Origin: an uncultured Clostridia bacterium
GTDB lineage: Bacteria; Bacillota; Clostridia; Oscillospirales; Acutalibacteraceae
Assembly (NCBI GenBank): GCA_937876205.1
Contig: CALEII010000052.1
Span: 381 to 64,380, forward strand
Direction of reading: 5' to 3'
Length of the DNA stretch: 64,000 nt
A program made the translations under genes and the position numbers. The notes under the pieces were generated by a model. That model worked only from the letters and a program-made list of their open reading frames with translations, ran no database searches and was not told the origin of the DNA. Below are positions 1-64,000 of this stretch, piece by piece (within the stretch, counting starts at the first letter, position 1; each line of letters opens with the position of its first letter).

Positions 1-1
1 T

Positions 2-1858
2 TTCGGTTACTTCGGCAAATACAAGTTTCACCTTATATTTGTTATGCTTTTTATCATTCTGAGTGCCATTGCAAGTGTGGCTTCTTCACTCTTTCTTGAA
101 ACTCTGATTGATGATTACATAAAACCGATGCTTCTTCCCGGCTCATCAGTCGGCTTCACAGACCTTTTTGTTGCTCTTTGCAAAATCGGCTGTCTGTATG
201 TCTGCGGTGCTCTTGCAGGTCTGCTTTATAACAGAATTATGGCAAATGTTTCGCAGGGTATTCTCAAGAAAATCCGTGACAGAATGTTTGCCCATATGCA
301 GACTCTTCCCGTAAAATATTTTGACTCACACAACTTCGGTGACACAATGAGCTTCTACACAAATGATACGGATGCTCTCAGACAGATGATTTCACAGTCT
401 GTTCCGCAGGCTATGTCATCCATTGTAACTATTGTTTCAATCTTTTTTTCAATGCTGCGTCAGAGTGTTTATCTTACACTTTTTGTTATTGTATTCCTTT
501 TTGTGATAACAAGAATTATCGGCTTTATCGGCAAGAAAAGCGGTACATATTTCGGCAGACAGCAGCATTCTGTCGCTTCTGTCAACAGTTATATTGAAGA
601 AATGATAAACGGTCAGAAGGTTGTCAAGGTTTTCTGCCACGAGGATGAAAACAAGAAAGAATTCGACAAACGCAACGAAGAGCTGTGCTACAATATGACA
701 ACTGCGAATACCTACGGTAATATAGTCGGTCCCATAATGAACAATATGGGTTACATTCTTTATGTTGCACTTGCAATTCTCGGCGGTATACTTGCAATTA
801 AGGGTGTCACAAATCTTACTCTGTTTGGTTTTGAGGATGAGCCGATAACACTCGGTGCAATAGCATCATTCCTTACAATGTCAAGAAATTTTGTAATGCC
901 CATATCGCACATTTCTCAGCAGATAAATGCAATAGCAATGGCTATGGCAGGTGCAGAAAGAATTTTCAGCCTGCTTGATGAGGAATCCGAAGCAGATAAC
1001 GGATATGTCACACTTGTCAATGCAAAGACTGACAACAACGGGAATATAACCGAAAGTGAAGACCGGACAGGTGAGTGGGCGTGGAAGCATCCTCACAGTG
1101 ACGGCTCAGTTACCTACACACCGCTTAAGGGAGATATCGTGCTTGACGATGTTGATTTTTCCTATGTCGAGGGTAAAACAGTTCTTCACAATGTTTCACT
1201 TTATGCCCAGCCCGGTCAGAAGGTTGCATTTGTCGGTGCGACAGGTGCAGGTAAAACCACAATCACAAACCTTATTAACAGATTTTATGACATTGCTGAC
1301 GGCAAAATCCGTTATGACGGCATAAATATCAATAAAATCAGAAAAGCTGACCTCCGACGCTCAATGGGTATCGTTCTTCAGGATGTAAACCTGTTTACGG
1401 GTACGGTTATGGATAATATCCGTTACGGTAAGCTTGATGCAACCGATGAAGAATGCATTGCAGCTGCAAAGCTCGCAAATGCAGACGGCTTTATAAGAAT
1501 GCTTCCAGACGGATATAATACTGTACTTGAAGGTGACGGCAGCGGACTTTCTCAGGGACAGAGACAGCTTATTTCCATTGCCCGTGCCGCTGTTGCAGAC
1601 CCTCCCGTAATGATTCTTGATGAAGCAACATCTTCAATTGATACAAGAACTGAAGCAATTGTTCAGCGTGGAATGGATGCTCTTATGCACGGCAGAACGG
1701 TATTTGTTATCGCTCACAGACTTTCAACCGTCAAGAACTCAGATGTTATTATGGTGCTTGAAAACGGCAGAATAATAGAGCGTGGCAGTCACGATAAGCT
1801 TATTGCAGAAAAAGGTAAGTATTATCAGCTTTACACAGGTGCATTTGAACTTGACTGA
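2..1858 (+). CDS. ABC exporter half-transporter (fused TMD-NBD, MsbA/MdlB-like); 5' end outside window
   Basis: The frame is open from nt 2, with no stop before the ORF-track Met at 44. Walker A GATGAGKTT, signature LSQGQRQ, Walker B VMILDEATS, H-loop VIAHRLST. Confidence 0.9.
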   Translation, partial: FGYFGKYKFHLIFVMLFIILSAIASVASSLFLETLIDDYIKPMLLPGSSVGFTDLFVALCKIGCLYVCGALAGLLYNRIMANVSQGILKKIRDRMFAHMQTLPVKYFDSHNFGDTMSFYTNDTDALRQMISQSVPQAMSSIVTIVSIFFSMLRQSVYLTLFVIVFLFVITRIIGFIGKKSGTYFGRQQHSVASVNSYIEEMINGQKVVKVFCHEDENKKEFDKRNEELCYNMTTANTYGNIVGPIMNNMGYILYVALAILGGILAIKGVTNLTLFGFEDEPITLGAIASFLTMSRNFVMPISHISQQINAIAMAMAGAERIFSLLDEESEADNGYVTLVNAKTDNNGNITESEDRTGEWAWKHPHSDGSVTYTPLKGDIVLDDVDFSYVEGKTVLHNVSLYAQPGQKVAFVGATGAGKTTITNLINRFYDIADGKIRYDGININKIRKADLRRSMGIVLQDVNLFTGTVMDNIRYGKLDATDEECIAAAKLANADGFIRMLPDGYNTVLEGDGSGLSQGQRQLISIARAAVADPPVMILDEATSSIDTRTEAIVQRGMDALMHGRTVFVIAHRLSTVKNSDVIMVLENGRIIERGSHDKLIAEKGKYYQLYTGAFELD

Positions 1859-1945
1859 TTAAACACTTGAATAAACAGGAGCAATATGTTATAATATTTA
1901 CATTATGGCATATTGCTTTTAATTTTTTTGTTCGGAAGTGAAAAA

Positions 1946-3808
1946 ATGATAAGAATTTTTAAAATGCTGAAGCCTTATCGTGGCACACTTGTTCTCTCGA
2001 TATTCTTTTCGGCACTTTATGCAATACTTGAAATACTGCTCCCTGTTCTGACTAAGGAAATACTCAGTAAGGGTATTATTGCCAAGGATATGGGCAACAT
2101 CATCTACTACGGTGCAATTATGCTGGTGATGACTGTTGTCTGCGGTACAATGTCCTTGCTCAATACATATTTTTCAACAAAAACCTCTGTAAATTATGCC
2201 AACGGAATCAGAAACACTGTGTTTGAAAAGGTGTCTCATCTTTCACAGAGCGATGTTGACAGAATAGGCGTTTCATCAATGATGACCAGAACAACAAATG
2301 ATGTCCGTCAGGTGCACGATGTTGTCCTCAGTACACTCAAATCAATTCTGCCCATTCCCATTATGCTTGTGGGTGGCTTTTATATGGCATATAAGACAAA
2401 TAAAGAGCTTCTCAGACTCATATTTGTCGTTATTCCTTTTCTGCTTATACTCGTTGCGGTTCTGCTTATCATTATTTTACCTATGTTTTCAAAAGTACAG
2501 AAGCTTCTTGATAAGCTCAATTTTATCCTCAGAGGTAAAATAGGCGGAATAAGAGTAATCAGAGCCTTCAATAAATCAGAGTATGAAGATGAAAGATTTG
2601 ACGAAAGCAATGAAAAGCTCACAAAGCTGAGCCTTCGTGCCAACAGAATTCTTTCAACGCTGTTCCCGATTCTCACCGTGGCGCTGTATTCACTTATCTG
2701 CTACATTATGTATGTCAGCGTAATGAATGTTATGGATGAAAGTCTCACAAAACAGCAGATTCTTGAGACCATTCCCAATATGTATATGTTTATTACATAT
2801 TTCACTCTTATTATCGGTGCTCTCACATCTGTAGTTGCTATAATAGTGTCATTCCCGAGAGCCTCAGTTTCTGCAAAGCGTATAAACGAAATTCTTGATT
2901 CGGTGCCTGAGATAAATGAGCCCGAAAATCCTGTTTCACCGTTGCCTGAGAATAAAGGCATTGTTGAATTCAGAAATGTATCATTCAGATATAAACCTGT
3001 GGAAGAGGAGAGTAAGAAAAAAGGTCTTGCAAAGCTTCTGCAGAAGAAAGCAGATGCGAAAAAGAAAGAAAATGATGACAGCTCTGATGATAAAAAGAAA
3101 ACAGATACCGATGCAATCAGTGATATCAGTTTTATTTCCCGTCCCGGAGAAATGACGGCTATAATCGGTGTCACAGGCTGCGGTAAAAGCACGGTCGCAA
3201 ATCTTATCCCCAGACTTTATGATGTCACTGAGGGGCAGATTCTTGTAAACGGTGTTGATGTGCGTGAGTTGTCATTTGCGGAATTACATTCATCAATTGC
3301 ATATGTTCCCCAGCAGAGCTATCTGTTCAGCGGAACGGTAAGAGATAACATTCTTTTCGGCAATCCCGATGCCACTGACGATGAAATCTGGCGTGCAATT
3401 GAAATTGCTCAGGCAAAGACATTTGTCAGCAATATGACTGAAGGTATTGACAGCTTTGTTTCTCAGGCAGGCAAAAATTATTCAGGCGGTCAGAAACAGA
3501 GACTTGCCATTGCAAGAGCAATTGTAAAAAATGCAGAAATCTATATTTTTGACGACAGTTTTTCTGCTCTTGACCTTGCAACAGATGCAAGACTGCGTGC
3601 ATCGCTGAAGGAAAATCTGCCTGATGCAAATATAATTGTTATTGCTCAGCGTGTGGGCACTGTAATAAATGCAGACAGAATTATTGTAATGGATGAAGGT
3701 AAGGCTGTAGGCATCGGTACCCATGAGGAGCTTATGGAAGGTTGTGAAGTTTACAGAAGTATTGTAGCCTCACAGCTTTCAGAGGATGAACAGGAGGCGA
3801 CAGTATGA
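1946..3808 (+). CDS. ABC exporter half-transporter with degenerate nucleotide-binding site
   Basis: SD ggaagtga lies just upstream of ATG 1946; the ORF-track start at 1913 has none. Walker A GVTGCGKST and signature YSGGQKQR are present. Walker B is IYIFDDS (D replaces the catalytic E) and the H-loop is VIAQRVG (Q replaces H). Overlaps the next gene by ATGA. Confidence 0.88.
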   Translation: MIRIFKMLKPYRGTLVLSIFFSALYAILEILLPVLTKEILSKGIIAKDMGNIIYYGAIMLVMTVVCGTMSLLNTYFSTKTSVNYANGIRNTVFEKVSHLSQSDVDRIGVSSMMTRTTNDVRQVHDVVLSTLKSILPIPIMLVGGFYMAYKTNKELLRLIFVVIPFLLILVAVLLIIILPMFSKVQKLLDKLNFILRGKIGGIRVIRAFNKSEYEDERFDESNEKLTKLSLRANRILSTLFPILTVALYSLICYIMYVSVMNVMDESLTKQQILETIPNMYMFITYFTLIIGALTSVVAIIVSFPRASVSAKRINEILDSVPEINEPENPVSPLPENKGIVEFRNVSFRYKPVEEESKKKGLAKLLQKKADAKKKENDDSSDDKKKTDTDAISDISFISRPGEMTAIIGVTGCGKSTVANLIPRLYDVTEGQILVNGVDVRELSFAELHSSIAYVPQQSYLFSGTVRDNILFGNPDATDDEIWRAIEIAQAKTFVSNMTEGIDSFVSQAGKNYSGGQKQRLAIARAIVKNAEIYIFDDSFSALDLATDARLRASLKENLPDANIIVIAQRVGTVINADRIIVMDEGKAVGIGTHEELMEGCEVYRSIVASQLSEDEQEATV

Positions 3809-5739
3809 GCAGAAAAACAGTGAATACGGTTGTTCCTGAAGATGTAGAGAAGCTTGAAAGAAAGTATTCTTCATATAATCAGCAGAGTGACGACAAGAAG
3901 AATGTAAAAAATGCCAAGGGAACAACAATGAGGTTTTTTAGTCTGCTGAAGCCTTATTGGTTCGGCGTTACAATTGTGTGTATTGCGTCTGTTGTCAGCA
4001 CCATAGCCAATGTTGTGGCACCCGACTATATGGCAGATATTATTGACAATATTCAGTTTGCCATTGAGGATTTTGCAAATAACGGTACACCTATTGCTTT
4101 TGGCGAAATAACCGATACATCATCAATCATTTATCAGATAGTGTCACTGGGATTTGTTTATTTTATAGTCGGGCTTATGACCTTTGTTCAGCAGTTTGTC
4201 GGTGCTGGAGTTACGCAGAAGCTTGTGTTCAATTTAAGACAGCAGGTGAATGTGAAGCTCTCAAACCTTCCCCTGAGTTATTTTGACAAGAATACCAAGG
4301 GTGATATAATCAGTAAGGTTGTAAATGATATTGATAATGTCTCACAGAATCTGCAGAACAGCTTTCTTACAGTTCTCACAGGTGTGATTCAGGTAATAGG
4401 TGCTCTTTATATGATGTTGAAAACGGGAAATCTGCTTATGACTTTTGCGGCAATATTCCTCGTTCCCTTCAGCGGCACCATAGCCTATAAGCTTGCAAAG
4501 ATATCAAAAAAGTGGTTTTCAAGGTACTGGAGCTCAATGGGCGCTATGAACGGTCACGTTGAGGAGATGTATTCAGGTCATACGCTTGTCAGAATTTTTA
4601 ACCACGAAAAACAGTCAATAGATGAATTCAGACTCATCAACGATAATCTTAAGAAAAACAGCTTTGCAGCCAATATGGTTGCAGGTATTCTCAATCCCAT
4701 TCTGACCTTTGTCAAAAATGTGAACTATGTTTCTGTATGTATTATCGGTGGCTGCTATTATATGGGCAGATGGTTCAATACAGGCAGAATTATAACAAAT
4801 ACACTCGGTCTCGGTCAGATTGAAGCGTTTCTTTCTTATTCTTCACTGTTTTCTTCACCCATTACAAACATTTCCAAGATGATAAACGGTATCCAGTCAG
4901 CTCTTGCATCTGCAGAAAGAGTGTTTGACCTTCTTGACGAAGAGGAGCAGCCTGCAGACAATACCGAAAATGAGCCTGACGGGCTTTCAAGGGGCTGTGT
5001 TGAATTCAGGAATGTTTCTTTCAGATATAAAGAAGATACACCTCTTATAGAGGATTTCTCACTGTCTGCCACACCGGGCAATCTTGTTGCAATAGTCGGT
5101 CCGACAGGAGCAGGTAAAACAACAATTGTCAATCTTCTTATGCGTTTTTATGATATTCAGTCAGGTCAGATACTTCTTGACGGTACGGATATTATGACAA
5201 TGTCAAGAAATGCTCTCAGAGAAAACTTCGGTATGGTGCTTCAGGATACATGGCTGTTCAAGGGCACGATAAAAGAGAACATTATGTACGGCGTTGACAG
5301 CGCAACAGACGAGGAAATTGAGTCTGCCGCAAAGTCAGCAAATATTCACGATTACATAATGAGTCTTCCCAAAGGCTACGACACAGAGCTTACGGAAGAC
5401 GGTACAAACATTTCTCAGGGGCAGAGACAGCTCATCACAATTGCAAGAGCCTTGTTAAAAGACCCCAAGGTGCTCATTCTTGATGAAGCCACATCATCTG
5501 TTGACACACGAACAGAGTTGCTTATTCAGGACGCTATGGCAGAGCTTATGAAGGGCAGAACAAGCTTTGTAATTGCTCACAGATTGTCTACGATCAAGAA
5601 TGCAGATAATATAATTGTTATGCGACACGGCAGAATTGTGGAGCAGGGAACCCACAAGCAGCTTCTTGCTGATGACGGTTTCTATGCAAATCTTTATAAC
5701 AGTCAGTTTACAGGTGGTATTCCTGAGGATGTTGAGTGA
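3805..5739 (+). CDS. ABC exporter half-transporter, canonical NBD (partner of the preceding gene)
   Basis: SD aggagg lies 7 nt before ATG 3805. Walker A GPTGAGKTT, signature ISQGQRQ, Walker B LILDEATSS, H-loop VIAHRLST. An alternative internal start exists at 3928 (MRFFSLLKPYW). Confidence 0.88.
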   Translation: MSRKTVNTVVPEDVEKLERKYSSYNQQSDDKKNVKNAKGTTMRFFSLLKPYWFGVTIVCIASVVSTIANVVAPDYMADIIDNIQFAIEDFANNGTPIAFGEITDTSSIIYQIVSLGFVYFIVGLMTFVQQFVGAGVTQKLVFNLRQQVNVKLSNLPLSYFDKNTKGDIISKVVNDIDNVSQNLQNSFLTVLTGVIQVIGALYMMLKTGNLLMTFAAIFLVPFSGTIAYKLAKISKKWFSRYWSSMGAMNGHVEEMYSGHTLVRIFNHEKQSIDEFRLINDNLKKNSFAANMVAGILNPILTFVKNVNYVSVCIIGGCYYMGRWFNTGRIITNTLGLGQIEAFLSYSSLFSSPITNISKMINGIQSALASAERVFDLLDEEEQPADNTENEPDGLSRGCVEFRNVSFRYKEDTPLIEDFSLSATPGNLVAIVGPTGAGKTTIVNLLMRFYDIQSGQILLDGTDIMTMSRNALRENFGMVLQDTWLFKGTIKENIMYGVDSATDEEIESAAKSANIHDYIMSLPKGYDTELTEDGTNISQGQRQLITIARALLKDPKVLILDEATSSVDTRTELLIQDAMAELMKGRTSFVIAHRLSTIKNADNIIVMRHGRIVEQGTHKQLLADDGFYANLYNSQFTGGIPEDVE

Positions 5740-5741
5740 GT

Positions 5742-6584
5742 ATGAAACTGATATTTAAAGGCAGCTTTGACGGAAATGAAAGCTCACTTCCCGTAAAAGA
5801 ACATGAAAAAGGTGCGGTTAGGGTGACGGAAATAATCCGAACCAGCCTAAAAACGGCTATTTTTAAGTCTTTTCGGCATTTCGGATTTGAAAGGCGATAG
5901 CCTTCCTTCATCCTCAATACCAAAAATCCAATAAAAATCTCTCGTTTTAAGGTCGAAGATTTTTTACAGTGCGGATTTTTGGCAAGACAAGGCAAAAACG
6001 CAGCAAATCCTTGACGGATTTGCGAGTATTTTAACGAAGTATTGACGGAAATCAGCCTGTAAAAAACGGATTCGTTTTATTCCCGTCACCCTAAATTCAA
6101 AGAATTTGATTCAATGAAAAAGCTTGCAGTATTTGCAAATATTCTTGCTCTTGTGATTTCGGTTATCTGTTTTGCGGTGCTGATTATAAGAGGCAGTATT
6201 TTTGCGCTGAACTTTTTCGGCTTTATTGCGGCAATGGTGACATTATTCCCGCACGAATTACTTCATGCAGTCTGCTTCAGAGAGACTGTTTATATGTACA
6301 CGAATCTTAAACAGGGAATGATGTTTGTCACAGGTCTCGAAAATATGAGTAAAGCAAGATTTGTTTTTATGTCACTGCTTCCGAATCTTGTTTTTGGCTT
6401 TATTCCGTTTGCTATTTTTCTCATTTTTCCGTCAATGACATTTCTGGGCACACTCGGTGCTTTTTCAATTGGTGCGGGAGCAGGGGATTATTACAATGTT
6501 TTCAATTGTCTGACACAGGTTCCCAAAGGCGGAAAGGTATATATGCACGGGATGAATACATATTGGTTTATGCCCGAAGAATAG
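5742..6584 (+). pseudogene. DUF3267-like putative membrane zincin peptidase (HELLH motif), reading frame interrupted by a 271-bp insertion
   Basis: ATG 5742 opens MKLIFKGSFDGNESSLPVKEHEKGAV, which runs into the insertion at 5821. Removing 5821-6093 joins it in frame to KFKEFDS and then to the 156-aa ORF at 6114-6584 (multi-TM, HELLHAVCF). The 3' ORF may still be expressed from Met 6114, but it has no clear SD. Confidence 0.7.
5821..6091. mobile_element. MITE-like non-autonomous element with terminal inverted repeats and a TA target-site duplication
   Basis: The left end is GGGTGACGGAAATAA. The reverse complement of the right end is GGGTGACGGGAATAA (14/15 match; 19/24 over a longer span). It is flanked by TA at 5819-5820 and 6092-6093. 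No transposase-sized ORF lies inside. Confidence 0.7.
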
Positions 6585-6594
6585 GAGAATATGA

Positions 6595-7068
6595 ATGTCT
6601 ATTGAAAGAGTAAGAGACTATTTCAGAGGTCTCGGAATTGACGACAAAATACTTGAGTTTGATGTATCAAGTGCAACAGTTGAGCTTGCTGCTCAGGCTC
6701 TCGGCTGTGAGGGTAAGAGAATTGCAAAAACTCTGTCTTTTCACGTTGACGGAAAGGTCGTTCTTGTCGTTGCTGCAGGTGATGCTAAAATCGACAATCC
6801 GAAGTATAAGGGTGAATTTCACGCAAAGGCAAAAATGCTGTCATACGATGAGGCAGAGACTCTTATAGGGCACGCTGTCGGTGGTGTATGTCCCTTTGCT
6901 GTCAACGAAAATGTTGAAGTTTATCTTGATGATTCACTCAGAAGATTTGAGACGGTTTTTCCGGCTTGCGGCAGCTCAAACAGTGCAATTGAACTGACAA
7001 TCCCCGAGCTTGAAAAGTATTCAACCAACTTTGTTAAATGGGTTGATGTTTGTAAACTTCCTGAATAA
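6595..7068 (+). CDS. YbaK/EbsC-family aminoacyl-tRNA deacylase (prolyl-tRNA editing domain protein)
   Basis: 157 aa. The HAVGGVCPF motif and overall size are typical of the YbaK/ProX editing domain. SD aggaga lies upstream. Confidence 0.75.
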   Translation: MSIERVRDYFRGLGIDDKILEFDVSSATVELAAQALGCEGKRIAKTLSFHVDGKVVLVVAAGDAKIDNPKYKGEFHAKAKMLSYDEAETLIGHAVGGVCPFAVNENVEVYLDDSLRRFETVFPACGSSNSAIELTIPELEKYSTNFVKWVDVCKLPE

Positions 7069-7105
7069 CAGAACAAGCAGCCATCATCTGATGACTGCTT
7101 GATTT

Positions 7106-8527
7106 TTATTTATAGAGCCGTATACTTTTTATTATCGGGTTTGAACGGGATTGAGTGATTACAATATCGACTTCATCAGCATCTATACCTTTGTGAAAAT
7201 TGAGAATTCTGCAAGCGCCGATACAGGTGCCGTCCTTGATATGCTTCCCGTCTGCAAAAACGGAAAATGACTCAACTCTCTGAGAATATTTTATATCTTC
7301 TTCAATCACAAGAGTTCTGAATTTTCCGTTCGGTCTGAGCCTGATTCCGGCTTCATTTGCCTGCATCATAAAGCTGTCTGTACCGGGCACACATTCCTCG
7401 CCGTCTGTATAAACAAGTGACAAATCATAGGGCATATTCTCTTTAAATACTTCATCAATGATTTTTGTGAATTCCTTGAGCGTTTTTATCTCACGTGGAT
7501 TTATAAGCCCGTTTTTATCGGGTGGAACATTAAGAAGAAGAGAGGCGTTACCGCCGACTGTTTTTAGATATATGTCAGCAAGCTCTTTTGCAGTTCTGCT
7601 TACGGACTGTTTTCTTTCTGCATAGAATTCTTCACTTTGCCAGAACCAGCCGTAATTGATTGAAACATCTGCCTCAGCAGGACACCACACAAGGTCTGCC
7701 ATATTGCTGAGCTTTTCACGGCTGCCCAGGTCCTCATCCATTCTGTCAAAATTCGTTATTGCCGCACCGTCTGTCTGCTGTGAGTTCTTTGCAACATCGT
7801 CAAGTGTTTCCTGAGTCCAGGGGATGACACTCCATTCAGCCTTGCGTGTTTTTCCGGCTTCATTGCCTATCCATCTCACATCAGGCCCACAGTTGGCGAT
7901 AATCGCCTGAGGCTGAAGATCTCTGATTGCTTTGTAATATCTGTTCCAGTCGTAGCATTGCTTTTTGCCGTTAGGGCCTTCACCGCAGGCACCGTCAAAC
8001 CAGAAACAGAATATTTCCCCGTAATTTGTGCAAAGCTCTGTGAGCTGATTGACAAAATAGTCATTATATTCATCTGAACCGTAGGTTTTTTCGTGTCTGT
8101 CCCAGGGCGAAAGATAAAGTCCGAGCTTCATACCGTGTTTTTTGCAGCTTTTGGCAAGCTCTTTCACGATATCCTTGCCGTAAGGACTGTTCATTACACT
8201 GTGGTCTGTATGTGCCGTGTCAAAAAGGCAGAAACCGTCGTGATGCTTTGCAGTGAATATGATACCTTTAGAGCCGGTATTTTTTAGAATTCTGCACCAT
8301 TGGTCGGTGTCTAGCTGACGGGGATTGAAGACTTTCGGGTTTTCTGTTCCGTCTCCCCATTCTCTGCCTGTGAATGTGTTAATACCGAAATGAATGAAAT
8401 TGTAGTATTTCATTTCGTTGAATGCAAGCTGTCTTTCTGAGGGACGCACAGCAATATATCTTTTTATTTCATCGTTTATGAGCGGTACACCGCCGTTGTC
8501 GGTACACCATGCGTGACGGATTTTCAT
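7106..8527 (-). CDS. alpha-L-fucosidase, GH29
   Basis: FIHFGINTF and FTAKHHDGFCLFDT motifs are characteristic of GH29. SD agagg precedes the ATG at 8527. Confidence 0.88.
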   Translation of the reverse strand: MKIRHAWCTDNGGVPLINDEIKRYIAVRPSERQLAFNEMKYYNFIHFGINTFTGREWGDGTENPKVFNPRQLDTDQWCRILKNTGSKGIIFTAKHHDGFCLFDTAHTDHSVMNSPYGKDIVKELAKSCKKHGMKLGLYLSPWDRHEKTYGSDEYNDYFVNQLTELCTNYGEIFCFWFDGACGEGPNGKKQCYDWNRYYKAIRDLQPQAIIANCGPDVRWIGNEAGKTRKAEWSVIPWTQETLDDVAKNSQQTDGAAITNFDRMDEDLGSREKLSNMADLVWCPAEADVSINYGWFWQSEEFYAERKQSVSRTAKELADIYLKTVGGNASLLLNVPPDKNGLINPREIKTLKEFTKIIDEVFKENMPYDLSLVYTDGEECVPGTDSFMMQANEAGIRLRPNGKFRTLVIEEDIKYSQRVESFSVFADGKHIKDGTCIGACRILNFHKGIDADEVDIVITQSRSNPIIKSIRLYK

Positions 8528-8631
8528 ATTTCAACCTCTTGTGTTTTTCTTACATTATACAATCCAGAAAATAATATTTCAATAGTAAAAATAAATCGGA
8601 GCTGCCTCAGAGAAAGAGACAACTCCTTGTT

Positions 8632-9144
8632 TTATTTTGCAAATTTTTCAGCTTTGCTCAGAATTGTAATGAACGGACAAATCAGAAGCCCGCATATGAA
8701 ATTGCTGATTCCGTGCGTGATGTCAAAGGGGATTCCTGCAATAATCCACGAGATCATTCCTTTGAAATCAAGTCCGAAAAGCAGAGCCTGAGCAGGAGCA
8801 TAAAGAGTGCCGTATAAAAATCCGTGCAGTGCACAAACCGTCATATATATAACGGGTTTTGTTTTGTCGGGAAGTTTTTTCGGTATGAGCATTGTCATTC
8901 CCCACAGAACAGCCCATATGTATAGATAGGGAATCCACCATGTTGCGAATCCGTTCATAAGTCCCGTGAGAAAAACAAAAATATATAACGGATAAAGAGC
9001 TTTTTTTCTGTATACGACAGTCATTGAAACAATAAATGTATCGATAAGATGAATATTTGGCAGTACATCCATCAGAACCTTTGACGCATACATCAGCGCT
9101 CCGAGCATACCGAAAACGGCAATGTCTTTTACCTTAAGCTTCAT
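8632..9144 (-). CDS. ECF transporter S-component (substrate-capture subunit), probably cobalamin-related
   Basis: 170-aa polytopic membrane protein of S-component size and pattern. Its start overlaps the stop of the upstream DUF4430 gene (TAATG). The pair is led by a cobalamin riboswitch. Confidence 0.65.
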   Translation of the reverse strand: MKLKVKDIAVFGMLGALMYASKVLMDVLPNIHLIDTFIVSMTVVYRKKALYPLYIFVFLTGLMNGFATWWIPYLYIWAVLWGMTMLIPKKLPDKTKPVIYMTVCALHGFLYGTLYAPAQALLFGLDFKGMISWIIAGIPFDITHGISNFICGLLICPFITILSKAEKFAK

Positions 9145-9632
9145 TATTCAGCTCTGAATTCGTATGAGCTGCCTGCTGCGATTTCAGTCTGATCAACACC
9201 TGTTGAGCCGTAAGCACCGTCAACATAGAATGCCCAGTACTTGCCGTCTGTGGCATAGTCAAGTGTTTCACCGTCAACAGTCTTTACATAAAGACCGTAA
9301 GGCCCCTCATCACCTGTAATGATGTTGTTGTCAAGCAGAGCTTCGCCGACAGTTGTTTTGTCTGTGCTGACATTGTAGACCTTCTGTGTGCCGTCAAGAT
9401 GTGTTACGGTAAATGTGAAGCTTGTTTTTCCTTCACCCACATTCAGGGCGTCTGCTTGTGAATCTGCTTCATCCTTTACAGCTGCATCCTGTGTCTGTGA
9501 TGAAATCTCAGAGGGATTTTCATCGGGTGTTTCCTTGTTGTCGCTGCAACCTGTTGTAAACAGTGCCATAACCGCAATAAGCACAATACAAAGGAAGAAC
9601 GACAAACTTTTTTTAATGTTTGTCATTTTCAT
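9144..9632 (-). CDS. DUF4430 (transcobalamin-like) lipoprotein
   Basis: The start was moved to ATG 9632 (SD aaaggaga). The signal peptide carries a lipobox LFTTGC. The C-terminal GPYGLYVKTVDG...YWAFYVDG pattern is typical of DUF4430. The ORF-track N-terminal extension instead covers the riboswitch. Confidence 0.75.
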   Translation of the reverse strand: MKMTNIKKSLSFFLCIVLIAVMALFTTGCSDNKETPDENPSEISSQTQDAAVKDEADSQADALNVGEGKTSFTFTVTHLDGTQKVYNVSTDKTTVGEALLDNNIITGDEGPYGLYVKTVDGETLDYATDGKYWAFYVDGAYGSTGVDQTEIAAGSSYEFRAE

Positions 9633-9724
9633 TGTCTTTTTCTCCTTTGAAAAAATATAATGTGTCTTCTTTTTTACTGGCACTCGCAGTACTGTAAGAA
9701 GCAATTGCCTGAAAAATATTTCGA

Positions 9725-9870
9725 CTCGGTACTCTTTTTCCGCCTTCTCAGATTTCTCCAATGGCTTGTCTCTCTTTTGCGGTAAAGAGATAGAAAAAAG
9801 AACAAAATGTACCTCACGGCGACGGGCTCGTACAGGATTTTCACCTGTTTCCTTTTCAAGCAAGGTTATT
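9725..9870 (-). promoter_or_regulatory. cobalamin (B12) riboswitch
   Basis: The minus strand reads GAAAAGGAAACAGGTGAAAATCCTGTACGAGCCCGTCGCCGTGAGG, which matches the conserved AAGGGAA / GGTGAAAATCC / CCCGC-ACTGTGAGG core. A B12-box-like AGCCATTGGAGAAATCTGAGAAGGCGG follows. Boundaries are approximate. Confidence 0.8.
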
Positions 9871-9937
9871 TTATCACAGAAGCAGATTTATTGCAACAAA
9901 AATGTAAATATTTGGCTCTAAAAAAATAATATTATTG

Positions 9938-9966
9938 TTGCAAAATCTTATATTTTAGTTTATAAT
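9938..9966 (+). promoter_or_regulatory. sigma-A type promoter for the acyl-CoA ligase operon
   Basis: TTGCAA, 17-nt spacer, TATAAT. Confidence 0.55.
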
Positions 9967-10031
9967 TAAAAAGATAAAAATAAAATGAGTTACTATGTTT
10001 TATTATAGATATATAGAGGAGGAAATCTGTA

Positions 10032-11729
10032 ATGAAATTACCCCCCATTGAAATGATAAAGGTCTGCCATCCTTATCCCGAAACAACAATGTTCGGTGCA
10101 GTCAGGGATGCGGCAGAGCGTTTTCCAAAAGCACCTGCTCTTGAGTTTATGGGCAGTTATACATCATACAGTCAGCTGATACGAAAAATTGAGCAGGCTG
10201 CAATGGCATTTTATGCTGCGGGTCTGCGTAAAGATGATGTTGTCACAATCTGTACTCCAAACATTCCTCAGGCAATCGTTGCAATTTATGCGCTTAACAG
10301 AATCGGTGCTATAGCAAGTGTTGTTCATCCTCTGTCATCGCAGAAGAATATCACATATTATCTCGACTATACAGACAGCAAGATGATTATCACTCTTGAC
10401 AATTTCTATGAAAAAGTTTACTCTGCTGTCAGAGAGGCAAAGAGAGAAGTCAGAATTATCGTTGCAAGAATTCAGGAAGAGCTCAATCCCATTCTTGCGG
10501 CAGGCTACACTCTCAAAGCCGGTAAAAAGTATCTTAAATTCCCCGAAAAAGGAAAGGGGGTTGTATGGGGCGATTTTGTCAAGTATTCACGAAGGGTTCA
10601 ATTACCTCCTGTTGAGTACGACAAGAACAAGACCTCCATTATTCTTTACAGCGGCGGCACAAGCGGAACGCCAAAAGGCATCCGTCTTTCTGACTTCGGC
10701 TTCAATGCTCTTGGTATGCAGCTTGTTGAGGCCTGCGGAATAAATATAACCTATGGCTGTAAGTTCCTTTCGGTTATGCCTATATTCCACGGCTTCGGTC
10801 TCGGAATCGGTATTCATACAATGCTCGAAAACGGTGCAATGTGTATTCTTATTCCTCAGTTTACAAAGGAAACATATGCACAGACAGTCCTCAAGAAAAA
10901 GCCGAATTTCATCGCAGGCGTTCCCACACTTTATGAAGCTCTTCTTAATGTTGATGCTTTCAAGGGGGCTGATCTTTCGTTCCTGAAGGGTGTTTTCAGC
11001 GGCGGTGATGCAATGTCTGTTGATCTTAAAAAGAGATGTGATAAATTTTTCAGAAAGCATAATGCAGATATACAGATAAGAGAGGGCTACGGTCTTACAG
11101 AGAGTGTAAACGCAACCTGTCTTACACCTTTAGACAGATATAAAGAGGGAAGCATAGGACTGCCTTTGCGTGATATGCAGTTCAGAATTGTTGAGCCCGG
11201 CACATTCAATGAGGTGCCCGTTGGTGACCTTGGTGAAATCATCATTTCAGGACCTACCATTATGCTCGGTTATCTGAAAAATGAAGAAGAAAACGAGAAG
11301 ACTCTTCGTTATGATGAAAACGGCACAAAATGGCTCTTTACGGGAGACCTCGGCTGTGTTGATGACGAAGGCTTCATATACTTCAAGCAGAGAATCAAGA
11401 GAATGATTGTCTCAAGCGGCTATAATGTATATCCGTCACAGATTGAAAAGGTTCTTGATAAACATCCTGATATTGATTATTCCTGTGCAATCGGCGTGAA
11501 GGACGCCTACAAGATGCACAAGGTTAGAGCATATATTGTACTTAAAGACGGTGTACCCGATACACCTGAAGAAAAAATAAAAATTCTTGAATATTGTAAA
11601 CAGTATCTTGATGTTATCGAGCGTCCAAGAGAAATTGTTTTCAGAAAAGAGCTTCCCAGAACACTTGTCGGCAAGGTCGCATACCGTGTTCTTGAGGAAG
11701 AAGCAGCAGCAGAGGAGGCTAATAAATAA
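10032..11729 (+). CDS. AMP-forming acyl-CoA ligase (long-chain fatty acid-CoA ligase family)
   Basis: AMP-binding motifs YSGGTSGTPKG, GYGLTE and TGDLG. SD ggagga precedes ATG 10032. Confidence 0.85.
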   Translation: MKLPPIEMIKVCHPYPETTMFGAVRDAAERFPKAPALEFMGSYTSYSQLIRKIEQAAMAFYAAGLRKDDVVTICTPNIPQAIVAIYALNRIGAIASVVHPLSSQKNITYYLDYTDSKMIITLDNFYEKVYSAVREAKREVRIIVARIQEELNPILAAGYTLKAGKKYLKFPEKGKGVVWGDFVKYSRRVQLPPVEYDKNKTSIILYSGGTSGTPKGIRLSDFGFNALGMQLVEACGINITYGCKFLSVMPIFHGFGLGIGIHTMLENGAMCILIPQFTKETYAQTVLKKKPNFIAGVPTLYEALLNVDAFKGADLSFLKGVFSGGDAMSVDLKKRCDKFFRKHNADIQIREGYGLTESVNATCLTPLDRYKEGSIGLPLRDMQFRIVEPGTFNEVPVGDLGEIIISGPTIMLGYLKNEEENEKTLRYDENGTKWLFTGDLGCVDDEGFIYFKQRIKRMIVSSGYNVYPSQIEKVLDKHPDIDYSCAIGVKDAYKMHKVRAYIVLKDGVPDTPEEKIKILEYCKQYLDVIERPREIVFRKELPRTLVGKVAYRVLEEEAAAEEANK

Positions 11730-12937
11730 TGAGTCGAAGCAGAAAAGAAATGAGAAAAGGTTACAACCGTAACCGTTTTATGGTAATGACAGTTTTTAAG
11801 ATACTCAGACCTTTTGCTTTTCCCGTACTTCACGCAGAAATGAAAGCGTACAGACCAAAAAACAAGACATTCCTTGTGATTTCAAACCATACAGATGCTC
11901 TTGATCCCGGTTTCATTATGCTTGAATTCAACAAGTATATCCGTTTTGTTGCAAGTGACCATGTAACAAGAGGCGGTCTTCTTGGTTTTGTAATCAAGTA
12001 CCTCGGCGGTGTTATTGTTAAAAGAAGAAGCAATCCCCCCGAAGTGCTCTGGAATGACATTCTTGACACACTCAAGGCAGACATTCCTGTTGGTCTTTTT
12101 GCTGAGGGCAGCACAAGTCTTAACGGTGAAACAGGCTTCATTTCAGCCAATACAGGTAAGCTTGTCAAGGATTCAGGCAAAGCTCTCATAACTCACAGAT
12201 TCATCGGCGGCTATCTCAGAAGCCCCAGATGGGCAAATACAAACAAGGTCGGTCCCGTTATCGGTCAGGTTGTCGGTGAGTATTCACCTGAGGAGCTTGC
12301 AACAATGACTGTTGATGAAATCAATGAAATAATCAGACGTGACACATATGTAAATGCCTTTGAAGAGCAGAGAAAGAATCCCCGTGTTTATACAGGTGAT
12401 AATATGGCTGAGTACCTTGAGAGAATTCTCTATGTCTGCCCGAAATGTATGCAGATAGGCACACTTCACAGTAAAGGTGATTTCCTCAGTTGTGATGAAT
12501 GCGGATACAAGGTTGAATACGGCACAGATGCTTTCTTCCACAGCGAAACAAATGAAGTTGTTTTTGACAATGTTCTTGCGTGGGATAAGTGGCAGAGACA
12601 AATCTGGAAGGAAAAGGTTCTTTCAGCAGCAGATGGCGAACTGATTTTTGAAGACAAGGACCAGCAAATCCGTACAATAAAGGAAGATGCTAAAATCCCC
12701 GTTGCAGACCACGCAACTCTCCGGCTTTACAAAGATAAATTTGTTGTTATCAAAGACGACGGTGAAGAAATTGAGATGCCTGTTCTGTCAATGAACAGAG
12801 TCTGGATTGCCGCAAAGGATTCACTCATTCTCGTTAATGACGAGCATTACTTTGATGTGAGCTGTCATGATGTAAAGAGATCTGCAATCAAATATGTAGC
12901 AGCCTGGATGTATCTCAGAGGTAAAGATTTTGTCTGA
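11729..12937 (+). CDS. PlsC-type lysophospholipid acyltransferase with C-terminal 4-Cys zinc-ribbon domain
   Basis: HX4D motif NHTDALDP and FAEGSTS block. Zinc ribbon CPKC...CDEC. Its start overlaps the ligase stop (TAATG). Confidence 0.75.
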   Translation: MSRSRKEMRKGYNRNRFMVMTVFKILRPFAFPVLHAEMKAYRPKNKTFLVISNHTDALDPGFIMLEFNKYIRFVASDHVTRGGLLGFVIKYLGGVIVKRRSNPPEVLWNDILDTLKADIPVGLFAEGSTSLNGETGFISANTGKLVKDSGKALITHRFIGGYLRSPRWANTNKVGPVIGQVVGEYSPEELATMTVDEINEIIRRDTYVNAFEEQRKNPRVYTGDNMAEYLERILYVCPKCMQIGTLHSKGDFLSCDECGYKVEYGTDAFFHSETNEVVFDNVLAWDKWQRQIWKEKVLSAADGELIFEDKDQQIRTIKEDAKIPVADHATLRLYKDKFVVIKDDGEEIEMPVLSMNRVWIAAKDSLILVNDEHYFDVSCHDVKRSAIKYVAAWMYLRGKDFV

Positions 12938-12965
12938 TTCCTTCTATATGAAAGGAGAATAGATT

Positions 12966-13829
12966 TTGACCGGACTAATTGATGTCGGCGGCGGTATGAA
13001 ATGTGCATACTCTGCAGGGCTTTATGATTATTTTATGGATAACGGCATAGAGTTTGATTACTACCTGGGTGTTTCGGCAGGCAGTATGAATCTTCTCTCA
13101 TACATAGCCGGCGAACGTGGCAGAAATATCCGTATGTACCGTCTTGCAGCAGAGGGTAATGAATATCTCAGCCTTTCAAGCCTTGTTCATAACGGAACAT
13201 ATATGAATTATGAAAAGGTTGCAGAGGATTTTTACTCTGAAACGGGTTTTGATCCGTTTGATTTCAAAACCTTCTTTTCATCTGAAAAGCCATTTTATGT
13301 GGCAGCAACAAGAGCTCACGACGGTACAACTATTTATTTTGACAGAAACGATATGTATGACAGAGACAGCCTTATTGATATAATAAGCGCATCGTGCTGT
13401 ATCCCCGTTGCAAGTAAACCCATAATTATAGATGATGTTGAATACTTCGACGGCGGACTCGCTGAGCCCATACCCTTCAGAAAAGCGTTTGATGACGGCT
13501 GTGACAATATCGTTGTTGTTCTCTCTGCCCCTGCAGATGAAAGAAGAGAGAAAATTCCCGGTGCAAATCTTCTGGGACCTGCAATTCTTAAAGAGCATCC
13601 CGCAATCAATGAAATAGTTGAAGACAGACCTTCTGTTTATAACTATATGATAAGATGTATCAGAGAATATGAGCTCAGAGGAAAGGCGCTTCTGCTTTCA
13701 CCCGAAGATATACCCGGTGCATTCACGCTTGTCAAAGATGCCGATGTTACAAATAAGCTTTATGACAACGGCTATCGTGACGGAATGGAGTGCAGAAGGG
13801 AAATTCTCAGGTTGCTTAATAAACAATAA
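12966..13829 (+). CDS. patatin-like phospholipase
   Basis: Oxyanion GGGMKCAYSAG, nucleophile elbow GVSAGS, catalytic Asp in FDGG. TTG start with SD aaaggaga. Confidence 0.82.
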   Translation: MTGLIDVGGGMKCAYSAGLYDYFMDNGIEFDYYLGVSAGSMNLLSYIAGERGRNIRMYRLAAEGNEYLSLSSLVHNGTYMNYEKVAEDFYSETGFDPFDFKTFFSSEKPFYVAATRAHDGTTIYFDRNDMYDRDSLIDIISASCCIPVASKPIIIDDVEYFDGGLAEPIPFRKAFDDGCDNIVVVLSAPADERREKIPGANLLGPAILKEHPAINEIVEDRPSVYNYMIRCIREYELRGKALLLSPEDIPGAFTLVKDADVTNKLYDNGYRDGMECRREILRLLNKQ

Positions 13830-13937
13830 TCTGTCGGGCAGATTTGCTGATATCGTGTAGGGACCGATGTGGGTATCGGTTCCTAAGATTGATTTATTCA
13901 ACCAGCCCGACAAATCATTTTTTAATATGGTGTTAAT

Positions 13938-14549
13938 ATGACTGATAAAGAAAAAATGCACTCAGGTGATATATATTATCCCTCGGGTGATGAGATAATG
14001 AAAGAACAGCTGATGTGTCTTGACAAGCTTTATGATTTTAATGCAACAAGACCGACACAGCTTGATATAAGAGAAAAGCTACTGAAGGAAATGTTTGCTG
14101 AAATCGGCGAAAACTGCTATATTGAACCGCCTCTTCATTCAAACTGGGGCGGTAAACATTGCCATTTCGGTGACAATGTTTATGCTAACTTTAATCTGAC
14201 ACTTGTTGACGATACACATATCTATGTCGGCGATTGTACGATGATAGCCCCCAATGTTGTTATAGCAACTGCAGGTCATCCGATACTGCCTGAACTGCGT
14301 GAAAAGGCGTATCAGTATAATATGCCCGTACATATCGGCAGAAATTGCTGGATAGGTGCAGGAGCTCTCATTATGCCGGGTGTGACAATCGGTGATAATA
14401 CTGTTATCGGCGCAGGAAGCGTTGTTACAAAGGATATTCCCGCAAATGTTGTGGCTGTCGGTAATCCCTGCAGAGTTATGAGGGAAATCAGTGACCATGA
14501 TAAGGAATATTATTTCAGAGACAGAAAAATAAATTATAGTACATTATAA
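13938..14549 (+). CDS. maa: maltose/galactoside O-acetyltransferase (hexapeptide-repeat family)
   Basis: Mac N-terminal pattern (MHSGDIYYP..., LYDFN) followed by left-handed beta-helix hexapeptide repeats (IGRNCWIGAGALIMPGVTIGDNTVIGAGSVV). Confidence 0.85.
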   Translation: MTDKEKMHSGDIYYPSGDEIMKEQLMCLDKLYDFNATRPTQLDIREKLLKEMFAEIGENCYIEPPLHSNWGGKHCHFGDNVYANFNLTLVDDTHIYVGDCTMIAPNVVIATAGHPILPELREKAYQYNMPVHIGRNCWIGAGALIMPGVTIGDNTVIGAGSVVTKDIPANVVAVGNPCRVMREISDHDKEYYFRDRKINYSTL

Positions 14550-14583
14550 AAAAATGAGCAGATTGATTCTGCTCATTTTTTTT
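14550..14583 (+). terminator. rho-independent terminator
   Basis: Stem ATGAGCAG / CTGCTCAT with a 7-nt loop, followed by a T-run. Confidence 0.8.
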
Positions 14584-14728
14584 GAAAGAAGAATATTCAC
14601 GGTAAACAGTATTGCTCAGCATGAAACAAGCTATATATAACACACATTACACTAAATGTCACGCATTTATCATAGAAATAAATGTCAACAATTTGTTGCA
14701 TCACGCAGCAGAGCCGATTTACGGCATC

Positions 14729-14757
14729 TTGACATTTTATCAATTATGTTTTATTAT
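14729..14757 (+). promoter_or_regulatory. sigma-A type promoter
   Basis: TTGACA, 17-nt spacer, TATTAT, about 30 nt upstream of the ATG at 14787. Confidence 0.5.
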
Positions 14758-14786
14758 CTCTCTATATTGATTTTCAGGGTGATAAA

Positions 14787-15683
14787 ATGGCAGAAAAAAT
14801 AGTAGAATGTGTACCTAATATAAGTGAGGGCAGACGCCCTGAGGTTGTAGCAGAGTGTGTGAATGCCGTAGCATCGGTTGACGGTGTTAAGATTCTTCAC
14901 TTTACATCAGACTATGACCATAACAGAAGTGTTATAACCTTTGCAGGCAGTCCCGAGGGTGTGTCTGAGGCGGCAGTAAGGCTCAGTAAAAAGGCAGGGG
15001 AACTTATTGACCTTACAAAGCATACGGGAGAGCATCCGAGAATGGGTGCTGTGGATGTCTGTCCCTTTATTCCCGTGAAAAATGTTACAGTCGAAGAGGT
15101 TGTTGAAATTGCAAAATCCACGGCAAAGCGTATTTATGAAGAAAACGGCATTCCCGTTTATCTTTATGAAAAGGCAGCTTCTGCGTCTCACAGAGTAAAT
15201 CTTGCAGATGTAAGAAAAGGGCAGTTTGAGGGGCTTTCAGAGAAAACAAAGCTTCCCGAATGGCAGCCTGATTTCGGTACGGGATATCATCCCACTGCAG
15301 GTGTCACAATCGTCGGTGCAAGAGAGTTTCTTATTGCGTTTAATGTTGAGCTTGACACTGATGATATTGAAATTGCAAAACAAATTGCAAAGACAATCCG
15401 TTTTTCAAGTGGCGGATATCCTTGCGTAAAAGCTCTCGGTCTTATGCTTCACGAAACGAACACGGCACAGGTCTCAATAAATTTCACCGATTATAAAACA
15501 ACATCGCTTTATACTGTTGTCGATAAGGTGCGGGAGGAAGCAAAAAAATACGGCACAGAAGTAAAATGCACTGAACTCATAGGTTTGTCACCTATGAAAG
15601 CACTTATCGACTGCGCCGAACATTATTTAAAAATTAAAGATTTTGATTATAATAATCAGGTCTTTGAAAACCACTTTTTATAA
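14787..15683 (+). CDS. glutamate formimidoyltransferase
   Basis: The N-terminus MAEKIVECVPNISEGR and the 298-aa length match the formiminotransferase domain family. Confidence 0.85.
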   Translation: MAEKIVECVPNISEGRRPEVVAECVNAVASVDGVKILHFTSDYDHNRSVITFAGSPEGVSEAAVRLSKKAGELIDLTKHTGEHPRMGAVDVCPFIPVKNVTVEEVVEIAKSTAKRIYEENGIPVYLYEKAASASHRVNLADVRKGQFEGLSEKTKLPEWQPDFGTGYHPTAGVTIVGAREFLIAFNVELDTDDIEIAKQIAKTIRFSSGGYPCVKALGLMLHETNTAQVSINFTDYKTTSLYTVVDKVREEAKKYGTEVKCTELIGLSPMKALIDCAEHYLKIKDFDYNNQVFENHFL

Positions 15684-15707
15684 TCTTATGGGCGGCTATT
15701 AGTCGCC

Positions 15708-16496
15708 TTATTCTTTTGATTTTATTATTTCAAGCAACTGTTCCGTATCAGGAATCAGGCTTTTGTCTGCAACGATAGTGATTCTGTAAACGGTGCTGTC
15801 AATTACTGTAATTATGTCTTCATCGGAAATATATACTTTACCGAATCCCTCTGACGGATGTTCCTTATAATTATTATACTTGTCAGAAGATAAAAGTTCA
15901 GCTGCTTTCAGGGCTGTTTTCTCATTTCTGTATTCGAGTATATCCTGAAAAATGATAACGCACTTATCACCGATATCATAGTGCTCATGTGTAAGAGTAA
16001 GCTGTGCAGAAACAGTTTTCTTCACGGTAATTTTATTCGGAATTTCTTTATCTGAGTGATTAAATCCCTTTGCTGTTATTCTATTTGCAATTCCGAAATC
16101 GTGAACATCAAGATATTTCCCGTCCGACACCTCAGGAATGACACCGGTTTTTGTTGTTATCAGAGTAATGGATGAAAGAATAACACAGATAACCGACAGG
16201 CTGATTACAATAATATTCGATATAAATATTACCTTTTTTGCAGTTGTATTATCACATTTCTCTTTCTTTTTTGATGCAATGTCATCATAAAGATACATGA
16301 TGATTGTATATGCAAGCAGAATTATCATTGCAATAAATAATTCGGGCATTGTTATAATCTTATACTGAGCGTTTGCAAAAAAGGGAAGTGACTCAAAGGC
16401 ATTATAAGTAATATCGTCCGTAATAATACTGTTGATAAAACCTAAAATGATTGTTGCAGACGGTAATATTCTGATAATTTTATTATTTTTAATCAT
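15708..16496 (-). CDS. hypothetical membrane protein (3 predicted TM segments plus an extracytoplasmic domain)
   Basis: The start was moved to ATG 16496, which is preceded by SD aaggaggg. No recognisable motif. AT-rich coding sequence. Confidence 0.5.
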   Translation of the reverse strand: MIKNNKIIRILPSATIILGFINSIITDDITYNAFESLPFFANAQYKIITMPELFIAMIILLAYTIIMYLYDDIASKKKEKCDNTTAKKVIFISNIIVISLSVICVILSSITLITTKTGVIPEVSDGKYLDVHDFGIANRITAKGFNHSDKEIPNKITVKKTVSAQLTLTHEHYDIGDKCVIIFQDILEYRNEKTALKAAELLSSDKYNNYKEHPSEGFGKVYISDEDIITVIDSTVYRITIVADKSLIPDTEQLLEIIKSKE

Positions 16497-16569
16497 TATA
16501 AATCCCTCCTTTTTTATTATAATACAAAAGCGGCTTGTTTTCAAGCCGCTTTAAATTTTATCAATTATA

Positions 16570-18375
16570 TTAAACCTTCAGAAGAATGTCTTTTTCGCCG
16601 TCTTCTGTGTACATCTGAAGTTCGTTTATGCCGAATCTGTTCATAACCCTTGTCCAACGGATAACCATATCTGTGTCGTGATTTACGGGCACCCAGCCTG
16701 CCTTGAGATAGCTCTTGCAAGCAGGGATTCTGTGGTCGTCTGTTGTAAGAGTTGCCATTTCAACACCGTTATCATAGAAGTGCTTTTCAGCAATTGCACA
16801 CAGTATGTTGCCGAGACCTTTTCCTCTTTCACTGTCTGCAACAGAGACCATATGAACAAGACCTAAGCCTGTGTCAGGATATTTGCGTACTGCAGTTATT
16901 GTTGCAACAGGAAGATTTTCTTCGTTTACAATAAAGAAGCAGTCTTTGTAAACGTCGATTTTTTCCATACAGTTTGTGAATGCTGAATTGTCAGCACCGT
17001 AGTTCACAAGACCGTTGTTGCATATTCTTATCCAGTGGGGAATATCTTCTTCACCCTGATAATTTCTGATTGTGTAGCCCTCGGGAAGTGCAGGGATTTC
17101 CTTGTCCTTGGGGAAAACAAGAAGCTTCAGCTGCTTGTTCTGAGCAGATGCTCTGGGCTTCCATGTCTTCTGATGGCCTTCATAAACCTCCTGAGGGATT
17201 TCGGGGTTGCCCTTTGAGTATGAGGGGATAAGCATATCGCCTGCGACCTTGGGGTCTGTACATGCAGTATCGTTTCTGAACTGCTCTCTTTCTTCCTTGT
17301 TTCTGAAATCGGGGATTGCAACGGGAACACCGCCCTGAAGAATTGAACGGTAACCGAGAAGACCGGGAAGGAACATATCAAGTGCTTCATAAACATCAAT
17401 ATAATCAGCGTCTTTGTTGCCCTTGATAGCTTCAACTGCGTGATACATTGTGTAGAAGTCTGAGTTGCCGTGACCGAATTCCTGAGCAATGTCATCGTAT
17501 TCGCCCTGAGGCTCATATGATTTAACTGCAAAATTGTCGGGATTGTTGAGATAAACTCTGCCGAAATCGCCGTTTTTTGCATCTTCTCTTGCGCTTTCCA
17601 TTCTGCCGTCTGCGCCGTAAACTGAGTACCAGATTGAGTTCTTTGAACAGCCTACACCGTGAAGGCTCTTGATGATTGCACCATTTTCAAGAGTAATCAT
17701 CTCAACAGCAGCATTACCTGCCTTTGCACCCATTCTTGCCATTCTTGCATTGAAGGGCATTTCAAAACCTGTAACAGAAACAGGACGAAGACCTGTGATG
17801 TGGATAAGGGGACCAATGGAATGTGTGCAGTAGAAAGTTGCATACATATTGTTTCTCCAGTGATCAGGATCGCCGAAGGTGATTGTGTCCCAGATGCTCT
17901 CGCAGTTGTGCATATATTCGCCTTCACCGTATTCGAATTCGCCTACGGCACCTGCCTGATAAAGCTTTTTCATTTCATATGTAGCGGGCATATAGCAGTA
18001 GTTTTCAGCATATGCGTAAATCTTGCCTGACTTCTCAACTGCTTCACACAGCTCAACAGCCTCTTTGAGAGTCTGACAGGGAAGCACTTCACTGATGACG
18101 TTAAGACCTTTGTTAAGGCACTTTATTGCAAAGGGAGCGTGCTCATTTGCAAAGTTTGCAAGCACAACAGCATCCATATCGTGATTAAGAAATTCATCAA
18201 ATGATGTGTAGTATGTGATAGAGTCATCATTAAGCTTGTTTTTTATTCTTTCAATATGGAACTCGGAGTAGTCACAGATTGCAACAAGCTTTGCATTAGC
18301 AGCCTTGTTTGCATACTGAATCATTGACTGACCTCTGCCGGCACCGAGTACACCGATTTTAATAATATCGCTCAT
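16570..18375 (-). CDS. Gfo/Idh/MocA-family oxidoreductase fused to a C-terminal GNAT acetyltransferase domain
   Basis: The start was moved to ATG 18375 (MSDIIKIGVLGAGRG Rossmann motif). The last ~186 aa (16573-17130) carry the GNAT motif A, SERGKGLG. Confidence 0.75.
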   Translation of the reverse strand: MSDIIKIGVLGAGRGQSMIQYANKAANAKLVAICDYSEFHIERIKNKLNDDSITYYTSFDEFLNHDMDAVVLANFANEHAPFAIKCLNKGLNVISEVLPCQTLKEAVELCEAVEKSGKIYAYAENYCYMPATYEMKKLYQAGAVGEFEYGEGEYMHNCESIWDTITFGDPDHWRNNMYATFYCTHSIGPLIHITGLRPVSVTGFEMPFNARMARMGAKAGNAAVEMITLENGAIIKSLHGVGCSKNSIWYSVYGADGRMESAREDAKNGDFGRVYLNNPDNFAVKSYEPQGEYDDIAQEFGHGNSDFYTMYHAVEAIKGNKDADYIDVYEALDMFLPGLLGYRSILQGGVPVAIPDFRNKEEREQFRNDTACTDPKVAGDMLIPSYSKGNPEIPQEVYEGHQKTWKPRASAQNKQLKLLVFPKDKEIPALPEGYTIRNYQGEEDIPHWIRICNNGLVNYGADNSAFTNCMEKIDVYKDCFFIVNEENLPVATITAVRKYPDTGLGLVHMVSVADSERGKGLGNILCAIAEKHFYDNGVEMATLTTDDHRIPACKSYLKAGWVPVNHDTDMVIRWTRVMNRFGINELQMYTEDGEKDILLKV

Positions 18376-18551
18376 AATAAAAAGTTCCTTTCTTTTTGCT
18401 GATAACATTATAACACTCATAAAAAAAAGTTCAATATCATTTTGGAAGAAAAGTAGTTTTTAGTTGAAAAATTTTGAAAAAGATTCAAATAACAGATTAT
18501 TGTTTTTTGTATACAGTCTTAAGTATAATGTTATCAGAAAGGGTGAAAAAA

Positions 18552-19076
18552 ATGGATATAGCAAAAGTCGGCAATCAGATTGCAATGCTGAGAAAATGCA
18601 AAGGCATCACTCAGAATGACTTGGGTGAAAGACTTGGAGTATCGTTTCAGGCTGTCAGCAAGTGGGAGAGAGGTGATACGCTTCCTGATACTGCACTTCT
18701 GCCTGACCTTGCACAGGTGCTTGAGACAACGGTTGATTATATCCTTACAGGCGGTGAAAAGGCTGTTTTTAAGGGTAAATCATCTGTCTCTGATATGATA
18801 AACGGCTTAAAACACATACCGCAAGCAGGTGAGTGCCTCGGTAAGGATAATCTGATTTACAGATGTGCAATTGACGGCATTAACAATGCAATGAATACTG
18901 ATATTGAGGAAAGCTTCAGTAATGATTACACTTTTGAAGCCTTTGTCGCAGAAACAGTGATTCAGAATCTGAAAAATGGTGCTTATGTGGATGTTACAGA
19001 TGTTAAAATCAGCTTTAAATATGAGCATTTCAGAAATATCGTGCTTGATTTCTGTGAGAAATACGGAATAAAATAA
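18552..19076 (+). CDS. XRE-family HTH transcriptional regulator with C-terminal domain
   Basis: The start was moved to ATG 18552 (SD gaaagggtga). HTH region ITQNDLGERLGVSFQAVSKWERG. Confidence 0.8.
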   Translation: MDIAKVGNQIAMLRKCKGITQNDLGERLGVSFQAVSKWERGDTLPDTALLPDLAQVLETTVDYILTGGEKAVFKGKSSVSDMINGLKHIPQAGECLGKDNLIYRCAIDGINNAMNTDIEESFSNDYTFEAFVAETVIQNLKNGAYVDVTDVKISFKYEHFRNIVLDFCEKYGIK

Positions 19077-19107
19077 GGAGCCATCGTGGCTCCTTGTAAT
19101 TTTTTTG
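19075..19107. terminator. bidirectional rho-independent terminator between convergent genes
   Basis: Stem AGGAGCCA / TGGCTCCT with a T-run on the plus strand and an A-run upstream. Confidence 0.75.
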
Positions 19108-19109
19108 CT

Positions 19110-20423
19110 TTATTTTACAAATTCGTTATAAATAGCTTCAATTGTCTTGTGATAGTCTTTTTCTTCAACAGCAACAATGATGTTGATTTCACTTGAGCCC
19201 TGATCAATCATTCTTACATTGACCTTTGCGTTTGCAAGGGCTGTGAAAACTCTTGCTGCAGTACCTTCTGTGTTGACCATACCTCTGCCGACGATTGCGA
19301 TAAGGCAAAGACCTTCAACAAGTGTGATTGAATCGGGATTTACCTTCTTAACGATATCAGCAGTTATTGAACCCTTGTGTGAGCCGAGAGCATCAGCAGA
19401 AACAAGAACGCTCATTGTGTCAATACCTGAGGGGAGATGCTCGAATGAAACCTTGTGATTTTCAAGAACTTCAAGAACTTTTCTGCCGAAACCGAGCTCA
19501 GCATTCATCATATCTTTTTCAACGTGAATTGCTGTGATACCCTTTTTGCCTGCAATACCTGTGATGACTGTGGGAACATTGTTGCTTGAAGCCTTGTGAA
19601 CAATCATTGTTCCGGGTGCTTCGGGCTCGTTTGTGTTTCTGATATTGATGGGTATTCTGGCTTTTCTTACGGGGAAAATTGCTTCGTCGTGAAGAACTGT
19701 AGCACCCATATATGAAAGCTCACGAAGCTCTCTGTAAGTGATTTCGGGAATAGGCTGAGGATTGTCAATGCAACGGGGGTCAGCCATAAGCATACCTGAA
19801 ACATCAGTCCAGTTTTCATAGATATCTGCGCTTGCTGCACGGGCAACAATAGAGCCTGTAACGTCTGAGCCGCCTCTTGAGAATGTCTTTATCATACCGT
19901 TGGGAGATGCACCGTAGAAGCCGGGAATAACTGCATATTCGTGGTAGGAGAGAAGACGGCTGAGCTCTTTATCTGTCTTTTCAACATCAAGAAGACCGTT
20001 TTCATCAAAGAAAATACCTTCTTCTGCATCAATGAACTGGAAGCCGAGGAAATTTGCAAGAATTTTTGAGTTGAGGAACTCGCCACGGCTTGCAATGTAG
20101 TCCTGACTTGCGTGATGAAGAATAGCAACCTTGATACCCTGAAGGTCTTCTTCAAGAGAGAAGTCAATACCAAGGTCACGGATAATTCCGTTATATCTTT
20201 CTGTGATTTTATCAAATGTTTCGTCAATGCTCTTCTTGTCTCTTACAAGACGGAAGCACTGAAGAAGCATATCAGTAACCTTAACATCGTGTGTGTCTCT
20301 TTTTCCGGGTGCAGAAGCGATAACATATCTTCTGCTGGGGTCACTTTTGATAATGTCGGCAACCTTGCGGAACTGGTTTGCGTCAGCAAGTGAAGAACCG
20401 CCGAATTTTACTACTTTAAGCAT
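19110..20423 (-). CDS. lysC: aspartate kinase
   Basis: MLKVVKFGGSSLAD N-terminus, amino-acid-kinase fold motifs and C-terminal ACT repeats. Confidence 0.9.
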   Translation of the reverse strand: MLKVVKFGGSSLADANQFRKVADIIKSDPSRRYVIASAPGKRDTHDVKVTDMLLQCFRLVRDKKSIDETFDKITERYNGIIRDLGIDFSLEEDLQGIKVAILHHASQDYIASRGEFLNSKILANFLGFQFIDAEEGIFFDENGLLDVEKTDKELSRLLSYHEYAVIPGFYGASPNGMIKTFSRGGSDVTGSIVARAASADIYENWTDVSGMLMADPRCIDNPQPIPEITYRELRELSYMGATVLHDEAIFPVRKARIPINIRNTNEPEAPGTMIVHKASSNNVPTVITGIAGKKGITAIHVEKDMMNAELGFGRKVLEVLENHKVSFEHLPSGIDTMSVLVSADALGSHKGSITADIVKKVNPDSITLVEGLCLIAIVGRGMVNTEGTAARVFTALANAKVNVRMIDQGSSEINIIVAVEEKDYHKTIEAIYNEFVK

Positions 20424-20589
20424 ATTCGCACCTCAAATTATATTGATATCCGCATAATATTATATTAAAATCATTATACTTTTGCAATAGTAAAAATACA
20501 GAATATAAGGGGCTGAACATAAAGCATTTTGTGAAATTGGACATTAAAAGAATAAAGGGAACGGTTTTGAGCCGTTACCTGAAATAATG

Positions 20590-21135
20590 TTAACTTAATA
20601 ACTCTTTTTTCTTTGTATCAAATTCTTCTTGAGTAATAGCGCCTAGATCAAGAAGCTCTTTGAATTTTTTAAGTTCATCTGCATTACTATTTAATGCGGA
20701 TGATGATTTTCCTTGTCTGTTGACGATTATTTCGCTTAATATCTTATGTATTTCTTCTGCATTTTTTATATAGAGGAATTTAATTGCTCCTGATGATGTA
20801 GCAACAGAAATTCCATTCCATAATGTAAGAATACCTACAGCAGAAATAGAATCAATGGGTAAATCGACTCTGGAACCAAAACTTGCTTTTCCGTAAACTC
20901 TTTTATTTGTTACACAGATTGTGCAATTATTGCAATACACAAATAATGTAATTGCAGATACTAACAAAAGACCTCCAAGAATACATAAAGGAATAAGCAT
21001 ATAGTCCTCAGCCATTTCAACTGCTACAAAACCTGCGATGAATGATATTATTGAAAGAAATACAACAATGATAGGTATTATTTTGGCACCTTTTGCATTT
21101 CCCTTAATTAAGATTTTTTCTTCCACTAAAAACAC
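20590..21135 (-). CDS. membrane protein with PH-like (bPH/GRAM-type) domain and C-terminal SHOCT domain
   Basis: Two TM helices, then the VTNKRVYGK...IDSISAV pattern, then a SHOCT tail ELKKFKELLDLGAITQEEFDTKKKELL. The start codon is uncertain (GTG at 21135 or an in-frame GTG 9 nt downstream). Confidence 0.6.
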   Translation of the reverse strand: MFLVEEKILIKGNAKGAKIIPIIVVFLSIISFIAGFVAVEMAEDYMLIPLCILGGLLLVSAITLFVYCNNCTICVTNKRVYGKASFGSRVDLPIDSISAVGILTLWNGISVATSSGAIKFLYIKNAEEIHKILSEIIVNRQGKSSSALNSNADELKKFKELLDLGAITQEEFDTKKKELLS

Positions 21136-21158
21136 GCCCTTTCATATTGAAGATATGT

Positions 21159-21776
21159 TTAATTAAAGATATTAGCTGATGCACTTACTTTATAATTATC
21201 AGTGTCTTCATCATATATGACGGATGCATTTAATTCAAAATCGTGAACTTCAATGTTTCCGTATTTAGTTGATATGCTTACTTTTCCATACTTTGTGTAT
21301 GTATAATTATCAGTTTTTTCTTCAGAACTAAATTTAAAGTCTTCAGCTTGTAACCAATCTGCACCATATGCTGTTCCGTATTTTTTTGCAGTTATATCCA
21401 AATTAAGTTTTGAAATAGTCGTCAATCCGTATGAATCAGTATCAAAGTAAGATTTTATTTTTGCAATCATTTCATCGTTAAGAGTATAACCACCTGATTC
21501 TAAACTTATGTATTTTGCAAGTTCATCACTGTTTTCAACTTTTTCTTTTTCATCATATTCTAATGCATTATAAAGTGCATACGCATCGTTGATTTCTTTA
21601 TATGATGAAGAAGCAGACAGCGTTGAAATTTGAGCTTCTGCTTTTTTTACTGATTCGCTTTTTCCACAAGAGCAGAAAGACAGAATAGTTGTGAAAATAG
21701 CAATTAAGGCAAAAACTTTTTTTACAACATTTTTTCTGATACGGGCATTGAGATAATTTGATTGTTTGGTTTTCAT
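21159..21776 (-). CDS. hypothetical lipoprotein
   Basis: The start was moved to ATG 21776 (SD ggaggt). Signal peptide ends in ILSFCSCG (lipobox-like). No other motif recognised. Confidence 0.55.
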   Translation of the reverse strand: MKTKQSNYLNARIRKNVVKKVFALIAIFTTILSFCSCGKSESVKKAEAQISTLSASSSYKEINDAYALYNALEYDEKEKVENSDELAKYISLESGGYTLNDEMIAKIKSYFDTDSYGLTTISKLNLDITAKKYGTAYGADWLQAEDFKFSSEEKTDNYTYTKYGKVSISTKYGNIEVHDFELNASVIYDEDTDNYKVSASANIFN

Positions 21777-21874
21777 TGTTATACCTCCAAATATAAAATG
21801 TTTAAAATGAAATATCCCATATCGGGATATTTTTATTATACCAATATGGGATAATAAAGTCAAGAGGTGATTTT

Positions 21875-22081
21875 GTGAGATTGAAAGAAATCAGAAAAGC
21901 CAAGGGAATATCACAATTAAAGCTTGCTCTTGAAATGAATACTAACCAGAATACAATCAGCAGATATGAAACAGGCGAGAGAGAACCAGGTCTCGCAGAA
22001 TTGATTAAAATAGCAGATTACTTTGATGTTTCGGTTGATTATCTTCTAGAAAGAACCGATAATCCAAAAATGCAGAAATAG
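21875..22081 (+). CDS. small XRE-family HTH regulator
   Basis: 68 aa, GTG start with SD agaggtga. HTH ISQLKLALEMNTNQNTISRYETG. Divergent from the lipoprotein gene. Confidence 0.8.
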   Translation: MRLKEIRKAKGISQLKLALEMNTNQNTISRYETGEREPGLAELIKIADYFDVSVDYLLERTDNPKMQK

Positions 22082-22106
22082 AAAATAAGATACAACGAAT
22101 AAGAAA

Positions 22107-22140
22107 AGGGACTGTAAAAAAAGATTTTTTTACAGTCCCT
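22107..22140. terminator. bidirectional rho-independent terminator
   Basis: Long perfect stem AGGGACTGTAAAAA / TTTTTACAGTCCCT. Confidence 0.8.
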
Positions 22141-22155
22141 TATACTGTTTATTTG

Positions 22156-23040
22156 TTACTTAAGAAATCTGTCAATGTAGCCGAAAAGAAGCTCATCTGC
22201 TTTTTTCTTTGCTTCATCATCCTTACCAAGGTCGTGGTCTGCGCCGTCGTAAACATTAAGCACATGCTCAACGCCGTACTGTGTAAGAAGTGCATCAAGT
22301 GTGACAGCATTTGAGAAAGGTACAATTGTATCTGCATTGCCGTGATTGATTACAGTGGGTACACAGTCTGCGCTTACATAAGCAATGGGAGAAACGCTGT
22401 AAAGTGCTGTCATTGCGCTTTCCTTGGTGTCATAGGTGAAACGCTGACCGCAAGCCTTTGAAAGAAGATCGCAGATTACGGTTTCATCACCAAGGGCGTT
22501 GTTGTGATAAAAGTTGTCGTCATAGAGGTCTGTGGGACCTGAGTTGCTTATAACTGCAACAGGTGTAACGGGAGCTGTGCTCTTTCTTGCGTATGCATAA
22601 AGCAGTGAAAGATGTCCGCCTGCACTGTCACCTGTAAGAAGAACCTTGTTGATGTTTACACCAACCTCATTACCCTTAGTCTTTATAACTGCAAGAGCAT
22701 CATCAATATCATCAAGCACATCAAGAAGGTCAACATCATCTGAAATATAACGGTAATTCACAGATGCTGTTGCAATACCGAGCTCTGTTGCGCCGTATTC
22801 CATACCGCTGACATAGCTTTCCTTATCACCGGCAATCCAGGCACCACCGTGAATGAAGAGAACAAGACCTAAATCACCCGACGCATCTTCGGGAATGAAG
22901 AGGTCAACAACCTGTCTCTCGTGTGTGCCGTAGGACATATCAAAATACTTCTGACAGTCAGGCTCTGTTCCGCCTAAGCCGAAAAGTCCGAGAAAGAAAT
23001 TGATGATTGACATAAAGAATGCAATAATTTTTTCAAACAT
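22156..23040 (-). CDS. alpha/beta-hydrolase fold-3 esterase/lipase, membrane anchored
   Basis: HGGAW (HGGG-type oxyanion) and GDSAGG nucleophile motifs. N-terminal hydrophobic anchor. Confidence 0.8.
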   Translation of the reverse strand: MFEKIIAFFMSIINFFLGLFGLGGTEPDCQKYFDMSYGTHERQVVDLFIPEDASGDLGLVLFIHGGAWIAGDKESYVSGMEYGATELGIATASVNYRYISDDVDLLDVLDDIDDALAVIKTKGNEVGVNINKVLLTGDSAGGHLSLLYAYARKSTAPVTPVAVISNSGPTDLYDDNFYHNNALGDETVICDLLSKACGQRFTYDTKESAMTALYSVSPIAYVSADCVPTVINHGNADTIVPFSNAVTLDALLTQYGVEHVLNVYDGADHDLGKDDEAKKKADELLFGYIDRFLK

Positions 23041-23310
23041 ATTTTTTCCTCCTTAAAGTAAATGGTATTTAATGGCACTTGCCACTGATTTAATGTTAAC
23101 ACAGAATTATAATAATTTCAAGAAGAAAGTAGGTTGTTATACTATAAAAAAGTCGGCAAAATAAATGCAAGATTTTCATTTTATCAAGCCGACAGAAATA
23201 CACAAGTTAATATGAAGTAAAGCGTGCCTTTAGCAAAATATGCACCGAAGGTGCGCTTCATAGGGCAAAGCCCTGCTTTATTTTTTATGTGCGAAGCACG
23301 TTTCATTTAC

Positions 23311-23341
23311 AAAAAGAATAAGCACTTCCGAAGAAGTGCTT
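23311..23341 (-). terminator. rho-independent terminator downstream of tRNA-Thr
   Basis: Stem AAGCACTTC / GAAGTGCTT with a tetraloop, followed by a T-run on the minus strand. Confidence 0.75.
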
Positions 23342-23347
23342 TTCTTT

Positions 23348-23423
23348 TGGAGCTGCTAACCGGATTTGAACCGGTGACCTCATCCTTACCAAGGATGCAC
23401 TCTACCGACTGAGCTATAGCAGC
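23348..23423 (-). tRNA. tRNA-Thr (anticodon GGT), CCA encoded
   Basis: The reverse complement folds as a cloverleaf: acceptor GCTGCTA/TAGCAGC, anticodon stem CATCC/GGATG with loop TTGGTAA, T-arm ACCGG TTCAAAT CCGGT. Confidence 0.92.
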
Positions 23424-23447
23424 AGATATTCTGTTTGCAACGCTAAT

Positions 23448-23476
23448 ATTATACACACAGGTGATAATTTTGTCAA
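23448..23476 (-). promoter_or_regulatory. consensus sigma-A promoter for tRNA-Thr
   Basis: On the minus strand: TTGACA, 17-nt spacer, TATAAT, about 25 nt upstream of the mature tRNA 5' end. Confidence 0.7.
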
Positions 23477-23567
23477 GTGAATTTTTTTATTTGCTTGAAA
23501 AGCTTATTATACTATGTATTTTGTGTTAATTAAAAAAATGTCTGTACATAATATTACGGGTGATTAA

Positions 23568-24938
23568 ATGGAACGTGAAAAATTCGGTTCTAGAATAGGT
23601 TTTATTCTTATTTCTGCAGGCTGTGCAATCGGACTTGGCAATGTCTGGCGTTTTCCGTCAATGGTCGGGCAGTACGGCGGTGCGGCTTTTATTCTTATTT
23701 ATTTAATATTTCTTGTCATTTTCGGTCTTCCCATAATGACAATGGAATTTGCCGTCGGCAGAGCAAGTCAGAAGACAATTGCATCTGCTTTCAGAGCTCT
23801 TGAAAAGCCACACACAAAATGGCATTTGTTCAGCGGAATCGGCGTAGCAGGTAATTATCTTCTGATGATGTTTTACACTACCGTCACGGGCTGGATGGTT
23901 GCTTATTTTGTGAAGATGATAAAAGGTGATTTTGTCGGTCAGACGGCTGCGCAGGTTTCAGACCAATTCGGGCGACTGACTGACGAGCCGATTCTCCTTG
24001 TGGGATATATGTGTCTTTCTGTTGTTCTCGGCTTTCTTATCTGTTCACTGGGGCTTGAAAAGGGTGTTGAAAAAATCACAAAAGTGATGATGGTTGCTCT
24101 TCTTGCAATTATTTCAATTCTTGCTGTCAGGGTTGTTATTCTTCCCGGTGCCTCAGAGGGGCTCAGATATTATCTTGTTCCCGATTTTTCAAGAATGGCA
24201 GAGCAGGGAATAGGTAATGTTGTTTTTGCCGCAATGGGGCAGGCATTTTTTACTCTTTCGATAGGTATGGGATCAATGACCGTTTTCGGCAGTTATATCA
24301 GCCGTGATAGACGGCTTTTCGGTGAATCTGTCATTATCTCCGTGCTTGATACATTTGTGGCTTTTGTTGCGGGGCTTGTTGTTATTCCGTCCTGCTTTGC
24401 TTTTGAAGTTGACCCGGGAGCCGGTCCCGGACTTGTGTTTCAGACGCTCCCCAATATCTTCAATCAGATGGCAGGCGGCAGAATCTGGGGTGCACTTTTC
24501 TTTTTGTTTATGACTTTTGCCGCAATGTCAACGGTTATAGGTGTTTTTGAAAATATCGTTGCCTTCGGTATGGAAAAGGGATGGAGCAGAAAGAAGTCAA
24601 GCATTATAAATCTTTTTCTCATTCTTATTCTTTCACTGCCGTGTGCACTCGGTTTTAATGTGCTTTCAGATTTTCAGCCCTTCGGTGCAGGCAGTAATAT
24701 AATGGACCTTGAAGATTTTATTATTTCAAACAATATTCTTCCTTTTGGCTCTCTTGTGTTTGTTCTTTTCTGCACCGAAAAAAAGTACGGCTGGGGCTGG
24801 AAAAGCTTTTTTGCAGAAGCTAATGCAGGTGAGGGGCTCAGATTGTCTGAAAAAATGCGTATATATTGCTCTTATATCCTTCCTGTTGTCCTCGTGATTT
24901 TCTGGATTCAGGGATACATTTCAAAATTCTTTGCATAA
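23568..24938 (+). CDS. sodium-dependent transporter, SNF (neurotransmitter:sodium symporter) family
   Basis: GLGNVWRFP motif near the N-terminus. About 11-12 TM segments. Confidence 0.88.
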   Translation: MEREKFGSRIGFILISAGCAIGLGNVWRFPSMVGQYGGAAFILIYLIFLVIFGLPIMTMEFAVGRASQKTIASAFRALEKPHTKWHLFSGIGVAGNYLLMMFYTTVTGWMVAYFVKMIKGDFVGQTAAQVSDQFGRLTDEPILLVGYMCLSVVLGFLICSLGLEKGVEKITKVMMVALLAIISILAVRVVILPGASEGLRYYLVPDFSRMAEQGIGNVVFAAMGQAFFTLSIGMGSMTVFGSYISRDRRLFGESVIISVLDTFVAFVAGLVVIPSCFAFEVDPGAGPGLVFQTLPNIFNQMAGGRIWGALFFLFMTFAAMSTVIGVFENIVAFGMEKGWSRKKSSIINLFLILILSLPCALGFNVLSDFQPFGAGSNIMDLEDFIISNNILPFGSLVFVLFCTEKKYGWGWKSFFAEANAGEGLRLSEKMRIYCSYILPVVLVIFWIQGYISKFFA

Positions 24939-24960
24939 TATTTTTCGGATATTGTATCAT

Positions 24961-25010
24961 TGCAGTATCTGTTTTATTTTAATTTTGCAGTATCTGTTTT
25001 ATTTTAATTT
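24961..25010. repeat. perfect 25-bp tandem duplication (2 copies)
   Basis: TGCAGTATCTGTTTTATTTTAATTT occurs at 24961-24985 and again at 24986-25010. Confidence 0.95.
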
Positions 25011-25075
25011 TCTATTGCAAAAGACAAATAAAAGTGCTAAACTCTAGGTACTATAATTCATTTTCGGAGATTGTT

Positions 25076-26434
25076 ATGAAAATTGTTGTTGCAGGTTGCG
25101 GAAAAATAGGTCAGACTGTCATCGGCAGTCTTGTTGCTGAGGGGCATGACCTTGTTGCAATTGATTCTGATAATGGAATTCTCAATGAACTGACCAATAT
25201 TTATGATATTATGGTCATCTGCGGAAATTGTGCAGACAGTGACGTGCTTGAAGAGTGTTCGGTTAAGGATGCTGAGCTTTTTGTCGCTCTGACAGGCTCA
25301 GATGAACTTAATATGCTCAGCTGCTTCATTGCAAAGAGAATGGGCGCATCAAATACAATTGCCCGTATCAGAAATCCTGAGTATAATGATGACAGTCTTG
25401 TTTTCCTGCGTAAGGAACTTGGTTTATCAATGTCAATAAATCCTGACAGACTGACTGCTGCGGAGCTTTTTAATATTCTGAAATTACCATCTGCTGTTAA
25501 AACAGAGCATTTTTCACGTCGTAATTTTGAATTGATAGAGATTATAATAAAGAGCGGCTCTGAACTTGACGGTGTTAAACTCAGTGACCTGAAGGGCAGA
25601 TTCGGCTCAAAAGTTCTGATTTGTGCTGTTGAAAGAGGCGATGAGGTTTATATTCCTGACGGTAGCTTTGTGCTGCAGGCAGGCGATAAAATCGGCGTTT
25701 CTGCTGACCATTCAGATATAAGCAAGCTGCTGAAATCTCTTTCCATTCATAAAAAGAAATCAAAGAATGTTATGATTCTCGGCGGAAGCAAATCTGCATT
25801 TTATCTTGCTAATATGCTCATCAATTCAGGCGCATCAGTTAAAATTATTGAGCAGAACGCAGAACGCTGCAGCGAGCTGTGTGAGGAATTGCCTCACGCA
25901 ATGATAATTCACGGTGACGGTGCACAGCAGGAGCTTCTTCTTGAGGAAGGACTTCGTTCTATGGATGCTTTTGTATCTCTCACAGGTATGGATGAACAGA
26001 ATATTCTTATTTCAATCTATGCTGCTGCCAATAATGTGCCTACGGTCATTTCGAAGGTAAACAGGGGAGAGCTTGCAACAATGGGTGCAAGACTCGGTCT
26101 TGACTGTATAGTATCACCTAAAAATGTTACTGCTGATATTTTTGTCCGTTATGCCCGTGCACTTGAAAATTCAATGGGCAGTAATGTTGAAACTCTTTAT
26201 AAGATTATGGACGGAAAGGCTGAGGCTCTTGAATTCAGAGTTCAGCCTGATTCGGGAATCACCGGAATTCAGCTCAAGGACCTTACAATCAAGAAGAATA
26301 TTCTTATTGCAGGTATTATAAGAGGAAAAAAGATTATTATCCCCGGCGGTGATGATATGATTCTCGGCGATGATAAGGTTATTGTTGTCTCCCGTGACCA
26401 CAAGCTTAATGATATTGAGGATATATTATTATGA
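25076..26434 (+). CDS. trkA: Trk potassium uptake system NAD-binding subunit TrkA
   Basis: The start was moved to ATG 25076 (SD ggaga; MKIVVAGCGKIGQ). Two tandem RCK N/C modules (second one VMILGGSKSAF). Confidence 0.9.
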   Translation: MKIVVAGCGKIGQTVIGSLVAEGHDLVAIDSDNGILNELTNIYDIMVICGNCADSDVLEECSVKDAELFVALTGSDELNMLSCFIAKRMGASNTIARIRNPEYNDDSLVFLRKELGLSMSINPDRLTAAELFNILKLPSAVKTEHFSRRNFELIEIIIKSGSELDGVKLSDLKGRFGSKVLICAVERGDEVYIPDGSFVLQAGDKIGVSADHSDISKLLKSLSIHKKKSKNVMILGGSKSAFYLANMLINSGASVKIIEQNAERCSELCEELPHAMIIHGDGAQQELLLEEGLRSMDAFVSLTGMDEQNILISIYAAANNVPTVISKVNRGELATMGARLGLDCIVSPKNVTADIFVRYARALENSMGSNVETLYKIMDGKAEALEFRVQPDSGITGIQLKDLTIKKNILIAGIIRGKKIIIPGGDDMILGDDKVIVVSRDHKLNDIEDILL

Positions 26435-27873
26435 ATCGAAGATTTGTCTTTCGGCTTTTAGGTAAGCTGCTTATGGTGACATCGGCGCTTATGGTGTTGC
26501 CGCTTATAGTGTCAATTATCTATAAAGAGGATTGTTACACTGCTTTTCTTATAAGTATGGCAATAAGTCTTGCAATCGGTTTCCCTCTTACTGTTTTCTG
26601 CAAAACAGAGGACAAGGTTATCTATGCAAAAGAAGGCTTTGTTATTGTTGCTCTTTCGTGGATATGTATGTCTGCAGTTGGGGCTCTACCGTTTGTTTTA
26701 AGCAGTGAAATCCCGTCTTATGTTGATGCTTTCTTTGAAACTGTCAGTGGTTTTACCACAACAGGTGCCTCAATTCTTACAAATGTCGAATCGCTCAGCC
26801 ACGGTATGCTTTTCTGGCGAAGCTTTACTCATTGGGTCGGCGGTATGGGCGTTCTTGTTTTTATAATGGCTATAATCCCCGCTTCAACAGACCGTTCAAT
26901 TCATATCCTGAGGGCAGAAGTGCCCGGTCCCATTGTCGGCAAGCTTGTGCCGAAAATGCGTGAAACTGCAAAAATTCTGTATCTGATTTATATTGTTCTT
27001 ACTTTTGTTGAAATTGTTCTGCTTTTTCTTGGCGGTATGCCATTGTTTGACAGCCTTATTCACGCCTTCGGTACTGCAGGTACCGGTGGTTTCGGCATTA
27101 AAGCCGACAGTATATCTTCATACAGTCCGTTTCTGCAGTGGGTTATAACTGTATTTATGATGATATTCGGCGTTAATTTTAACCTTTATTATTTATTACT
27201 TAACAGAAAACCGAAAAGTGTATTTAAAAGCGAAGAGCTTTGGACCTATGTCGTTATCGGCGTTGCTTCAACAGCAATAATTGCAATGAACATAAGAAGT
27301 ATGTATCCCACGCTTTCTGACACAATAAGAGCTGCATCATTTCAGGTTTCGTCAGTTGTTACAACAACCGGATATGCAACAGCAGACTTTAATCTGTGGC
27401 CTGAACTTTCAAAAACCATACTTCTTGTGCTTATGTTTATAGGCTCGTGTGCAGGTTCAACTGCAGGCGGTTTTAAGATTTCACGTGTAATTCTGCTTCT
27501 TAAAATGATAAAAAGAGAGATTAAAAATCTTATTCATCCCAGAGCTGTAGGTGTTGTTCGTTTTGAAGGCAAAAAAGTAGATGAAACGGTTCTTAAGAGT
27601 CTCTCAGCATATATCGCAATATATGTTGTTTGTTTTATGTCTGTTTTTATTCTGCTTTCATTTGACGGCTTCGATATTGTCACCAATTTCAGTGCGGCGG
27701 CAGCTTGCTTCAATAATATCGGTCCGGGATTAGGTGCAGTCGGCCCTGCGGCAAATTATGCAGACTATTCAGTATTTTCAAAGCTTGTGCTGTCTGTTGC
27801 AATGCTTCTGGGCAGACTTGAGATTTATCCCATTCTGTTTGTGCTGTCCCGCTCAGCCTGGTCAAAAAAATAA
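26431..27873 (+). CDS. trkH: Trk potassium uptake system membrane subunit TrkH
   Basis: ATGA overlap with trkA. Polytopic, with TrkH-type selectivity-filter-like TTTG/GTGG segments. Confidence 0.9.
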   Translation: MNRRFVFRLLGKLLMVTSALMVLPLIVSIIYKEDCYTAFLISMAISLAIGFPLTVFCKTEDKVIYAKEGFVIVALSWICMSAVGALPFVLSSEIPSYVDAFFETVSGFTTTGASILTNVESLSHGMLFWRSFTHWVGGMGVLVFIMAIIPASTDRSIHILRAEVPGPIVGKLVPKMRETAKILYLIYIVLTFVEIVLLFLGGMPLFDSLIHAFGTAGTGGFGIKADSISSYSPFLQWVITVFMMIFGVNFNLYYLLLNRKPKSVFKSEELWTYVVIGVASTAIIAMNIRSMYPTLSDTIRAASFQVSSVVTTTGYATADFNLWPELSKTILLVLMFIGSCAGSTAGGFKISRVILLLKMIKREIKNLIHPRAVGVVRFEGKKVDETVLKSLSAYIAIYVVCFMSVFILLSFDGFDIVTNFSAAAACFNNIGPGLGAVGPAANYADYSVFSKLVLSVAMLLGRLEIYPILFVLSRSAWSKK

Positions 27874-27920
27874 TGCCGACAGAATCGGCATCTGATATTG
27901 CTCATAACGATAAAAATATA

Positions 27921-27962
27921 ATCTCTCAGAAGGTTTACTATGTGCCCTCTGAGAGATTTTTT
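27921..27962 (+). terminator. rho-independent terminator after trkH
   Basis: 13-bp stem ATCTCTCAGAAGG / CCCTCTGAGAGAT (1 mismatch) followed by TTTTTT. Confidence 0.75.
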
Positions 27963-28634
27963 CTATAATTCATATATACCTGAGTCAAGAACAACGATTT
28001 CTTTATCCTTGAATCTGAAGTATTTGTTTACCGGCTCATTGAACTCTATATAATCTGACACGTCAAGAGTATCAATGTTTATGCGTCTGATTTCATAGGA
28101 AGCCTTGTTGCAGACATACAGCTCATTATCGTAGCAGGAGACTGAAATAGGCATATTGAACGCCGTATTATCATCACCGCCTATACGCATAACGATTTTC
28201 TGTGCTGTGATTGAATATCTGATAACTGCATTTCTCTGAGGAATTACACACCAGATGCTGTTGCCGTCAAAGGCTGCATCTCTTGCCGGTGCGTTGTTGT
28301 AGAAAAGGTCACCTGTTTTCAGTACCTTGCCTTTTTCATCAAAATGACCTACTTCACCTGTGGGGTAGATGATCACTGTATGATGATTGGGCAGCTTCAC
28401 TGTTTCACATGATATAAAATCACCGAGCCGTGAAGAAATTTTTTCATATGCCATACCGAATTTATTCAGCAGATATACACTTTTTGTAACTGTTGTTATT
28501 TCACCGGAAAAGGCATCGTAGCTGAAAAATGAAACTTTATTTACACCGTCATCTTTTTTTTCACTTTTTACAAATATGAGACCTGCTGAAAAGGGGACAA
28601 TATCAATAACATTTACGTTAAGTATCCTTTTCAT
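27963..28634 (-). CDS. hypothetical protein, translationally coupled to rex
   Basis: The start was moved to ATG 28634, which overlaps the rex stop (ATGA) and is preceded by SD ggagga. No recognisable motif. Repetitive beta-strand-like sequence. Confidence 0.6.
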   Translation of the reverse strand: MKRILNVNVIDIVPFSAGLIFVKSEKKDDGVNKVSFFSYDAFSGEITTVTKSVYLLNKFGMAYEKISSRLGDFISCETVKLPNHHTVIIYPTGEVGHFDEKGKVLKTGDLFYNNAPARDAAFDGNSIWCVIPQRNAVIRYSITAQKIVMRIGGDDNTAFNMPISVSCYDNELYVCNKASYEIRRINIDTLDVSDYIEFNEPVNKYFRFKDKEIVVLDSGIYEL

Positions 28635-29275
28635 TGAAGTTCCTCCGAATTTGTAATGTTGTAGCAAAGTGTCATCAGACTGTCGTTGAGGTGGACATTT
28701 TCAACCAGCACATCGGGGTGGTCATCGTGAATGTTATAATGGCTGAAATTCCAGAAAGCTTTTATTCCGCTGTCAACAAGCTTTTGAGTTACTTCCTTGC
28801 CTGCATTTGAGGGGATACAGAGAATAGCAGCTGTGGGGCTGTATTTTTTGCAGAAATCTTCAACAGTGTCAAAGCTTCTTACTTTTATGTTGTTGATTTC
28901 AAGTCCTTCAAGATTTTTATCTGAATCAAAAATTGCAGACAGCTCAAAGCCTTTTGTCTGAAAATTAAGATGCTGTGCAATTGCTCTGCCGAGATTGCCT
29001 GCACCCACCAGAATAACACTGTAGCTGTTTTCTATGCCGATTATATTACCTATGCTTTTTCTGAGCTCTTCAATTTTATAACCGTAGCCCTGCTGACCGA
29101 AGCCGCCGAAGTGATTAAGGTCCTGTCTTATCTGTGAAGCTGTAAGCCCCATTCTCTCAGCCAGGTTTTTTGAAGATATTTTTTCAATTCCTTCTTTCTG
29201 AAGAATACCCAGAAAACGGTGATATCTCGGCAATCTTGATATGACTGACTTTGGAATTGTGTTATTATTTTTCAT
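28631..29275 (-). CDS. rex: redox-sensing transcriptional repressor Rex
   Basis: IPKSVISRLPRYHRFL winged-helix N-terminus and Rossmann motif ILVGAGNLG. Start taken as ATG 29275; the ORF-track TTG at 29308 would overlap icd. Confidence 0.88.
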   Translation of the reverse strand: MKNNNTIPKSVISRLPRYHRFLGILQKEGIEKISSKNLAERMGLTASQIRQDLNHFGGFGQQGYGYKIEELRKSIGNIIGIENSYSVILVGAGNLGRAIAQHLNFQTKGFELSAIFDSDKNLEGLEINNIKVRSFDTVEDFCKKYSPTAAILCIPSNAGKEVTQKLVDSGIKAFWNFSHYNIHDDHPDVLVENVHLNDSLMTLCYNITNSEELQ

Positions 29276-29294
29276 AAATCTGACCTTTTCCGAA

Positions 29295-30458
29295 TCAGAG
29301 CTTTTCAACAGTATCCATTACATACTGACCGAATTCACGGCAGGTGCATCCGTTGTCTCTGCCTGTTATTGTCATTTTCTTCTCTGTAAGCATACAGATG
29401 TCAAGAGCCTTTTCAAGCTTGTCAGCCTCTGCCTGCTTGCCGATGTGTGAAAGAAGCATTACAGCAGCTCTGAGCATTGAGCAGGGGTCAGCATACTGAG
29501 CTCTGCCTTCTTTTACCATTCTGGGAGCTGAGCCGTGAATTGCTTCAAACATAGCATACTTCTTACCCAGGTTAGCAGAACCTGCAGTGCCTACGCCGCC
29601 CTGGAATTCAGCAGCTTCGTCTGTGATGATGTCACCGTAGAGGTTGGGGAGGATGAATACCTTGAAATCTGTTCTTCTCTTGGGGTCGATAAGTTTAGCT
29701 GTTGTGATATCAATATACCATTCATCTGTTGTGATTTCGGGGTAGTCTTTACCGACTTCTTTACAGAGATTGAGGAACTTACCGTCTGTTGTTTTGATAA
29801 CATTGGCCTTCTGGATGATAGAAACTCTGTCCTTCTTGTTGTTTCTTGCGTAGTCGTAAGCAAGCTTTGCAATTCTCTGACAGCCTTCTGTTGTTGTTAC
29901 AACGAAGTCAAATGCGAGCTCATCGTCAACATTTACACCCTTTGAACCGACTGCATAAGCACCTTCTGTGTTCTCACGGAAGAATGTCCAGTCAATGCCC
30001 TGTTCGGGAACCTTTACGGGACGCACATTTGCGAACAGGTCAAGAGCCTTACGCATAGCAACGTTTGCGCTTTCGATGTTGGGAAGACCGTCACCTGCCT
30101 GAGGTGTTGTTGTAGGGCCCTTGAGGATAACATCACAAGCCTTGAGCTCTTCAAGAACGTCATCAGGAATAGCTTTCATATGGGCAACACGGTTTTCAAT
30201 GGTGAGGCCGTCAATGTCTTTGAAAACGATTTTGCCAGAATCAACATCATCTTTAAGAAGATATTTGAGCACAGTTGCAGCCTCGTGTGTGATTGTGGGG
30301 CCGATGCCGTCACCGCCGCATACGCCGATGATGATCTGTTCTTTATTTGCGAAATCTGTAAATTCTTTTACTGACTTGATTTTTTCATTTCTTTCTGCCT
30401 GTTCTCTTACGAGAGCTTCAAATTTTTCAACGGCAGCCTTGATATTTGCTTCTGTCAT
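29295..30458 (-). CDS. icd: isocitrate dehydrogenase (isocitrate/isopropylmalate dehydrogenase family)
   Basis: Family motifs NLYGDIITDEAA and GSAP. Sits immediately downstream of aconitase. Start taken as ATG 30458 (SD aagggtga). Confidence 0.8.
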   Translation of the reverse strand: MTEANIKAAVEKFEALVREQAERNEKIKSVKEFTDFANKEQIIIGVCGGDGIGPTITHEAATVLKYLLKDDVDSGKIVFKDIDGLTIENRVAHMKAIPDDVLEELKACDVILKGPTTTPQAGDGLPNIESANVAMRKALDLFANVRPVKVPEQGIDWTFFRENTEGAYAVGSKGVNVDDELAFDFVVTTTEGCQRIAKLAYDYARNNKKDRVSIIQKANVIKTTDGKFLNLCKEVGKDYPEITTDEWYIDITTAKLIDPKRRTDFKVFILPNLYGDIITDEAAEFQGGVGTAGSANLGKKYAMFEAIHGSAPRMVKEGRAQYADPCSMLRAAVMLLSHIGKQAEADKLEKALDICMLTEKKMTITGRDNGCTCREFGQYVMDTVEKL

Positions 30459-30514
30459 TTTTTTCACCCTTACAATTTTTTAATTGCGAATTTTGTCGGT
30501 TTTACCCCGACAAA

Positions 30515-32449
30515 TTACTTGTTTGCGCCTGTGTAATTGAGAAGTCCGCCGAAAGTGAGCATATTCTTCTGTCTTGCGGTGAAACCACCGGCAAGAACAT
30601 ATTCTTCACCCTTTGTTTCGTTAACAAGAACAACATCTGTGTCATTAAGAATTGCAGACTTGATGTCCTTGAGTGTAACTACATCGAACTTGTCAATTTT
30701 ATCGTAATCCTCAGCATTTTTGAATGTGAGAGGAATGATACCTGAGTTGATAAGGTTATTTACGTGAATTCTTGCAAATGATTTTGCAACAACAGCTCTG
30801 ATGCCAAGGTAAAGAGGAACAAGAGCTGCGTGTTCTCTTGATGAGCCCTGACCGTAGTTTGCACCGCCTACAATGATACCGCCGCCCATCTTTTTGCAGT
30901 TTTCTGCAAAGTCTTCGTCACACTGTCTGAAACAGAACTGTGAAAGGTGAGGTACGTTTGAACGGTAGGGGAGAATCTTTGCACCTGCAGGCATAATATG
31001 GTCTGTTGTGATATTGTCTCCTACCTTGAGCATAACCTTTGTTGAAACGGAGTCTGTAAGAGCTGTGCCAAGGGGAACGCTCTTGATGTTGGGACCGTAG
31101 ATAACATCTACACCGGGAGCTTCTTCACTTGTTGCGGGAAGTTCAACCATATTGTCATTGATAAGGAACTTCTCGGGCATAGGGAATACGGGCATTTCGC
31201 CGAGAGCCTTTGCGGGGTTTGTGAGAACGCCTGTTACAGCTGATGCAGCTGCAACCTCGGGGCTTACAAGGTAGATGCCGGCATCTGCTGTACCGCTTCT
31301 GCCTTCAAAGTTTCTGTTGAATGTACGAAGTGAAACGCCCTTTGAGTTGGGTGACTGACCCATACCGATACAGGGACCGCAGGCACTTTCAAGAATTCTC
31401 GCACCTGCAGCAATCATATCTGCAAGAGCACCGTTTTCTGCGAGCATTGTGAGAACCTGTTTTGAGCCGGGAGCGATTGAAAGGCTTACATTCGGATGTA
31501 CCTTTTTGCCCTTGAGGATGTGAGCAACCTTCATCATATCCATAAGAGATGAGTTTGTACAGGAACCGATACAAACCTGATCAATTGTGATTTCACCGAT
31601 TTCATCAACTGATTTTACATTGTCGGGCATATGGGGCATTGCAGCCATGGGAACAAGCTCTGAAAGATTGATTTCAACAACCTTGTCATAAACTGCATCT
31701 TCGTCAGCAATAAGCTCAACCCAGTCTTCTTCTCTGTCCTGAGCCTTGAGGAATGCCTTTGTGACATCGTCTGAGGGGAACACCGATGTTGTTGCACCAA
31801 GCTCAGCACCCATATTTGTGATAGTTGCTCTTTCGGGAACTGAAAGTGTAGCAACGCCTTCACCTGTGTATTCAATGATTCTGCCTACACCGCCCTTGAC
31901 GGAGAGGATTTCAAGAACCTTGAGAATAACGTCTTTTGCAGCAACCCAGGAGGGGAGCTTGCCTGTAAGATTTACCTTTACGATTTCGGGCATTGTGATG
32001 TAATATGTGCCGCCGCCCATAGCAACTGCAACATCAAGACCGCCTGCACCCATAGCGAGCATACCGATACCGCCGCCTGTGGGAGTATGGCTGTCTGAGC
32101 CTAAGAGTGTCTTGCCGGGCTTGCCGAATCTTTCAAGATGAACCTGATGACAGATGCCGTTGCCTGGTCTTGAGAAACGGATGCCTCTCTTTTTTGCAAC
32201 AGTCTGTATAAATCTGTGGTCATCAGCGTTTTCAAAGCCGTTCTGAAGTGTGTTATGGTCAATATAAGCAACTGAGAGTTCTGTCTTTACTCTTTCGATG
32301 CCCATAGCTTCAAACTGAAGATATGCCATTGTGCCTGTAGCATCCTGAGTGAGAGTCTGATCGATACGAAGGCCGATTTCTTTGCCCTTTATCATTTCAC
32401 CCTCAACAAGATGGCTTTTTATAAGTTTTTCTGCAATAGTGTAACCCAT
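30515..32449 (-). CDS. aconitate hydratase
   Basis: Fe-S cluster ligand motifs GSCTNS and CGPCIG, plus a swivel domain. The start was moved to ATG 32449 (SD ggagga). Confidence 0.9.
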   Translation of the reverse strand: MGYTIAEKLIKSHLVEGEMIKGKEIGLRIDQTLTQDATGTMAYLQFEAMGIERVKTELSVAYIDHNTLQNGFENADDHRFIQTVAKKRGIRFSRPGNGICHQVHLERFGKPGKTLLGSDSHTPTGGGIGMLAMGAGGLDVAVAMGGGTYYITMPEIVKVNLTGKLPSWVAAKDVILKVLEILSVKGGVGRIIEYTGEGVATLSVPERATITNMGAELGATTSVFPSDDVTKAFLKAQDREEDWVELIADEDAVYDKVVEINLSELVPMAAMPHMPDNVKSVDEIGEITIDQVCIGSCTNSSLMDMMKVAHILKGKKVHPNVSLSIAPGSKQVLTMLAENGALADMIAAGARILESACGPCIGMGQSPNSKGVSLRTFNRNFEGRSGTADAGIYLVSPEVAAASAVTGVLTNPAKALGEMPVFPMPEKFLINDNMVELPATSEEAPGVDVIYGPNIKSVPLGTALTDSVSTKVMLKVGDNITTDHIMPAGAKILPYRSNVPHLSQFCFRQCDEDFAENCKKMGGGIIVGGANYGQGSSREHAALVPLYLGIRAVVAKSFARIHVNNLINSGIIPLTFKNAEDYDKIDKFDVVTLKDIKSAILNDTDVVLVNETKGEEYVLAGGFTARQKNMLTFGGLLNYTGANK

Positions 32450-32484
32450 ATTGTCCTCCGTTTTTACATTAAAATACATTATAT

Positions 32485-32513
32485 ATAATATAACTTTGTT
32501 GATTTGATGTCAA
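32485..32513 (-). promoter_or_regulatory. sigma-A type promoter for the aconitase-icd-rex operon
   Basis: On the minus strand: TTGACA, 17-nt spacer, TATTAT. Confidence 0.55.
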
Positions 32514-32642
32514 GTGTAAAGCATAATTTCTAAGAGGTTGACAATTATTTTAAAAATATACAACATAATTTATTGATTTTTTTGTTCTGTAGTGGTATCA
32601 TTATAGTATTAAATTTCAGACAATGTAAGGAGTTCTGATGAT

Positions 32643-34118
32643 ATGGACAAAAAGTTAAAGGCAGGTATTGCTGTGGCAGCTGTAGGCTCTGCAGTCGCCG
32701 CAAATCTTATAAAGGCAAAAAGATTTGTTCCCGAAGCAAAGGTCAGTGAGCCTCTGCCCGAGGAGCGAGTTGATGTTGAAAGATACACTCAGAATCTTTC
32801 AGATGCAATTAAAATAAAGACAATTTCAAATGTAGATGAAGACAAGGTTGACTGGAGTCAGTTTGATGCTCTTCATAAGCTTTTTGAGGAGAGATATCCT
32901 CTCATTCACAAAACTCTTAAAAAAGAAATTGTCGGCAAAGCAAGTCTTCTCTACACCTGGGAGGGCAAGAATCCCGACCTGGAGCCCATTGCACTTTTAG
33001 GTCATCAAGATGTAGTACCTGTTTCTGCGGGCACTGAGCAGGACTGGGAACACGATCCCTTCGGCGGTGAAATTGCAGACGGTTATGTATGGGGCAGAGG
33101 CGCAGTTGATATGAAAAATCACGTTGTAGCCGTGCTTGAATCAGTTGAGACTCTTCTTGAAGACGGCTTTGTTCCTGAAAGAACAGTTTATCTGTGCTTC
33201 GGTCATAATGAAGAAGTTGTTGCTTCACCAAACAACGGTGCAAAGAAGATTTCAGCTCTTCTTGAAAGCCGTGGCGTGAGACTTGACAGCGTTCTTGACG
33301 AAGGCGGCGCAATTCTTCCCATCAAGGTTCCCGGAATTATCAACAAGAACCTCGCAGGTATCGGAATTGCCGAAAAAGGCTACTGTGACTATAAAATCAG
33401 CCTTACAGCAAAGGGCGGTCATTCATCAACACCTCCCAATCATACAGCACTCGGTAAAATGGCAGATGTAATCAAGGATATTGAAAATAATCAGTTCAAG
33501 TCAGAGATTACTCCCGTTGTTGACGGTATTCTTGACAAGGTCGGCAGAAACACATCCTTCCTTGCAAGAAATATTCTTTGCAATGCAAAGTACCTCAAGC
33601 CTGCACTCAAGGTTGTTATGTCAAACATCCCTGCTGCAGCTTCATTTGTCAGAACGACAACAGCCGTCACAATGGCAGAGGGAAGCCCTCAGGCAAATGT
33701 TCTGCCTCAGAAGGCATCTGTCAGCGTCAATTTCAGAATTATGCCCGGTATGACTATTGCCGATGTCAAGACACATCTTCAGAAGGTCATTAAGAATAAG
33801 AATGTTGAAATTGAACTTCTCGGCGGTCAGGAGCCTTCAAATGTTTCTCCCACAGATTCAAGAGCATTCAAGGCTATTGAAGACATCTGCTACAGAATGA
33901 ACAATAATAACGTTGCCGCACCTTATCTTGTTATGGGCGGTACAGATGCAAGAAACTATCAGAACATCTGTGATAATGTTTACAGATATTCTCCGTTCCT
34001 TCTTCCCACAAGCCTTCTTACAACAACTCACGGCACAAATGAAAGAATTGAAGTTGCTTCATTCCCCGATGCACTTGCATTCTTCAAGAGATATATAAAG
34101 ACTCTCGCATCCTGCTGA
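32643..34118 (+). CDS. M20-family metallopeptidase (carboxypeptidase-like), N-terminal membrane anchor
   Basis: LLGHQDVVP, WGRGAVDMK and GHNEE motifs are typical of the M20 family. Confidence 0.82.
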   Translation: MDKKLKAGIAVAAVGSAVAANLIKAKRFVPEAKVSEPLPEERVDVERYTQNLSDAIKIKTISNVDEDKVDWSQFDALHKLFEERYPLIHKTLKKEIVGKASLLYTWEGKNPDLEPIALLGHQDVVPVSAGTEQDWEHDPFGGEIADGYVWGRGAVDMKNHVVAVLESVETLLEDGFVPERTVYLCFGHNEEVVASPNNGAKKISALLESRGVRLDSVLDEGGAILPIKVPGIINKNLAGIGIAEKGYCDYKISLTAKGGHSSTPPNHTALGKMADVIKDIENNQFKSEITPVVDGILDKVGRNTSFLARNILCNAKYLKPALKVVMSNIPAAASFVRTTTAVTMAEGSPQANVLPQKASVSVNFRIMPGMTIADVKTHLQKVIKNKNVEIELLGGQEPSNVSPTDSRAFKAIEDICYRMNNNNVAAPYLVMGGTDARNYQNICDNVYRYSPFLLPTSLLTTTHGTNERIEVASFPDALAFFKRYIKTLASC

Positions 34119-34137
34119 TAAAATTTTAATTATTTAC

Positions 34138-34166
34138 TTGCAAATTATGTTATTGTGTGATATTAT
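34138..34166 (+). promoter_or_regulatory. sigma-A promoter with extended -10 for the small gene at 34206
   Basis: TTGCAA, 17-nt spacer ending in TGA, TATTAT (TGnTATTAT). Confidence 0.55.
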
Positions 34167-34205
34167 TTTATTGAACACAAGTATTTTTGAAAGAGAGGTG
34201 TAATT

Positions 34206-34373
34206 ATGGATATCAGCTCAATCATCGTTACTCTTGACTATCTTCTCAGAATGGCTATGAATATGCTTGATAAGATTATGAAAACTCTTGGTATTAAGAC
34301 TACAGTAGCAGAAACTACTACAGAAGGTGCAACAGAGGCTGAGACAACCACAGTTGCAGAAGAAATCATCTGA
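34206..34373 (+). CDS. small hypothetical protein, 55 aa (not in the ORF track)
   Basis: SD agagaggtg lies 6 nt before the ATG. Translation: MDISSIIVTLDYLLRMAMNMLDKIMKTLGIKTTVAETTTEGATEAETTTVAEEII. It has its own promoter and is followed by a strong terminator. Confidence 0.6.
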   Translation: MDISSIIVTLDYLLRMAMNMLDKIMKTLGIKTTVAETTTEGATEAETTTVAEEII

Positions 34374-34392
34374 TTATTATTCTGAAATAAAG

Positions 34393-34426
34393 AACAAGCA
34401 GTGCCAACAGGCACTGCTTGTTTTTG
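34393..34426. terminator. rho-independent terminator (serves convergent genes)
   Basis: 13-bp perfect stem AACAAGCAGTGCC / GGCACTGCTTGTT, loop AACA, then a T-run. Confidence 0.85.
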
Positions 34427-34444
34427 CTTTTATTTCATTTTCTA

Positions 34445-35743
34445 TCAGATTATTGCAAGTGTAAAAAGTGATGCTGCAAGTGTGGGGAGCGCAACGGCTG
34501 TACCGTATTTTGTGAATCTTGCAAAATTCATTCTGACATTACTGCCTTTGAGCATATTTGTCCACATTATTCCTGCAAGGGCACCCAGAGGGGTGAAGAA
34601 GGCACCCAGATTTGAACCGATGACAGAGGCATAAAGTGCCTGACTATAGCTTGCAGTGTCAGCAAAATTCGTGATTGATGAATACAGAACGCTCATAGGA
34701 ATGTTGTTGATAAGATTTGCTGCCAGAAATGAGGTTGCCCCGAAGGTCAGAACTGTGTTACCCTTTGAAAGGGTTGCTGCAATCATTTCTGTTATACCTG
34801 AATTCTGAAGTGCAAGAACAATGACAAACATTGAAAGCACAAAGGGAATTGTTTCAACAGGTGTTCTTTTTATTGTTTCACCAAGAGCTGAAAAGCCCTT
34901 CTTTCTGGTTGTGTAGTAAACGGTTGCTGTTATGAAAAGACTTATACAGAATCCAAGTGAAATTATCCACATAGGAAGATTGATGTATGATGAAATAACC
35001 ATAAAAATCAATGAGCCTGCAAGGTGAATGAGACCGATTGCAACGGCAGGCTTGTCTTTGATTTTTTCTTTTATGCCTGATGCTTTTATCGGTTTTGAAA
35101 GTCTTGTTCTGAATATGAGATAAAGGACAATAAGCGATACAACACCGGCTGCCGCTGTGGGTAAAGCCATTTTAAGAGTATATGATGCAAACGAAGCGCC
35201 TGCATTTGTTGCAAGATAAATATTCGTGGGGTTTCCGATAATAAGAATCATACTCCACGTGTTAGCAGCGATAAATTCCGTTATAAGATAGGGAATAGGG
35301 TCAATTTCCGCATTCTTTGCAAAGTAGCAGATAAACGGAGTGAATGTGAGCACGATTATATCGTTTGATGTGAAAATTGTGAGTACTGAAACTGTTACAT
35401 ACAGATAAAAGAAAAGCGTTAACTGACTTTTACCTGCTTTTTCAAGAACAGCCGACGCAAGAAATCTGAAAAAACCCACACAGTCAAGATAAACTGAAAT
35501 AAGTGTCATTGAAATAAAGAGGATAAGTATTTTCAGGGGATTGACAGCACTGTCAGACGTGAATGATGCTATGATGTCATTTACAGAAACATTGCCTGTC
35601 AGAAGCATTGCAACAGCACCTGTAAAAGGAACAACCCAGAAAATCGGAACAGTTGCATTTTTAATTGTGACAGAGGGTTTGAGAAATGCCACAACCATAA
35701 GCAGAACACATGTCAATGCGGCAATAATAAGTACAGTAGTCAT
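34445..35743 (-). CDS. ArsB/NhaD-superfamily (citrate-transporter-like) permease
   Basis: 432-aa polytopic protein whose size and pattern match ArsB/NhaD permeases. The substrate cannot be inferred. Confidence 0.65.
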   Translation of the reverse strand: MTTVLIIAALTCVLLMVVAFLKPSVTIKNATVPIFWVVPFTGAVAMLLTGNVSVNDIIASFTSDSAVNPLKILILFISMTLISVYLDCVGFFRFLASAVLEKAGKSQLTLFFYLYVTVSVLTIFTSNDIIVLTFTPFICYFAKNAEIDPIPYLITEFIAANTWSMILIIGNPTNIYLATNAGASFASYTLKMALPTAAAGVVSLIVLYLIFRTRLSKPIKASGIKEKIKDKPAVAIGLIHLAGSLIFMVISSYINLPMWIISLGFCISLFITATVYYTTRKKGFSALGETIKRTPVETIPFVLSMFVIVLALQNSGITEMIAATLSKGNTVLTFGATSFLAANLINNIPMSVLYSSITNFADTASYSQALYASVIGSNLGAFFTPLGALAGIMWTNMLKGSNVRMNFARFTKYGTAVALPTLAASLFTLAII

Positions 35744-35821
35744 ATTTTTTCTCCGTTAAAAGTTTTTCACAAACGCAGAAATTATATCACTGCGGCAATT
35801 ACAATTCAATATAAAAATCCA

Positions 35822-35857
35822 ACAAAAAAACAGCGGTTTTTACCGCTGTAATTTATT
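35822..35857. terminator. bidirectional rho-independent terminator
   Basis: Stem ACAGCGGT / ACCGCTGT flanked by an A-run and a T-rich tract. Confidence 0.7.
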
Positions 35858-35863
35858 GTATAT

Positions 35864-36964
35864 TTACTTATTCATAAAGTGTTTTAAAGCTAAAGCTGAG
35901 GCTGTTGCAATTCCTGCTGTCAGGAGAATTTTTTTACCGAGCTTTATTCCTTCGGAAACGGATGAAGGGGAGTGTGTGTATACAAATTCTTTCGCAGGCC
36001 ATTCAAGACGGAAATTATCAATATCCTTTGCAGTAACGGTGAATGTTTCGTATCTGTCAGGACTGTTTTCATAAATATCAAACACTCTGCCGCCTCTGTT
36101 TTTGCCGGGGCCGTAGATGTTGAAGCCCATTCCTTGAGTATAGCCCAGGTCAAGACTGCCGTGCTTCACAATAAAGCTGTTGTTGTGGTCGTGACCAAAG
36201 AAAAGACCGAGAACATCACCTTTTTCTTTGAGTGCTTCAACCTGTCTGCCTTTTTCGTCGGGTGATGCTGCATTTTCACCCATAAAAGAGCGCTCAGAAA
36301 CTGCGTATGGGGGAAGTCTGTAATAGCTGTCTGCAAATTTTCCCGCACCCTGCAGTGCTTTGTATGTTCCTTTCTTGACTTTCACAAAACAATCATAAAT
36401 ATCAGCGGGCGGAATATGCTGAAAAGCAAGAGCAGGTATAAAACTGCCGTTTTTTTCGGCAAGCTCATCTCTTTTTACGATATATTTATCAATAAGCTCA
36501 TTTTTTACGGGTAAATATTTCCCATTGACTTTTAAGCCGGAATCAAAACAATAAACACAGAATTTCGCAGTGGCATTATTGTCATAAACTGGGATGCAGT
36601 CAAAGTCATAGTTTTCGCCGATAAAATTATCATATAACTTATATATATTCCATTGAAATTCAGCATCAGCTTCTCCGAAAACATCGTGGTTGCCGAAAAC
36701 AGCTGTGAAAGGAATTCCTGATTCCTTTATCGGTGCGAGAATATTATTAAGTGTAATTGCCGCATTTGTCTTGCTGTCACCATGAGCCATTGTGATTCCG
36801 TAACCTTTTATCTGGTCACCTGTAAGAACAATAAGGTCAGGCTGTGTTTTTGCAATAATTTCTCTTGTAAGATTGACTGTGTCAGGGTTTGTTCTTGTAA
36901 TTTCCTGAATATCTGATAACTGAAGTATTCTGAATCTGCCGTTATTGAATCTGAGTTTTGTCAT
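35864..36964 (-). CDS. calcineurin-like metallophosphoesterase with C-terminal membrane anchor
   Basis: The start was moved to ATG 36964 (SD ggggtga), because the ORF-track extension runs through tRNA-Glu. Motifs LSDIQ, LTGDQ, GNHD and GHDHNN. Confidence 0.82.
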   Translation of the reverse strand: MTKLRFNNGRFRILQLSDIQEITRTNPDTVNLTREIIAKTQPDLIVLTGDQIKGYGITMAHGDSKTNAAITLNNILAPIKESGIPFTAVFGNHDVFGEADAEFQWNIYKLYDNFIGENYDFDCIPVYDNNATAKFCVYCFDSGLKVNGKYLPVKNELIDKYIVKRDELAEKNGSFIPALAFQHIPPADIYDCFVKVKKGTYKALQGAGKFADSYYRLPPYAVSERSFMGENAASPDEKGRQVEALKEKGDVLGLFFGHDHNNSFIVKHGSLDLGYTQGMGFNIYGPGKNRGGRVFDIYENSPDRYETFTVTAKDIDNFRLEWPAKEFVYTHSPSSVSEGIKLGKKILLTAGIATASALALKHFMNK

Positions 36965-36982
36965 ATAATCACCCCGTAAAAT

Positions 36983-37014
36983 AAAAAAGCACTTCAGAAC
37001 CGAAGTGCTTTTTT
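36983..37014 (-). terminator. rho-independent terminator downstream of tRNA-Glu
   Basis: Stem AAAAGCACTTC / GAAGTGCTTTT. A T-run follows on the minus strand. Confidence 0.7.
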
Positions 37015-37015
37015 G

Positions 37016-37090
37016 TGGTGACCCGGACGAGAATCGAACTCGTGTTACCGCCGTGAAAGGGCGGTGTCTTGACCGCTTGACCACCGGGCC
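37016..37090 (-). tRNA. tRNA-Glu (anticodon TTC), CCA encoded
   Basis: The reverse complement is GGCCCGGTGGTCAAGCGG...CCGCC CTTTCAC GGCGG...ACGAG TTCGATT CTCGT CCGGGTC ACCA. Confidence 0.92.
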
Positions 37091-37117
37091 ATATTACCGA
37101 CAGCTTAAGCTATCGGT

Positions 37118-37194
37118 TGGTAGCGGCAATCGGATTTGAACCAATGACCTGTCGGGTATGAACCGAATGCTCTAGCCAGCTGAGCTATGCCGCC
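37118..37194 (-). tRNA. tRNA-Met (anticodon CAT; elongator-like), CCA encoded
   Basis: The reverse complement is GGCGGCATAGCTCAGCTGGCTAGAGC, with anticodon loop TTCATAC and T-arm ATTGG TTCAAAT CCGAT. It resembles Bacillus elongator tRNA-Met, but a lysidine-modified Ile2 identity cannot be excluded. Confidence 0.85.
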
Positions 37195-37285
37195 GTCTTG
37201 GTTGCTTTTGTTCAGCAACGTGTGTTATTATAAAGCATCAGGTCCGATTTGTCAATACCTTTTTTTAAATTTTTTTCAATTTTTT

Positions 37286-37960
37286 TTAAAGCTTTTCTAT
37301 AATCTGTTTTATGACCTCTGTGAGCTCCACAGGTTGACTGGCATTAAGCACTCTGTAGCTGTCTGCAGCAGTGTCATCTGCCGTGTCGCTTATCTGCCTG
37401 ATTGCAAGGAAGGGAACGCCTGCATCATAGCAGACTGAAGCCTCTGCACCCGTTTCCATATCAAACTCAGTTATATTAAAAGTCTTTTTATAAAGCTCTT
37501 TTCTTTCTTTGTCTGCAAGGAAAAGGTCACCGCAGCCACAGACTGCAGTTTTCATTCCTTCAATTTTCATTGCTGCTTCAAGAAGAGCTTTATCTGCTTC
37601 GTATACATATTTTTTCTGGGGCTTTACACCAAGCTCATAGCCGATAGCAGTCAGGTCAAAGTCACATTCAGTGTATGATGTGCCTGCAACTATATCGTTC
37701 TTGGCGAGACCTGAGATTGCGCCTGAAAGACCGAAGCTTATTATCGCATCAACCTTGTCATCTGCTATAAGGAATGCTGTAACTGTTGCGGCGTTGACTT
37801 TGCCTATGCCTGCTTTGACAGCAACAATTTCTTTGCCTGCGTAGCTGAATTCTATGCTTTCTTTACCTCTTCTTACAGATTCCTTTGCTCCCTGTTCCTT
37901 GGCGAATGCAAGAAACGGAATGTATTCGTTGTCATCTGCTATAACAAAACCGATTTTCAT
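37286..37960 (-). CDS. mtnN: MTA/SAH nucleosidase-family protein (PNP_UDP_1 fold)
   Basis: IGKVNAA, the FDMETGAEA catalytic-region pattern and LAIRQISD match Pfs/MtnN-type nucleosidases. Confidence 0.72.
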   Translation of the reverse strand: MKIGFVIADDNEYIPFLAFAKEQGAKESVRRGKESIEFSYAGKEIVAVKAGIGKVNAATVTAFLIADDKVDAIISFGLSGAISGLAKNDIVAGTSYTECDFDLTAIGYELGVKPQKKYVYEADKALLEAAMKIEGMKTAVCGCGDLFLADKERKELYKKTFNITEFDMETGAEASVCYDAGVPFLAIRQISDTADDTAADSYRVLNASQPVELTEVIKQIIEKL

Positions 37961-37963
37961 TAT

Positions 37964-38221
37964 TTAACCTTCTTTCATTGCCTGCTCAAGTGCAGCTGCA
38001 AGCTGATCGGGGCAGGATGTGTTTTTGAATCCGCATTTTGTGCCCTTTATTTTTGCAATTACATCCTCAGCCTTCATTCCGTCAACGAGGGATGCAATAC
38101 CCTTGAGGTTGCCGTTACAGCCACCCATAAATCTTACATCGGAGACAATACCGTCAGTAAGGTCAAAAGTGATTTTTGCACTGCATACGCCTCTTGTTCT
38201 GTATTCGTATGTCATTTTCAT
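37964..38221 (-). CDS. TSCPD-domain small protein with four conserved Cys (TIGR03905-like)
   Basis: The start was moved to ATG 38221. The protein carries GVCS, GGCNGN and TKCGFKNTSCPDQ. Confidence 0.7.
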   Translation of the reverse strand: MKMTYEYRTRGVCSAKITFDLTDGIVSDVRFMGGCNGNLKGIASLVDGMKAEDVIAKIKGTKCGFKNTSCPDQLAAALEQAMKEG

Positions 38222-38324
38222 CAGATCCTTATCTTGATTATCAGAAATATAATAGCAAAAAACAAAGATTAAAACAAGTATTATCAAAAATTTTAAAATA
38301 AATATAAAAAAAGTAAAAAACTAT

Positions 38325-38353
38325 TTGACAATAGAGGAAAATTATTATACAAT
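38325..38353 (+). promoter_or_regulatory. sigma-A type promoter for the aminotransferase-aldolase pair
   Basis: TTGACA, 17-nt spacer, TACAAT. Confidence 0.55.
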
Positions 38354-38390
38354 CTAACTGTATAATTTTATATACTTGGAGGTATAAACA

Positions 38391-39878
38391 ATGGATACAA
38401 GATTCGCTATTGAGAATTACCATGACGTGGCTGCTGTCACAAAGCAGCTTGACGACCTTATTTCTCAACCCATTTACACAATCAAGCCCGAAGTACTTAA
38501 AGCTTACGAAGAGGAGTATTACGGCAAAAAGTGTGTTAAGTCTAAAGAAATGATTGAAGAAGCAAAGCAGGTTATCCCCGGCGGCGTTCAGCACAACCTT
38601 GCTTTCAACTATCCGTTCCCCCTTGTTTTCACAAAGGCAGACGGTATGATGCTTTATGATATCGACGGCAACGAATATTTCGACTTCCTTCAGGCAGGCG
38701 GCCCCACAGTTCTCGGCTCAAATCCTCCCGAAGTCCGTGAACAGGTTATCGACCTTCTTAACACATGCGGTCCTTCAACAGGCCTTTTCCACGAGTTTGA
38801 ATATAAACTTGCAAAGAAGATCGCAGACAGCGTTCCTTCAGTAGATATGTTCCGTATGCTCGGTTCAGGTACAGAAGCTTGTATGGCTGCTATCCGTGTT
38901 GCAAGACTTGCTACAAAGAATAAGAATGTTGTCAAGATGGGCGGCGCATACCACGGTTGGTCAGATCAGCTCGGTTACGGTATCCGTGTTCCCGGCTCAA
39001 AGTTCACACAGTCACACGGTGTACCTCTTTACCTTTATAAGCATACACAGGAATTCTTCCCCGGTGACCTTGATTCACTTGAAAGAGTTCTCAGAAGAAA
39101 TCAGTTCACAGGCGGTACAGCTGCTGTATTTATCGAGCCTATCGGTCCCGAAAGCGGAACAAGACCCATCGATTACGATTTCAACAAGGGCGTTGAAAGA
39201 CTTTGCCGTAAGTACGGTGCTCTTCTTGTATTTGATGAGGTTGTTACAGGCTTCCGTATCGGTATGGCTGGTGCTCAGGGCTACTTCGGTGTTTCTCCTG
39301 ACCTTACAATCTTCGGTAAGGTTATCGCAGGCGGATATCCCGGTGCAGGCGGTATCGGCGGTAAGAGAGAATATATGAAGTATCTCGGCTCAGGTCTTGA
39401 TTCATCAGGTGAAAAGGTCAAGAAGGCATTTATGGGCGGTACAATGGCTGCTACTCCCATTTCTTGTGTTGCAGGTTACTATACTCTTGAAGCTATTGAC
39501 AGAACAAATGCTTGTCAGGTTGCAGGTCAGATGGGTGACAGACTCACAAAGGGTCTTCAGGAGCTCATCAAGAAGTACAATCTTCCCTTCGTAGCATTCA
39601 ATCAGGGTTCAGTTTGTCATCTTGAAACTGTCGGTACAATGCACTTCTGTGTTGACTGGTCAAAGCCCTGGACAATCCCCAATGTTCTTTCACAGACAAG
39701 CGAAAGAAAGAAGGAAATGCAGTATATGGGTGCAGCATATATGGCAGAAGGTCTCGTTACTCTTGCAGGTTCAAGACTTTACACATCAGCTGCATACACA
39801 CCCGAACTCATTGACGAAGCTCTCAGAAGATTCGACAAGGTTTTCGCAAATGTTGCTCTCAAGCAGTACGATAAATAA
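38391..39878 (+). CDS. class III PLP aminotransferase / glutamate-1-semialdehyde aminomutase-like enzyme
   Basis: DIDGNEYFDF, LGSGTEA, VFDEVVTGFR and the PLP-lysine region FGKVIAGGYP. SD ggaggt. Confidence 0.8.
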   Translation: MDTRFAIENYHDVAAVTKQLDDLISQPIYTIKPEVLKAYEEEYYGKKCVKSKEMIEEAKQVIPGGVQHNLAFNYPFPLVFTKADGMMLYDIDGNEYFDFLQAGGPTVLGSNPPEVREQVIDLLNTCGPSTGLFHEFEYKLAKKIADSVPSVDMFRMLGSGTEACMAAIRVARLATKNKNVVKMGGAYHGWSDQLGYGIRVPGSKFTQSHGVPLYLYKHTQEFFPGDLDSLERVLRRNQFTGGTAAVFIEPIGPESGTRPIDYDFNKGVERLCRKYGALLVFDEVVTGFRIGMAGAQGYFGVSPDLTIFGKVIAGGYPGAGGIGGKREYMKYLGSGLDSSGEKVKKAFMGGTMAATPISCVAGYYTLEAIDRTNACQVAGQMGDRLTKGLQELIKKYNLPFVAFNQGSVCHLETVGTMHFCVDWSKPWTIPNVLSQTSERKKEMQYMGAAYMAEGLVTLAGSRLYTSAAYTPELIDEALRRFDKVFANVALKQYDK

Positions 39879-39892
39879 TAAGAGGTGCCCAG

Positions 39893-41119
39893 ATGGACAT
39901 TTTAGAAGCTAAATCAGAAGTTGTCAAAGCGGGTCTTAAGGTCGTTGAAGCAGGTCTGATTGCCCGTACATGGGGTAATATCAGCTGCAGAGTGGATGAT
40001 GAATATTTCGTCATCACTCCCAGCGGCAGAAGCTATGAATCACTTACTCCCGATGACATCGTTCTTGTTAAGATTGAGGACTGTTCTTACGAATCAGAAA
40101 TCAAGCCCTCATCAGAAAAGGGAATTCACGCTGCAGCTTACAGAATGCGTCCCGATGTTAATTTTGTTATTCATACACATCAGAAGAACGCATCAGCAGT
40201 CAGCTTCCTCGGTTACGATATAAATATGGTACCTGAGGATTGCAGAGCAGTTATCGGTGCAGATATTCCCGTTGCAGCTTACGGTCTTCCCGGCACAGGT
40301 AAGCTCCGTAAGGGGGTAATTGCAGCACTTGAACGTTCAGCATCAAAGGCTGTCATTATGTCTCACCACGGTGCACTCTGTATGGGTGCTGACTATGATG
40401 ATGCTTTTGCTGTCGCTGACACACTTGAAAAGGTTTGTGAAAAGTTCCTTCTTGACAGGCTTGAGGCTGTTTCAGGCAAGGTAAGCACAAATATCGCTGC
40501 TGTGGCAGAGCATATTGCTGAAATCAGTGACGGTGCAAAGAAGCAGGCTCAGATTTTTGATGCCTATACTTCTGAAAGAGAAGGCTCAACACTTGTTATG
40601 ACACCCGTTGACGGCGGTGACAGTGTTAGAATTGACCTTGCTACAGGTGATGAGGTTGCTGCTTGTGAAAATTATCCCGCAAGTGCAGAGCTTCACAGGG
40701 CTGTTTATAATGCAAGAGAAGATGTCAATTGCATTATTCACTCAAAGAAGCCTGAGATTCTTGCAGCTTCAGTCAGAGGCGGCAAGTTCAAGCCTCTTCT
40801 TGATGACTTTGCTCAGCTTGTAGGCGTTACACTCAAGACAGGTGAATACAACCCCTCAAACACAGTTAAAACAGCTAAAAAGGTTGTCAGAAAGCTCAAG
40901 GGCAGAAATGCTGTTCTTGTTAAGGACAACGGCGGCATCTGTGTTGCAGGTAATATGTATGATGCTGAAGCTGTTGAAATGGTTCTTGAAAAGGAAATGA
41001 GAACAGATGCAGCTGCAAAGCTTATCGGCGATGCAAAATACATCAATCCCGTTGAAGCCTTACTTATGAGAGTTATCTATAAGACAAAGTATTCAAAGAA
41101 AACTGAGACAAATAAATAA
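39893..41119 (+). CDS. tandem class II aldolase/adducin-domain protein (second copy degenerate)
   Basis: The first half has WGNISCR...ITPSG...SSEKGIHAAAY...VIHTHQ. The second half has ASAELHRAVY...IIHSKKP, so the HTH metal motif is lost there. Confidence 0.75.
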   Translation: MDILEAKSEVVKAGLKVVEAGLIARTWGNISCRVDDEYFVITPSGRSYESLTPDDIVLVKIEDCSYESEIKPSSEKGIHAAAYRMRPDVNFVIHTHQKNASAVSFLGYDINMVPEDCRAVIGADIPVAAYGLPGTGKLRKGVIAALERSASKAVIMSHHGALCMGADYDDAFAVADTLEKVCEKFLLDRLEAVSGKVSTNIAAVAEHIAEISDGAKKQAQIFDAYTSEREGSTLVMTPVDGGDSVRIDLATGDEVAACENYPASAELHRAVYNAREDVNCIIHSKKPEILAASVRGGKFKPLLDDFAQLVGVTLKTGEYNPSNTVKTAKKVVRKLKGRNAVLVKDNGGICVAGNMYDAEAVEMVLEKEMRTDAAAKLIGDAKYINPVEALLMRVIYKTKYSKKTETNK

Positions 41120-41131
41120 TTTTCAGAATTT

Positions 41132-41170
41132 CAGCTCCTCTTTTCAGAGGGGCTGTTGTTTTTCTGTTTT
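41132..41170 (+). terminator. rho-independent terminator
   Basis: Stem CAGCTCCTC / GAGGGGCTG followed by a T-rich tract. Confidence 0.7.
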
Positions 41171-41204
41171 TAATATGCTATAATCATACCTGAGGTGGTT
41201 TATA

Positions 41205-42857
41205 ATGTTTAAATATTTTATTTATATATTTATAATACTTATAATAGTGATGTGTATTGCATTTGTTGCGTGGGCGCTGATAAAGAAAAAACAGGGTATA
41301 TGCCCGATATGTGTTCTCAGACAATTTGCTTTAAGATCTGATATTACAATAAAGGTTCCCGAAAATGAGTTCTATTCAGCTGGGAATGCAAAAACACCTC
41401 CTATGGGTTGGTCAAGCTGGAACACATTCCGTAATAATATAGATGAAAAACTAATTCTTGATACTGCAGATGCACTTGTGAAAACAGGTCTTGCCGATGC
41501 AGGGTATAAATATGTCAATCTTGACGATTGCTGGCATTCGTCTTTAAGGGATGCAAACGGAAGACTGCAGGGCGACCTTGTCCGTTTTGGCTCAGGCATT
41601 GATGTTCTCAGTCAGAAACTACGTGAAAAAGGGCTTAAAATCGGCCTTTACTCTTCAAACGGTGATTACACCTGTGAGGATCTGCCTGCAAGTCTCGGTC
41701 ATGAAAAAACAGATGCTGAAACCTTTGCACAGTGGGGTGTGGAGTATTTTAAATATGATTTCTGTCATAATATAAAAATTCCGTCTGTTGCGCCCCTGAT
41801 AGAGGCAATTGAGCTTTGTCAGCACGGCAATGTTGTCCGTTACAACGCATCAGAAGCCACTCTTGAGGGCTTGGCAAGGGTTGAGTGTGACAAGAAGCTT
41901 CCGACAGGGAAATATATAAGTTTTCTCGGTCACGGCAAGGGAAAGGCTTCATTCAATGTCAGGTGTGAAGAAGACGGCAGTTGTGTGCTCACACTTTGTA
42001 TCAAGAAAACCGGCAGATATGAAAAGTATATCGTTGTTCAGGTCAATGACTGTTATTATGAGCTGTTTATACCTTATACAAAAATCTGGACCACTACGGG
42101 CAGATATCAGCTGAAAATTGATGTTGTGAAAGGTGACAACACCATTAAGCTTTTTAATCCTGTTTGCACAAGGGCTGACAGCTCATATATCCAGTATAAA
42201 CGGATGGGTGATGAACTCAGAAAAGCATCAGACGGCAGAATAACATATTCTATCTGTGAATGGGGAAGAAACAGGCCTGAAAAATGGGCATGGAATACCG
42301 GCAATCTGTGGCGTATGTCAAATGATATTATCCCGAACTGGCGTTGGATCAATCATATATACAATAAGAATTTAAAATTAAGTGCGTTTGCCGGTCCGGG
42401 ACATTGGAATGACCCTGATATGCTTGAGGTGGGCAACGGTAAGCTTACATATGAAGAGAATAAGACACACTTTTCTCTGTGGTGTATGATGGCATCTCCT
42501 CTCATTCTCGGCAATGATATCAGAAAACTTCCTGATGAAAAAAGAACGCTTGAAATTTTATCAAACAGCAGAATGATTGCCATAAATCAGGATAAGCTCG
42601 GTCATCAGTGTGAAAGATACAGAAATACCGTATTTTTTGATTATCTTTATAAGAGGCTTGATAACGGTAAGTTTGCTGTTTGTATATATAACAAGAGTGG
42701 CAGACAGCGTAGTGTCAGATTTGATTTGTCAGGGCTTCCCGATGAACTGTCTCAGGGCAGATGCACATTCAGTGAGGTGTGGAGTAATACTTCAGTCGAG
42801 GTCGGCGACAGCCTGACTCTGAAGCCTCACGGCTGTGCTGTAATTATAACAGAGTAA
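41205..42857 (+). CDS. GH27 alpha-galactosidase with N-terminal TM anchor and an inserted beta-sandwich-like module
   Basis: GH27 motifs PPMGWSSWN, YKYVNLDDCW, YFKYDFC and YSICEWG. About 130 extra residues lie between the last two motifs. Confidence 0.82.
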   Translation: MFKYFIYIFIILIIVMCIAFVAWALIKKKQGICPICVLRQFALRSDITIKVPENEFYSAGNAKTPPMGWSSWNTFRNNIDEKLILDTADALVKTGLADAGYKYVNLDDCWHSSLRDANGRLQGDLVRFGSGIDVLSQKLREKGLKIGLYSSNGDYTCEDLPASLGHEKTDAETFAQWGVEYFKYDFCHNIKIPSVAPLIEAIELCQHGNVVRYNASEATLEGLARVECDKKLPTGKYISFLGHGKGKASFNVRCEEDGSCVLTLCIKKTGRYEKYIVVQVNDCYYELFIPYTKIWTTTGRYQLKIDVVKGDNTIKLFNPVCTRADSSYIQYKRMGDELRKASDGRITYSICEWGRNRPEKWAWNTGNLWRMSNDIIPNWRWINHIYNKNLKLSAFAGPGHWNDPDMLEVGNGKLTYEENKTHFSLWCMMASPLILGNDIRKLPDEKRTLEILSNSRMIAINQDKLGHQCERYRNTVFFDYLYKRLDNGKFAVCIYNKSGRQRSVRFDLSGLPDELSQGRCTFSEVWSNTSVEVGDSLTLKPHGCAVIITE

Positions 42858-42862
42858 CATAT

Positions 42863-42897
42863 AAAACCTCAGAAGATGCCTGTTTTCTGAGGTTTTT
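42863..42897 (+). terminator. rho-independent terminator
   Basis: Stem AAAACCTCAGAA / TTCTGAGGTTTT followed by a T-run. Confidence 0.8.
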
Positions 42898-43077
42898 AAT
42901 TGTTTATGAGCTGTCTTTTATGTCCTTTTTCAGTGAAAAAGGCATATTTTTTTGCAAATAACAGGAAAATGTATTTAGTGCTTATATTTTTTATAAATCA
43001 GGATTTATACAACATATAGGTGTGCATTTCTATATATCGTAAAATAATGAAAAATGTGTGCTATTAAGTAAATTTTG

Positions 43078-43109
43078 ATTCATTTTTGTGAGTCTCTACA
43101 AAAATGAAT
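43078..43109. repeat. perfect 12-bp inverted repeat with 8-nt spacer
   Basis: ATTCATTTTTGT gagtctct ACAAAAATGAAT. Confidence 0.9.
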
Positions 43110-43227
43110 ATTAAAAATGGCATAAATTGACAATGAAAGTTTAAAAAATACCAATTATATGGTAGAAAAAGAAATTATATGGAAAACCGTTTCAGCAATT
43201 TAAACAAAAAATCATCATCGAATTTTC

Positions 43228-43256
43228 TTGACATTATCATAGAAGTTGCCTATAAT
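43228..43256 (+). promoter_or_regulatory. perfect consensus sigma-A promoter
   Basis: TTGACA, 17-nt spacer, TATAAT. It lies about 90 nt upstream of the ATG at 43349. Confidence 0.7.
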
Positions 43257-43348
43257 GACGGAGTCTTGTTACAGCAATGTATATTACCCGTGAGTATACA
43301 CTGATTTTATTCATTACTCAACGGCAAAAACATCAAAGGAGACACTAT

Positions 43349-44221
43349 ATGAAGAAAGTAGAAAACATCCTTTCTTCTGCACGCAAACAGTTAATGGGTA
43401 AAAGATGCGCAGCAGTTTTTTCAGCGGCTGCAGTTCTTTTCACTTCATTAACATTTACCGTTCATTATTCAGCTGAGGCTAAGGCAGCAAATGAAACATT
43501 AAAGGATGGTATCAGCAGTCAGAAGATACTCGAACTTTCGGAATCATTTTTATCACTCAAAGCAGAAAACAATATTTCTGTTCTTGAGGTATCGGGATTC
43601 AGAACTCCCGAGAGCGAATCAGTAGTATTTATCGAAGAGTTATCAACAGGTTCCGAAGGCGACAGGGAAGTAACAACAGAAAAATCTACGGAAAAGGTTA
43701 CTGAAGCAGTAACTGAAAAAACAACAGAAAAAGAAACAACGACAAAAGCTCCCGTCACAACACAGAAAGCTGAAGTGACACAAGCTCCCGCAACAACTCA
43801 GAAGCCCGTTCAGGCTACGCCGGTTGTAAAGGAGTCGGGACAATATACTTTTGAAGAACTCGGATTAAGTCAGATTTCTGATATTGAGGTTCCCGATGAC
43901 ATTCTTTTTGATGAGAACGGCGTTCCTCTTAATTATTCAAGAAAACTCAGTGGTGTAGCATCTGCTTACCATATGGGCCACACAACATCAACAGGCACAA
44001 GCGTTCACCCCGGTGTTGTTGCTGTCAATCCGAATATCATCCCTTACGGTTCAAAGATGTACATCGTAACAGATGACGGCTGGGTTTACGGTTACAGCTC
44101 AGCAGAAGACACAGGCGGATTTATTTATTGGGATAATGCTCCCATTGCCGACCTTTATGTAAGCTCAGTTGATTTTGCTTACCAGTGGGGCAGACGCTCA
44201 GTTACAATCTATATTTTTTAA
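43349..44221 (+). CDS. secreted 3D-domain (RlpA/MltA-like double-psi barrel) cell-wall protein with T/E/K-rich linker
   Basis: The start was moved to ATG 43349 (SD aaggaga). Signal anchor, low-complexity linker TEKSTEKVTEAVTEKTTEKETTTK, and a C-terminal 3D pattern (VAVNPNIIPYGSKMYI...AEDTGG...DLY). Confidence 0.78.
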   Translation: MKKVENILSSARKQLMGKRCAAVFSAAAVLFTSLTFTVHYSAEAKAANETLKDGISSQKILELSESFLSLKAENNISVLEVSGFRTPESESVVFIEELSTGSEGDREVTTEKSTEKVTEAVTEKTTEKETTTKAPVTTQKAEVTQAPATTQKPVQATPVVKESGQYTFEELGLSQISDIEVPDDILFDENGVPLNYSRKLSGVASAYHMGHTTSTGTSVHPGVVAVNPNIIPYGSKMYIVTDDGWVYGYSSAEDTGGFIYWDNAPIADLYVSSVDFAYQWGRRSVTIYIF

Positions 44222-44228
44222 CAAGACA

Positions 44229-44265
44229 GCAGAGTCAGTTCAGTTCTGACTCTGCATTTTTTTTT
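44229..44265 (+). terminator. rho-independent terminator
   Basis: Stem GCAGAGTCAG / CTGACTCTGC followed by a 9-T run. Confidence 0.85.
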
Positions 44266-44280
44266 GCATTAAAGGAATAC

Positions 44281-44309
44281 TTGCATTATTTTTCCATTTG
44301 TGCTATAAT
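44281..44309 (+). promoter_or_regulatory. sigma-A promoter with extended -10
   Basis: TTGCAT, 17-nt spacer ending in TGC, TATAAT. Confidence 0.6.
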
Positions 44310-44336
44310 GTATACGTTTTGAAAGGGGAGACCTTT

Positions 44337-45788
44337 ATGAAGAGATTTTTAAGTGTTATTTTGTCAATTCTTCTTGTTTGCGGTACTTCTGTGGTTGCTT
44401 TTGCAACTGAGAATGATGCTGACGTTGTTGACGCTGAATACCCGTTTGTTGTCTGCCGCGGAATGGATTTTGACGGTCTTACAACGGATCTGGGACTTGA
44501 AACAGAGAGAAACGCGCTGAATCCCATTGAAGTCAGTGGTGTTGTTTCAACACTCGCAAAGTGTGTCGGCAACGCTGTCAAAGAGGGGAATATAGACGGT
44601 ATTATGCCTTCTCTTATGGAATACCTCGATTATGTTATGGGTGGTCTTGCCTGCGATAATAACGGTAATTCCGTTCATAACACAACAATGAAGAGCTATC
44701 CTCTTGCAATCGGCAATTATCCGGATTATCTTGAAGAGCATAAGGATATTGCCCCTATGGAGCACGGTATTGTTATGGGCGGCGTTGACAGATATGGCTC
44801 TGACAAGGTTTATTATTACGCTTATGACTGGCGTTTTTCACCCCGTAACACCTGTGACGGTCTCAATGATATGATTGAGCTTGCTAAGGCTGAGCATAAC
44901 ACAGATAAGGTAAATCTCGTCTGTGCAAGTATGGGTGGCGCAGTTGTTGATGCTTATATTTATGAATACGGAACAGACAGCCTTAATAAGTGCATTTTTG
45001 ACGGTACAGTTTTCTGCGGTACTTATGTTGTAACAGACCTTTTCCAGAAAAAGGTGCTTATCACAGGCACAGGTCTTGAATACTTCCTTTACGACAAGAT
45101 GGGTGACAACAATTTCTTTGTAAAGACACTTGCGACAACAGGTATGCTTGATACTGTTGCAGACCTTGCAATGAAATTTGTTGACAGATACATTGATTAC
45201 GTTTATGAAAACTTCCTTATTGATACATTTGTTACAATGCCTGCGCTCTGGGCGATTGTTCTTCCCGATGAATTTGATGCTTGTGTTGAAACAATGTTCC
45301 CCACAGATGAAGACAAGGCTCACTATTCGGCAATTATCGAAGAAGCATATGCTCTTCACGAAATGATGACAGGTATGGATGACCTTCTTCTTTCACTTCC
45401 CGAAAAAGGAGTTGAAGTGGCTGTATTTGCAGGTTATCATATGTCTCCCGTGCCTGTATATGAACGCTCTGCATCACACGGTGACAATGTTCTTGAGTCT
45501 GCACTTATGCTCGGCAGAGCAAGAGTTGCCAACTTTGGTGAAGAACTCGAAGGTGACAGCGTAATGATGTCACCCGATAAGCAGGTTGACCTTTCAACTT
45601 GTCTTTTCCCTGAATATACATGGGCAATCAAGGATATGCCTCATGTTTCCTGCGGATACGGCAGTGAAGTTGCTGACTTCCTCTTCTGGCTCGTTGAATT
45701 TGACGGTCAGCCTACCGTTACATCAAATTCGCAGTATCCTCAGTTTATGATTTCATCAGCTGATGAAAGACTGATTCCCTTTGAATAA
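44337..45788 (+). CDS. secreted LCAT/PGAP1-like alpha/beta-hydrolase lipase
   Basis: The start was moved to ATG 44337 (SD aggggaga). Signal peptide ending VAFA. The YDWR motif and nucleophile elbow CASMGG are as in LCAT-type lipases. Confidence 0.7.
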   Translation: MKRFLSVILSILLVCGTSVVAFATENDADVVDAEYPFVVCRGMDFDGLTTDLGLETERNALNPIEVSGVVSTLAKCVGNAVKEGNIDGIMPSLMEYLDYVMGGLACDNNGNSVHNTTMKSYPLAIGNYPDYLEEHKDIAPMEHGIVMGGVDRYGSDKVYYYAYDWRFSPRNTCDGLNDMIELAKAEHNTDKVNLVCASMGGAVVDAYIYEYGTDSLNKCIFDGTVFCGTYVVTDLFQKKVLITGTGLEYFLYDKMGDNNFFVKTLATTGMLDTVADLAMKFVDRYIDYVYENFLIDTFVTMPALWAIVLPDEFDACVETMFPTDEDKAHYSAIIEEAYALHEMMTGMDDLLLSLPEKGVEVAVFAGYHMSPVPVYERSASHGDNVLESALMLGRARVANFGEELEGDSVMMSPDKQVDLSTCLFPEYTWAIKDMPHVSCGYGSEVADFLFWLVEFDGQPTVTSNSQYPQFMISSADERLIPFE

Positions 45789-45793
45789 ATTTT

Positions 45794-45825
45794 AAGACAG
45801 GTAGCATTGCTATCTGTCTTTTTTA
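45794..45825 (+). terminator. rho-independent terminator
   Basis: Stem AAGACAGGTAGC / GCTATCTGTCTT (1 mismatch) followed by a T-run. Confidence 0.75.
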
Positions 45826-45925
45826 ATGAGAAATATATGATTAACAGTCATTGAGTTTACAGAACGGTTACAAAAATTCTATTTACTGAGAATGAATGCA
45901 GAAAATATATATACAACTCCGGCGG

Positions 45926-47302
45926 TTATTCCGTCGGAGTTGCTTTTTGTTTTTCCTTTTTCAGAATTTTAAAGAACCATATTGCAAACGGCACACTTAC
46001 TGCAAATGTTAATGCATCTGAAATTGCCTGAGAATATTCTATTCCGGCGAGTCCGAGTAATTTGGTGAGAATCAATATCAGAGGAATAAAAAACAGTCCC
46101 TGACGGCAGCAGGAGAGTATAGTTGCCATAATCGATTTGCCCACGGATTGCAGAAGTGAGTTTGTGACGATGGTTGTTGCCATTAAGGGCAATGCTATAC
46201 ACTGTGCTCTCATTGCAACAGTACCGATTTCTATGACTTTTGCATCCTCTGCTCTGAAAACTTTCATTATAATCGGTGCAAATGCAAAAATAATTATTGC
46301 AAGAGCAGTCATAATTATTGTATCAGTTGTTATTGTGAATTTGAATGCTTTTTTTACTCTGTCAAACCGTTTGGCACCGTAGTTATAGCCTGCAACGGGC
46401 ATAAAGCCTTGTCCGATACCGATGCAGACGCACATAACAAGCATTGCCACTTTTGTGGCGATTGACATTGCCGCAATTGCCGCATCACCGTAAGGATTTG
46501 CAGCAGTGTTCAGAAGTACTGTTGCTACACTTGCAAGTCCCTGACGGCTCATTGACGGCATTCCTGTGAGAATTATTTCACCATAGGTTTTCAGCTTGAA
46601 TGATACATTTCTGATGCTCAGGTTGATATTGCTTTTCTTAAAAATAAACATCACAAGCAAAAGAACAAAACTGACACATTGGCTGATAAGTGTTGCGAGT
46701 GCCGCACCTGCTGTTTCCATTTTTAGGGTGAATATAAATATCGGGTCAAGTATAATATTGAGTACACCGCCAATGCAAAGACCTATCATAGAAAGTGCTG
46801 CTTTGCCCTCTGAACGTAAGATATTGTTCAGCACAAATGATGCACACATTACAGGAACGCCCCATAGGATATATTTACCGTAGGCAACAGTATAACTCAG
46901 GTTTGTTTCCGTTGCGCCCAGAAGCGTCATAATCTGTGAGGTGAAAAGGAGACCTACAATCATAATTATCAGACCAATTGTAAGGGCTGTGAAGAAGGCT
47001 GTTGATGCATATGTGTCAGCAGCTTTTTTGTTTTTTTCACCGAGACGGCGTGCAAGAAGACTTCCTGAGCCCATACCGAGTGTAAAGCCCACAGCCTGAA
47101 CAATTGTCTGCAGAGAAAACACTATTCCTACAGCACTGCTTGCACTTGTTGAGAGCTGAGACACAAAAAATGTGTCAGCAAGGTTATAAATTGATGTGAC
47201 AAGCATACTTATCGTAGTAGGAACTGCAAGCTTAGACACAAGACGGGGAATTGGCGTCTGCGTCATTTTTATATATTGTTTTTCATTGCGGTTGTTGTCC
47301 AT
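45926..47302 (-). CDS. MATE-family efflux transporter
   Basis: 12-TM protein with a MATE-type N-terminus (PIPRLVSKLAVPTTISMLV). Start taken as ATG 47302 (SD gagg, 7 nt upstream). GTG 47314, which overlaps the NUDIX stop, is an alternative. Confidence 0.85.
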   Translation of the reverse strand: MDNNRNEKQYIKMTQTPIPRLVSKLAVPTTISMLVTSIYNLADTFFVSQLSTSASSAVGIVFSLQTIVQAVGFTLGMGSGSLLARRLGEKNKKAADTYASTAFFTALTIGLIIMIVGLLFTSQIMTLLGATETNLSYTVAYGKYILWGVPVMCASFVLNNILRSEGKAALSMIGLCIGGVLNIILDPIFIFTLKMETAGAALATLISQCVSFVLLLVMFIFKKSNINLSIRNVSFKLKTYGEIILTGMPSMSRQGLASVATVLLNTAANPYGDAAIAAMSIATKVAMLVMCVCIGIGQGFMPVAGYNYGAKRFDRVKKAFKFTITTDTIIMTALAIIIFAFAPIIMKVFRAEDAKVIEIGTVAMRAQCIALPLMATTIVTNSLLQSVGKSIMATILSCCRQGLFFIPLILILTKLLGLAGIEYSQAISDALTFAVSVPFAIWFFKILKKEKQKATPTE

Positions 47303-47310
47303 AGTCTGCC

Positions 47311-47760
47311 TCACAGAATAATCATTTCGTCATCGCCGTCTTTGTTATAAAGACCGAATGCCTCATTATCATCACTTAAAAACACTTTAAGATATGTATT
47401 GAAATTAGGAGAGAGCTGATAATTGCTGAAATCCTCTTTGTTAATCCAGAAAACTTCACCCTCATCAGTTTTGTCAACAAGCTCACCGCTGAATTCTGTT
47501 ACTTTATAAAGCAGAACGATGTACCTTTCGTCAGTATCCTTGTGACACCAGTGAACCGTGCCGCATAGTTTCGGATTTTTTATATCAAGTCCTGTTTCTT
47601 CTTTTACTTCTCTTACAGCACTGTCTGTAAAGCTTTCACCTTTTTCTATGTGACCGCCCGGAAAAGTTACTCCTGTCCAGTATTTTACCCGTTTTTGAAC
47701 CAAAACCATACCGTTTTCGGGATTTTCTATCATTACCATATTGGTAAGTTCGCAATTCAT
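47311..47760 (-). CDS. NUDIX hydrolase
   Basis: Nudix box GGHIEKGESFTDSAVREVKEETGL. Confidence 0.88.
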   Translation of the reverse strand: MNCELTNMVMIENPENGMVLVQKRVKYWTGVTFPGGHIEKGESFTDSAVREVKEETGLDIKNPKLCGTVHWCHKDTDERYIVLLYKVTEFSGELVDKTDEGEVFWINKEDFSNYQLSPNFNTYLKVFLSDDNEAFGLYNKDGDDEMIIL

Positions 47761-47774
47761 AAAAATTACCTTCT

Positions 47775-47804
47775 AAAAATCAAAGCTGTACGGTATGTAC
47801 AGCC
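47775..47804 (-). terminator. rho-independent terminator of the arg-car operon
   Basis: Stem GCTGTAC / GTACAGC. A T-run follows on the minus strand. Confidence 0.7.
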
Positions 47805-47817
47805 TTGAAAATATATT

Positions 47818-50800
47818 TTAGTATTCTATAACGCCCGTGAAGATAAGGTCTGTTGTGCCTTCAAGAGTAATCTGATCATCCGTATAGTTGACAATCAGGT
47901 CGCCGCCCTTGAGCTTAACAACGATATCTTTGCCTTTTTCAATGTAGCCGAGTTCACAAGCTGCTGCAACTGCTGCACAAGCGCCTGTACCGCAGGCGTA
48001 TGTTTCACCGTTGCCTCTTTCCCATACTCTCATTCGAAGAGTTCTTGAATCAACAACTCTTACGAATTCTGTGTTGATTTTTTCGGGGAAGTATTTTGCA
48101 TTTTCAAATCCGGGTCCGATTTCCTTAAGGTTGTAAGCATCGATATGAGTACCGAATACTACACAGTGAGGATTACCTACATTTACACAAGTAACGTTGT
48201 ATTCCTTGCCGTCAACAACTATGGGCTGATTAACAACTTTACCCTTTGAAATGATGTTTGTGGGAATCTTTTCAGCTTCGAATTCTGCCTTACCCATATA
48301 AACCTTAACAGATTTTACTCGGCCGTTTTCTGTGTAAAGGTGAATTCTCTTTAAGCCTACAGGTGTTTCGATTGTCAGATGTGTCTTGTCAACGATGCCG
48401 TTGTCATAGAGGTATTTACCTGCGCATCTCAGACCGTTACCTGCAATGTAGCCCTTTGAGCCGTCCTTATTGTACATAAGCATCTTTGCATCAGCGATAT
48501 CTGACTTTTCTATAAGAACAATACCGTCTGAACCGATACCGTAATGTCTGTTGCAGAAGTTTATAGCAAGAACCTCGGGAGAAGTGATTTCACCGTTAAG
48601 ATTATCAAAGAAGATGAAGTCATTGCCTGAGCCCTGCATCTTAGCGAATTTAAGCTTTGTGGGCTCTGTACGCATTTCATTGATGTTTACAAGCTCTGTA
48701 TTAGCCTGAGTAAAGCCGCTTGCAAGAATGTCAGCAAGAACGTTTGCTGTGTCAATTGATGTAAGTGTTGCAACTGAGAGCTGAAGAGCACGTCTGTGAA
48801 GCTTGATGAAGTCATCAACAACATCAAGGGGAGTGCCTGTGTAAACGATATACTTGATCTTGCCGCTTTCAAGAAGGTCCATACTTGTGTTTGATTCATC
48901 ATAAAGCTTGTTGACAACAGTAACATCAATGTCAACTGAGCCGATAACCTTTGCTGTGCCTTCTGTAGCGTAAATCTTGAGACCAAGGTCGTGGAACTTT
49001 CTTGCAAGGTCAACAACTTCGGGCTTGTCAGCATCCTTGACAGTGATGTAAACACCCATTTCCTTGCCGAGTTCCTTGGGAGCAATTTCAAAGCCTGCTG
49101 AAACGAGACCCTTGAAGAGTGCTTCGTCGATTGTTTTGCCCACACCGAGAACTTCACCTGTTGATTTCATTTCGGGACCAAGGCTTGAGTTTGCATCGAG
49201 AAGCTTCTCAAATGAGAATACGGGAACCTTGACTGCAAAGTAAGGGGGAGTCTTGTAAAGACCTGTGCCGAAGCCGAGGTCAACGAGGGGAGTACCGGTC
49301 ATAACCTTTGTTGCGATATCAACCATAGGTACGCCTGTAACCTTACTGATATAAGGAATGGTTCTTGAAGCTCTGGGGTTAACCTCGATAACATAAAGCT
49401 CATTCTCATAAATGAGGTACTGAATGTTAACAAGACCCTTTGTACCGAGAGCAAGAGCAAGATTTGTTGAGCAGTCAATGATTGTCTGCTTCATTGTGTC
49501 ACGCAGATTATAAGGGGGATAAACTGCAATTGAGTCACCTGAGTGAACACCTGCACGTTCAACGTGCTGCATAATACCGGGGATAAGAACATCCTTGCCG
49601 TCTGAAATAACGTCAACTTCAAGCTCAGAGCCCATCATATATTTGTCAACAAGAACGGGATTCTCAATTTTACCTGAAAGAATGATGTTCATATACTTTC
49701 TTACGTCTTCGTCATTATAGGCAATAGTCATATTCTGACCGCCGATAACGTACGAGGGACGAAGAAGTACGGGATATGTGAGGGTGTGGGCTGCATCAAG
49801 AGCTTCTTCAAGTGTGAGAACACCCATACCCTTAGGTCTTCTGATGCCGAATTTTTCAAGAAGAGCATCAAACTTTTCTCTGTCTTCGGCAATGTCAATA
49901 CCTTCTGCAGATGTACCGAAAATTCTGAAACCGTTGTCATCGAGGAATTTTGTCAGCTTGATAGCTGTCTGGCCGCCGAAAGCAACAACGACACCTTCTG
50001 GCTGTTCTGTCTTGATGACATTAAGAACATCTTCGGGAGTGAGAGGCTCAAAGTAGAGTCTGTCTGCTGTGTCAAAGTCAGTTGAAACAGTTTCGGGGTT
50101 GTTGTTGATGATAACAACCTCATAACCGAGGTTCTTGAGAGTCCATACACAGTGAACGGACGAGTAGTCGAATTCAATACCCTGACCGATTCTGATAGGA
50201 CCTGAACCGAGAACGATAATCTTTTTCTTCGTGTTGCCCTTGAGATATTCTCTTGCTTCACAGTCTTTGTCATATGTGGAGTAGAAATAAGGTGTCTGAG
50301 CCTTATATTCAGCTGCACAGGTGTCAACCATCTTGTAAACAGCATCACGGGGATTTTCTATCTTTGAACCGCTGATTCTTTCAATGGCGGCATCAGTATA
50401 GCCGTATTTCTTACCTTTGAGGTAAAGCTCATCTGTAAGACCGTTTGCAATTTCAGCTTCATAGTTTGCAAGATTTCTGAGCTTTTCAATGAACCATTCA
50501 TCAATCTTTGTGATGTCGTGAATAGTTTCTGTTGAAACGCCTCTCTTGATAGCTTCAAAAACTGTGAAAAGACGGATATCATCAACATCGTGAAGCTTTG
50601 CTACGATGTCAATTTCGGGATCCTGAACCTTCTTGAAATTGAGTGTATCAAGTGAAATTTCAGCACCTCTTACAGCCTTCATAATAGCAGCTTCAAAGCA
50701 GGGAGCGATTGACATAACCTCGCCTGTTGCCTTCATCTGAGTGCCGAGCTTTCTCTTTTCGTTGATGAACTTGTCAAAGGGCCATTTAGGAAGCTTAATT

Positions 50801-51861
50801 ACGCAATAGTCAACTGTGGGCTCGAAGCAAGCAAATGTCTCACCTGTGACGTCGTTTCTGATTTCATCGAGAGTGTAGCCGAGAGCAACTTTTGTTGCAA
50901 CCTTAGCAATGGGATAGCCTGTTGCCTTTGATGCGAGTGCAGATGACCGTGAAACACGGGGGTTAACCTCAATAACAGCATATTCAAATGATTCGGGATT
51001 AAGCGCAAACTGACAGTTACAGCCACCCTCGATGCCGAGAGCTTCAATAATCTTGAGTGAAGCGTTACGAAGCATCATAAACTCTTTATTTGAAAGAGTA
51101 ACAGCGGGAGCGATAACAATACTGTCACCTGTATGAACACCGACGGGATCGAAGTTTTCCATTGAGCAGACAGCAATTGCATTACCTGCGCTGTCACGCA
51201 TTGCTTCAAATTCAATTTCTTTCCAGCCGTAGATATATTTTTCAACAAGAATCTGATTGATAGGTGAGAGAAGAAGACCGTTGTTTACAATAGGCATAAG
51301 CTCTTCTTCATTGTAAGCAACACCGCCACCTGCACCGCCAAGGGTGAAAGCGGGACGGATGATAACGGGGAAGCCGATTCTCTTTGCAATCTCACGTGCC
51401 TGTTCAGCTTCTGTTGCGATATCAGAAGGAATGCAGGGCTGACCGATTGATTCCATTGTTTCTTTGAAAAGCTCTCTGTCTTCAGAACGGTCAATAGCTT
51501 CGGCATTGGTACCGATGAGCTTTACGCCGTGCTTTGCAAGGAAGCCGCTCTTTGCAAGCTGCATACCGATGGTAAGACCTGTCTGACCGCCGAGGCCGGC
51601 AAGAACTGAGTCGGGTTTTTCTTTTTCGATGATTCTCATAACAGTTTCTTCTGTCAGAGGTTCAAGATAGATTTCATCCGCATTTGCATTATCTGTCATA
51701 ATGGTAGCAGGGTTTGAGTTGACAAGTATTACGTCAAGACCTTCATCTTTAAGGATTTTACAAGCCTGAGTACCTGCGTAGTCAAATTCGGCAGCCTGTC
51801 CGATAACGATAGGACCTGAACCGATAACGAGAACCTTCTTTATATCTTTATTAAGCGGCAT
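47818..51861 (-). CDS. carB: carbamoyl-phosphate synthase large subunit fused to a C-terminal diaminopimelate-epimerase-like domain
   Basis: 1347 aa in one uninterrupted frame. Residues 1 to ~1067 are a full CarB (two ATP-grasp halves plus an MGS-like allosteric domain). The last 280 aa (47821-48660) carry DapF motifs: KMQGSGNDF, NKDGS....AGNGLRC, GNPH, ERGNGETYACGTGA. SD gggaggtga; the start overlaps the carA stop (TAATG). Confidence 0.9.
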   Translation of the reverse strand: MPLNKDIKKVLVIGSGPIVIGQAAEFDYAGTQACKILKDEGLDVILVNSNPATIMTDNANADEIYLEPLTEETVMRIIEKEKPDSVLAGLGGQTGLTIGMQLAKSGFLAKHGVKLIGTNAEAIDRSEDRELFKETMESIGQPCIPSDIATEAEQAREIAKRIGFPVIIRPAFTLGGAGGGVAYNEEELMPIVNNGLLLSPINQILVEKYIYGWKEIEFEAMRDSAGNAIAVCSMENFDPVGVHTGDSIVIAPAVTLSNKEFMMLRNASLKIIEALGIEGGCNCQFALNPESFEYAVIEVNPRVSRSSALASKATGYPIAKVATKVALGYTLDEIRNDVTGETFACFEPTVDYCVIKLPKWPFDKFINEKRKLGTQMKATGEVMSIAPCFEAAIMKAVRGAEISLDTLNFKKVQDPEIDIVAKLHDVDDIRLFTVFEAIKRGVSTETIHDITKIDEWFIEKLRNLANYEAEIANGLTDELYLKGKKYGYTDAAIERISGSKIENPRDAVYKMVDTCAAEYKAQTPYFYSTYDKDCEAREYLKGNTKKKIIVLGSGPIRIGQGIEFDYSSVHCVWTLKNLGYEVVIINNNPETVSTDFDTADRLYFEPLTPEDVLNVIKTEQPEGVVVAFGGQTAIKLTKFLDDNGFRIFGTSAEGIDIAEDREKFDALLEKFGIRRPKGMGVLTLEEALDAAHTLTYPVLLRPSYVIGGQNMTIAYNDEDVRKYMNIILSGKIENPVLVDKYMMGSELEVDVISDGKDVLIPGIMQHVERAGVHSGDSIAVYPPYNLRDTMKQTIIDCSTNLALALGTKGLVNIQYLIYENELYVIEVNPRASRTIPYISKVTGVPMVDIATKVMTGTPLVDLGFGTGLYKTPPYFAVKVPVFSFEKLLDANSSLGPEMKSTGEVLGVGKTIDEALFKGLVSAGFEIAPKELGKEMGVYITVKDADKPEVVDLARKFHDLGLKIYATEGTAKVIGSVDIDVTVVNKLYDESNTSMDLLESGKIKYIVYTGTPLDVVDDFIKLHRRALQLSVATLTSIDTANVLADILASGFTQANTELVNINEMRTEPTKLKFAKMQGSGNDFIFFDNLNGEITSPEVLAINFCNRHYGIGSDGIVLIEKSDIADAKMLMYNKDGSKGYIAGNGLRCAGKYLYDNGIVDKTHLTIETPVGLKRIHLYTENGRVKSVKVYMGKAEFEAEKIPTNIISKGKVVNQPIVVDGKEYNVTCVNVGNPHCVVFGTHIDAYNLKEIGPGFENAKYFPEKINTEFVRVVDSRTLRMRVWERGNGETYACGTGACAAVAAACELGYIEKGKDIVVKLKGGDLIVNYTDDQITLEGTTDLIFTGVIEY

Positions 51862-52916
51862 TACTTGTCACCTCCCATAAGTGAAATAAATTTATCGTAA
51901 ATTTTGTCTGTGTCAACTGTAGCTGAGAAACAATCGGGTGTGAACTGAATTGAAAATGCCTTTGCATATTCAAGCCCTTCAATTGTGTTATCACTGACAT
52001 TTGTGAAAAGAACTTTTGCATTTGCAGCAGCTTCGCTTACAACATATCCGTGGTTCTGATGTGTTGCGAAAACCTTGCCGTCGTCCATATTTCTAACGGG
52101 AACACTGCCGCCTCTGTGACCGAACTTCATTTTTGAAGTTTTACCACCCTGAGCCAGAGCCATAACCTGATGACCGAGACCGAAGCCGAACATAGGCTTA
52201 TCAGCCATAATAGATTTAACTTCTGCAATAAGTTCAGTGTTTTCTTCAGGGTTTCCCGGGCCGTTTGTAACAACAACACCGTCGAATGTGCCCTCAAGAA
52301 TTTCAGAAGCCTTTGTGTTATAAGGGAATACAGTCACATTGCAGCCCTTTTCTGTAAGCTTTTCGATTGCATTTGCCGCAGCACCGCAGTCAAGCATTGC
52401 AACTGAATATTTTCCGTCTTCTGCTTCAAAATAAGCTTTTTTGTTTGATGCAACTGATGAGAGTGCATCTTTGATTTCATATGCTTTGAGTGCATCAAGG
52501 TCAACATTTGCAGGATTTTCTGTGATACAGGCATTCATAGCACCGTTTTCACGGACAAGCTTTGTAAGCTCTCTTGTGTCAACGTCGCATATTGCAATAA
52601 TGCCGTTTTCCTTGAGATAATCCTCAAGCCCGCCTTCGCATCTGAAGTTTGAAGGCATATCACAGATTTCTCTTGCAACATAGCCCTTAATGACAGGCTT
52701 GGCACCGTTTGTGTCTTCATTGATGATGCCGTAATTGCCGATAAGAGGGAATGTCTGAAGAACAATCTGACCGTAATAAGCGGCATCTGTAAGAGTTTCG
52801 ATGTAACCGACAACACCTGTTGTGAAAACAAGCTCGCCGACTGTTTCACCTGTTGCACCGTAACCCTTGCCCTCAAAAACGTGACCGTCTTCAAGTACAA
52901 TGTACATCTTTTTCAT
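51861..52916 (-). CDS. carA: carbamoyl-phosphate synthase small subunit homologue with degenerate glutaminase active site
   Basis: CarA N-domain and a GATase fold (SNGPGNP-type TNGPGNP). The nucleophile motif reads FGFGLGHQ instead of FGICLGHQ, and the His/Glu motif reads IQFTPD instead of (V/F)Q(Y/G)HPE. Confidence 0.85.
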   Translation of the reverse strand: MKKMYIVLEDGHVFEGKGYGATGETVGELVFTTGVVGYIETLTDAAYYGQIVLQTFPLIGNYGIINEDTNGAKPVIKGYVAREICDMPSNFRCEGGLEDYLKENGIIAICDVDTRELTKLVRENGAMNACITENPANVDLDALKAYEIKDALSSVASNKKAYFEAEDGKYSVAMLDCGAAANAIEKLTEKGCNVTVFPYNTKASEILEGTFDGVVVTNGPGNPEENTELIAEVKSIMADKPMFGFGLGHQVMALAQGGKTSKMKFGHRGGSVPVRNMDDGKVFATHQNHGYVVSEAAANAKVLFTNVSDNTIEGLEYAKAFSIQFTPDCFSATVDTDKIYDKFISLMGGDK

Positions 52917-52962
52917 AAAATCACCCTTTATATTAGATTGAAAACTCAGGGGCTTTCATTAT

Positions 52963-53886
52963 TTACTGTTTTTCCTGATACTGTTCCTTCATAAGCTTAA
53001 CAAGAACAGCTTTCTGTGCATGAAGTCTGTTTTCAGCCTCTTCAAAGATTTCCTTTGCGTGTGCTTCAAATACTTCAGCAGTAATTTCTTCTTCTCTGTG
53101 AGCAGGTAAGCAGTGAAGAACCATTGCGTCAGGCTTTGCAACTGCCATAAGTGAGGAATTTATCTGATAGCCTGCGAATACTTTCTTTCTTTCTTCAGCT
53201 TCAGCTTCTTCACCCATTGAAGCCCATACGTCTGTGTAAAGCACGTCAGCATCCTTTGCAGCTTCATAAATGTCTGTTGTGAGTGTGAATTTACCTGTTT
53301 CGTTTGCCCATTTTACAATATCTGCATCAGGCTCATAGCCCTTGGGGCAAGCGACAGCAACATCCATACCTACCTTTATACAACCGACGATTAGTGAATT
53401 GCACATATTGTTGCCGTCACCGATGAATGTAAGCTTCATTCCCTTGAAGGTGTTCTTGAATTCACGGATTGTCATAAGGTCTGCAAGAACCTGACAGGGA
53501 TGAGCGTAGTCTGTAAGACCGTTGATGATGGGGATTGAACCGTAGTTTGCGAGCGTTTCAACCTCTTCCTGGTCGAATGTTCTTATCATAATACCGTCAA
53601 GGTAACGTGAGAGAACTCTTGCTGTGTCTTCAACAGGTTCGCCTCTGCCGAGCTGTGTGTTGGCGTTTGAAAGGAAAAGAGCTGAACCGCCGAGATCATA
53701 CATACCCACTTCAAAGGAAACTCTTGTTCTTGTTGATGACTTTGCAAAAATCATACCGAGAGTTTTGCCTTTGAGATAGTGATGCTCAATATTGTGCTTT
53801 TTTTCATATTTGAGCTGGTCTGCAAGGTTGAGTATTGAGAGAATTTCTTTCTCTGAATAGTCACCTAATTTAAGTAAATGTTTCAT
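52963..53886 (-). CDS. argF: ornithine carbamoyltransferase
   Basis: STRTR, HPCQ and HCLP motifs. Confidence 0.92.
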   Translation of the reverse strand: MKHLLKLGDYSEKEILSILNLADQLKYEKKHNIEHHYLKGKTLGMIFAKSSTRTRVSFEVGMYDLGGSALFLSNANTQLGRGEPVEDTARVLSRYLDGIMIRTFDQEEVETLANYGSIPIINGLTDYAHPCQVLADLMTIREFKNTFKGMKLTFIGDGNNMCNSLIVGCIKVGMDVAVACPKGYEPDADIVKWANETGKFTLTTDIYEAAKDADVLYTDVWASMGEEAEAEERKKVFAGYQINSSLMAVAKPDAMVLHCLPAHREEEITAEVFEAHAKEIFEEAENRLHAQKAVLVKLMKEQYQEKQ

Positions 53887-55046
53887 TCTTCAATTACCTC
53901 CGTGATTATATTCATAGCCTTCTCAAGCTCTTCGTCAGAGATGTTGAGAGGGGGAAGAAGTCTGATTTTTGTTTTTGCGGTAAGGGGAAGGACGCCTTTT
54001 TCGATGCATTTCATAACAACTTCTTTTGCGTCTTTTGTAGTTTCTATGCCGAGCATAAGTCCCATACCCGTTACACTTTTAACATTTTTGCATTCTTCAA
54101 GGCGTTTTCTGATGTATTCACCTTTTGCTCTGACACAAGCAAGGAATTTATCGTCAAGTCTTTTGACTATGTTTAAAGCACCTGCGGCAACAACGGGATT
54201 CATTCCGAACGTTGAGCCGTGTGAAGAGGGAGTCATTGTGTCTTTAGTCTTTTCGCCGAAGAGACATACACCCATCGGAAGACCGCCTGCAACACCTTTT
54301 GCTGTTGATACAAGGTCAGGCTCAATATCAAACTGCTGATATGCGTACATACTGCCTGTTCTGCCGTTGCCTGTCTGAACTTCGTCTATTATTACAAGTA
54401 TATCATATTTCTGACAGAATTCATATACTTTTTTTATAAAAATTTTATTTAAAGGAATAACTCCGCCTTCACCCTGTACCATTTCCATAATGACGGCACA
54501 GACATTCTCATTGTATACGCTCATAAATGAGTCGAAATTGTTAGCCTCTGCATATACAAAACCCTCCGGAAAGGGTCCGAAGGTTGTGTGGAAGACATCC
54601 TGACCTGTAGCCTTGAGAGTGGCAAGAGTTCTGCCGTGGAAGCTCTGGGTGAGTGAGATTATTACATTTCTGTCGGGATTCTCATATTTGTCAAGAGAAT
54701 ATTTTCTTGCAGCTTTTATAGCACATTCGTTGGCTTCTGCACCTGAGTTGCCGAAGAAACACTTCTTCATTCCTGATTTTTTACAAAGAAGCTCAGCAAG
54801 CTCCACACCGGGCTGTGTATAAAAGAGATTTGATGTGTGCTGAAGAGTGTTCAGCTGCTTTGTAACAGCTTCAACCCATTCCTTGTCACAGTAACCGAAA
54901 GCATTTACTCCGATGCCTGTGCCCATATCAATGTATTCCTTGCCGTTTTCATCAACGGCAACAGCCCCGTGACCGCTGACAAGGGTTACGGGGAATCTGC
55001 CGTATGTATTGGCAATATACTGTTTATCTTTTTCGATTGTTGTCAT
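53883..55046 (-). CDS. argD: acetylornithine aminotransferase
   Basis: Class III aminotransferase motifs (GSGAEANE-type NSGAEANE, DEVQTG, STAKG). ATGA overlap with argF. Confidence 0.9.
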   Translation of the reverse strand: MTTIEKDKQYIANTYGRFPVTLVSGHGAVAVDENGKEYIDMGTGIGVNAFGYCDKEWVEAVTKQLNTLQHTSNLFYTQPGVELAELLCKKSGMKKCFFGNSGAEANECAIKAARKYSLDKYENPDRNVIISLTQSFHGRTLATLKATGQDVFHTTFGPFPEGFVYAEANNFDSFMSVYNENVCAVIMEMVQGEGGVIPLNKIFIKKVYEFCQKYDILVIIDEVQTGNGRTGSMYAYQQFDIEPDLVSTAKGVAGGLPMGVCLFGEKTKDTMTPSSHGSTFGMNPVVAAGALNIVKRLDDKFLACVRAKGEYIRKRLEECKNVKSVTGMGLMLGIETTKDAKEVVMKCIEKGVLPLTAKTKIRLLPPLNISDEELEKAMNIITEVIEE

Positions 55047-55055
55047 AATTACACC

Positions 55056-55910
55056 TTACTCTACAAACATCGTGCCGATACCTTCATCGGTAAGAGTTTC
55101 AATGAGGATTGCGTGGGGGATTCTGCCGTCAATGATGAAGACCTTCTTCACACCCATTCTGATAGCCTCTGTACAGCACTGTACCTTGGGAATCATACCG
55201 CCTGATATAACACCGTCGTGCATAAGCTCTCTCGCATCGCTGACATAGAGCTTCTTGATAAGTGTTGAAACATCATCCTTGTCACGCAGAAGTCCCGGAA
55301 TGTCAGTCATATTGATAAGACTTTCTGCCTTTAATGCACCTGCAATGTATGCTGCAGCAGTGTCTGCATTTATGTTATATGAATTGTTCTCTTCATCAAA
55401 AGCAACAGTTGAAATAACGGGGATATAATTCTTGTCAAGAATATCTGTGATGATTTCTGTGTTGACTTCTGTTATATCACCGACAAAACCGTGAACATCG
55501 TCAAGCTGTTTAGCCTTTATCATCTGACCGTCAATACCGCAGATGCCGACAGCCTTGCCGCCCATATTGCCTATTTTATTAACAAGATTCTTGTTGATTT
55601 TGCCTGCAAGAACCATCTGAACAGCCTCAATTGTTTCTTCGTCTGTTACACGAAGACCGTCAATGAATTCACTCTTTTTGCCTGTTTTTGTGAGAAGCTC
55701 ATTGATTTCGGGGCCGCCGCCGTGCACAAGCACAACCTTTATACCGATAAGCGAAAGCAGTACAAGGTCACCGATAACTGCTTCCTTGAGCTCTTCGCTT
55801 ATCATTGCATTTCCGCCGTATTTTACGACGATTATTTTATTTCTGTATTCCTGTATATAAGGGAGAGCCTGAGTGAGTATTTCGGCTCTCTGTGCATTTG
55901 TAATATCCAT
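55056..55910 (-). CDS. argB: acetylglutamate kinase
   Basis: VVKYGGNAM and VLVHGGGP motifs. Confidence 0.92.
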   Translation of the reverse strand: MDITNAQRAEILTQALPYIQEYRNKIIVVKYGGNAMISEELKEAVIGDLVLLSLIGIKVVLVHGGGPEINELLTKTGKKSEFIDGLRVTDEETIEAVQMVLAGKINKNLVNKIGNMGGKAVGICGIDGQMIKAKQLDDVHGFVGDITEVNTEIITDILDKNYIPVISTVAFDEENNSYNINADTAAAYIAGALKAESLINMTDIPGLLRDKDDVSTLIKKLYVSDARELMHDGVISGGMIPKVQCCTEAIRMGVKKVFIIDGRIPHAILIETLTDEGIGTMFVE

Positions 55911-57124
55911 TATGTTCTGTAATCTCCGTTTATTTTAACATAGTCGTAAGTCAGGTCGCAGCCTCTGGCAACAGCTGTTGAGTCACCGTCATTGAGGTCA
56001 ACATTTACCTTGATTTCATCACAGAGAAGAATTTCTTTTGCCTTATCTTCACTGAAAGGAACGCCAGCACCGTTCTTGCATACTTCAATTGTGCCTTTTT
56101 CACTTGTGAATGAAACATCAATCTTTGTAACATCAACATCTGCACCACTGTAGCCTATAGCACACAGTACACGTCCCCAGTTTGCATCGGCACCGAACAT
56201 TGCAGCCTTGAAAAGTGATGAGCAGATAACTGATTTTGCAACTGTTTTTGCAGTGTGCCAGTCTTTACCGCCTGATACAAAGCATTCAACAAGCTTTGTT
56301 GCGCCTTCACCGTCTTTTGCAATAGCTCTGCAGAGCTTTTCTGTAATCATTGCAAGAGCCTTTGTGAAAACTTCAAAGTCTTCGTTTTCTTCGGTGATAA
56401 GTTCGTTTCCTGCCATACCGTTTGCCATAACGGAAACCATATCGTTTGTTGATGTATCACCGTCAATGCTTATCATATTGAAGCTCTTCTGAGCATCTGA
56501 ATAAAGAGCCTTGTGAAGCATCTCGGGAGAAATAGCTGCATCTGTTGTTATGAAAACGAGCATTGTTGCCATATTCGGGTGAATCATACCTGAGCCCTTT
56601 GCAATACCGCCCATTTTACATTCTTTTCCTCCGAGAGTGAAGCTTACGGCAAATTCCTTTTTGACTGTATCCGTTGTCATAATTGCTTCTGCAGCGTTTG
56701 TGCTGTTGTCATAGCCGAGCTCAGAAACAAGCTGAGACATACCGTCTTCAATTGGAGTGATTTCAAGAGGCTGACCGATAACACCTGTTGATGCAACAAT
56801 GACATCCTTTGCATCAACTCCTGTGGCTTCTGCTGTGATTTCACACATCCTTGTTGCAATTTCAACACCGTCAGCGTTGCAGGTGTTTGCATTTCCGCTG
56901 TTGCATATCATAGCCTGAGCTGTGCCGTCTGAGATGTTGTCTTTTGTAACGTAAATCGGAGCACCCTTTACGAGATTGAGAGTATATATGGCTGCAGCAG
57001 ATGCCTTGCAGTCACTTACGATAAGCGCAAGGTCACGCTTTGTCTTGTTTTTTCTGATTCCGCAGTGAATACCACTTGCCTTGAACCCTTTTGGAGCACA
57101 GACTCCGCCGTTTATGTATTCCAT
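55910..57124 (-). CDS. argJ: bifunctional ornithine acetyltransferase / N-acetylglutamate synthase
   Basis: Autoprocessing site ATMLVFITTDA. Start taken as ATG 57124, because the ORF-track TTG at 57130 sits too close to the SD aaagga. Confidence 0.9.
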   Translation of the reverse strand: MEYINGGVCAPKGFKASGIHCGIRKNKTKRDLALIVSDCKASAAAIYTLNLVKGAPIYVTKDNISDGTAQAMICNSGNANTCNADGVEIATRMCEITAEATGVDAKDVIVASTGVIGQPLEITPIEDGMSQLVSELGYDNSTNAAEAIMTTDTVKKEFAVSFTLGGKECKMGGIAKGSGMIHPNMATMLVFITTDAAISPEMLHKALYSDAQKSFNMISIDGDTSTNDMVSVMANGMAGNELITEENEDFEVFTKALAMITEKLCRAIAKDGEGATKLVECFVSGGKDWHTAKTVAKSVICSSLFKAAMFGADANWGRVLCAIGYSGADVDVTKIDVSFTSEKGTIEVCKNGAGVPFSEDKAKEILLCDEIKVNVDLNDGDSTAVARGCDLTYDYVKINGDYRT

Positions 57125-57138
57125 AGTCAAAATTCCTT

Positions 57139-58077
57139 TCAGATGTCAAGTGATGTTGTTTCGTCAATTCCCATTGAAATGTTCATACACTGAACTGCGG
57201 CACCCGAAGCACCTTTTCCGAGATTGTCAAAAACACTTGTTATAAATATTCTTTCTTCATTGCCTGAAATGAGTATCTTCATTGAATCTTTACCGCTTTT
57301 TTCGTTGGCAGAAACCATTGATACGGGAGTTTCACCGCCATATAACGGAAGAACTTCAATAAACTTTGAGTCTTTGTAGTGATTTGCAAATACAGAATGA
57401 ATTTCAGCAATGCTTGTCTTATTCAGAAGCTTTGTGAAAAGGGGAATAGTCGTAGCCATTCCGCTGTAATAGTCATCAACAATGGGAGTGAAAATGGGGA
57501 AGTCGTCGAGCCCTGTGATAACTTTCATTTCCTTGAGATGCTTGTGATTCTGTGTCAGACCGTACTGTCTGGGAGCAAACAGATCGGAAGTTTTTTCATT
57601 CTCATAGTCATTTATCATTTTTTTGCCGCCGCCGCTGTAGCCGGTGAGTGAATGACACACAACGGGGTAGTCGGAAGGCATAATTCCCTTTGCAATAAGG
57701 GGATAAACTATTGAAATGAATCCGCTTGCGTGACAGCCGGGGACTGCAATGCGCTTTGATGATGAAATCTTGGCTCTGTGTTCATCTGAAAGCTCTGCAA
57801 AACCGTATGCCCAGTCGGGATTTGTTCTGTGTGCTGTTGATGTGTCAATGATAACAGTACTGTCATTTGCACACAGAGAAACAGATTCTCTTGAGGCTTC
57901 ATCGGGCAGACAAAGAAATGTGATGTCACTCATATTTATCAGGCGTCTTCGTTCTTCTCTGTCTTTTCTCAGATTTTCGTTTATTGAGAGCAGCTCAATG
58001 TCTTCTCTTTTGCTCAGATGGTCAAAAAGCCTGAGTCCTGTTGTGCCCTGATTGCCGTCAATGAATACCTTATACAT
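57139..58077 (-). CDS. argC: N-acetyl-gamma-glutamyl-phosphate reductase
   Basis: The start was moved to ATG 58077 (SD aggag). GNQGTTG NAD-binding motif and active-site PGCHASG. Confidence 0.9.
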   Translation of the reverse strand: MYKVFIDGNQGTTGLRLFDHLSKREDIELLSINENLRKDREERRRLINMSDITFLCLPDEASRESVSLCANDSTVIIDTSTAHRTNPDWAYGFAELSDEHRAKISSSKRIAVPGCHASGFISIVYPLIAKGIMPSDYPVVCHSLTGYSGGGKKMINDYENEKTSDLFAPRQYGLTQNHKHLKEMKVITGLDDFPIFTPIVDDYYSGMATTIPLFTKLLNKTSIAEIHSVFANHYKDSKFIEVLPLYGGETPVSMVSANEKSGKDSMKILISGNEERIFITSVFDNLGKGASGAAVQCMNISMGIDETTSLDI

Positions 58078-58109
58078 AAAAAATACTCCTATTAAAAATC
58101 TATTATAAT

Positions 58110-58137
58110 ATTTTACTCTTTTTCGTGTGAATGTCAA
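58110..58137 (-). promoter_or_regulatory. sigma-A type promoter of the arg operon
   Basis: On the minus strand: TTGACA, 16-nt spacer, TAAAAT, about 30 nt upstream of the argC ATG. Confidence 0.55.
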
Positions 58138-58145
58138 TAAAATTC

Positions 58146-58159
58146 TGAATATTTATGCA
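58146..58159. promoter_or_regulatory. candidate ARG box (ArgR/AhrC operator half)
   Basis: TGAATATTTATGCA versus the core consensus TGAATwwwwATTCA (1 mismatch). It lies immediately upstream of the -35 element. No convincing second box was seen. Confidence 0.3.
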
Positions 58160-58347
58160 ACTTTGTTATCTTGTATCATATTGGGGATATTTTTTTAAGA
58201 ATATTGTTGAAATGGTCAATAGTCAGGTGATTAAAATATTATATATAAATATATCCCTGCCGCATAGTCTGCAACAGGGACGGATGTATAAGTTTTGTAT
58301 TGTACGGACGAATATTGTTTTAATAAATATGCAAATTGAATGTATAT

Positions 58348-60231
58348 TTATGAATTTAATTCATCCCATTCGGTGTATAGCTCCTCCTGTCTTACTGACA
58401 TTTCATCAAGCTTTTTTGTCAGTTCCATAAGCAGTTCATAATCAGCTGCTGTTTCAGGCAGTCCGAGCTGTTGTTCAATTCCAAGCTTCTCGTTTTCGAG
58501 CTCTTCGATTTCAGCTTCAATACGCTTGATTCGGGTTTGTTTCTTTCTTTCCTGAGAATCTCTTTCTTTGCGCAGCCGGTATTCATTAGGCTTCTTTTCT
58601 TTTTTCTCTTTCGGCTGCTGACCGGTCACAAGAGAAGCTGCGTAGTCATCGTAATTACCGTCGAAAGAAATAAGGCTGCCGTTATCAAGAATAAGTATTC
58701 TTGTTGCAAGTTTATTCACAAGAAATCTGTCGTGAGAAACACAGAACAAAGTTCCGTCATAACCCGAAAGTGCATCTTCAAGTACTTCTCTTGAAGCTAT
58801 GTCAAGATGGTTTGTCGGCTCGTCGAGAATAAGAAGGTTCGGCTTTCTGAGCATCAACTCAAGAAGGGCTGTTCTTGCTCTTTCACCGCCTGAGAGATCG
58901 CACATTTTCTTTTCAATTTCATCACCACGGAATCTGAATGCACCTAGGAATCCTCTCAGCTGTGAAATTGTGAAAGCAGGGAATTTATCATATACTTCCT
59001 GCAGAACAGTCTTGTCTGAATCAAGACCTGACTGAATCTGGTCAAAATATCCCGGCTGAACATTTGCGCCGAATCTTGCAAAACCCGTGTCAGGCAGAAG
59101 CTTGCCTAGAACAGCCTTTAAAAATGTTGATTTGCCGCAACCGTTGGCGCCGAGTATGAATACCTTTTCACCTTTCATTACTTTAAGATTAACATTTCTG
59201 AAAAGTGTTTTTTCACCGTAGGATTTAGATAAATCTGTTACTATGATAACCTCATTGCCGCTGACGGAGCCCGATTCAAACTGCAGCTTCATTGATTTTT
59301 CGTCAGCTTCTGGGGCTACCATATCTTCTTTAATACGGTCAATCTGCTTTTGCTTGCTGGCAATTGTTATATAGTTGCGTTCACGGTTGAACTGCTTCTG
59401 CTGCTTTATAATACCCTCAATACGTTCAACTTCTTTAGCCTGCTGCTCGTATTTTCGTCTGTCAGCTTCTTTCTGTTCTTCCTTGAGTTTTGCATAAACG
59501 GAGTAATTACCTTTTCTGACTGTAATCTTTTTGTGCTCGATTTCCATTGTCTTGTTTGTTACCTTGTCAAGAAAATATCTGTCGTGGGAAACAATCAGAG
59601 CAGTGCCGTTATATTTTGAAAGAAAATCTTCAAGCCATTCAACACTTTTGATGTCGAGATGATTTGTCGGCTCGTCAAGAAGTATTAGATCGGAATCGGA
59701 CAGCAACAGCTTGCCGAGTGCAATTTTTGTGCGCTGACCGCCGCTGAGGTCACCGACGGGAAGATTTTGTTCCTCCTGAGTAAAGCCGAGACCTGAAAGC
59801 ATTGAGTTTGCTCTTGAACGGAATGTAAGACCGCCGAGAGACTGAAATTTTTCTGTCAGTACGGATTGCTTTTCAATAAGCTCAGCCATTTCAGAGGGCT
59901 GTGTATCTATAACGTTGTGCAGATTTTCAAGCTCCCTTTCCATATCCTCCAGATATGAAAAAACAGACAGCATTTCTTCCTTTGCCGTCTTGCTGAAATC
60001 GGAGCAGGCGTGCTGCTCAACATATCCTGTTTTTGCGTTTGATGATATAAAAAGACCGCCGCTTGCGGGCTCATAGATGCCTGCAATCAGCTTGAATAGA
60101 GTTGTTTTTCCTGTTCCGTTGCTGCCGATGAGACCGACCTTATCGTGCTCTTCAATATCAAAGCTTGCTTTATCGAAGAGCACGTTGTCAAGAAATTCCA
60201 TCGTCAGCTCGTGTGCGCTTATAACTGACAT
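58348..60231 (-). CDS. ABC-F family ATPase (two NBDs, no TMD, C-terminal coiled coil)
   Basis: The start was moved to ATG 60231, which lies 1 nt after the manA stop. Walker A GSNGTGKTT and GANGCGKST, signatures LSGGQ and LSGGER, charged interdomain linker and Uup-like tail. Confidence 0.88.
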   Translation of the reverse strand: MSVISAHELTMEFLDNVLFDKASFDIEEHDKVGLIGSNGTGKTTLFKLIAGIYEPASGGLFISSNAKTGYVEQHACSDFSKTAKEEMLSVFSYLEDMERELENLHNVIDTQPSEMAELIEKQSVLTEKFQSLGGLTFRSRANSMLSGLGFTQEEQNLPVGDLSGGQRTKIALGKLLLSDSDLILLDEPTNHLDIKSVEWLEDFLSKYNGTALIVSHDRYFLDKVTNKTMEIEHKKITVRKGNYSVYAKLKEEQKEADRRKYEQQAKEVERIEGIIKQQKQFNRERNYITIASKQKQIDRIKEDMVAPEADEKSMKLQFESGSVSGNEVIIVTDLSKSYGEKTLFRNVNLKVMKGEKVFILGANGCGKSTFLKAVLGKLLPDTGFARFGANVQPGYFDQIQSGLDSDKTVLQEVYDKFPAFTISQLRGFLGAFRFRGDEIEKKMCDLSGGERARTALLELMLRKPNLLILDEPTNHLDIASREVLEDALSGYDGTLFCVSHDRFLVNKLATRILILDNGSLISFDGNYDDYAASLVTGQQPKEKKEKKPNEYRLRKERDSQERKKQTRIKRIEAEIEELENEKLGIEQQLGLPETAADYELLMELTKKLDEMSVRQEELYTEWDELNS

Positions 60232-60232
60232 T

Positions 60233-61216
60233 TTATACCTTTGTATGAAGTAATTTTGCTTTTCCGCTGACATAGAAAGAGCCGCTGTCGGCAGGGATGA
60301 ATATGCTGTCACCCTTGACGAATTCTCTTTCTTCAGCACCGCATTTTATAGTTCCTTCGCCGTCAAGAACAACGAGTGAAACGAAGGATGTTTCATCTGC
60401 ATCGTCTGCATAGAGTGTGTCAACTTCAATTGATGTCATTGTGAAATAAGGACATTCAGAAAGAAGCACACTTGTGTATCCGTCGTGCTTTACGGGCATT
60501 CCTTCAGGGGCAAGATTGCCTTCGGGAATAGTGCATTTTGTCACATCAACAGCCTTGTCTACGTGCAGTTCTCTGGGCTTACCGTCAAGACCTGTTCTGT
60601 TATAGTCAAAAACCCTGTATGTTGTGTTGCAGCTCTGCTGAACTTCAGCAAGGAGAATTCCTTTGCCGATAGCGTGGAGTGTGCCTGCAGAAATGAACGC
60701 AACGTCATCGGGCTTTACTTTCACTTTGTTGACTTTTTCAAGCAGTGTTCCGTTTTCTATAGCAGAACGGAATTCATCCTTTGATAAATCATCCCTGAAG
60801 CCGTAGATAAGCTCAGCGTCATCATCGCAGTCAATTATGTACCAAGCTTCTGTTTTGCCTCTTATATCCTTTTCGTTTGCTGCAGCATATTCATCATCGG
60901 GATGTACCTGCACGGAAAGCTTGTCATCTGCATCAATAAGCTTTATAAGAATAGGGAAGTCCTCAATCTTGTCATAGCCCTCACAGTCTGTACCCAGAGC
61001 AGACATACCAAGCTCCTTTTCAAGCACGTGGCTGAGTGTTTTTCCGTCAAATTCACCGCCGACAACAACACTTTCACCGTCTTCGTGGCAGGAGAGCACC
61101 CAGGCCTCCGCGATATTTTTAAGGTTTGTTTCCATTTTGAAGTCATTTCTTAATCTGTTGCCGCCCCAGATTGTCTCCTTTAATGCGGGCTTTAAGAAAA
61201 ATAAACTCAAAGTCAT
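60233..61216 (-). CDS. manA: class I mannose-6-phosphate isomerase
   Basis: LKPALKETIWGG, QVHPDD and the cupin HA(I/Y)GKG region. SD ggagtg. Confidence 0.85.
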   Translation of the reverse strand: MTLSLFFLKPALKETIWGGNRLRNDFKMETNLKNIAEAWVLSCHEDGESVVVGGEFDGKTLSHVLEKELGMSALGTDCEGYDKIEDFPILIKLIDADDKLSVQVHPDDEYAAANEKDIRGKTEAWYIIDCDDDAELIYGFRDDLSKDEFRSAIENGTLLEKVNKVKVKPDDVAFISAGTLHAIGKGILLAEVQQSCNTTYRVFDYNRTGLDGKPRELHVDKAVDVTKCTIPEGNLAPEGMPVKHDGYTSVLLSECPYFTMTSIEVDTLYADDADETSFVSLVVLDGEGTIKCGAEEREFVKGDSIFIPADSGSFYVSGKAKLLHTKV

Positions 61217-61245
61217 TCACTCCGTTATATTTTAATTCATTAAAT

Positions 61246-61273
61246 ATTATACATCATTTTTTATTTATGTCAA
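61246..61273 (-). promoter_or_regulatory. sigma-A type promoter for manA and the ABC-F gene
   Basis: On the minus strand: TTGACA, 16-nt spacer, TATAAT. Confidence 0.55.
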
Positions 61274-61280
61274 TTGTGAA

Positions 61281-61448
61281 TTATTTTTCTATTCTTTTTT
61301 TTATGATTGAGTTTCTGCAGTATTTGCACTGCGGGAACATAACACATTCACATTTTTTGCTACCGTCATAATATGCCGTTTCTTCAATGATAATATTTTT
61401 TTGCAACACACTGCAGAACTGTTCAATTGCTTTGCAATGACTCATCAT
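61281..61448 (-). CDS. small Cys-rich hypothetical protein, 55 aa (not in the ORF track)
   Basis: Strong SD gaggtga lies 4 nt before the ATG. Translation: MMSHCKAIEQFCSVLQKNIIIEETAYYDGSKKCECVMFPQCKYCRNSIIKKRIEK (six Cys). Confidence 0.55.
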   Translation of the reverse strand: MMSHCKAIEQFCSVLQKNIIIEETAYYDGSKKCECVMFPQCKYCRNSIIKKRIEK

Positions 61449-61548
61449 AAAACTCACCTCATAAATTTATATTCTTTCTGCGCTTGTCTTCATACTTGGT
61501 TATTTATATAAATATACATTATATATAAATGTGCGAAAGGATGTTTTT

Positions 61549-61797
61549 ATGTATATTTTTATTATGTCAGTCTGTTGCGCCGTTATTCTTTTTGCTATGT
61601 ATAAAACACACAGATTTTTCCGTTCTCTGTTTTTGTCTGCTTTGCAGGGGACGGTATCGCTGTTCGCCGTAAATTTTATCGGTGAGTTTATTGGTGTACA
61701 TATTGCATTCAATTGGTTTTCACTGCTTGCCGGTGCTGTCGGCGGTCTTCCGGGGATAATATTTCTTCTTATCAGCGATATTATGTGTGCAATATGA
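61549..61797 (+). CDS. bofA: pro-sigma-K processing inhibitor BofA-like membrane protein
   Basis: The start was moved to ATG 61549 (SD aaagga). AVNFIGEFIGVHIAFNWFSLLAGAVGGLPGIIFLLI parallels B. subtilis BofA (VNMFGGSLGIHVPINLVTTAISGILGIPGIAALVV). Confidence 0.7.
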   Translation: MYIFIMSVCCAVILFAMYKTHRFFRSLFLSALQGTVSLFAVNFIGEFIGVHIAFNWFSLLAGAVGGLPGIIFLLISDIMCAI

Positions 61798-61843
61798 CTA
61801 TTGACAACATATTATGTGTAATGTACAATATATGAGATAATAT

Positions 61844-62623
61844 ATGGAAAGAAACGGTTTAATCCCGTATTTTGTATGTATGAATGAACTTGCATTGCTG
61901 AAAAACAGATTTTCAGAGCTGTCAGAAAGGTCATTTGACAGAGGTATTTACACATATTCAGAGTTTCTTACACAGGCAGAGCAGAGAGTATTATTAAAAA
62001 TGAAATTACCTGCAGAGTTATCACTTTACGGTGGCTATGACAATGCTGAGAGGTGTATTGCCGTGTTCGGTGATGAGAACGAGCTCGGCTATGAATGTGT
62101 ATATCCCGTCAGATTTATAAAAATTGAGCCTTTGCAGATGAAATTTGCAGACAAACTCTCTCACCGTGATTTTCTGGGCTCCCTTATGGGCCTCGGTCTT
62201 CGCCGTGAGATGCTCGGTGATATTATTATAAATGAAAATGTCGCATATCTTGTCTGTGTTGAGTCTGTTGCGGATTTTATTATAAATCAGCTTGATAAGG
62301 TGAAGCATACATCTGTGAAATGCTCTGAATCTGATTATATCCCCACAGATGTTCTTCCCGAACTGAAATACGAAGAATATATTGTTTCGTCAGAAAGACT
62401 TGATGTTCTTGTTTCTGCTGTATATAACCTTTCAAGAAATGAGAGTCAGAGAAGAATTGACGGTGAAACAGTTTTTTGCGACAGTGTTCTTACCGCTAAT
62501 GCTTCATTTGTGCCGGCAACAGGCTCAATTATAAGTGTAAGAGGACTCGGCAGATTTATTTATGACGGAGTGTTAAGACAGACAAAAAAAGGCAGAAGTG
62601 TAATTGCTGTCAGAATTTATTGA
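61844..62623 (+). CDS. ylmH: YlmH-like RNA-binding protein with C-terminal S4 domain
   Basis: YTYSEFLTQAEQ and the DFLGSLMGLG pattern, with an S4-like C-terminus (ERLDVLVSAVYNLSRNESQRRI). The start codon is uncertain because there is no good SD at 61844 or 61880. Confidence 0.65.
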   Translation: MERNGLIPYFVCMNELALLKNRFSELSERSFDRGIYTYSEFLTQAEQRVLLKMKLPAELSLYGGYDNAERCIAVFGDENELGYECVYPVRFIKIEPLQMKFADKLSHRDFLGSLMGLGLRREMLGDIIINENVAYLVCVESVADFIINQLDKVKHTSVKCSESDYIPTDVLPELKYEEYIVSSERLDVLVSAVYNLSRNESQRRIDGETVFCDSVLTANASFVPATGSIISVRGLGRFIYDGVLRQTKKGRSVIAVRIY

Positions 62624-62636
62624 TAGGAGTATTAAA

Positions 62637-63329
62637 ATGATTTTTCACGGTTTTCAGAAAATGACTATGCTTGATTTTCCGGGGTATGTTGCCTGTACGG
62701 TATTCACTCCCGGTTGTAATTTCCGTTGTCCGTTCTGTCATAATTCGTTGCTTGTCACAAGAATGAATGACAGTGAAATATATTCAGAAGATGATATTCT
62801 GTCATATCTTAAGAAGAGACAGGGTGTTATTGACGGGATCTGTATAAGCGGCGGTGAGCCTCTTATGCACGATGGCATCTTTGATTTTGTAAAAAAGGTC
62901 AAAGAGTTCGGTTTCCTTGTCAAAATTGATACAAACGGCAGCTTTCCCGAAAAACTGGAAAAGCTGATTGATTCGGGTAATATTGATTATGTTGCGATGG
63001 ATATCAAAAACTGCCCCGAAAAGTACGGTGAAACGGTTGCGATACCTGATTTTGATTTTTCATCTGTCAGAAAAAGTGTTGAATTGCTTCTTCAGGGTAA
63101 GGTCGGTTACGAATTCAGGACAACCGTTGTCAAGGAATTTCACACACCACAAGATATGGTGGGAATCGGTGAGCTGATAAACGGTGCAGAGAAGTATTTT
63201 ATTCAACATTTTATAGAGTCAGAGGGTAATATTCAACAAGGTCTCACCCCCCTGAGTAAAGAAGAAATGGAAAATCTGCGTATTTCAGTGTCCCGTTTTG
63301 TGAAAAATGCCGAATTAAGGGGTATTTAA
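62637..63329 (+). CDS. nrdG: anaerobic ribonucleotide reductase activating protein (radical SAM)
   Basis: The start was moved to ATG 62637 (SD aggag). CNFRCPFCHN radical-SAM cluster motif and GICISGGEP. Confidence 0.88.
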   Translation: MIFHGFQKMTMLDFPGYVACTVFTPGCNFRCPFCHNSLLVTRMNDSEIYSEDDILSYLKKRQGVIDGICISGGEPLMHDGIFDFVKKVKEFGFLVKIDTNGSFPEKLEKLIDSGNIDYVAMDIKNCPEKYGETVAIPDFDFSSVRKSVELLLQGKVGYEFRTTVVKEFHTPQDMVGIGELINGAEKYFIQHFIESEGNIQQGLTPLSKEEMENLRISVSRFVKNAELRGI

Positions 63330-63335
63330 AAAAAT

Positions 63336-63383
63336 ACACAATATATTGTGATTTTGCTATTGACAAAACGCAAGATATCCTAT
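63336..63383. promoter_or_regulatory. tandem NrdR boxes
   Basis: Box 1 is ACACAATATATTGTGA (63336-63351), 15/16 to the acaCwAtATaTwGtgt palindrome. Box 2 is ACGCAAGATATCCTAT (63368-63383), weaker at about 11/16. Box starts are 32 bp apart (about three helical turns). Confidence 0.7.
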
Positions 63384-63388
63384 ATAAT
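63360..63388 (+). promoter_or_regulatory. perfect consensus sigma-A promoter for nrdD
   Basis: TTGACA, 17-nt spacer, TATAAT. NrdR box 2 occupies the spacer. Confidence 0.7.
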
Positions 63389-63444
63389 AAATCCTGCACG
63401 ACACTTATGTCAAAAAATAAAGTTATCCAAGGGAGGCTAAAAAT

Positions 63445-64000
63445 ATGTATAAAGTTATTAAACGAGACGGAAAAACCGTAGAATTTGACCTTAGCAAAAT
63501 AGGTCACGCTGTTGCTCTTGCATTTGATGCCTGCAACAAACAGTACAACTCAGACATTATTGATTTTATCGCACTTAAAGTTACTGCAGATTTCGAGCCC
63601 AAGATTGAAAACGGTGAGATTGCCGTTGAAAAGATTCAGGACAGTGTTGAATCAGTTCTTATCAAAGCAGGCTATGATGAAGTAGCAAAGGCTTACATTC
63701 TCTACAGAAAGCAGAGAGAAAAAGTCAGAAACATCAACGCTGCAATGGTTAACTACAAAGATATCGTTAATGATTATCTTCAGATAAATGACTGGCGAGT
63801 CAAAGAGAACTCAACCGTTACATACTCAGTCGGCGGTCTTATTCTCAGCAACTCAGGTGCTATTACAGCTAACTACTGGCTCTCAGAAATCTATGATCAG
63901 GAAATTGCAGATGCACACAGAAATGCAGATATCCACATCCACGACCTTTCAATGCTTACAGGCTACTGTGCAGGTTGGTCACTCAAGCAGCTTATTCAGG
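63445..64000 (+). CDS. nrdD: anaerobic ribonucleoside-triphosphate reductase (5' part; continues beyond the window)
   Basis: SD gggagg. ATP-cone N-terminus MYKVIKRDGKTVEFDLSKI. Later IHIHDLSMLTGYCAGWSL is typical of NrdD. The frame is open to the window end. Confidence 0.88.
   Translation, partial: MYKVIKRDGKTVEFDLSKIGHAVALAFDACNKQYNSDIIDFIALKVTADFEPKIENGEIAVEKIQDSVESVLIKAGYDEVAKAYILYRKQREKVRNINAAMVNYKDIVNDYLQINDWRVKENSTVTYSVGGLILSNSGAITANYWLSEIYDQEIADAHRNADIHIHDLSMLTGYCAGWSLKQLIQ

What the first reader, a model, noticed from the sequence alone, without database searches (positions are those of the whole stretch)
5742..6584. 271-bp TIR element with TA duplication splits a membrane HExxH-protein gene; excision restores one frame
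**Inverted repeats and duplication.** The left end at 5821-5844 is GGGTGACGGAAATAATCCGAACCA. The reverse complement of 6068-6091 is GGGTGACGGGAATAAAACGAATCC. They agree at 14 of the first 15 positions and 19 of 24. TA flanks both ends (5819-5820 and 6092-6093).

**Split gene.** An ATG at 5742, right after the ABC gene stop, opens 26 codons (MKLIFKGSFDGNESSLPVKEHEKGAV) that run into the element and soon hit a stop. Removing 5821-6093 gives ...GAV-KFKEFDS-MKKLAVF..., a continuous 189-aa frame ending in the HELLH-containing ORF at 6114-6584. As far as I recall, this N-terminus resembles intact DUF3267 proteins. Frame agreement alone has a 1 in 3 chance expectation.

**Element type.** There is no transposase-sized ORF inside, so the element is MITE-like. 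TA duplication is the hallmark of IS630/Tc1-mariner-type transposition. The interior holds several CGGATTT repeats and a hairpin (GCAAATCC ttgac GGATTTGC) of unknown meaning.
Basis: partly seen in the sequence, partly recalled or inferred. Interest (0 to 1): 0.65.

Follow-up and report, generated by a model that had tools for sequence, protein, structure and literature searches.

The report
MITE splits a membrane protease gene
A 271-bp non-coding mobile element has recently inserted into a membrane-protease gene in one strain of an uncultured gut bacterium; this is an ordinary kind of event, but it is well documented because sister strains carry the undisturbed gene and related genomes carry many other copies of the element.

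Summary
**Observation:** confirmed. Window 5821-6091 is a 271-bp element with terminal inverted repeats (19/24, 14/15 at the tips), flanked by TA on both sides.

**Insertion:**
- It sits between codons 26 and 27 of a DUF3267 (PF11667) HExxH membrane-protease gene.
- Several metagenome or MAG contigs, about 99% identical in the flanks, carry the empty site GCGGT-TA-AATTC and an intact 189-191-aa gene in the same ABC / DUF3267 / YbaK-like synteny.
- More than 1000 homologues have the conserved N-terminus.

**Family:**
- The element is multicopy. I recovered 15 copies at different loci in Acutalibacteraceae/Clostridia MAGs, 78-99.6% identical, including two deletion derivatives.
- Its depth in gut metagenomes is 6-14 times that of the flanks.
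- Nearly all copies are flanked by TA.
- It folds into a terminal helix plus two long hairpins, kept by compensatory changes.

**Verdict:** it is a recently active MITE. No autonomous transposase was found, so the IS630 assignment rests on the TA duplication alone.

**Extra finding:** all 13 informative copies are co-oriented with host genes. Eight of 15 end 10-20 nt before a start codon, abutting the ribosome-binding site.

**Classification:** new member of a known kind, modest interest.

The parts
3805..5739 (+). Upstream ABC exporter gene (644 aa). It is the second of two adjacent ABC genes and is part of the conserved synteny.
   Evidence: PF00664 + PF00005. The same gene order occurs in the empty-site contigs L001 and L028-L031.
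5742..5820 (+). 5' fragment of the DUF3267 gene: codons 1-26 plus the first base of codon 27. An alternative GTG start lies at 5736.
   Evidence: The N-terminal residues K2 K6 G7 G11 L16 P17 E20 H21 A25 V26 are invariant in 13 aligned homologues.
5819..5820 (.). Left copy of the duplicated TA target.
   Evidence: The empty site GCGGT-TA-AATTC has a single TA. All 15 copies have TA on this side.
5821..6091 (+). 271-bp MITE: non-coding and 40% GC, like the window.
   Evidence: Absent from sister contigs and from runs X1, X2 and X4. Copies 78-99.6% identical lie at 14 other loci. No Rfam match.
5821..5844 (+). Left terminal inverted repeat.
   Evidence: The first 15 nt are nearly invariant in the family.
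6068..6091 (-). Right terminal inverted repeat.
5846..5952 (+). Internal long imperfect hairpin A (apex 5889-5906).
   Evidence: MFE and consensus folds. Helices 2-5 have 11 pairs with changes on both sides.
5960..6066 (+). Its 3' arm (6040-6069) is a direct, shortened copy of the left end.
   Evidence: (self-match). Helices 6-7 have 9 pairs with changes on both sides; for example the L023 apex reads GCGAACCC/GGGTTCGC.
5821..5900 (+). Element-encoded tail (26 codons plus stop) fused in frame to the 26 host codons. The predicted product is a 52-aa truncated peptide.
   Evidence: ORF 5736..5900.
6092..6093 (.). Right copy of the duplicated TA target.
   Evidence: This side is TA in 13/15 copies and TG in L007 and L009.
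6094..6584 (+). 3' fragment of the DUF3267 gene: the rest of codon 27 through the stop. The open ORF from Met34 runs 6114-6584 and holds HELLH and the distal Asp.
   Evidence: Against intact alleles there are 5-6 synonymous and 1-3 non-synonymous codon differences.
6595..7068 (+). Downstream YbaK/aminoacyl-tRNA-editing-domain gene, probably co-transcribed.
   Evidence: PF04073. An identical protein is found on 22 contigs, and the contigs that span the DUF3267 gene have it intact.

Best explanation
**Shown**
- Window 5821-6091 is one copy of a multicopy, recently active, non-autonomous DNA transposon (a MITE) that lives in gut Acutalibacteraceae/Clostridia.
- It inserted at a TA (within TTAA) between codons 26 and 27 of a DUF3267/PF11667 gene and duplicated the TA.
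- Sister strains have the intact gene.
- The element is a 271-bp unit: 24-nt TIRs closing a terminal helix, plus two ~105-nt internal hairpins. That architecture is kept by compensatory changes in diverged subfamilies.

**Inferred**
1. It moves by cut-and-paste, catalysed in trans by a TA-specific DDE transposase. This is most likely an IS630/Tc1-mariner-type enzyme encoded elsewhere in the genome. The repeated CGGAWWT motifs and the TIRs would be its binding sites.
2. The insertion is a null or strongly hypomorphic allele. Translation from ATG 5742 stops after 26 host plus 26 element codons. The remaining ORF (Met34 onward) lacks both a Shine-Dalgarno sequence and the conserved cytoplasmic N-terminal module.
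3. In this orientation the element lets transcription pass, so the downstream YbaK-like gene is probably still expressed.
For: **Empty sites**
- P0001 is 98% identical and 191 aa. It lies on L001 and L002 in the same synteny.
- The DNA alignment shows GCGGTTAAATTC where the window has TA[271 bp]TA.
- Contigs L028-L031 are about 99% identical. Their BLAST segments break exactly at window 5820 and 6092.
- Runs X1, X2 and X4 each contain a contig that joins 5818 to 6092, skipping 273 nt.
- Occupied junction: an X10 contig runs from the flank into the element, 5500-5844.

**Gene**
- PF11667 at 72.2 bits.
- 1194 homologues at E <= 0.001. The 120 listed cover 96-100% of the reconstruction.
- Invariant N-terminal residues, plus H80 E81 H84 D158.
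- The family is described as S2P-clan intramembrane metalloproteases (PMC13252029).
- Synonymous differences outnumber non-synonymous ones against intact alleles, which fits a recent insertion.

**Mobility and copy number**
- Element depth is 60/79/200 against flank depth 9/7/26 in X1/X2/X4, with 0-1 mismatches.
- There are 15 copies at different loci including the window.
- TA flanks them on the left in 15/15 and on the right in 13/15.
- Deletion derivatives of 172 and 145 bp still have both ends and a TA or TG on each flank.
- A copy in another MAG (L003) differs by 1 nt in 271.

**Structure**
- MFE is -89.9 kcal/mol (z -6.7) for the + strand and -111.2 (z -9.6) for the - strand.
- 96% of cells are paired. 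23 of 101 pairs have changes on both sides, against 5.6 +/- 1.7 in shuffles and 2-6 in slid controls.

**Read-through**
- Copies sit between hisS and aspS, and directly before the RBS of clpX and rimP.
- Family members occur inside long metatranscriptome contigs.
Against: - No autonomous partner was found. No TIR pair flanks a transposase-sized ORF in GTDB species representatives, JGI metagenomes, IMG/VR, PLSDB or phage records. The enzyme family is therefore unproven.
- A TA-palindromic DDE target predicts no orientation bias, yet 13/13 informative copies are co-oriented with host genes. This needs post-insertion selection or an unknown strand-specific step.
- The occupied allele is seen only in the window and in X10, which may be the same sample.
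- Compensatory changes in hairpins could come from quasi-palindrome correction (template switching) rather than selection.
- There are no RNA data for this locus. The metatranscriptome contigs are unstranded and may contain DNA.
Confidence: 0.87

Rival explanations
1. The element and insertion are the same, but a non-IS630 enzyme mobilises it. One candidate is a DDE transposase that also gives short TA-containing duplications, such as the IS5 family (IS427/ISL2 groups) or IS30. Another is a strand-specific single-strand (HUH, IS200/IS605-like) system, in which the right-hand 'TA' belongs to the element.
For: - No IS630-type parent was found.
- There is a strict orientation bias relative to genes: 13/13.
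- Strong, conserved single-strand hairpins are present. These features are typical of single-strand transposition.
- A single-copy 4.7-kb contig in X4 starts with the left TIR and runs straight into an RBS-like sequence. It could be any kind of parent.
Against: - True terminal inverted repeats of 24 nt, with the first 15 nt near-invariant, are present at both ends.
- The 2-bp duplication is always TA, and the empty site has a single TA.
- From general knowledge of IS families (ISfinder/TnPedia), this is the IS630/Tc1-mariner signature. IS200/IS605 elements lack TIRs and make no duplication. IS5-group and IS30 duplications are not restricted to TA.
Confidence: 0.15
2. The family is more than selfish DNA. 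It would be a host-tolerated or host-used cis-acting RNA module of the ERIC/Correia kind, co-transcribed in the sense orientation just upstream of ribosome-binding sites. There its three-helix fold would modulate mRNA stability, processing or translation. The window copy would be an accidental intragenic hit by the same element. This is compatible with the best explanation.
For: - 8/15 copies end 10-20 nt before the start codon of a co-oriented gene, and none sits in the opposite orientation (two-sided binomial 0.008, my arithmetic).
- 13/13 informative copies are co-oriented with host genes (0.0002).
- The structure is conserved with compensatory changes.
- Family members are present in metatranscriptome contigs.
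Against: - Purifying selection alone can produce the pattern. TA in TAAGGAGG is one of the few harmless targets in compact operons, and the opposite orientation may simply be polar.
- No promoter was found.
- The RNA fold is more stable on the minus strand, which is not the co-transcribed one.
- The sample is only 15 copies, and there is no stranded RNA evidence.
Confidence: 0.25
3. The 271 bp is not an insertion. It would be either a native intergenic or leader region between a small ORF and a short DUF3267 gene, or an assembly chimera.
For: The 3' ORF has its own ATG at 6114, and frame agreement after removal has a 1 in 3 chance.
Against: - Sister contigs about 99% identical have the exact empty site.
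- The 120 closest homologues are all full-length across the junction.
- The same 271 bp lies at many unrelated loci.
- An independent unitig crosses the left junction.
Confidence: 0.02

Closest known systems
RUP (repeat unit of pneumococcus), a MITE thought to be mobilised by IS630-Spn1 (Oggioni & Claverys 1999, as reviewed in PMC2229807)
   Same: It is a non-coding, multicopy Firmicute element with TIRs. It inserts at TA, duplicates it, and is presumed to be mobilised in trans.
   Different: RUP is 107 bp and its TIRs match a known IS630-family element. This element is 271 bp, has two extra long internal hairpins, shows no sequence similarity, and has no identified parent.
Correia / NEMIS elements of Neisseria (PMC2229807)
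   Same: - TA at the termini and a TA duplication.
- Long hairpins form in co-transcribed mRNA.
- Copies lie close to gene starts.
- The parent transposase was long unknown.
   Different: - Correia elements are 104-155 bp and form a single hairpin from the TIRs.
- They carry documented promoters, IHF sites and RNase III processing.
- None of this has been tested here, and no promoter was detected.
ERIC / IRU (RU-1) of enterobacteria (De Gregorio et al. 2005, as reviewed in PMC2229807)
   Same: It is an intergenic, co-transcribed, palindromic MITE whose effect on flanking mRNAs depends on orientation. This is the closest analogy for the orientation bias seen here.
   Different: ERIC is 127 bp and found in Proteobacteria in both orientations. 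Here only one orientation was seen, and there are no functional data.
Prokaryotic MITEs in general (census of 183,232 genomes, PMC11602168)
   Same: The element fits the definition: TIRs of at least 10-15 bp, a TSD of 2-10 bp, no transposase, and mostly intergenic location (about 90% in that census).
   Different: The window copy is one of the intragenic minority. I could not check whether this family is in that census.
DUF3267 / PF11667 proteases such as TmcP (PMC13252029). This is the target gene, not the element.
   Same: HExxH plus a distal Asp, a predicted multi-pass membrane protein, and a position next to ABC exporter genes.
   Different: No RiPP precursor or TmcE/TmcD-like genes were looked for. 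This subfamily has an extra conserved ~33-aa N-terminal module outside the Pfam domain.

Membership tests
Bacterial MITE (non-autonomous class II element) | Terminal inverted repeats of at least 10-15 bp | tested here: met
   19/24 overall and 14/15 at the termini. The repeats are conserved in 15 copies.
Bacterial MITE (non-autonomous class II element) | Target-site duplication, proven by an empty site | tested here: met
   GCGGT-TA-AATTC in L001, L002 and L028-L031, against TA[271]TA in the window. Runs X1, X2 and X4 show a joint that skips 273 nt.
Bacterial MITE (non-autonomous class II element) | Small size and no transposase ORF | tested here: met
   The element is 271 bp. Its longest internal ORFs are 41-58 codons. 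They have no protein homologues apart from one ORF in another copy of the element.
Bacterial MITE (non-autonomous class II element) | Multiple copies at unrelated loci, with insertion polymorphism | tested here: met
   There are 14 other loci. Depth is 6-14 times that of the flanks. Both occupied and empty alleles occur.
IS630 / Tc1-mariner-derived MITE | Strict TA target with a 2-bp TA duplication | tested here: met
   TA on the left in 15/15 copies and on the right in 13/15, the other two reading TG. The target context is often TTAA (7/14).
IS630 / Tc1-mariner-derived MITE | TIRs matching those of an autonomous IS that encodes a DDE (DDE_3 / HTH) transposase | tested here: inconclusive
   No such element was found in genome contigs, metagenome contigs, viral contigs, plasmids or phages. 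MAG assemblies usually drop IS copies. A candidate 4.7-kb contig in run X4 could not be fetched.
ERIC/Correia-type regulatory MITE | Co-transcription with flanking genes, and an orientation-dependent or RNase-mediated effect on mRNA | not testable with these tools
   The evidence is only indirect: an orientation bias of 13/13, and presence in unstranded metatranscriptome contigs. No RNA run holds this locus.
DUF3267 / PF11667 (S2P-clan zincin), the disrupted gene | Pfam HMM match above the gathering score | tested here: met
   72.2 bits against a cut-off of 27.1, over residues 74-172 of the reconstruction.
DUF3267 / PF11667 (S2P-clan zincin), the disrupted gene | HExxH motif and a distal Asp conserved | tested here: met
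   H80 E81 H84 and D158 are invariant in 13 aligned homologues. PMC13252029 names these as the hallmarks.
DUF3267 / PF11667 (S2P-clan zincin), the disrupted gene | S2P-like fold and proteolytic activity | not tested
   No structure prediction or assay was done. This rests on the literature (PMC13252029).

The most novel reading that the evidence does not exclude
This MITE family may have become a sense-strand, co-transcribed cis-RNA module.
- It is retained, or targeted, immediately 5' of ribosome-binding sites of housekeeping genes such as aspS, clpX and rimP.
- Its conserved three-helix fold would tune mRNA stability or translation.

Alternatively, its transposase may be drawn to Shine-Dalgarno-like sequences that resemble the element's own end (TA-GGGTGA versus TA-AGGAGG / AGGTGA). 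That would give an orientation-specific insertion preference not known for TA-targeting DDE transposons.
Probability: 0.2. Interest if true: 0.55.

Novelty: new member of a known kind. Interest (0 to 1): 0.3.

Why it matters
- **A clean case of recent transposition.** Both occupied and empty alleles exist, the copies are near-identical, and deletion derivatives are present. All of this comes from a poorly studied, largely uncultured gut family (Acutalibacteraceae).
- **A natural knock-out.** The insertion strain lacks a working DUF3267 intramembrane-protease gene. This family has only just begun to be characterised, so the strain could help assign a function.
- **A lead beyond a routine annotation.** Copies show a strict sense orientation and lie next to ribosome-binding sites. 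If a larger census confirms this, the family would be a Firmicute counterpart of ERIC/Correia-type regulatory MITEs, or would show an unusual target choice.
- **A practical point.** The family breaks short-read assemblies and can split genes in MAG annotations.

Tried and rejected
**Searches for the autonomous parent**
1. The TIR pattern GGGTGACGGRAATAANNCGAA in genome contigs gave only MITE copies and chance hits. The extra 9-mer TIR-like matches in L011 and L013 lie inside ordinary genes.
2. The same pattern in metagenome contigs gave one divergent copy (L023), a truncated copy (L022, the same as L018) and chance hits.
3. Viral contigs searched with the TA-TIR pattern, and with the 21-mer that follows the TIR in an X4 contig, gave 0 hits.
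4. PLSDB plasmids and phage records searched by blastn gave only short chance matches.
5. The candidate flank motifs were not found in any fetched locus.

**Attempts to harvest more copies through element-encoded ORFs**
- The 41-aa internal ORF is not on record.
- A protein search with the 58-aa internal ORF returned a single hit. This was a poor use of a capped search, although the hit led to one more copy, L038.

**Other negative results**
- Rfam: no family matched at E <= 1.
- Promoter scan: no sigma-70-like site in 5600-6300. Only weak terminator-like hits were found at the hairpin B apex, on both strands.
- RNA-seq for the locus: no run.
- Other copies or other MITE/IS elements in the window: none.

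**Readings rejected**
- A regulatory leader.
- A natural two-gene arrangement.
- An assembly artefact.
- An IS200/IS605-type element, because this one has true TIRs plus a duplication.

Full report
**1.
- I read 5400-6800 and recomputed the ends. 5821-5844 is GGGTGACGGAAATAATCCGAACCA. The reverse complement of 6068-6091 is GGGTGACGGGAATAAAACGAATCC.
- They match at 19/24 positions and at 14/15 of the terminal positions. TA lies at 5819-5820 and at 6092-6093.
- The repeat finder reports the pair as 5818-5841 / 6071-6094, 88% complementary.
- The degenerate 15-mer GGGTGACGGRAATAA, with up to 2 mismatches, occurs only at these two places in the 64-kb window, against 0.21 expected.
- No other inverted-repeat pair reported for the window is as complementary.
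- ATG 5742 opens 26 host codons that continue for 26 element codons to a stop at 5898-5900. The ORF 6114-6584 (156 aa) holds HELLH.
- Deleting 5821-6093 gives one 189-aa frame. It matches PF11667/DUF3267 at 72.2 bits, against a cut-off of 27.1.

**2. It is an insertion, shown by empty sites.**
- A search with the reconstructed protein found 1194 homologues. The 120 listed cover 96-100% of it.
- In an alignment of 13, the N-terminal part is highly conserved: K2 K6 G7 G11 L16 P17 E20 H21 A25 V26 F28 E30 are invariant. So are H80 E81 H84 and D158. None of the listed homologues starts at the Met of 6114.
- The best hit, P0001 (98% identity, 191 aa), lies on two ENA metagenome contigs with the same ABC / DUF3267 / tRNA_edit gene order.
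- The DNA alignment shows ...GGTGCGGTTAAATTCAAAG... where the window has ...GGTGCGGT-TA-[271 bp]-TA-AATTCAAAG....
- A look-up of the neighbouring YbaK-like protein brought contigs L028-L031, one of them from NCBI MAG GCA_045540135.1. They are about 99% identical, all have an intact 189-191-aa gene, and their BLAST segments break exactly at window 5820 and 6092.
- In three gut metagenome runs (X1, X2, X4) a contig joins 5818 to 6092, skipping 273 nt.
- In run X10 a unitig runs from the flank into the element (5500-5844), so the left junction exists in raw-data assemblies.
- Against the intact alleles the split gene shows 5-6 synonymous and 1-3 non-synonymous codon differences and no further damage. 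The insertion is therefore young.

**3. It belongs to a multicopy, recently active family.**
- In X1, X2 and X4 the element interior has depth 60, 79 and 200, against 9, 7 and 26 for the flanks, with 0-1 mismatches. The termini are about three times deeper still. Many different loose ends abut 5818/5819 and 6093-6099.
- One scan of GTDB species representatives with the TIR pattern gave 13 loci in Acutalibacteraceae and 'Clostridia bacterium' MAGs from sheep, roe deer and other guts, plus 4 chance hits in unrelated phyla.
- Together with L023 (JGI) and L038, and counting the window, this makes 15 copies at different loci.
  - 13 are full-length (271-274 bp), 83-99.6% identical to the window copy, apart from the divergent L023 (about 78-79% over the parts that align).
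  - Two are internal-deletion derivatives of 172 and 145 bp.
- TA flanks the left end in 15/15 copies and the right end in 13/15; the other two read TG. The target often reads TTAA.
- The copy in L003, from another MAG, differs from the window copy by one base in 271.

**4. Architecture.**
- The element folds into a terminal helix formed by the TIRs (5819-5845 with 6067-6093) and two long imperfect hairpins.
  - Hairpin A spans 5846-5952.
- Hairpin B spans 5960-6066.
- MFE is -89.9 kcal/mol (z -6.7) for the + strand and -111.2 (z -9.6) for the - strand.
- On 12 copies, 96% of cells pair. 23 of 101 pairs carry changes on both sides, against 5.6 +/- 1.7 in column shuffles (0/500 reach the observed value) and 2-6 when partners are slid. 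For example, the hairpin B apex GCAAATCC/GGATTTGC becomes GCGAACCC/GGGTTCGC in L023.
- The 3' arm of hairpin B is a shortened direct copy of the left end.
- The motif CGGAWWT occurs five times on the + strand, against 0.13 expected. These could be transposase-binding sites, which is inference.
- Caveats apply. The structure was derived from these same sequences. Most covariation comes from two diverged copies. Quasi-palindrome correction could mimic selection.

**5. Where copies sit.** This was not part of the original finding.
- I oriented every copy like the window copy and rebuilt each empty site.
- In 8 of 15 copies the right end lies 10-20 nt upstream of the start codon of a co-oriented gene and directly abuts its RBS (TA|AGGAGG, TA|AGGTGA, TA|GGGTGAG and similar).
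- The downstream genes in seven of these are aspS (after hisS), clpX, rimP, an M24 peptidase, a gltD-like oxidoreductase, a nucleoside deoxyribosyltransferase and a DUF4015 gene. The eighth, after arsR in L013, was not scanned against Pfam.
- No copy has the mirror arrangement.
- All 13 informative copies are co-oriented with the flanking genes (two-sided binomial 0.0002, my arithmetic).
- The left end often coincides with the upstream stop codon, because TA plus the element's G gives TAG.
- Two other copies damage genes. L004 splits an AAA_18 P-loop gene at codon 8, and L013 replaces the last 8 codons of an ArsR regulator.
- Because aspS, clpX and rimP-nusA-infB are housekeeping genes, the element in this orientation must let transcription through or supply it. 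The promoter scan found nothing.
- Family members are embedded in long gut metatranscriptome contigs. These are unstranded, and DNA carry-over is possible.
- The bias is most simply explained by selection against a polar reverse orientation. A targeting preference for SD-like sequences that resemble the element's own end is a more novel alternative.

**6. Consequence for the gene.**
- DUF3267/PF11667 proteins were recently described as S2P-clan intramembrane zinc proteases (PMC13252029).
- Translation from 5742 ends after 52 codons.
- The remaining ORF starts at Met34 with no Shine-Dalgarno sequence upstream (AAATTCAAAGAATTTGATTCAATG). It lacks the conserved ~33-aa N-terminal module.
- I therefore infer a null or strongly reduced allele.
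- The downstream YbaK-like gene has its own RBS. Given the read-through argument above, it is probably still expressed. No RNA run holds this locus.

**7. Which transposase?**
- A strictly TA-specific 2-bp duplication together with TIRs is, by established knowledge of IS families, the signature of IS630/Tc1-mariner. RUP and IS630-Spn1 are the Firmicute precedent (PMC2229807).
- I could not find the autonomous partner. No TIR pair encloses a transposase-sized ORF in any collection searched.
- MAGs usually lose IS copies, so this absence is weak evidence.
- One lead remains. In run X4, a single-copy 4739-nt contig begins with window 5822-5851 and continues GGAAAATTCTGTGCATAATAGGAGGAAAAC, which is RBS-like. 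It could not be retrieved.
- Membership in the IS630-derived class is therefore likely (about 0.65-0.7) but not shown.

**8. Comparison and verdict.**
- The element works like the classical bacterial MITEs: RUP, Correia/NEMIS and ERIC (PMC2229807).
- It fits the general definition used in the recent census (PMC11602168).
- It has no Rfam match, and I found no paper describing it. It is a new member of a known kind.
- Interest is modest. It is a tidy example of recent transposition and a natural knock-out in an uncultured gut lineage. The strict sense orientation and RBS adjacency are the one lead worth a larger census.

Noticed in passing
L005, L006, L007, L010, L013, L014, L015, L038 (copy coordinates): In 8 of 15 family copies the right end lies 10-20 nt before the start codon of a co-oriented gene and directly abuts its RBS. 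Seven of the genes are aspS, clpX, rimP, an M24 peptidase, a gltD-like gene, a Nuc_deoxyrib_tr gene and a DUF4015 gene; the eighth (after arsR in L013) was not scanned. No copy sits the other way round. All 13 informative copies are co-oriented with host genes.
   Followed up: partly
window 5819-6093 and all main-subfamily copies: Folded as RNA, the minus strand is 6-21 kcal/mol more stable than the plus strand in 11/11 full-length copies of the main subfamily. Yet the plus strand is the one co-oriented with host genes. This is unexplained.
   Followed up: partly
window 5995-6067: In run X10 this sub-module (the 3' half of hairpin B) reaches depth up to ~660, against ~81 for the rest of the element and 5.7 for the flank. 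Diverged relatives branch off at 5995 and at about 6038. Other, more abundant families therefore share this module.
   Followed up: no
L009 1684-1855; L019 872-1016; joints 5903->6015 (X4) and 5899->6016 (X24): There are internal-deletion derivatives of 172 and 145 bp, and variants that skip about 111-116 nt. In L009 and L019 both ends are kept, with a TA or TG on each flank.
   Followed up: partly
L006 1667-1937 (hisS-aspS junction): After the element and one TA are removed, hisS runs in frame into aspS with no stop codon. In the occupied state the TGA inside the left TIR (TTA GGG TGA) ends HisS. Either the element now supplies the stop codon or the MAG has a small error here.
   Followed up: no
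L004 4280-4551; L013 6424-6694: Two other copies alter genes. One splits an AAA_18 P-loop gene at codon 8. The other replaces the last 8 codons of an ArsR-family regulator just upstream of the next gene, whose start reads like a heavy-metal-associated protein (not scanned).
   Followed up: partly
L032 and L033 (contig starts correspond to window 6100 and 6108): Two metagenome contigs of this locus begin 7-15 nt after the insertion point. This would happen if the assembler broke at an occupied or polymorphic site. It hints that the insertion allele exists in further samples.
   Followed up: no
run X4, contig of 4739 nt (record 23): A single-copy contig starts with the left TIR (window 5822-5851) and continues GGAAAATTCTGTGCATAATAGGAGGAAAAC, which looks like an RBS. 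It is a candidate autonomous element or a solo end. The sequence was not retrievable.
   Followed up: partly
L018 / L022 positions 1-347: This is a truncated relative. It carries about 75 nt of an L023-type element end with a TA flank, followed by unrelated sequence with a terminator-like hairpin.
   Followed up: no
window 1913-7068: The block of two adjacent ABC exporter genes, the DUF3267 protease and a YbaK-like editing-domain gene is conserved in order in all sister contigs. In a recently described system a DUF3267 protease works with an ABC exporter in RiPP maturation (PMC13252029). No precursor peptide was looked for here.
   Followed up: no

Follow-up and report, generated by a model that had tools for sequence, protein, structure and literature searches.

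Carbamoyl-phosphate synthase (CPS) and diaminopimelate (DAP) epimerase, DapF, are textbook enzymes and have served as targets for antibiotics or engineering. The two-thiol epimerisation carried out by DapF needs both of its active-site cysteines, and the first of these (Cys73 in H. influenzae numbering) is the general base that acts on the L-centre. There are proline-racemase-like enzymes that turned into 3-hydroxyproline dehydratases through replacement of one cysteine. Parts derived from enzymes can also persist as dead regulatory or structural components, and examples are the glutaminase-like domain of mammalian CPS1, which is without the catalytic cysteine, and HisZ in ATP-phosphoribosyltransferase. 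In Escherichia coli, DapF itself activates the Nudix RNA pyrophosphohydrolase RppH, and does so non-catalytically (PMC4227774, PMC6061791; PDB 6d13).

Here we describe a locus from an uncultured Clostridia bacterium, lying within a stretch of 64,000 nucleotides that was analysed as a whole (the window), in which the large subunit of CPS (CarB) continues in frame into a DapF-derived domain that carries alanine at the position of Cys73.

A single reading frame for CarB and a DapF-derived domain

The fused gene and its parts are arranged as follows, with domain assignments taken from NCBIfam and Pfam scans.

47818..51861, minus strand: fused gene carB~dapF*, a single ORF of 1347 codons plus stop, last gene of the arg operon
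48721..51861, minus strand: CarB part, residues 1-1047 (NF003671, 1434 bits, cutoff 599; TIGR01369, 1398 bits, cutoff 1027)
48760-49020, minus strand: MGS-like allosteric domain, residues 948-1034 (Pfam MGS)
48643..48669, minus strand: junction T1065-A1073, nine residues between CarB ...INEMR and the first-strand motif of DapF, KMQGSGNDF
47821..48660, minus strand: DapF-derived domain, residues 1068-1347, with a predicted two-lobed DapF fold that is intact
48442..48444, minus strand: codon GCA, Ala1140, at the position of H. influenzae Cys73 (alignments to 2otn, 9mro and 3ejx; MAFFT column)
47992..47994, minus strand: codon TGC, Cys1290, at the position of H. influenzae Cys217 (alignments to solved DapFs)

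An earlier note, written from the sequence alone, had described an in-frame carB-dapF fusion in which the first catalytic cysteine is replaced by alanine and the second is retained, and each of these observations was borne out. The reading frame ELVNINEMRTEPTKLKFAKMQGSGNDF passes across CarB and DapF with no stop and no change of frame, and the 1347-aa product is a complete CarB followed, after a junction of 9 residues, by an entire DapF domain. Within CarB, pre-ATP-grasp and ATP-grasp occur twice and are followed by the oligomerisation domain, after which comes the MGS-like allosteric domain, as expected (Pfam CPSase_L_D1/D2/D3, MGS). The DapF equivalog TIGR00652 matches residues 1071-1345 with 258 bits, and the domain alone with 263 bits, against a cutoff of 114.65. 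Pfam DAP_epimerase, PF01678, is found twice in the fused protein, as the note had expected (E = 1e-53), and DapFs of the PDB match the DapF part at E = 8e-64 (phmmer). This part contains both the KMQGSGNDF and GNPH motifs, and is 37-40% identical to Firmicute, cyanobacterial, and plant DapFs. The fusion is real, and is a single polypeptide.

The trivial explanation is that carB and dapF are really two genes and the stop or frameshift that parts them was missed, or that there is an error at the Cys codon. Assemblies can break this gene, as in a related metagenome-assembled genome (MAG), L001, where in the one case examined an assembly split leaves pieces of 878 + 449 aa. Against this, the frame is continuous in the window; intact fused ORFs of ~1340-1360 aa occur in about 60 independent assemblies, and AGNGLRC is shared by 120 database proteins of full length, at identities of up to 97%. 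Furthermore, changing GCA to a Cys codon (TGY) takes at least two base changes, and the length of the junction is invariant. A missed stop or frameshift was rejected on these grounds, and the chance that the locus is an artefact of either kind is vanishingly small. A genuinely shorter family was also considered, since the first matches were only 334-639 aa long and began at methionines within CarB; it was rejected when the full-length query gave proteins of 1338-1358 aa.

Upstream of the fusion lie carA and a series of arginine biosynthesis genes, the latter all identified by NCBIfam equivalogs above cutoff, which are the upstream members (52963..58137, minus strand) of the carB~dapF* operon. 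On the other side is a gene for a Nudix hydrolase.

51861..52916, minus strand: carA, CPS small (glutaminase) subunit (NF009475, 369 bits), its stop overlapping the start of carB
52963-53886, minus strand: argF
53883-55046, minus strand: argD
55056-55910, minus strand: argB
55910-57130, minus strand: argJ
57139-58137, minus strand: argC
47311-47760: Nudix hydrolase gene, directly downstream of the fusion

None of dapL, ddh, lysA or murE was found within the 64 kb of the window, and a search for a stand-alone canonical dapF, as advised in the earlier note, detected no second copy elsewhere in it (tblastn). A link between DapF and an RppH-like Nudix protein was rejected as a conserved feature, since in 79 related loci no Nudix homologue was seen close to the fusion; the adjacency is specific to the window and probably coincidental.

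Distribution, neighbourhood and descent of the two forms

A search for the same architecture and its taxonomic spread, which the earlier note had recommended, found that CarB-DapF fusions are widespread in the Oscillospirales and take two forms. There are thousands of database entries, many of them with both cysteines; the species representatives that carry the fusion number more than 600, and single 90%-identity clusters hold >1000 metagenomic members. All 120 of the nearest database proteins are fused in the same way, at up to 97% identity. The fused proteins are named only as "carbamoyl-phosphate synthase large subunit". The earlier note knew of no described CarB-DapF architecture, and literature searches found no description of it either, but it is not rare: it appears to be a common arrangement that has gone undescribed under the name of CarB.

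Cys73 is missing in 63 of 81 fused loci and kept in 18, a ratio that is no unbiased frequency because the 80 loci compared are the best matches to the window's type. Of the 120 nearest full-length relatives, 117 have Ala or Gly in place of Cys73, the three others being unscored by the motif pattern, and Cys217 is kept in 119, with the remaining one missed by its pattern. As a control, representatives of stand-alone DapF at 50% clustering have both cysteines in 113 of 119 cases and are without Cys73 in only 3; among representatives with a CarB tail at this clustering, Cys73 is absent from 4 of 9.

Fusions that keep the cysteine are found in Ruminococcus (sp. FC2018), Acutalibacter muris KB18 (CP021422.1), and Neglectibacter caecimuris. 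The two forms differ in their surroundings. The gene for DapL (TIGR03542, 491 bits, cutoff 365) lies downstream of 10 of the 18 Cys-bearing fusions, compared with 0 of the 63 Cys-less loci. As a Cys-bearing fusion is usually followed by dapL, its fused domain is probably a working epimerase, and the protein presumably a bifunctional CPS/DAP epimerase. The fused copy can be redundant, since N. caecimuris, A. muris, and a MAG of Acutalibacter each have a stand-alone DapF as well as the fusion. Across the set, carA is upstream of the fusion in 57 loci, and argD and argF precede carA in many of the Cys-less ones.

Neighbour-joining trees, built from sequences that are largely MAG-derived, place Cys-bearing and Cys-less fusions in one family, both for the CarB part and for the DapF part. 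Using CarB columns only, 41 full-length sequences that include the window form a clade in which none has the cysteine (60/60 bootstraps). A fusion with Phe at this position (L062) falls inside a Cys clade (58/60 bootstraps), and two with Gly (L079 and L081) form a pair (60/60 bootstraps). Fitch parsimony on the state of Cys73 requires at least five changes. The pattern shows that Cys73 was lost in the large clade to which the window belongs, and independently on at least two further occasions.

Loss of the cysteine does not appear to have released the domain from constraint. The ratio of divergence between the DapF and CarB parts is 1.38 for Cys-less pairs and 1.48 for Cys pairs, and dN/dS in the DapF part of the Cys-less fusions is 0.06-0.22. 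Relaxed selection or decay was rejected on these values: sequence comparison finds purifying selection on the Cys-less domain to be as strong as that on its Cys-bearing relatives. The domain is strongly conserved among hundreds of relatives. The loss of a catalytic residue, combined with a fold and pocket under purifying selection, is what distinguishes an enzyme-derived pseudoenzyme or regulatory domain, and it is this combination that is seen here.

We propose that carB was joined once, in the Oscillospirales, to a downstream and functional dapF that adjoined dapL. The ancestral state would have been one with Cys73 and a linkage to the DAP pathway, an arrangement still seen in the two-Cys relatives, and the lineage of the window, along with at least two independent ones, would then have lost this first general base.

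Active site and possible roles of the Cys-less domain

In phmmer alignments to 2otn, 9mro, and 3ejx, the A of YIAGNGLRC lies under the C of CGNG(L/I/V)RC, and the C of YACGTGA aligns to the second catalytic cysteine of the solved DapFs. With the equivalent of Cys73 missing and that of Cys217 kept, the canonical two-thiol epimerisation would be excluded for the window protein; this conclusion, which the earlier note had also reached, follows from established DapF enzymology. It is probable that the Cys-less domain serves in ligand binding or in some other chemistry rather than in epimerisation.

No base that could take over from Cys73 is evident. Clade-specific changes in the Cys-less domain are C73A, G76(A/S/N/C), S34C, S211N, M155V, and Y15F, and when clade-specific substitutions were compared none was common to the independent losses of Cys73. 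In place of the cysteine, Ala, Gly, Ser, Phe or Thr is found in the Cys-less forms, without consistency. At position 76, the 63 Cys-less loci include 10 with Cys and 13 with Ser, and most members have Ala, Asn or Gly; S34C is common, yet it is missing from the independent losses and lies on what we take to be a helix away from the active site in the DapF fold. The window protein has G76 and N11, with no new Cys, Ser, Asp or Glu nearby. A compensating catalytic residue was rejected as a general mechanism for these reasons. The domain could still be the DAP epimerase of the cell if the second proton transfer were made by water in the Ala cavity, by Cys or Ser76 in some members, or by a partner subunit, for example in a heterodimer with a stand-alone DapF. 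The score against TIGR00652 is well over cutoff, all other catalytic and binding residues are intact, and a further dapF is found neither in the window nor in the roughly 6 kb around any Cys-less fusion; the window also contains an aspartokinase gene, where the aspartate/DAP pathway starts. We nevertheless find this very doubtful: neither the window protein nor the family as a whole offers a common substitute base, linkage to dapL is lost in 63/63 Cys-less loci, and Cys-to-Ala mutants of DapF and of related two-base racemases lose their racemase activity. Alternative routes, DapF2 and Ddh, exist in Firmicutes (PMC9026213; 10.1101/2024.10.14.618325).

The remainder of the pocket is conserved. 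At the DAP-binding positions N11, N64, G74, N75, N157, N190, R209, G218, and T219, the window has N, N, G, N, N, N, R, G, and T, and it also carries H159 and E208, with A73 and G76. Among the 63 Cys-less domains, H159, N190, E208, R209, C217, and G218 are each present in 63, N75 and N157 each in 62, and N64 and G74 each in 61. Variation in the pocket is limited to residues 11, 13, 73, and 76, which are on the Cys73 side; for example, D takes the place of N11 in 17 of the 63 Cys-less loci, as it does in 77 of the 96 near relatives that could be scored. An unchanged pocket of this type would be that of a DAP binder, and the idea of an ornithine sensor, which the earlier note had raised as one possibility, is pure speculation in view of it.

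Cys217, H159, and E208 are absolutely invariant, as would be expected of a catalyst, and a pure sensor has no obvious need for a thiol. This would fit a domain that is still an enzyme and uses one base, with Cys217 acting together with H159 and E208 in a beta-elimination, dehydration or tautomerisation by abstraction or delivery of one proton at a D-configured alpha-carbon. Cys217 might instead be a nucleophile on an amino acid from arginine biosynthesis, either DAP-like or with a ureido/guanidino group. The analogy for such a one-base enzyme is to the proline-racemase-like enzymes that became dehydratases. The low dN/dS agrees with a one-base enzyme, the clustering of changes at residues 11, 13, 73, and 76 has the look of remodelling and not of decay, and the gene context has shifted into arg operons. 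Altered or one-base relatives of the same fold were also matched by Foldseek (the T3LHyp dehydratase 6r76, PhzF, and the O-ureidoserine racemase 7vdy), and the C73A and C73S mutants of DapF reportedly catalyse elimination of HF from 3-fluoro-DAP. Other observations weigh on the opposite side. No change is seen in the distal-site residues that recognise DAP at its second L-amino-acid end, and this argues for DAP itself and not for citrulline or arginine; the variety of residues that replace Cys73 and the variability of residue 76 resemble the removal of a group rather than the design of a new site. The Cys-less fusions have neither the specific functional Thr/Ser replacement nor the remodelled pocket that mark the change to a T3LHyp dehydratase, and in the metabolism of arginine or DAP no candidate substrate that bears a beta-leaving group is known to us. 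One-base chemistry is on this evidence unlikely, though it keeps some weight. There is only a slim chance of its more specific form, a non-epimerising, single-thiol enzyme of the DapF fold that CPS would bring close to the arginine pathway, to work on a DAP-shaped or a ureido/guanidino amino acid (an analogue of citrulline, ornithine or arginine). Its chemistry might be elimination, tautomerisation or thiol-nucleophile catalysis, with the DapF-like O-ureidoserine racemase as the ureido precedent.

The Cys-less domain is predicted to keep an intact DapF fold. The AF2 model of the domain has a pLDDT of 90.2, and its best structural match in Foldseek is 9mro_A, a ligand-bound DapF (TM 0.92, rmsd 1.6 A). 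Confidence is lower at the junction (pLDDT 61-71), so that the coupling to the allosteric domain may or may not be rigid. The junction is exactly 9 residues in 153/153 scorable fusions, both Cys-bearing and Cys-less, and at the position equivalent to Tyr268, involved in dimerisation of E. coli DapF, every fusion has an aromatic residue (Y or F) except for one domain that has the cysteine. Both features would be explained if the domain were a structural relic, on which CPS depends for its folding or oligomerisation through a dimer-forming DapF domain that has no role for a ligand, as in constructive neutral evolution. Repeated loss of Cys73 indicates that catalysis is dispensable, the domain is never deleted in the 120 nearest relatives, and in E. 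coli CPS the allosteric domains of CarB lie at an oligomer interface. This explanation does not account for the polar contacts that serve only the substrate (N64, N157, N190, R209, E208, H159, C217), which are invariant at an overall identity of only ~55%, and we regard it as quite unlikely.

The reading that we prefer, with a confidence that stops a little short of even, is that the Cys-less domain has become a module without epimerase activity, coupled to the allosteric domain of CPS and still able to bind DAP or a ligand like it. With Ala1140 and no substitute base nearby, the proton-in/proton-out conversion of LL-DAP to meso-DAP would not take place. Selection still preserves the predicted fold, Cys217, the 9-residue junction, and a DAP-type pocket (N11, N64, G74, N75, N157, H159, N190, E208, R209, G218, T219). 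The module would bind DAP or a close analogue while held against the C-terminal, MGS-like allosteric domain, and the open-to-closed movement of the DapF type on ligand binding, dimerisation, or both, might then modulate the activity or assembly of CPS. Indirect hints of a signal to CPS come from the fixed junction and from the position of the module directly after the allosteric domain. Against this, an obvious physiological reason for DAP to control an arginine-specific CPS is absent. The architecture, the missing cysteine and its recurrent loss, the conservation, the purifying selection, the intact predicted fold, and the changed gene context are observations; we infer, from known DapF enzymology, that epimerase activity is lost, and also that a ligand is still bound and that the domain may regulate CPS. 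The earlier proposal of a ligand-binding or regulatory module, or of a different chemistry, has been strengthened by the fixed and repeated loss of the cysteine, by purifying selection, by the invariant pocket, and by the lost linkage to dapL.

Significance and relation to known systems

Very abundant Oscillospirales of the gut and rumen carry CPS and DapF as one polypeptide, and in the largest clade the DapF half would be disabled as an epimerase, yet is under strong selection. If the domain is a sensor, it would provide a new allosteric input to the synthesis of carbamoyl phosphate and arginine, possibly tied to the status of precursors of the cell wall or lysine. If it is an enzyme, it would represent a new one-base activity in a racemase fold, and were the single-thiol reading true, an unrecognised reaction in the metabolism of arginine or of cell-wall precursors would be present in thousands of gut and rumen Clostridia. 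There are also consequences for annotation. Current pipelines ignore the domain ("CarB") or would credit genomes with a DapF activity that may be absent, and such mis-annotation affects predictions of lysine/DAP prototrophy in metabolic models of the gut microbiome. The family also offers a natural series, from fusion to redundancy to repeated catalytic loss, that is suited to the study of how pseudoenzyme domains originate.

The closest relatives are the Cys-bearing fusions of Ruminococcus sp. FC2018, A. muris KB18, and N. caecimuris, which share with the window's fusion the architecture, junction length, single origin, and upstream carA. They differ in having both cysteines, usually dapL as the next gene and sometimes an extra stand-alone dapF, and no argD-argF upstream. 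Stand-alone DapF (TIGR00652 / PF01678; 1bwz, 2gke, 2otn, 9mro, 3ejx) has in common with the window domain the two-lobed fold, the DAP-contacting residues, Cys217, H159, E208, and the aromatic dimerisation position. By contrast, the window domain has Ala for Cys73, is fused through the 9-residue junction to the C-terminus of CarB, and is encoded in an arginine operon without a link to dap or lys genes.

More distant parallels are found in enzymes that have changed their function. The trans-3-hydroxy-L-proline dehydratase (Cys/Thr; 6r76, 4k7g) and PhzF have the same superfold (Foldseek E = 1e-16 to 1e-20) and have likewise lost one of the paired acid/base residues, a loss that goes with a change of function. 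They are only 13-16% identical, however, and the window family has a non-functional Ala/Gly where the dehydratase has Thr, with the rest of the pocket still of the DAP type. The activation of RppH by E. coli DapF gives a precedent for action of the DapF fold through protein-protein contacts, although the Nudix neighbour of the window fusion is not conserved. The glutaminase-like domain of CPS1 and HisZ resemble the window domain in having lost one catalytic residue and kept the fold within or beside a biosynthetic enzyme, and CPS1 belongs to the same enzyme family. The window domain differs from both in that it derives from DapF and is placed C-terminal to the allosteric domain, and by analogy with them it may have a regulatory role.

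The fused gene and its surroundings

The carB gene of the window runs in frame into a dapF-derived sequence, as an earlier note on this DNA had proposed. It is listed as a single uninterrupted ORF of 1347 aa (47818..51861, minus strand), and the DNA over the junction encodes ...ELVNINEMR-TEPTKLKFA-KMQGSGNDF...; a stop or frameshift was sought there, and the frame proved continuous. The NCBIfam equivalog for CarB (NF003671) covers residues 1-1047 with 1434 bits against a cutoff of 599, and that for DapF (TIGR00652) covers residues 1071-1345 with 258 bits against 115. Pfam agrees, identifying CPSase_L_D1/D2/D3, MGS, and DAP_epimerase twice. Alignments by phmmer to solved DapFs (2otn, 9mro, 3ejx) place the Ala of YIAGNGLRC with the first catalytic Cys, in CGNG(L/I/V)RC, and the Cys of YACGTGA with the second; all the details of the original description that were checked were accurate. 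In the numbering of H. influenzae DapF (checked by the expected residues at 14 landmark positions), these are positions 73 and 217, and the window's protein has N11, A73, and G76.

48442-48444, minus strand: codon GCA, Ala1140, at the Cys73 position
47992-47994, minus strand: codon TGC, Cys1290, the retained Cys217

The protein is a bona fide CarB. Sequence and fold both make its C-terminal domain homologous to DapF, but the domain lacks Cys73, one of the features that define the enzyme, and annotation as EC 5.1.1.7 should be avoided.

The fusion is the final gene of a minus-strand arginine operon, argC-argJ-argB-argD-argF-carA-carB~dapF (58137 to 47818), every member of which scores above its NCBIfam cutoff. 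On its 3' side are a small Nudix hydrolase and a MATE transporter, and other genes in the window encode aconitase, isocitrate dehydrogenase, ABC exporters, glycosidases, and TrkAH. No second dapF was found in the 64-kb window by tblastn, and dapL, ddh, lysA, and murE are also missing from it. An aspartokinase is the sole gene of the aspartate/DAP pathway here, indicating that the organism at least begins this pathway.

47311-47760, minus strand: Nudix hydrolase, 149 aa, the gene immediately following the fusion, which matches MutT, YtkD, and RppH models weakly
19110-20423, minus strand: aspartokinase (AA_kinase and ACT domains)
44298-45788, plus strand: ORF of 496 aa without a match in Pfam or NCBIfam
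15708-16544, minus strand: ORF of 278 aa without a match in Pfam
21159-21863, minus strand: ORF of 234 aa without a match in Pfam
27963-28667, minus strand: ORF of 234 aa without a match in Pfam
58348-60339, minus strand: ABC-F (EttA/Uup-like) ORF, taken from a GTG start codon
60233-61216, minus strand: phosphomannose-isomerase ORF, upstream of ABC-F

The listed ABC-F ORF overlaps the end of the phosphomannose-isomerase ORF by ~100 nt; its true start is probably further downstream, because its HMM matches begin near residue 37-40. The Nudix gene is intriguing, since DapF of E. coli moonlights by activating RppH, a Nudix enzyme (PMC4227774, PMC6061791). A conserved DapF-Nudix link was rejected, as the surroundings of the fusion in 79 related loci contain no Nudix homologue.

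Distribution and naming of the fusion

Searching with the full protein returned 120 proteins of 1338-1358 aa, with identities up to 97% and PF01678 in all; those that are named are called only 'carbamoyl-phosphate synthase large subunit'. Position 73 is Ala or Gly in 117 of them (the other three were not scored by the regular expression), Cys217 is present in 119, and AGNGLRC is identical in relatives of 85-97% identity. The last 380 aa as query gave 120 proteins combining MGS and DAP_epimerase, in which a MAFFT alignment has Ala (115), Gly (4), or Ser (1) at position 73, never Cys, and an invariant Cys217. These matches are short (334-639 aa) and begin at internal CarB methionines; the one case examined (L001) is an assembly split into 878 and 449 aa, and limited retrieval by the search index may play a part as well.

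Scanning a single genome for each GTDB species identified at least 598 relatives. Among the best 80, every locus covers the end of CarB and the DapF part, and in ~60 the fused ORF is intact from stop to stop, at roughly 1340-1360 aa. Their sources are Oscillospiraceae, Ruminococcus, Acutalibacter, Neglectibacter, Anaerotruncus, Saccharofermentans, Christensenellaceae-labelled MAGs, and two Treponema-labelled MAGs. Some protein clusters are very abundant, such as one from 'Eubacterium sp.' (P0463) with 1391 members on 222 contigs. It is barely conceivable that the fusion is an artefact.

A few stop-to-stop ORFs (L003 at 2602-7137, L015, L061, L070, and L078) reach 1411-1512 aa rather than the usual ~1347 aa, and the extension in L003 resembles carA; they may reflect in-frame upstream read-through, MAG frameshifts, or a further fusion with carA. 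The Treponema-labelled contigs are L078 and L079. By isolate names, L079 and an Oscillospiraceae MAG (L081) apparently come from the same gut metagenome study, and their pairing in the tree described below suggests horizontal transfer or mis-binning. Other DapF fusions of 666-742 aa (P0296, P0306, P0350) keep both catalytic Cys and have N-terminal partners unlike the CarB tail. At NCBI, fusion fragments are named 'diaminopimelate epimerase, partial' and full-length fusions just CarB. A 280-aa stand-alone DapF of A. muris (P0220) is named 'carbamoyl-phosphate synthase large subunit' by JGI, which looks like annotation transfer from fused proteins.

No account of a CarB-DapF fusion turned up in full-text literature searches. 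A gut-microbiome reconstruction of amino-acid pathways (PMC9026213) and the GapMind 2026 preprint cover the DapF, DapF2, and Ddh variants, not this fusion. The architecture is thus apparently undescribed, though database entries with it are common.

Two forms of the fusion and loss of Cys73

The locus set is biased towards the window's own type, and its counts lack phylogenetic independence. Cys73 survives in 18 of its 81 fused domains and is replaced in the remaining 63 by Ala (50), Gly (10), Phe (1), Ser (1), or Thr (1). Cys-bearing isolates include Ruminococcus sp. FC2018, Neglectibacter caecimuris M00184, Ruminococcaceae bacterium AM07-15, and Acutalibacter muris KB18, whose complete genome (CP021422.1) encodes a 1360-aa fusion with both Cys. 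DapL (TIGR03542, 491 bits, cutoff 365) follows directly in 10 of the 18 Cys-bearing loci and neither in any of the 63 Cys-less ones nor in the window; in Cys-less loci argD-argF-carA typically precede the fusion instead. Next to the fusion, A. muris, N. caecimuris (L077), and an Acutalibacter MAG (L073) each have a stand-alone two-Cys DapF (TIGR00652, ~300 bits), and in a DapF tree these three nest within the fusion clade. In the same three genomes (A. muris as L082, 2849-14374) the fusion, stand-alone dapF, pyrG, and a DapL-like aminotransferase are clustered, and A. muris would offer a tractable model for the family.

From the CarB C-terminal motif IN.MR to the first-strand motif of DapF there are exactly 9 residues in all 153 scorable fusions of both forms, which argues that the fusion happened once and that the junction is under constraint. 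Together with the dapL linkage, the two-Cys members, and the stand-alone DapFs, this indicates that carB joined a working dapF from a dapF-dapL cluster and that Cys73 was lost afterwards.

A neighbour-joining tree was built on 1019 CarB-only columns, making it independent of the DapF domain. In 60/60 bootstraps it groups the window's protein into a clade of 41 full-length sequences, none of them with Cys73; it places L062 (Phe73) within a Cys-bearing clade (58/60), and pairs L079 with L081, both Gly73 (60/60). Fitch parsimony requires at least 5 changes at Cys73; up to 7 losses are implied if regain of Cys, needing at least 2 nucleotide changes, is disallowed. The loss is fixed in one large clade and has recurred outside it. 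As a control, 1.84 billion proteins clustered at 50% were searched and the 150 top-ranking representatives examined: both Cys are present in 113 of 119 stand-alone DapFs, with Cys73 missing in only 3, and Cys73 is missing in 4 of 9 CarB-tailed representatives. It is kept in 119 of 120 close stand-alone relatives of Neglectibacter DapF. With the same reservations about bias and independence, these counts strongly associate loss of Cys73 with the fused state.

Constraint on the Cys-less domain and its possible roles

In DapF, Cys73 and Cys217 work as a thiolate/thiol pair, one at either face of the alpha-carbon, and Cys-to-Ala mutants are not known to epimerise. Clade-specific substitutions (C73A, G76x, S34C, S211N, M155V, Y15F, P50K/R) offer no replacement base in common, and the independent losses do not share them. 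From known chemistry, Ala1140 without a substitute base excludes canonical epimerisation by the window's protein. The earlier interpretation, that the one-cysteine domain may be a ligand-binding or regulatory module or have a different chemistry, is partly supported; residual epimerase activity through an alternative base has only a slight chance of being correct.

The Cys-less domain retains some kind of function. Compared with the CarB part of the same protein, the DapF part has diverged by 1.38 in Cys-less versus 1.48 in Cys-bearing pairs. By the Nei-Gojobori method, dN/dS between close pairs is 0.06-0.22 for the DapF part versus 0.02-0.17 for CarB, and 0.05-0.08 in Cys-bearing pairs. H159, N190, E208, R209, C217, and G218 are present in 63/63 Cys-less domains, N75 and N157 in 62/63, and N64 and G74 in 61/63. 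The variable positions are 11 (Asp in 17/63), 13, 73, and 76 (Ala/Ser/Asn/Cys/Gly) alone, each located on the same side of the reacting centre as Cys73. An AF2 model of the last 420 aa, from a 72-sequence alignment, has pLDDT 90.2 and pTM 0.71, with confidence dropping to 61-71 around the junction. Its top Foldseek match is a ligand-bound cyanobacterial DapF (9mro_A, TM 0.92, rmsd 1.6 A); O-ureidoserine racemase, PhzF, and 3-hydroxyproline dehydratases are remoter matches. All fusions but one have an aromatic residue at the position of the E. coli dimerisation Tyr268.

Selection preserves the fold, the DAP-shaped pocket, Cys217/H159/E208, the aromatic at the Tyr268 position, and the fixed junction to the CarB allosteric domain. 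The reading we favour, tentatively, is a non-epimerising module that would still bind DAP or a close analogue, and whose ligand-dependent closure and/or dimerisation would modulate CPS. The invariant thiol speaks for one-base chemistry via Cys217, an unlikely option for which no substrate is evident. A purely structural relic is improbable and leaves the invariance of the pocket unexplained. These findings imply an unexplained function in abundant gut bacteria, with an evolutionary pattern that is clean, well supported, and directly testable. The most likely outcome is a regulatory or structural pseudoenzyme domain of a familiar kind. In principle, its closest parallels are one-base enzymes descended from racemase folds and, inside biosynthetic enzymes, domains of enzymatic origin that have lost catalysis. 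The Cys-less clade is a variation on types already known, the DapF-family domain and the accessory domain of CPS.

Follow-up and report, generated by a model that had tools for sequence, protein, structure and literature searches.

Both subunits of the carbamoyl-phosphate synthetase (CPS) encoded in an arginine operon of an uncultured Clostridia bacterium deviate at catalytic residues, as a preliminary description of this DNA had claimed: CarA has lost its glutaminase triad, and CarB carries a C-terminal domain derived from DapF, the diaminopimelate epimerase that acts on a cell-wall precursor, in which Cys73, the first of the two catalytic cysteines, is replaced. Both features are genuine and conserved and, as far as our literature search shows, undescribed: it found no paper reporting either a dead CarA triad or a CarB-DapF fusion. 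We read the operon as an ArgR-repressed citrulline module with an ammonia-using CPS and a DapF-derived, non-epimerase domain of CarB, and assign this overall reading a probability of roughly 60%.

In the window, meaning the whole 64,000-nucleotide stretch of DNA that was analysed, seven translationally coupled genes (argC-argJ-argB-argD-argF-carA-carB::dapF) run on the minus strand from a promoter to a terminator. This layout, with its tiny gaps and overlaps, had been proposed earlier and is now borne out by profile models, signals and junction sequences. The first five genes encode a 312-residue N-acetyl-gamma-glutamyl-phosphate reductase (argC, 57139-58076; TIGR01851, 376 bits, cutoff 230), a bifunctional ornithine acetyltransferase/N-acetylglutamate synthase (argJ, 55910-57130, or from an ATG at 57124; TIGR00120, 469 bits; PF01960, 484 bits), acetylglutamate kinase (argB, 55056-55910; TIGR00761, 256 bits), acetylornithine aminotransferase (argD, 53883-55046; TIGR00707, 422 bits) and ornithine carbamoyltransferase (argF, 52963-53886; TIGR00658, 444 bits). 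As first supposed, these five enzymes look ordinary. The CPS small subunit CarA (51861-52916, 351 aa) matches PF00988 and PF00117. The 1347-residue CarB::DapF (47818-51861) matches the CarB model NF003671 over residues 1-1047 (1434 bits) and the DapF model TIGR00652 over residues 1071-1345 (258 bits, cutoff 115). Genes meet as TAATG at argJ/argB and carA/carB and overlap as ATGA at argD/argF, and the remaining gaps within the operon measure 8, 9 and 46 nt. Synteny of the whole operon is kept in loci L082 and L083.

The argC reading frame opens mechanically at TTG 58137, a start that we rejected because this TTG belongs to the -35 hexamer. The gene really begins with the ATG at 58076, which has a GGAG ribosome-binding site upstream; the TIGR01851 alignment begins at residue 22 of the open reading frame, and the ortholog in L082 is also 312 aa long. 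A sigma-70-type promoter, TTGACA-16 nt-TAAAAT (58110-58137, minus strand), agrees at 11 of 12 matched positions and scores highest among 28 promoter-like sites; an alternative, TTCACA-18-TATAAT (58131-58102), overlaps it. Directly upstream of the -35 hexamer lies an ARG-box-like palindrome, TGAATATTTATGCA (58146-58159), a probable ArgR/AhrC operator. A second such site, with 1 mismatch, is found in this intergenic region at a greater distance upstream (58320-58333). The ARG box TGMATWWWWATKCA (at most 1 mismatch) has two matches in the 64 kb, both inside the 270-bp intergenic region upstream of argC; this count is not above chance (2.3 expected), and it is the position that is telling, not the number. 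The two sites suggest that the operon is arginine-repressible under ArgR control. Bacillus-type Firmicutes likewise have an arginine-specific CPS, in an argCJBD-carAB-argF operon repressed by AhrC/ArgR, which is glutamine-dependent, has an intact triad and lacks a DapF domain. Like it, the operon described here has a dedicated CPS beside argF, a promoter with ARG-box-like operators and the cyclic pathway through ArgJ, but its order is argCJBDF-carAB. At the other end, an intrinsic terminator (a 5-nt loop on a 12-bp stem, then TTTTT; 47780-47808, minus strand) separates the carB::dapF stop codon (47818-47820) from a NUDIX gene, whose start at 47760 lies just past it.

Residue alignment to E. 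coli CarA structures confirmed that the glutaminase triad is lost: the triad Cys269/His353/Glu355 is Gly/Thr/Asp here, with C269 replaced by G246 (codon 52179-52181), H353 by T326 (51939-51941) and E355 by D328 (51933-51935). Having no nucleophile, no general base and Asp in place of Glu355, this CarA would be unable to form the glutamyl-thioester. The class-I amidotransferase fold is still there, and the N-terminal CarB-binding domain is intact and the better conserved half of the protein. The triad is degenerate in all 39 CarA cluster representatives sharing 59-91% identity, reading Gly-Thr-Asp in 36 of them and a variant in 3. No other protein of the operon evolves as fast as CarA: its dN/dS is 0.12-0.17 when compared with L082 and 0.15-0.25 with L083, while the remaining operon genes lie at 0.007-0.09; selection on it is relaxed yet purifying.

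Rubino, Nyunoya and Lusty reportedly found in 1986 that the C269G and C269S variants of E. coli CarA retain activity with NH3 but no longer with glutamine. Direct use of ammonia, as the preliminary description had it, appears to be the only explanation of a Gly/Thr/Asp triad that makes chemical sense, and judging from these residues the CPS is quite likely ammonia-dependent. This reading is reinforced by three relatives: in locus L060 the CarA N-domain is fused to CarB and the amidotransferase domain has been deleted, and in loci L038 and L064 carB has no carA next to it. In vertebrates, CPS I works with free ammonia alone and is without the catalytic Cys (PMC7657897). Like the CPS described here, it keeps a glutaminase-like domain without the catalytic cysteine (PDB 5DOU) and serves the ornithine-to-citrulline step, and our CarA also matches the CPS I structure 5dot. 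In contrast, CPS I consists of one polypeptide, requires N-acetylglutamate and changed once, in tetrapods, whereas the bacterial subunits are separate and the loss occurred about 10 times.

The CarB portion (residues 1-1050; 48712-51861) spans the whole equivalog model NF003671 and consists of two ATP-grasp halves, an oligomerisation domain and an MGS-like allosteric domain. As in E. coli CarAB (PDB 1JDB, 1BXR, 1C30), two subunits with the same domain order come from coupled genes. Also kept are K954, T974, T977 and K993, which bind phosphate in the allosteric nucleotide site, and three residues of the ornithine site, E783, D791 and T1042. The E. coli enzyme differs in having the triad that CarA here lacks entirely, in lying outside an arg operon, in four CarB residues (E892V, Y1040T, N1015Y and T1017G here) and in lacking the roughly 300 C-terminal residues with the DapF fold. 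CarB reads through into DapF with no stop between. The junction (about residues 1048-1070; 48652-48720), which includes NTELVNINEMRTEPTKL, is probably flexible, given a modelled pLDDT of about 60. The fusions have a junction motif in common, NTELVDINxMR, which served as a scan pattern.

The DapF-derived domain (residues 1071-1347; 47821-48651) has the complete DapF fold. It aligns to 2otn, 9mro and 2q9h, is 38-40% identical to solved DapFs and, as modelled (pLDDT above 90), reaches a TM-score of 0.92 to 9mro; the top Foldseek matches are all DapF, the closest a ligand-bound one. The fusion first described as CarB::DapF-like is genuine, but "-like" understated a full-length DapF homologue. Cys73 of H. 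influenzae DapF is Ala1140 here (48442-48444). Cys217 has its counterpart in Cys1290 (47992-47994) and is thus kept, as are the equivalents of N11, N64, G74, N75, N157, N190, E208, R209 and G218. Position 73 is Cys in none of 82 fusions and Ala in 115 of 120 database matches. A C73A/C217A mutant of DapF is inactive (PMC6061791), and with Cys73 lost the domain very probably cannot run two-base epimerisation. It thus resembles DapF (PDB 2OTN, 9MRO, 2GKE) in its full-length fold, its score above the TIGR00652 cutoff, its Cys217 and its conserved substrate-contacting residues, and departs from that free dimeric enzyme in Ala at position 73 and in its fusion to CarB. A more distant parallel is the inactive dihydroorotase PyrC', which according to work cited in PMC6022934 is required for assembly of Pseudomonas aspartate transcarbamoylase. 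It too is a dead homologue of a pathway enzyme, kept for a structural or regulatory role in a complex that uses carbamoyl phosphate, although its fold and pathway are different and it is a separate subunit.

The domain is probably a non-epimerase, ligand-binding module of CarB. Continued ligand binding is likely because Cys217 and nearly all diaminopimelate-contacting residues are under strong purifying selection (domain dN/dS 0.028 and 0.055 in two comparisons). These residues are 91-100% conserved across the 82 fusions, N11 being 76% with Asp in the rest, against a mean column identity of 63% in a 57-sequence family alignment of the domain (A2). Pocket-residue conservation could partly reflect fold constraints. 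The ligand is most likely still diaminopimelate or something closely similar. Only tentatively do we suggest that the domain, attached to the allosteric domain of CarB, may serve as a non-catalytic sensor or a conformational module; this role is the weakest step of our explanation. Any signal sensed would not be arginine-specific, because the same degenerate domain sits on a pyrimidine-operon CPS. The linker is flexible in the predicted model, which does not point to a fixed interface between the DapF and allosteric domains.

A rather unlikely alternative is that the domain is a structural relic that senses no ligand: the epimerase would have become redundant after duplication or relocation of a CPS gene that had a working DapF fused to it, and would have lost Cys73, and folding, stability or oligomerisation of CarB would now need the domain. 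Fusions with both cysteines do occur in housekeeping clusters, some copies lack the second Cys too, and degenerate DapF is found next to arg, pyr and glnA/purF genes, which speaks against a pathway-specific signal. There is also a precedent. E. coli DapF, an obligate dimer, is a non-catalytic activator and partner of the Nudix hydrolase RppH (PMC6061791), so that the fold can work through protein contacts instead of epimerisation; that DapF, unlike the domain here, is separate and catalytically competent and has no CPS link. A relic is, however, hard to square with a domain dN/dS as low as that of the arg enzymes, or with such conservation of N64, N75, N157, N190, E208, R209 and G218, polar pocket residues without an obvious structural role.

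It is improbable that the domain is still an enzyme, either an epimerase in which a different base or water does the work of Cys73 or a catalyst of some other reaction with a single base. The parallel would be proline-racemase homologues that exchanged Cys for Thr and turned into 3-hydroxyproline dehydratases. Cys217 and the complete substrate pocket are kept, one-cysteine relatives of the superfold are enzymes, and trans-3-hydroxy-L-proline dehydratase structures are among the fold matches. Moreover, the residue that follows Asn75, Gly76, is systematically replaced by Ala, Ser, Cys or Asn, which could mark a remodelled catalytic site, but the domain in the window retains Gly76. Ala and Gly cannot serve as bases, and the arginine pathway offers no candidate substrate. 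Cys217 is also absent from three Dysosmobacter/Clostridia copies; because the Dysosmobacter copies have lost both cysteines, it is not universally needed.

Among 80 species genomes examined, the CarB-DapF fusion is lineage-wide in Clostridia, a scan gave at least 315 matches, and the fusion is uninterrupted in more than 60 independently assembled genomes; it is not an assembly artefact. The adjacent carA has an intact Cys-His-Glu triad in 39 of 59 fusion-bearing species. Cultured Dysosmobacter segnis has the fusion, with degenerate DapF, in its pyrimidine operon together with an intact CarA. Fusions also lie in glnA/purF/pyrG clusters; there most DapF parts have both cysteines and form a sister class of ancestral type. 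This makes the fusion old, and triad loss younger and recurrent. On a neighbor-joining CarB tree the triad is lost, or the glutaminase absent, in 10 separate clades with many different replacement residues. CarA triad loss and DapF fusion are evolutionarily independent.

Slightly less probable than a surviving enzyme activity of the domain is a single co-evolved adaptation, in which triad loss and fusion together make an ammonia-fed CPS for arginine controlled by a novel effector. Both features are present, conserved and selected in the clade of the window, and every degenerate triad seen in a sampling anchored on the fusion sits in a fusion-bearing CPS. The intact triads in 39 of 59 species contradict the strong form of this idea, as well as the expectation that the two features co-occur across genomes, and the triad losses are many and late. 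The further question whether both always lie in arg operons has the answer yes for the triad losses seen (18 of 44 arg-linked copies vs 0 of 12 non-arg copies) and no for the fusion. Likewise, of the proposed coherent adaptation rather than decay, the coupling has gone and "not decay" stands: a pseudogene-like carA and DapF part, with a canonical CPS at work elsewhere, might be read from the rapid evolution of CarA and from an in-frame TAG in carB of one related MAG, but is essentially refuted by reading frames intact here and in the other genomes, dN/dS far below 1 in CarA and the DapF domain, a dead triad stable down to 59% identity and preserved translational coupling.

As we picture it, the operon would allow an uncultured gut or rumen Clostridia bacterium to make citrulline from glutamate by the cyclic acetyl pathway, through ArgJ, ArgB, ArgC, ArgD and then ArgF, with a CPS of its own. 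The nitrogen source of that CPS would be free ammonia, not glutamine, and CarA would be retained as a non-catalytic partner of CarB. The DapF domain would have been inherited from the lineage-wide CarB-DapF fusion, which in some housekeeping CPS genes seems to retain a catalytically complete DapF. In a habitat with millimolar ammonia, direct use of NH3 would spare the ATP spent by glutamine synthetase.

A single compact transcription unit of seven genes spans 47780-58159 on the minus strand and encodes the enzymes leading from glutamate to citrulline, plus a carbamoyl-phosphate synthase (CPS). The genes argC (57139-58076), argJ (55910-57130), argB (55056-55910), argD (53883-55046) and argF (52963-53886) all score above NCBIfam curated cutoffs for equivalog or subfamily models. 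They are followed on the same strand by carA (51861-52916, 351 aa) and carB::dapF (47818-51861), a 1347-codon open reading frame (ORF). The arginine genes share one promoter and one terminator, with couplings between genes. The promoter proposed in the preliminary description, TTGACA and TAAAAT separated by 16 nt (58137-58110), is the top consensus match of the region, and the proposed terminator was recovered at 47808-47780 as a 12-bp stem followed by a T-run. The reported overlaps also hold, with TAATG at argJ/argB and carA/carB and ATGA at argD/argF; the remaining intergenic gaps are 8, 9 and 46 nt. The true argC start is ATG 58076, preceded by GGAG, which yields a 312-aa product like that of the ortholog in L082, a syntenic locus of a close relative. 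TTG 58137, where the mechanical ORF begins, was rejected as a start because it is the -35 hexamer itself. A palindrome, TGAATATTTATGCA, directly adjoins this hexamer, and a copy with one mismatch lies about 170 bp upstream. A relaxed ARG-box pattern matches only twice in the 64-kb window, a number not above chance; both matches fall inside the 270-bp upstream region, and their position points to predicted ArgR/AhrC control. Rfam searches detected no regulatory RNA within the operon or ahead of it, and Pfam annotation of the other large ORFs of the window revealed no argG, argH or argR.

CPS is a textbook amidotransferase, and the CarA encoded here contains both the N-terminal small-chain domain (PF00988, 160 bits) and a class-I GATase domain (PF00117, 118 bits). 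It scores 361 bits against TIGR01368 (cutoff 307). Alignment to E. coli CarA (1t36, 1c30, 1a9x) places Gly246, Thr326 and Asp328 at the positions of the catalytic residues Cys269, His353 and Glu355 in an otherwise intact fold. With these residues, thioester chemistry is predicted to be impossible. E. coli CarA carrying C269G or C269S reportedly keeps NH3-dependent synthesis. The triad was degenerate in all 39 closest cluster representatives drawn from a 5.8-billion-protein database (59-91% identity; 36 Gly-Thr-Asp, 3 variants), as well as in two syntenic loci from metagenome-assembled genomes (MAGs), L082 (GTD; CarA 88% identical) and L083 (SYG). Thus, the dead triad is not a private mutation. 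In codon comparisons with L082 and L083, dN/dS reached 0.12 and 0.15 in the N-terminal domain of CarA and 0.17 and 0.25 in its amidotransferase domain; values for carB and the arg genes were 0.007-0.09. CarA therefore evolves under relaxed, yet clearly purifying, selection.

The CarB portion matches equivalog NF003671 with 1434 bits over residues 1-1047 (model of 1058 positions). All of its domains are full length (PF02786 twice, PF25596 twice, PF02787 and PF02142), giving the layout of duplicated ATP-grasp halves, oligomerisation domain and MGS-like allosteric domain. Equivalents of the E. coli effector-site residues K954, T974, T977, K993, E783, D791 and T1042 are kept, and the changes are E892V, Y1040T, N1015Y and T1017G. 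The nucleotide site has kept its phosphate-binding residues but has lost N1015 and T1017, and the ornithine site differs at two of its five residues. The DapF equivalog TIGR00652 aligns to residues 1071-1345 with 258 bits (cutoff 115). By comparison with solved DapF structures, Cys73 (H. influenzae numbering) is replaced by Ala1140, and Cys217 is retained as Cys1290. The epimerase mechanism needs two bases, one of which the DapF-derived domain lacks; a DapF C73A/C217A mutant is inactive (PMC6061791). When the final 460 residues were modelled with AlphaFold, the DapF part had pLDDT values mostly above 90; the junction of about 20 residues was weak, and no confident inter-domain geometry emerged. 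Top Foldseek matches were exclusively DapF structures, the best being ligand-bound 9mro (TM-score 0.92). The public record of the fusion protein (90% cluster, Clostridia bacterium) names it simply 'carbamoyl-phosphate synthase large subunit'.

Scanning one genome per GTDB species by alignment across the fusion junction yielded at least 315 confirmed relatives, of which the best 80 loci were kept. Among these 80, carB is fused to a DapF-like domain in every locus with enough sequence, most commonly as (argJ-argB-argD-argF)-carA-carB::dapF. Their carriers belong to Oscillospiraceae, Dysosmobacter, Oscillibacter, Acutalibacteraceae, Christensenellaceae, Feifaniaceae and other Clostridia from human, ruminant, rabbit and chicken guts, and include one cultured organism, Dysosmobacter segnis BX15. 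In a very prevalent gut species (L085/L086; 869 blocks of the sequence collection index its protein), the gene order is argCJBDF-carA-carB::dapF and CarA retains a complete triad. Fusion fragments no longer than about 520 aa were all that the word-indexed protein search recovered; it missed full-length 1347-aa orthologs, so its identities understate the nearness of the closest relatives; contig look-up showed that such orthologs exist, with the DapF part 97% identical. Database proteins resembling a stand-alone 284-aa DapF with Ala at position 73, or an MGS-DapF protein of 449 or 501 aa, were rejected as separate genes. In each contig examined for them, the entry traced to a longer carB::dapF that had been frameshifted, interrupted by an in-frame stop or called in truncated form, and the recurrent lengths derive from conserved internal Met codons. 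In the MAG GCA_054290425.1 (L001, 9940-9944), a conserved Lys codon of carB has become an in-frame TAG, which splits the call into 878 and 449 aa, either through sequencing error or as a recent pseudogene. Frameshifts in L087 and L089, like this stop, explain such entries.

The preliminary description read the loss of the CarA triad and the DapF fusion as one coupled adaptation. This was not borne out. Among the matches listed, 59 fusion-bearing species have carA next to the fusion, and Cys-His-Glu is intact in 39 of them; the remaining species have Gly or Ser in place of Cys and, in place of His, at least 10 different residues. The sample is anchored on the fusion, and these frequencies apply to fusion-bearing CPS genes. 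On a simple neighbour-joining tree of CarB, degenerate or absent triads form 10 separate clades (10 changes by Fitch parsimony), indicating some 10 separate losses. Three of these clades are extreme cases. In L060 (6461-10996), a single 1512-aa ORF joins the CarA N-domain (about 150 aa) through a short linker to CarB and the DapF-like domain, with the amidotransferase domain wholly deleted; the L038 and L064 loci contain no carA. Degenerate triads occurred in 18 of 44 loci with adjacent arg genes and in none of 12 elsewhere, a difference that is suggestive but not statistical proof, since the 12 are mostly one clade. Nor is the fusion confined to arg operons, as the coupled reading had raised for checking: it also occurs in glnA/purF/pyrG clusters and in the pyrimidine operon of D. 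segnis BX15 (L053, 223-10996), where it lies downstream of pyrC-pyrK-pyrD...pyrB-pyrI-carA. There, CarA keeps all three triad residues and both DapF cysteines are replaced (Ala, Ser).

Exhaustive searching of 1.84 billion cluster representatives and a subsequent metagenome scan uncovered a sister class of CarB-DapF fusions with both cysteines: P0245 (1349 aa), P0105 (locus L087, 5401-9512), and the fusions of loci L090, L091 and L093. Their context is (glnA/purA/ANTAR regulator/purF)-carA(CHE)-carB::dapF-pyrG-(nadE)-class-I/II aminotransferase, where CHE denotes an intact triad. They carry the motif 'ISTSAKGR', which resembles the canonical nucleotide-effector site, where the arg-operon type reads 'VYTG'. 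The sister class is probably a genuinely bifunctional CPS/DapF encoded beside a candidate LL-DAP aminotransferase. The simplest history of the domain is that, within a glutamine-centred housekeeping cluster, carB would have fused with a functional dapF next to it, and that copies recruited to arg (and pyr) operons would then have lost Cys73 and retained the domain. Locus L094 has a domain with Ala at position 73 in the housekeeping context, so the correlation with context has exceptions.

Elsewhere in the window, tblastn found no further copy of the operon proteins, whether a second CPS or a stand-alone dapF. Aspartate kinase is the first enzyme of the diaminopimelate (DAP)/lysine pathway, and a lysC-like aspartate kinase gene with an ACT domain (19110-20423, minus strand) is the only DAP-related gene that Pfam identified among the other 39 large ORFs, in addition to the fused domain. 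A NUDIX hydrolase gene (47311-47760, minus strand) lies directly downstream of the fusion gene, past the terminator. E. coli DapF binds and activates the Nudix enzyme RppH (PMC6061791); a functional partnership by this analogy was rejected because the adjacency is kept only in the two closest relatives, and it is probably coincidental synteny. A cobalamin riboswitch (Rfam RF00174, 42 bits; 9694-9891, minus strand) runs into the 5' part of mechanical ORF 9144-9863, and ORF 8632-9144 follows downstream. Neither ORF has a Pfam match, and the two may be an uncharacterised B12-regulated gene pair. Three tRNA genes lie on the minus strand, at 37019-37194 and 23351-23423; that at 37019-37090 overlaps a GTG-started mechanical ORF for a metallophosphoesterase (35864-37084), the true start of which is thus further downstream. 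Three consecutive fused ABC exporter genes with transmembrane and ATPase domains (604, 631 and 644 aa) occupy 44-5739 of the plus strand.

The CPS of this operon probably draws on free ammonia, which is abundant in gut and rumen and would spare the ATP cost of glutamine synthetase. The value of CarA would now lie in its contact with CarB. The DapF-derived domain, situated at the allosteric end of CarB, may still bind a DAP-like ligand, or at minimum need its pocket, and could act as a sensor or as a conformational or oligomerisation module; this role is the least secure part of the reading. DapF can serve as a non-catalytic protein activator (PMC6061791). The main rival is that the domain is a purely structural relic. 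Among the matches listed, Cys is absent from position 73 in all 82 fusions (Ala 74, Gly 5, Ser 1, Thr 1, Asp 1), and Cys217 is present in 77. In the same 82, conservation of the binding residues is 91-100%, with N11 as the exception (Asn 62, Asp 20; 76% Asn), and in the window all substrate-contact equivalents are kept (N11, N64, G74, N75, N157, N190, E208, R209, G218 and S/T219). The domain is also under purifying selection as strong as that on the arg enzymes (dN/dS 0.028 and 0.055). The full reading joins about 10 conversions of arg-operon CPS to ammonia dependence in gut and rumen Clostridia, which would mirror in bacteria how vertebrate CPS I arose, with a DapF-derived pseudo-epimerase on CarB acting as a DAP-sensing allosteric module. 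We consider this combination unlikely as a whole, with a probability of roughly 0.2.

To our knowledge, vertebrate CPS I is the sole well-known ammonia-dependent CPS with a dead glutaminase domain. That enzyme lacks the catalytic cysteine and takes its nitrogen from free ammonia alone (PMC7657897). As in CPS I, so defined (PMC7657897), a glutaminase-like domain without the catalytic cysteine is retained here; unlike CPS I, which is a single polypeptide with obligatory N-acetylglutamate activation, the subunits in the window are encoded by separate genes. The locus resembles a Bacillus-type arginine-operon CPS with a CPS I-like loss of glutaminase. A literature search aimed at CarB-DapF fusions, bacterial CPS with inactive glutaminase and the catalytic residues found neither feature described, and the fusion is widespread yet, apparently, unstudied.

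Functionally, the locus falls outside both the glutamine-hydrolysing CarA family and the DapF family because a defining catalytic feature fails in each. Nevertheless, the dead CarA passes the 'glutamine-hydrolysing' TIGR01368 cutoff and the fused domain passes that of the DapF equivalog. Automated reconstructions may therefore credit genomes with a glutamine-dependent CPS, and possibly a DapF, that they do not have, which affects predicted lysine and peptidoglycan synthesis and nitrogen metabolism. These findings are of interest to enzymologists and for metabolic reconstruction of gut microbes, and the cultured carrier D. segnis BX15 offers a tractable organism in which the fusion is open to experiment. 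An ammonia-type CPS recurring in abundant gut and rumen Clostridia would be a natural, replicated experiment on an amidotransferase giving up glutamine. If DAP sensing is true, carbamoyl-phosphate supply for arginine and pyrimidines would be tied to the pool of cell-wall and lysine precursors, a link not previously described.
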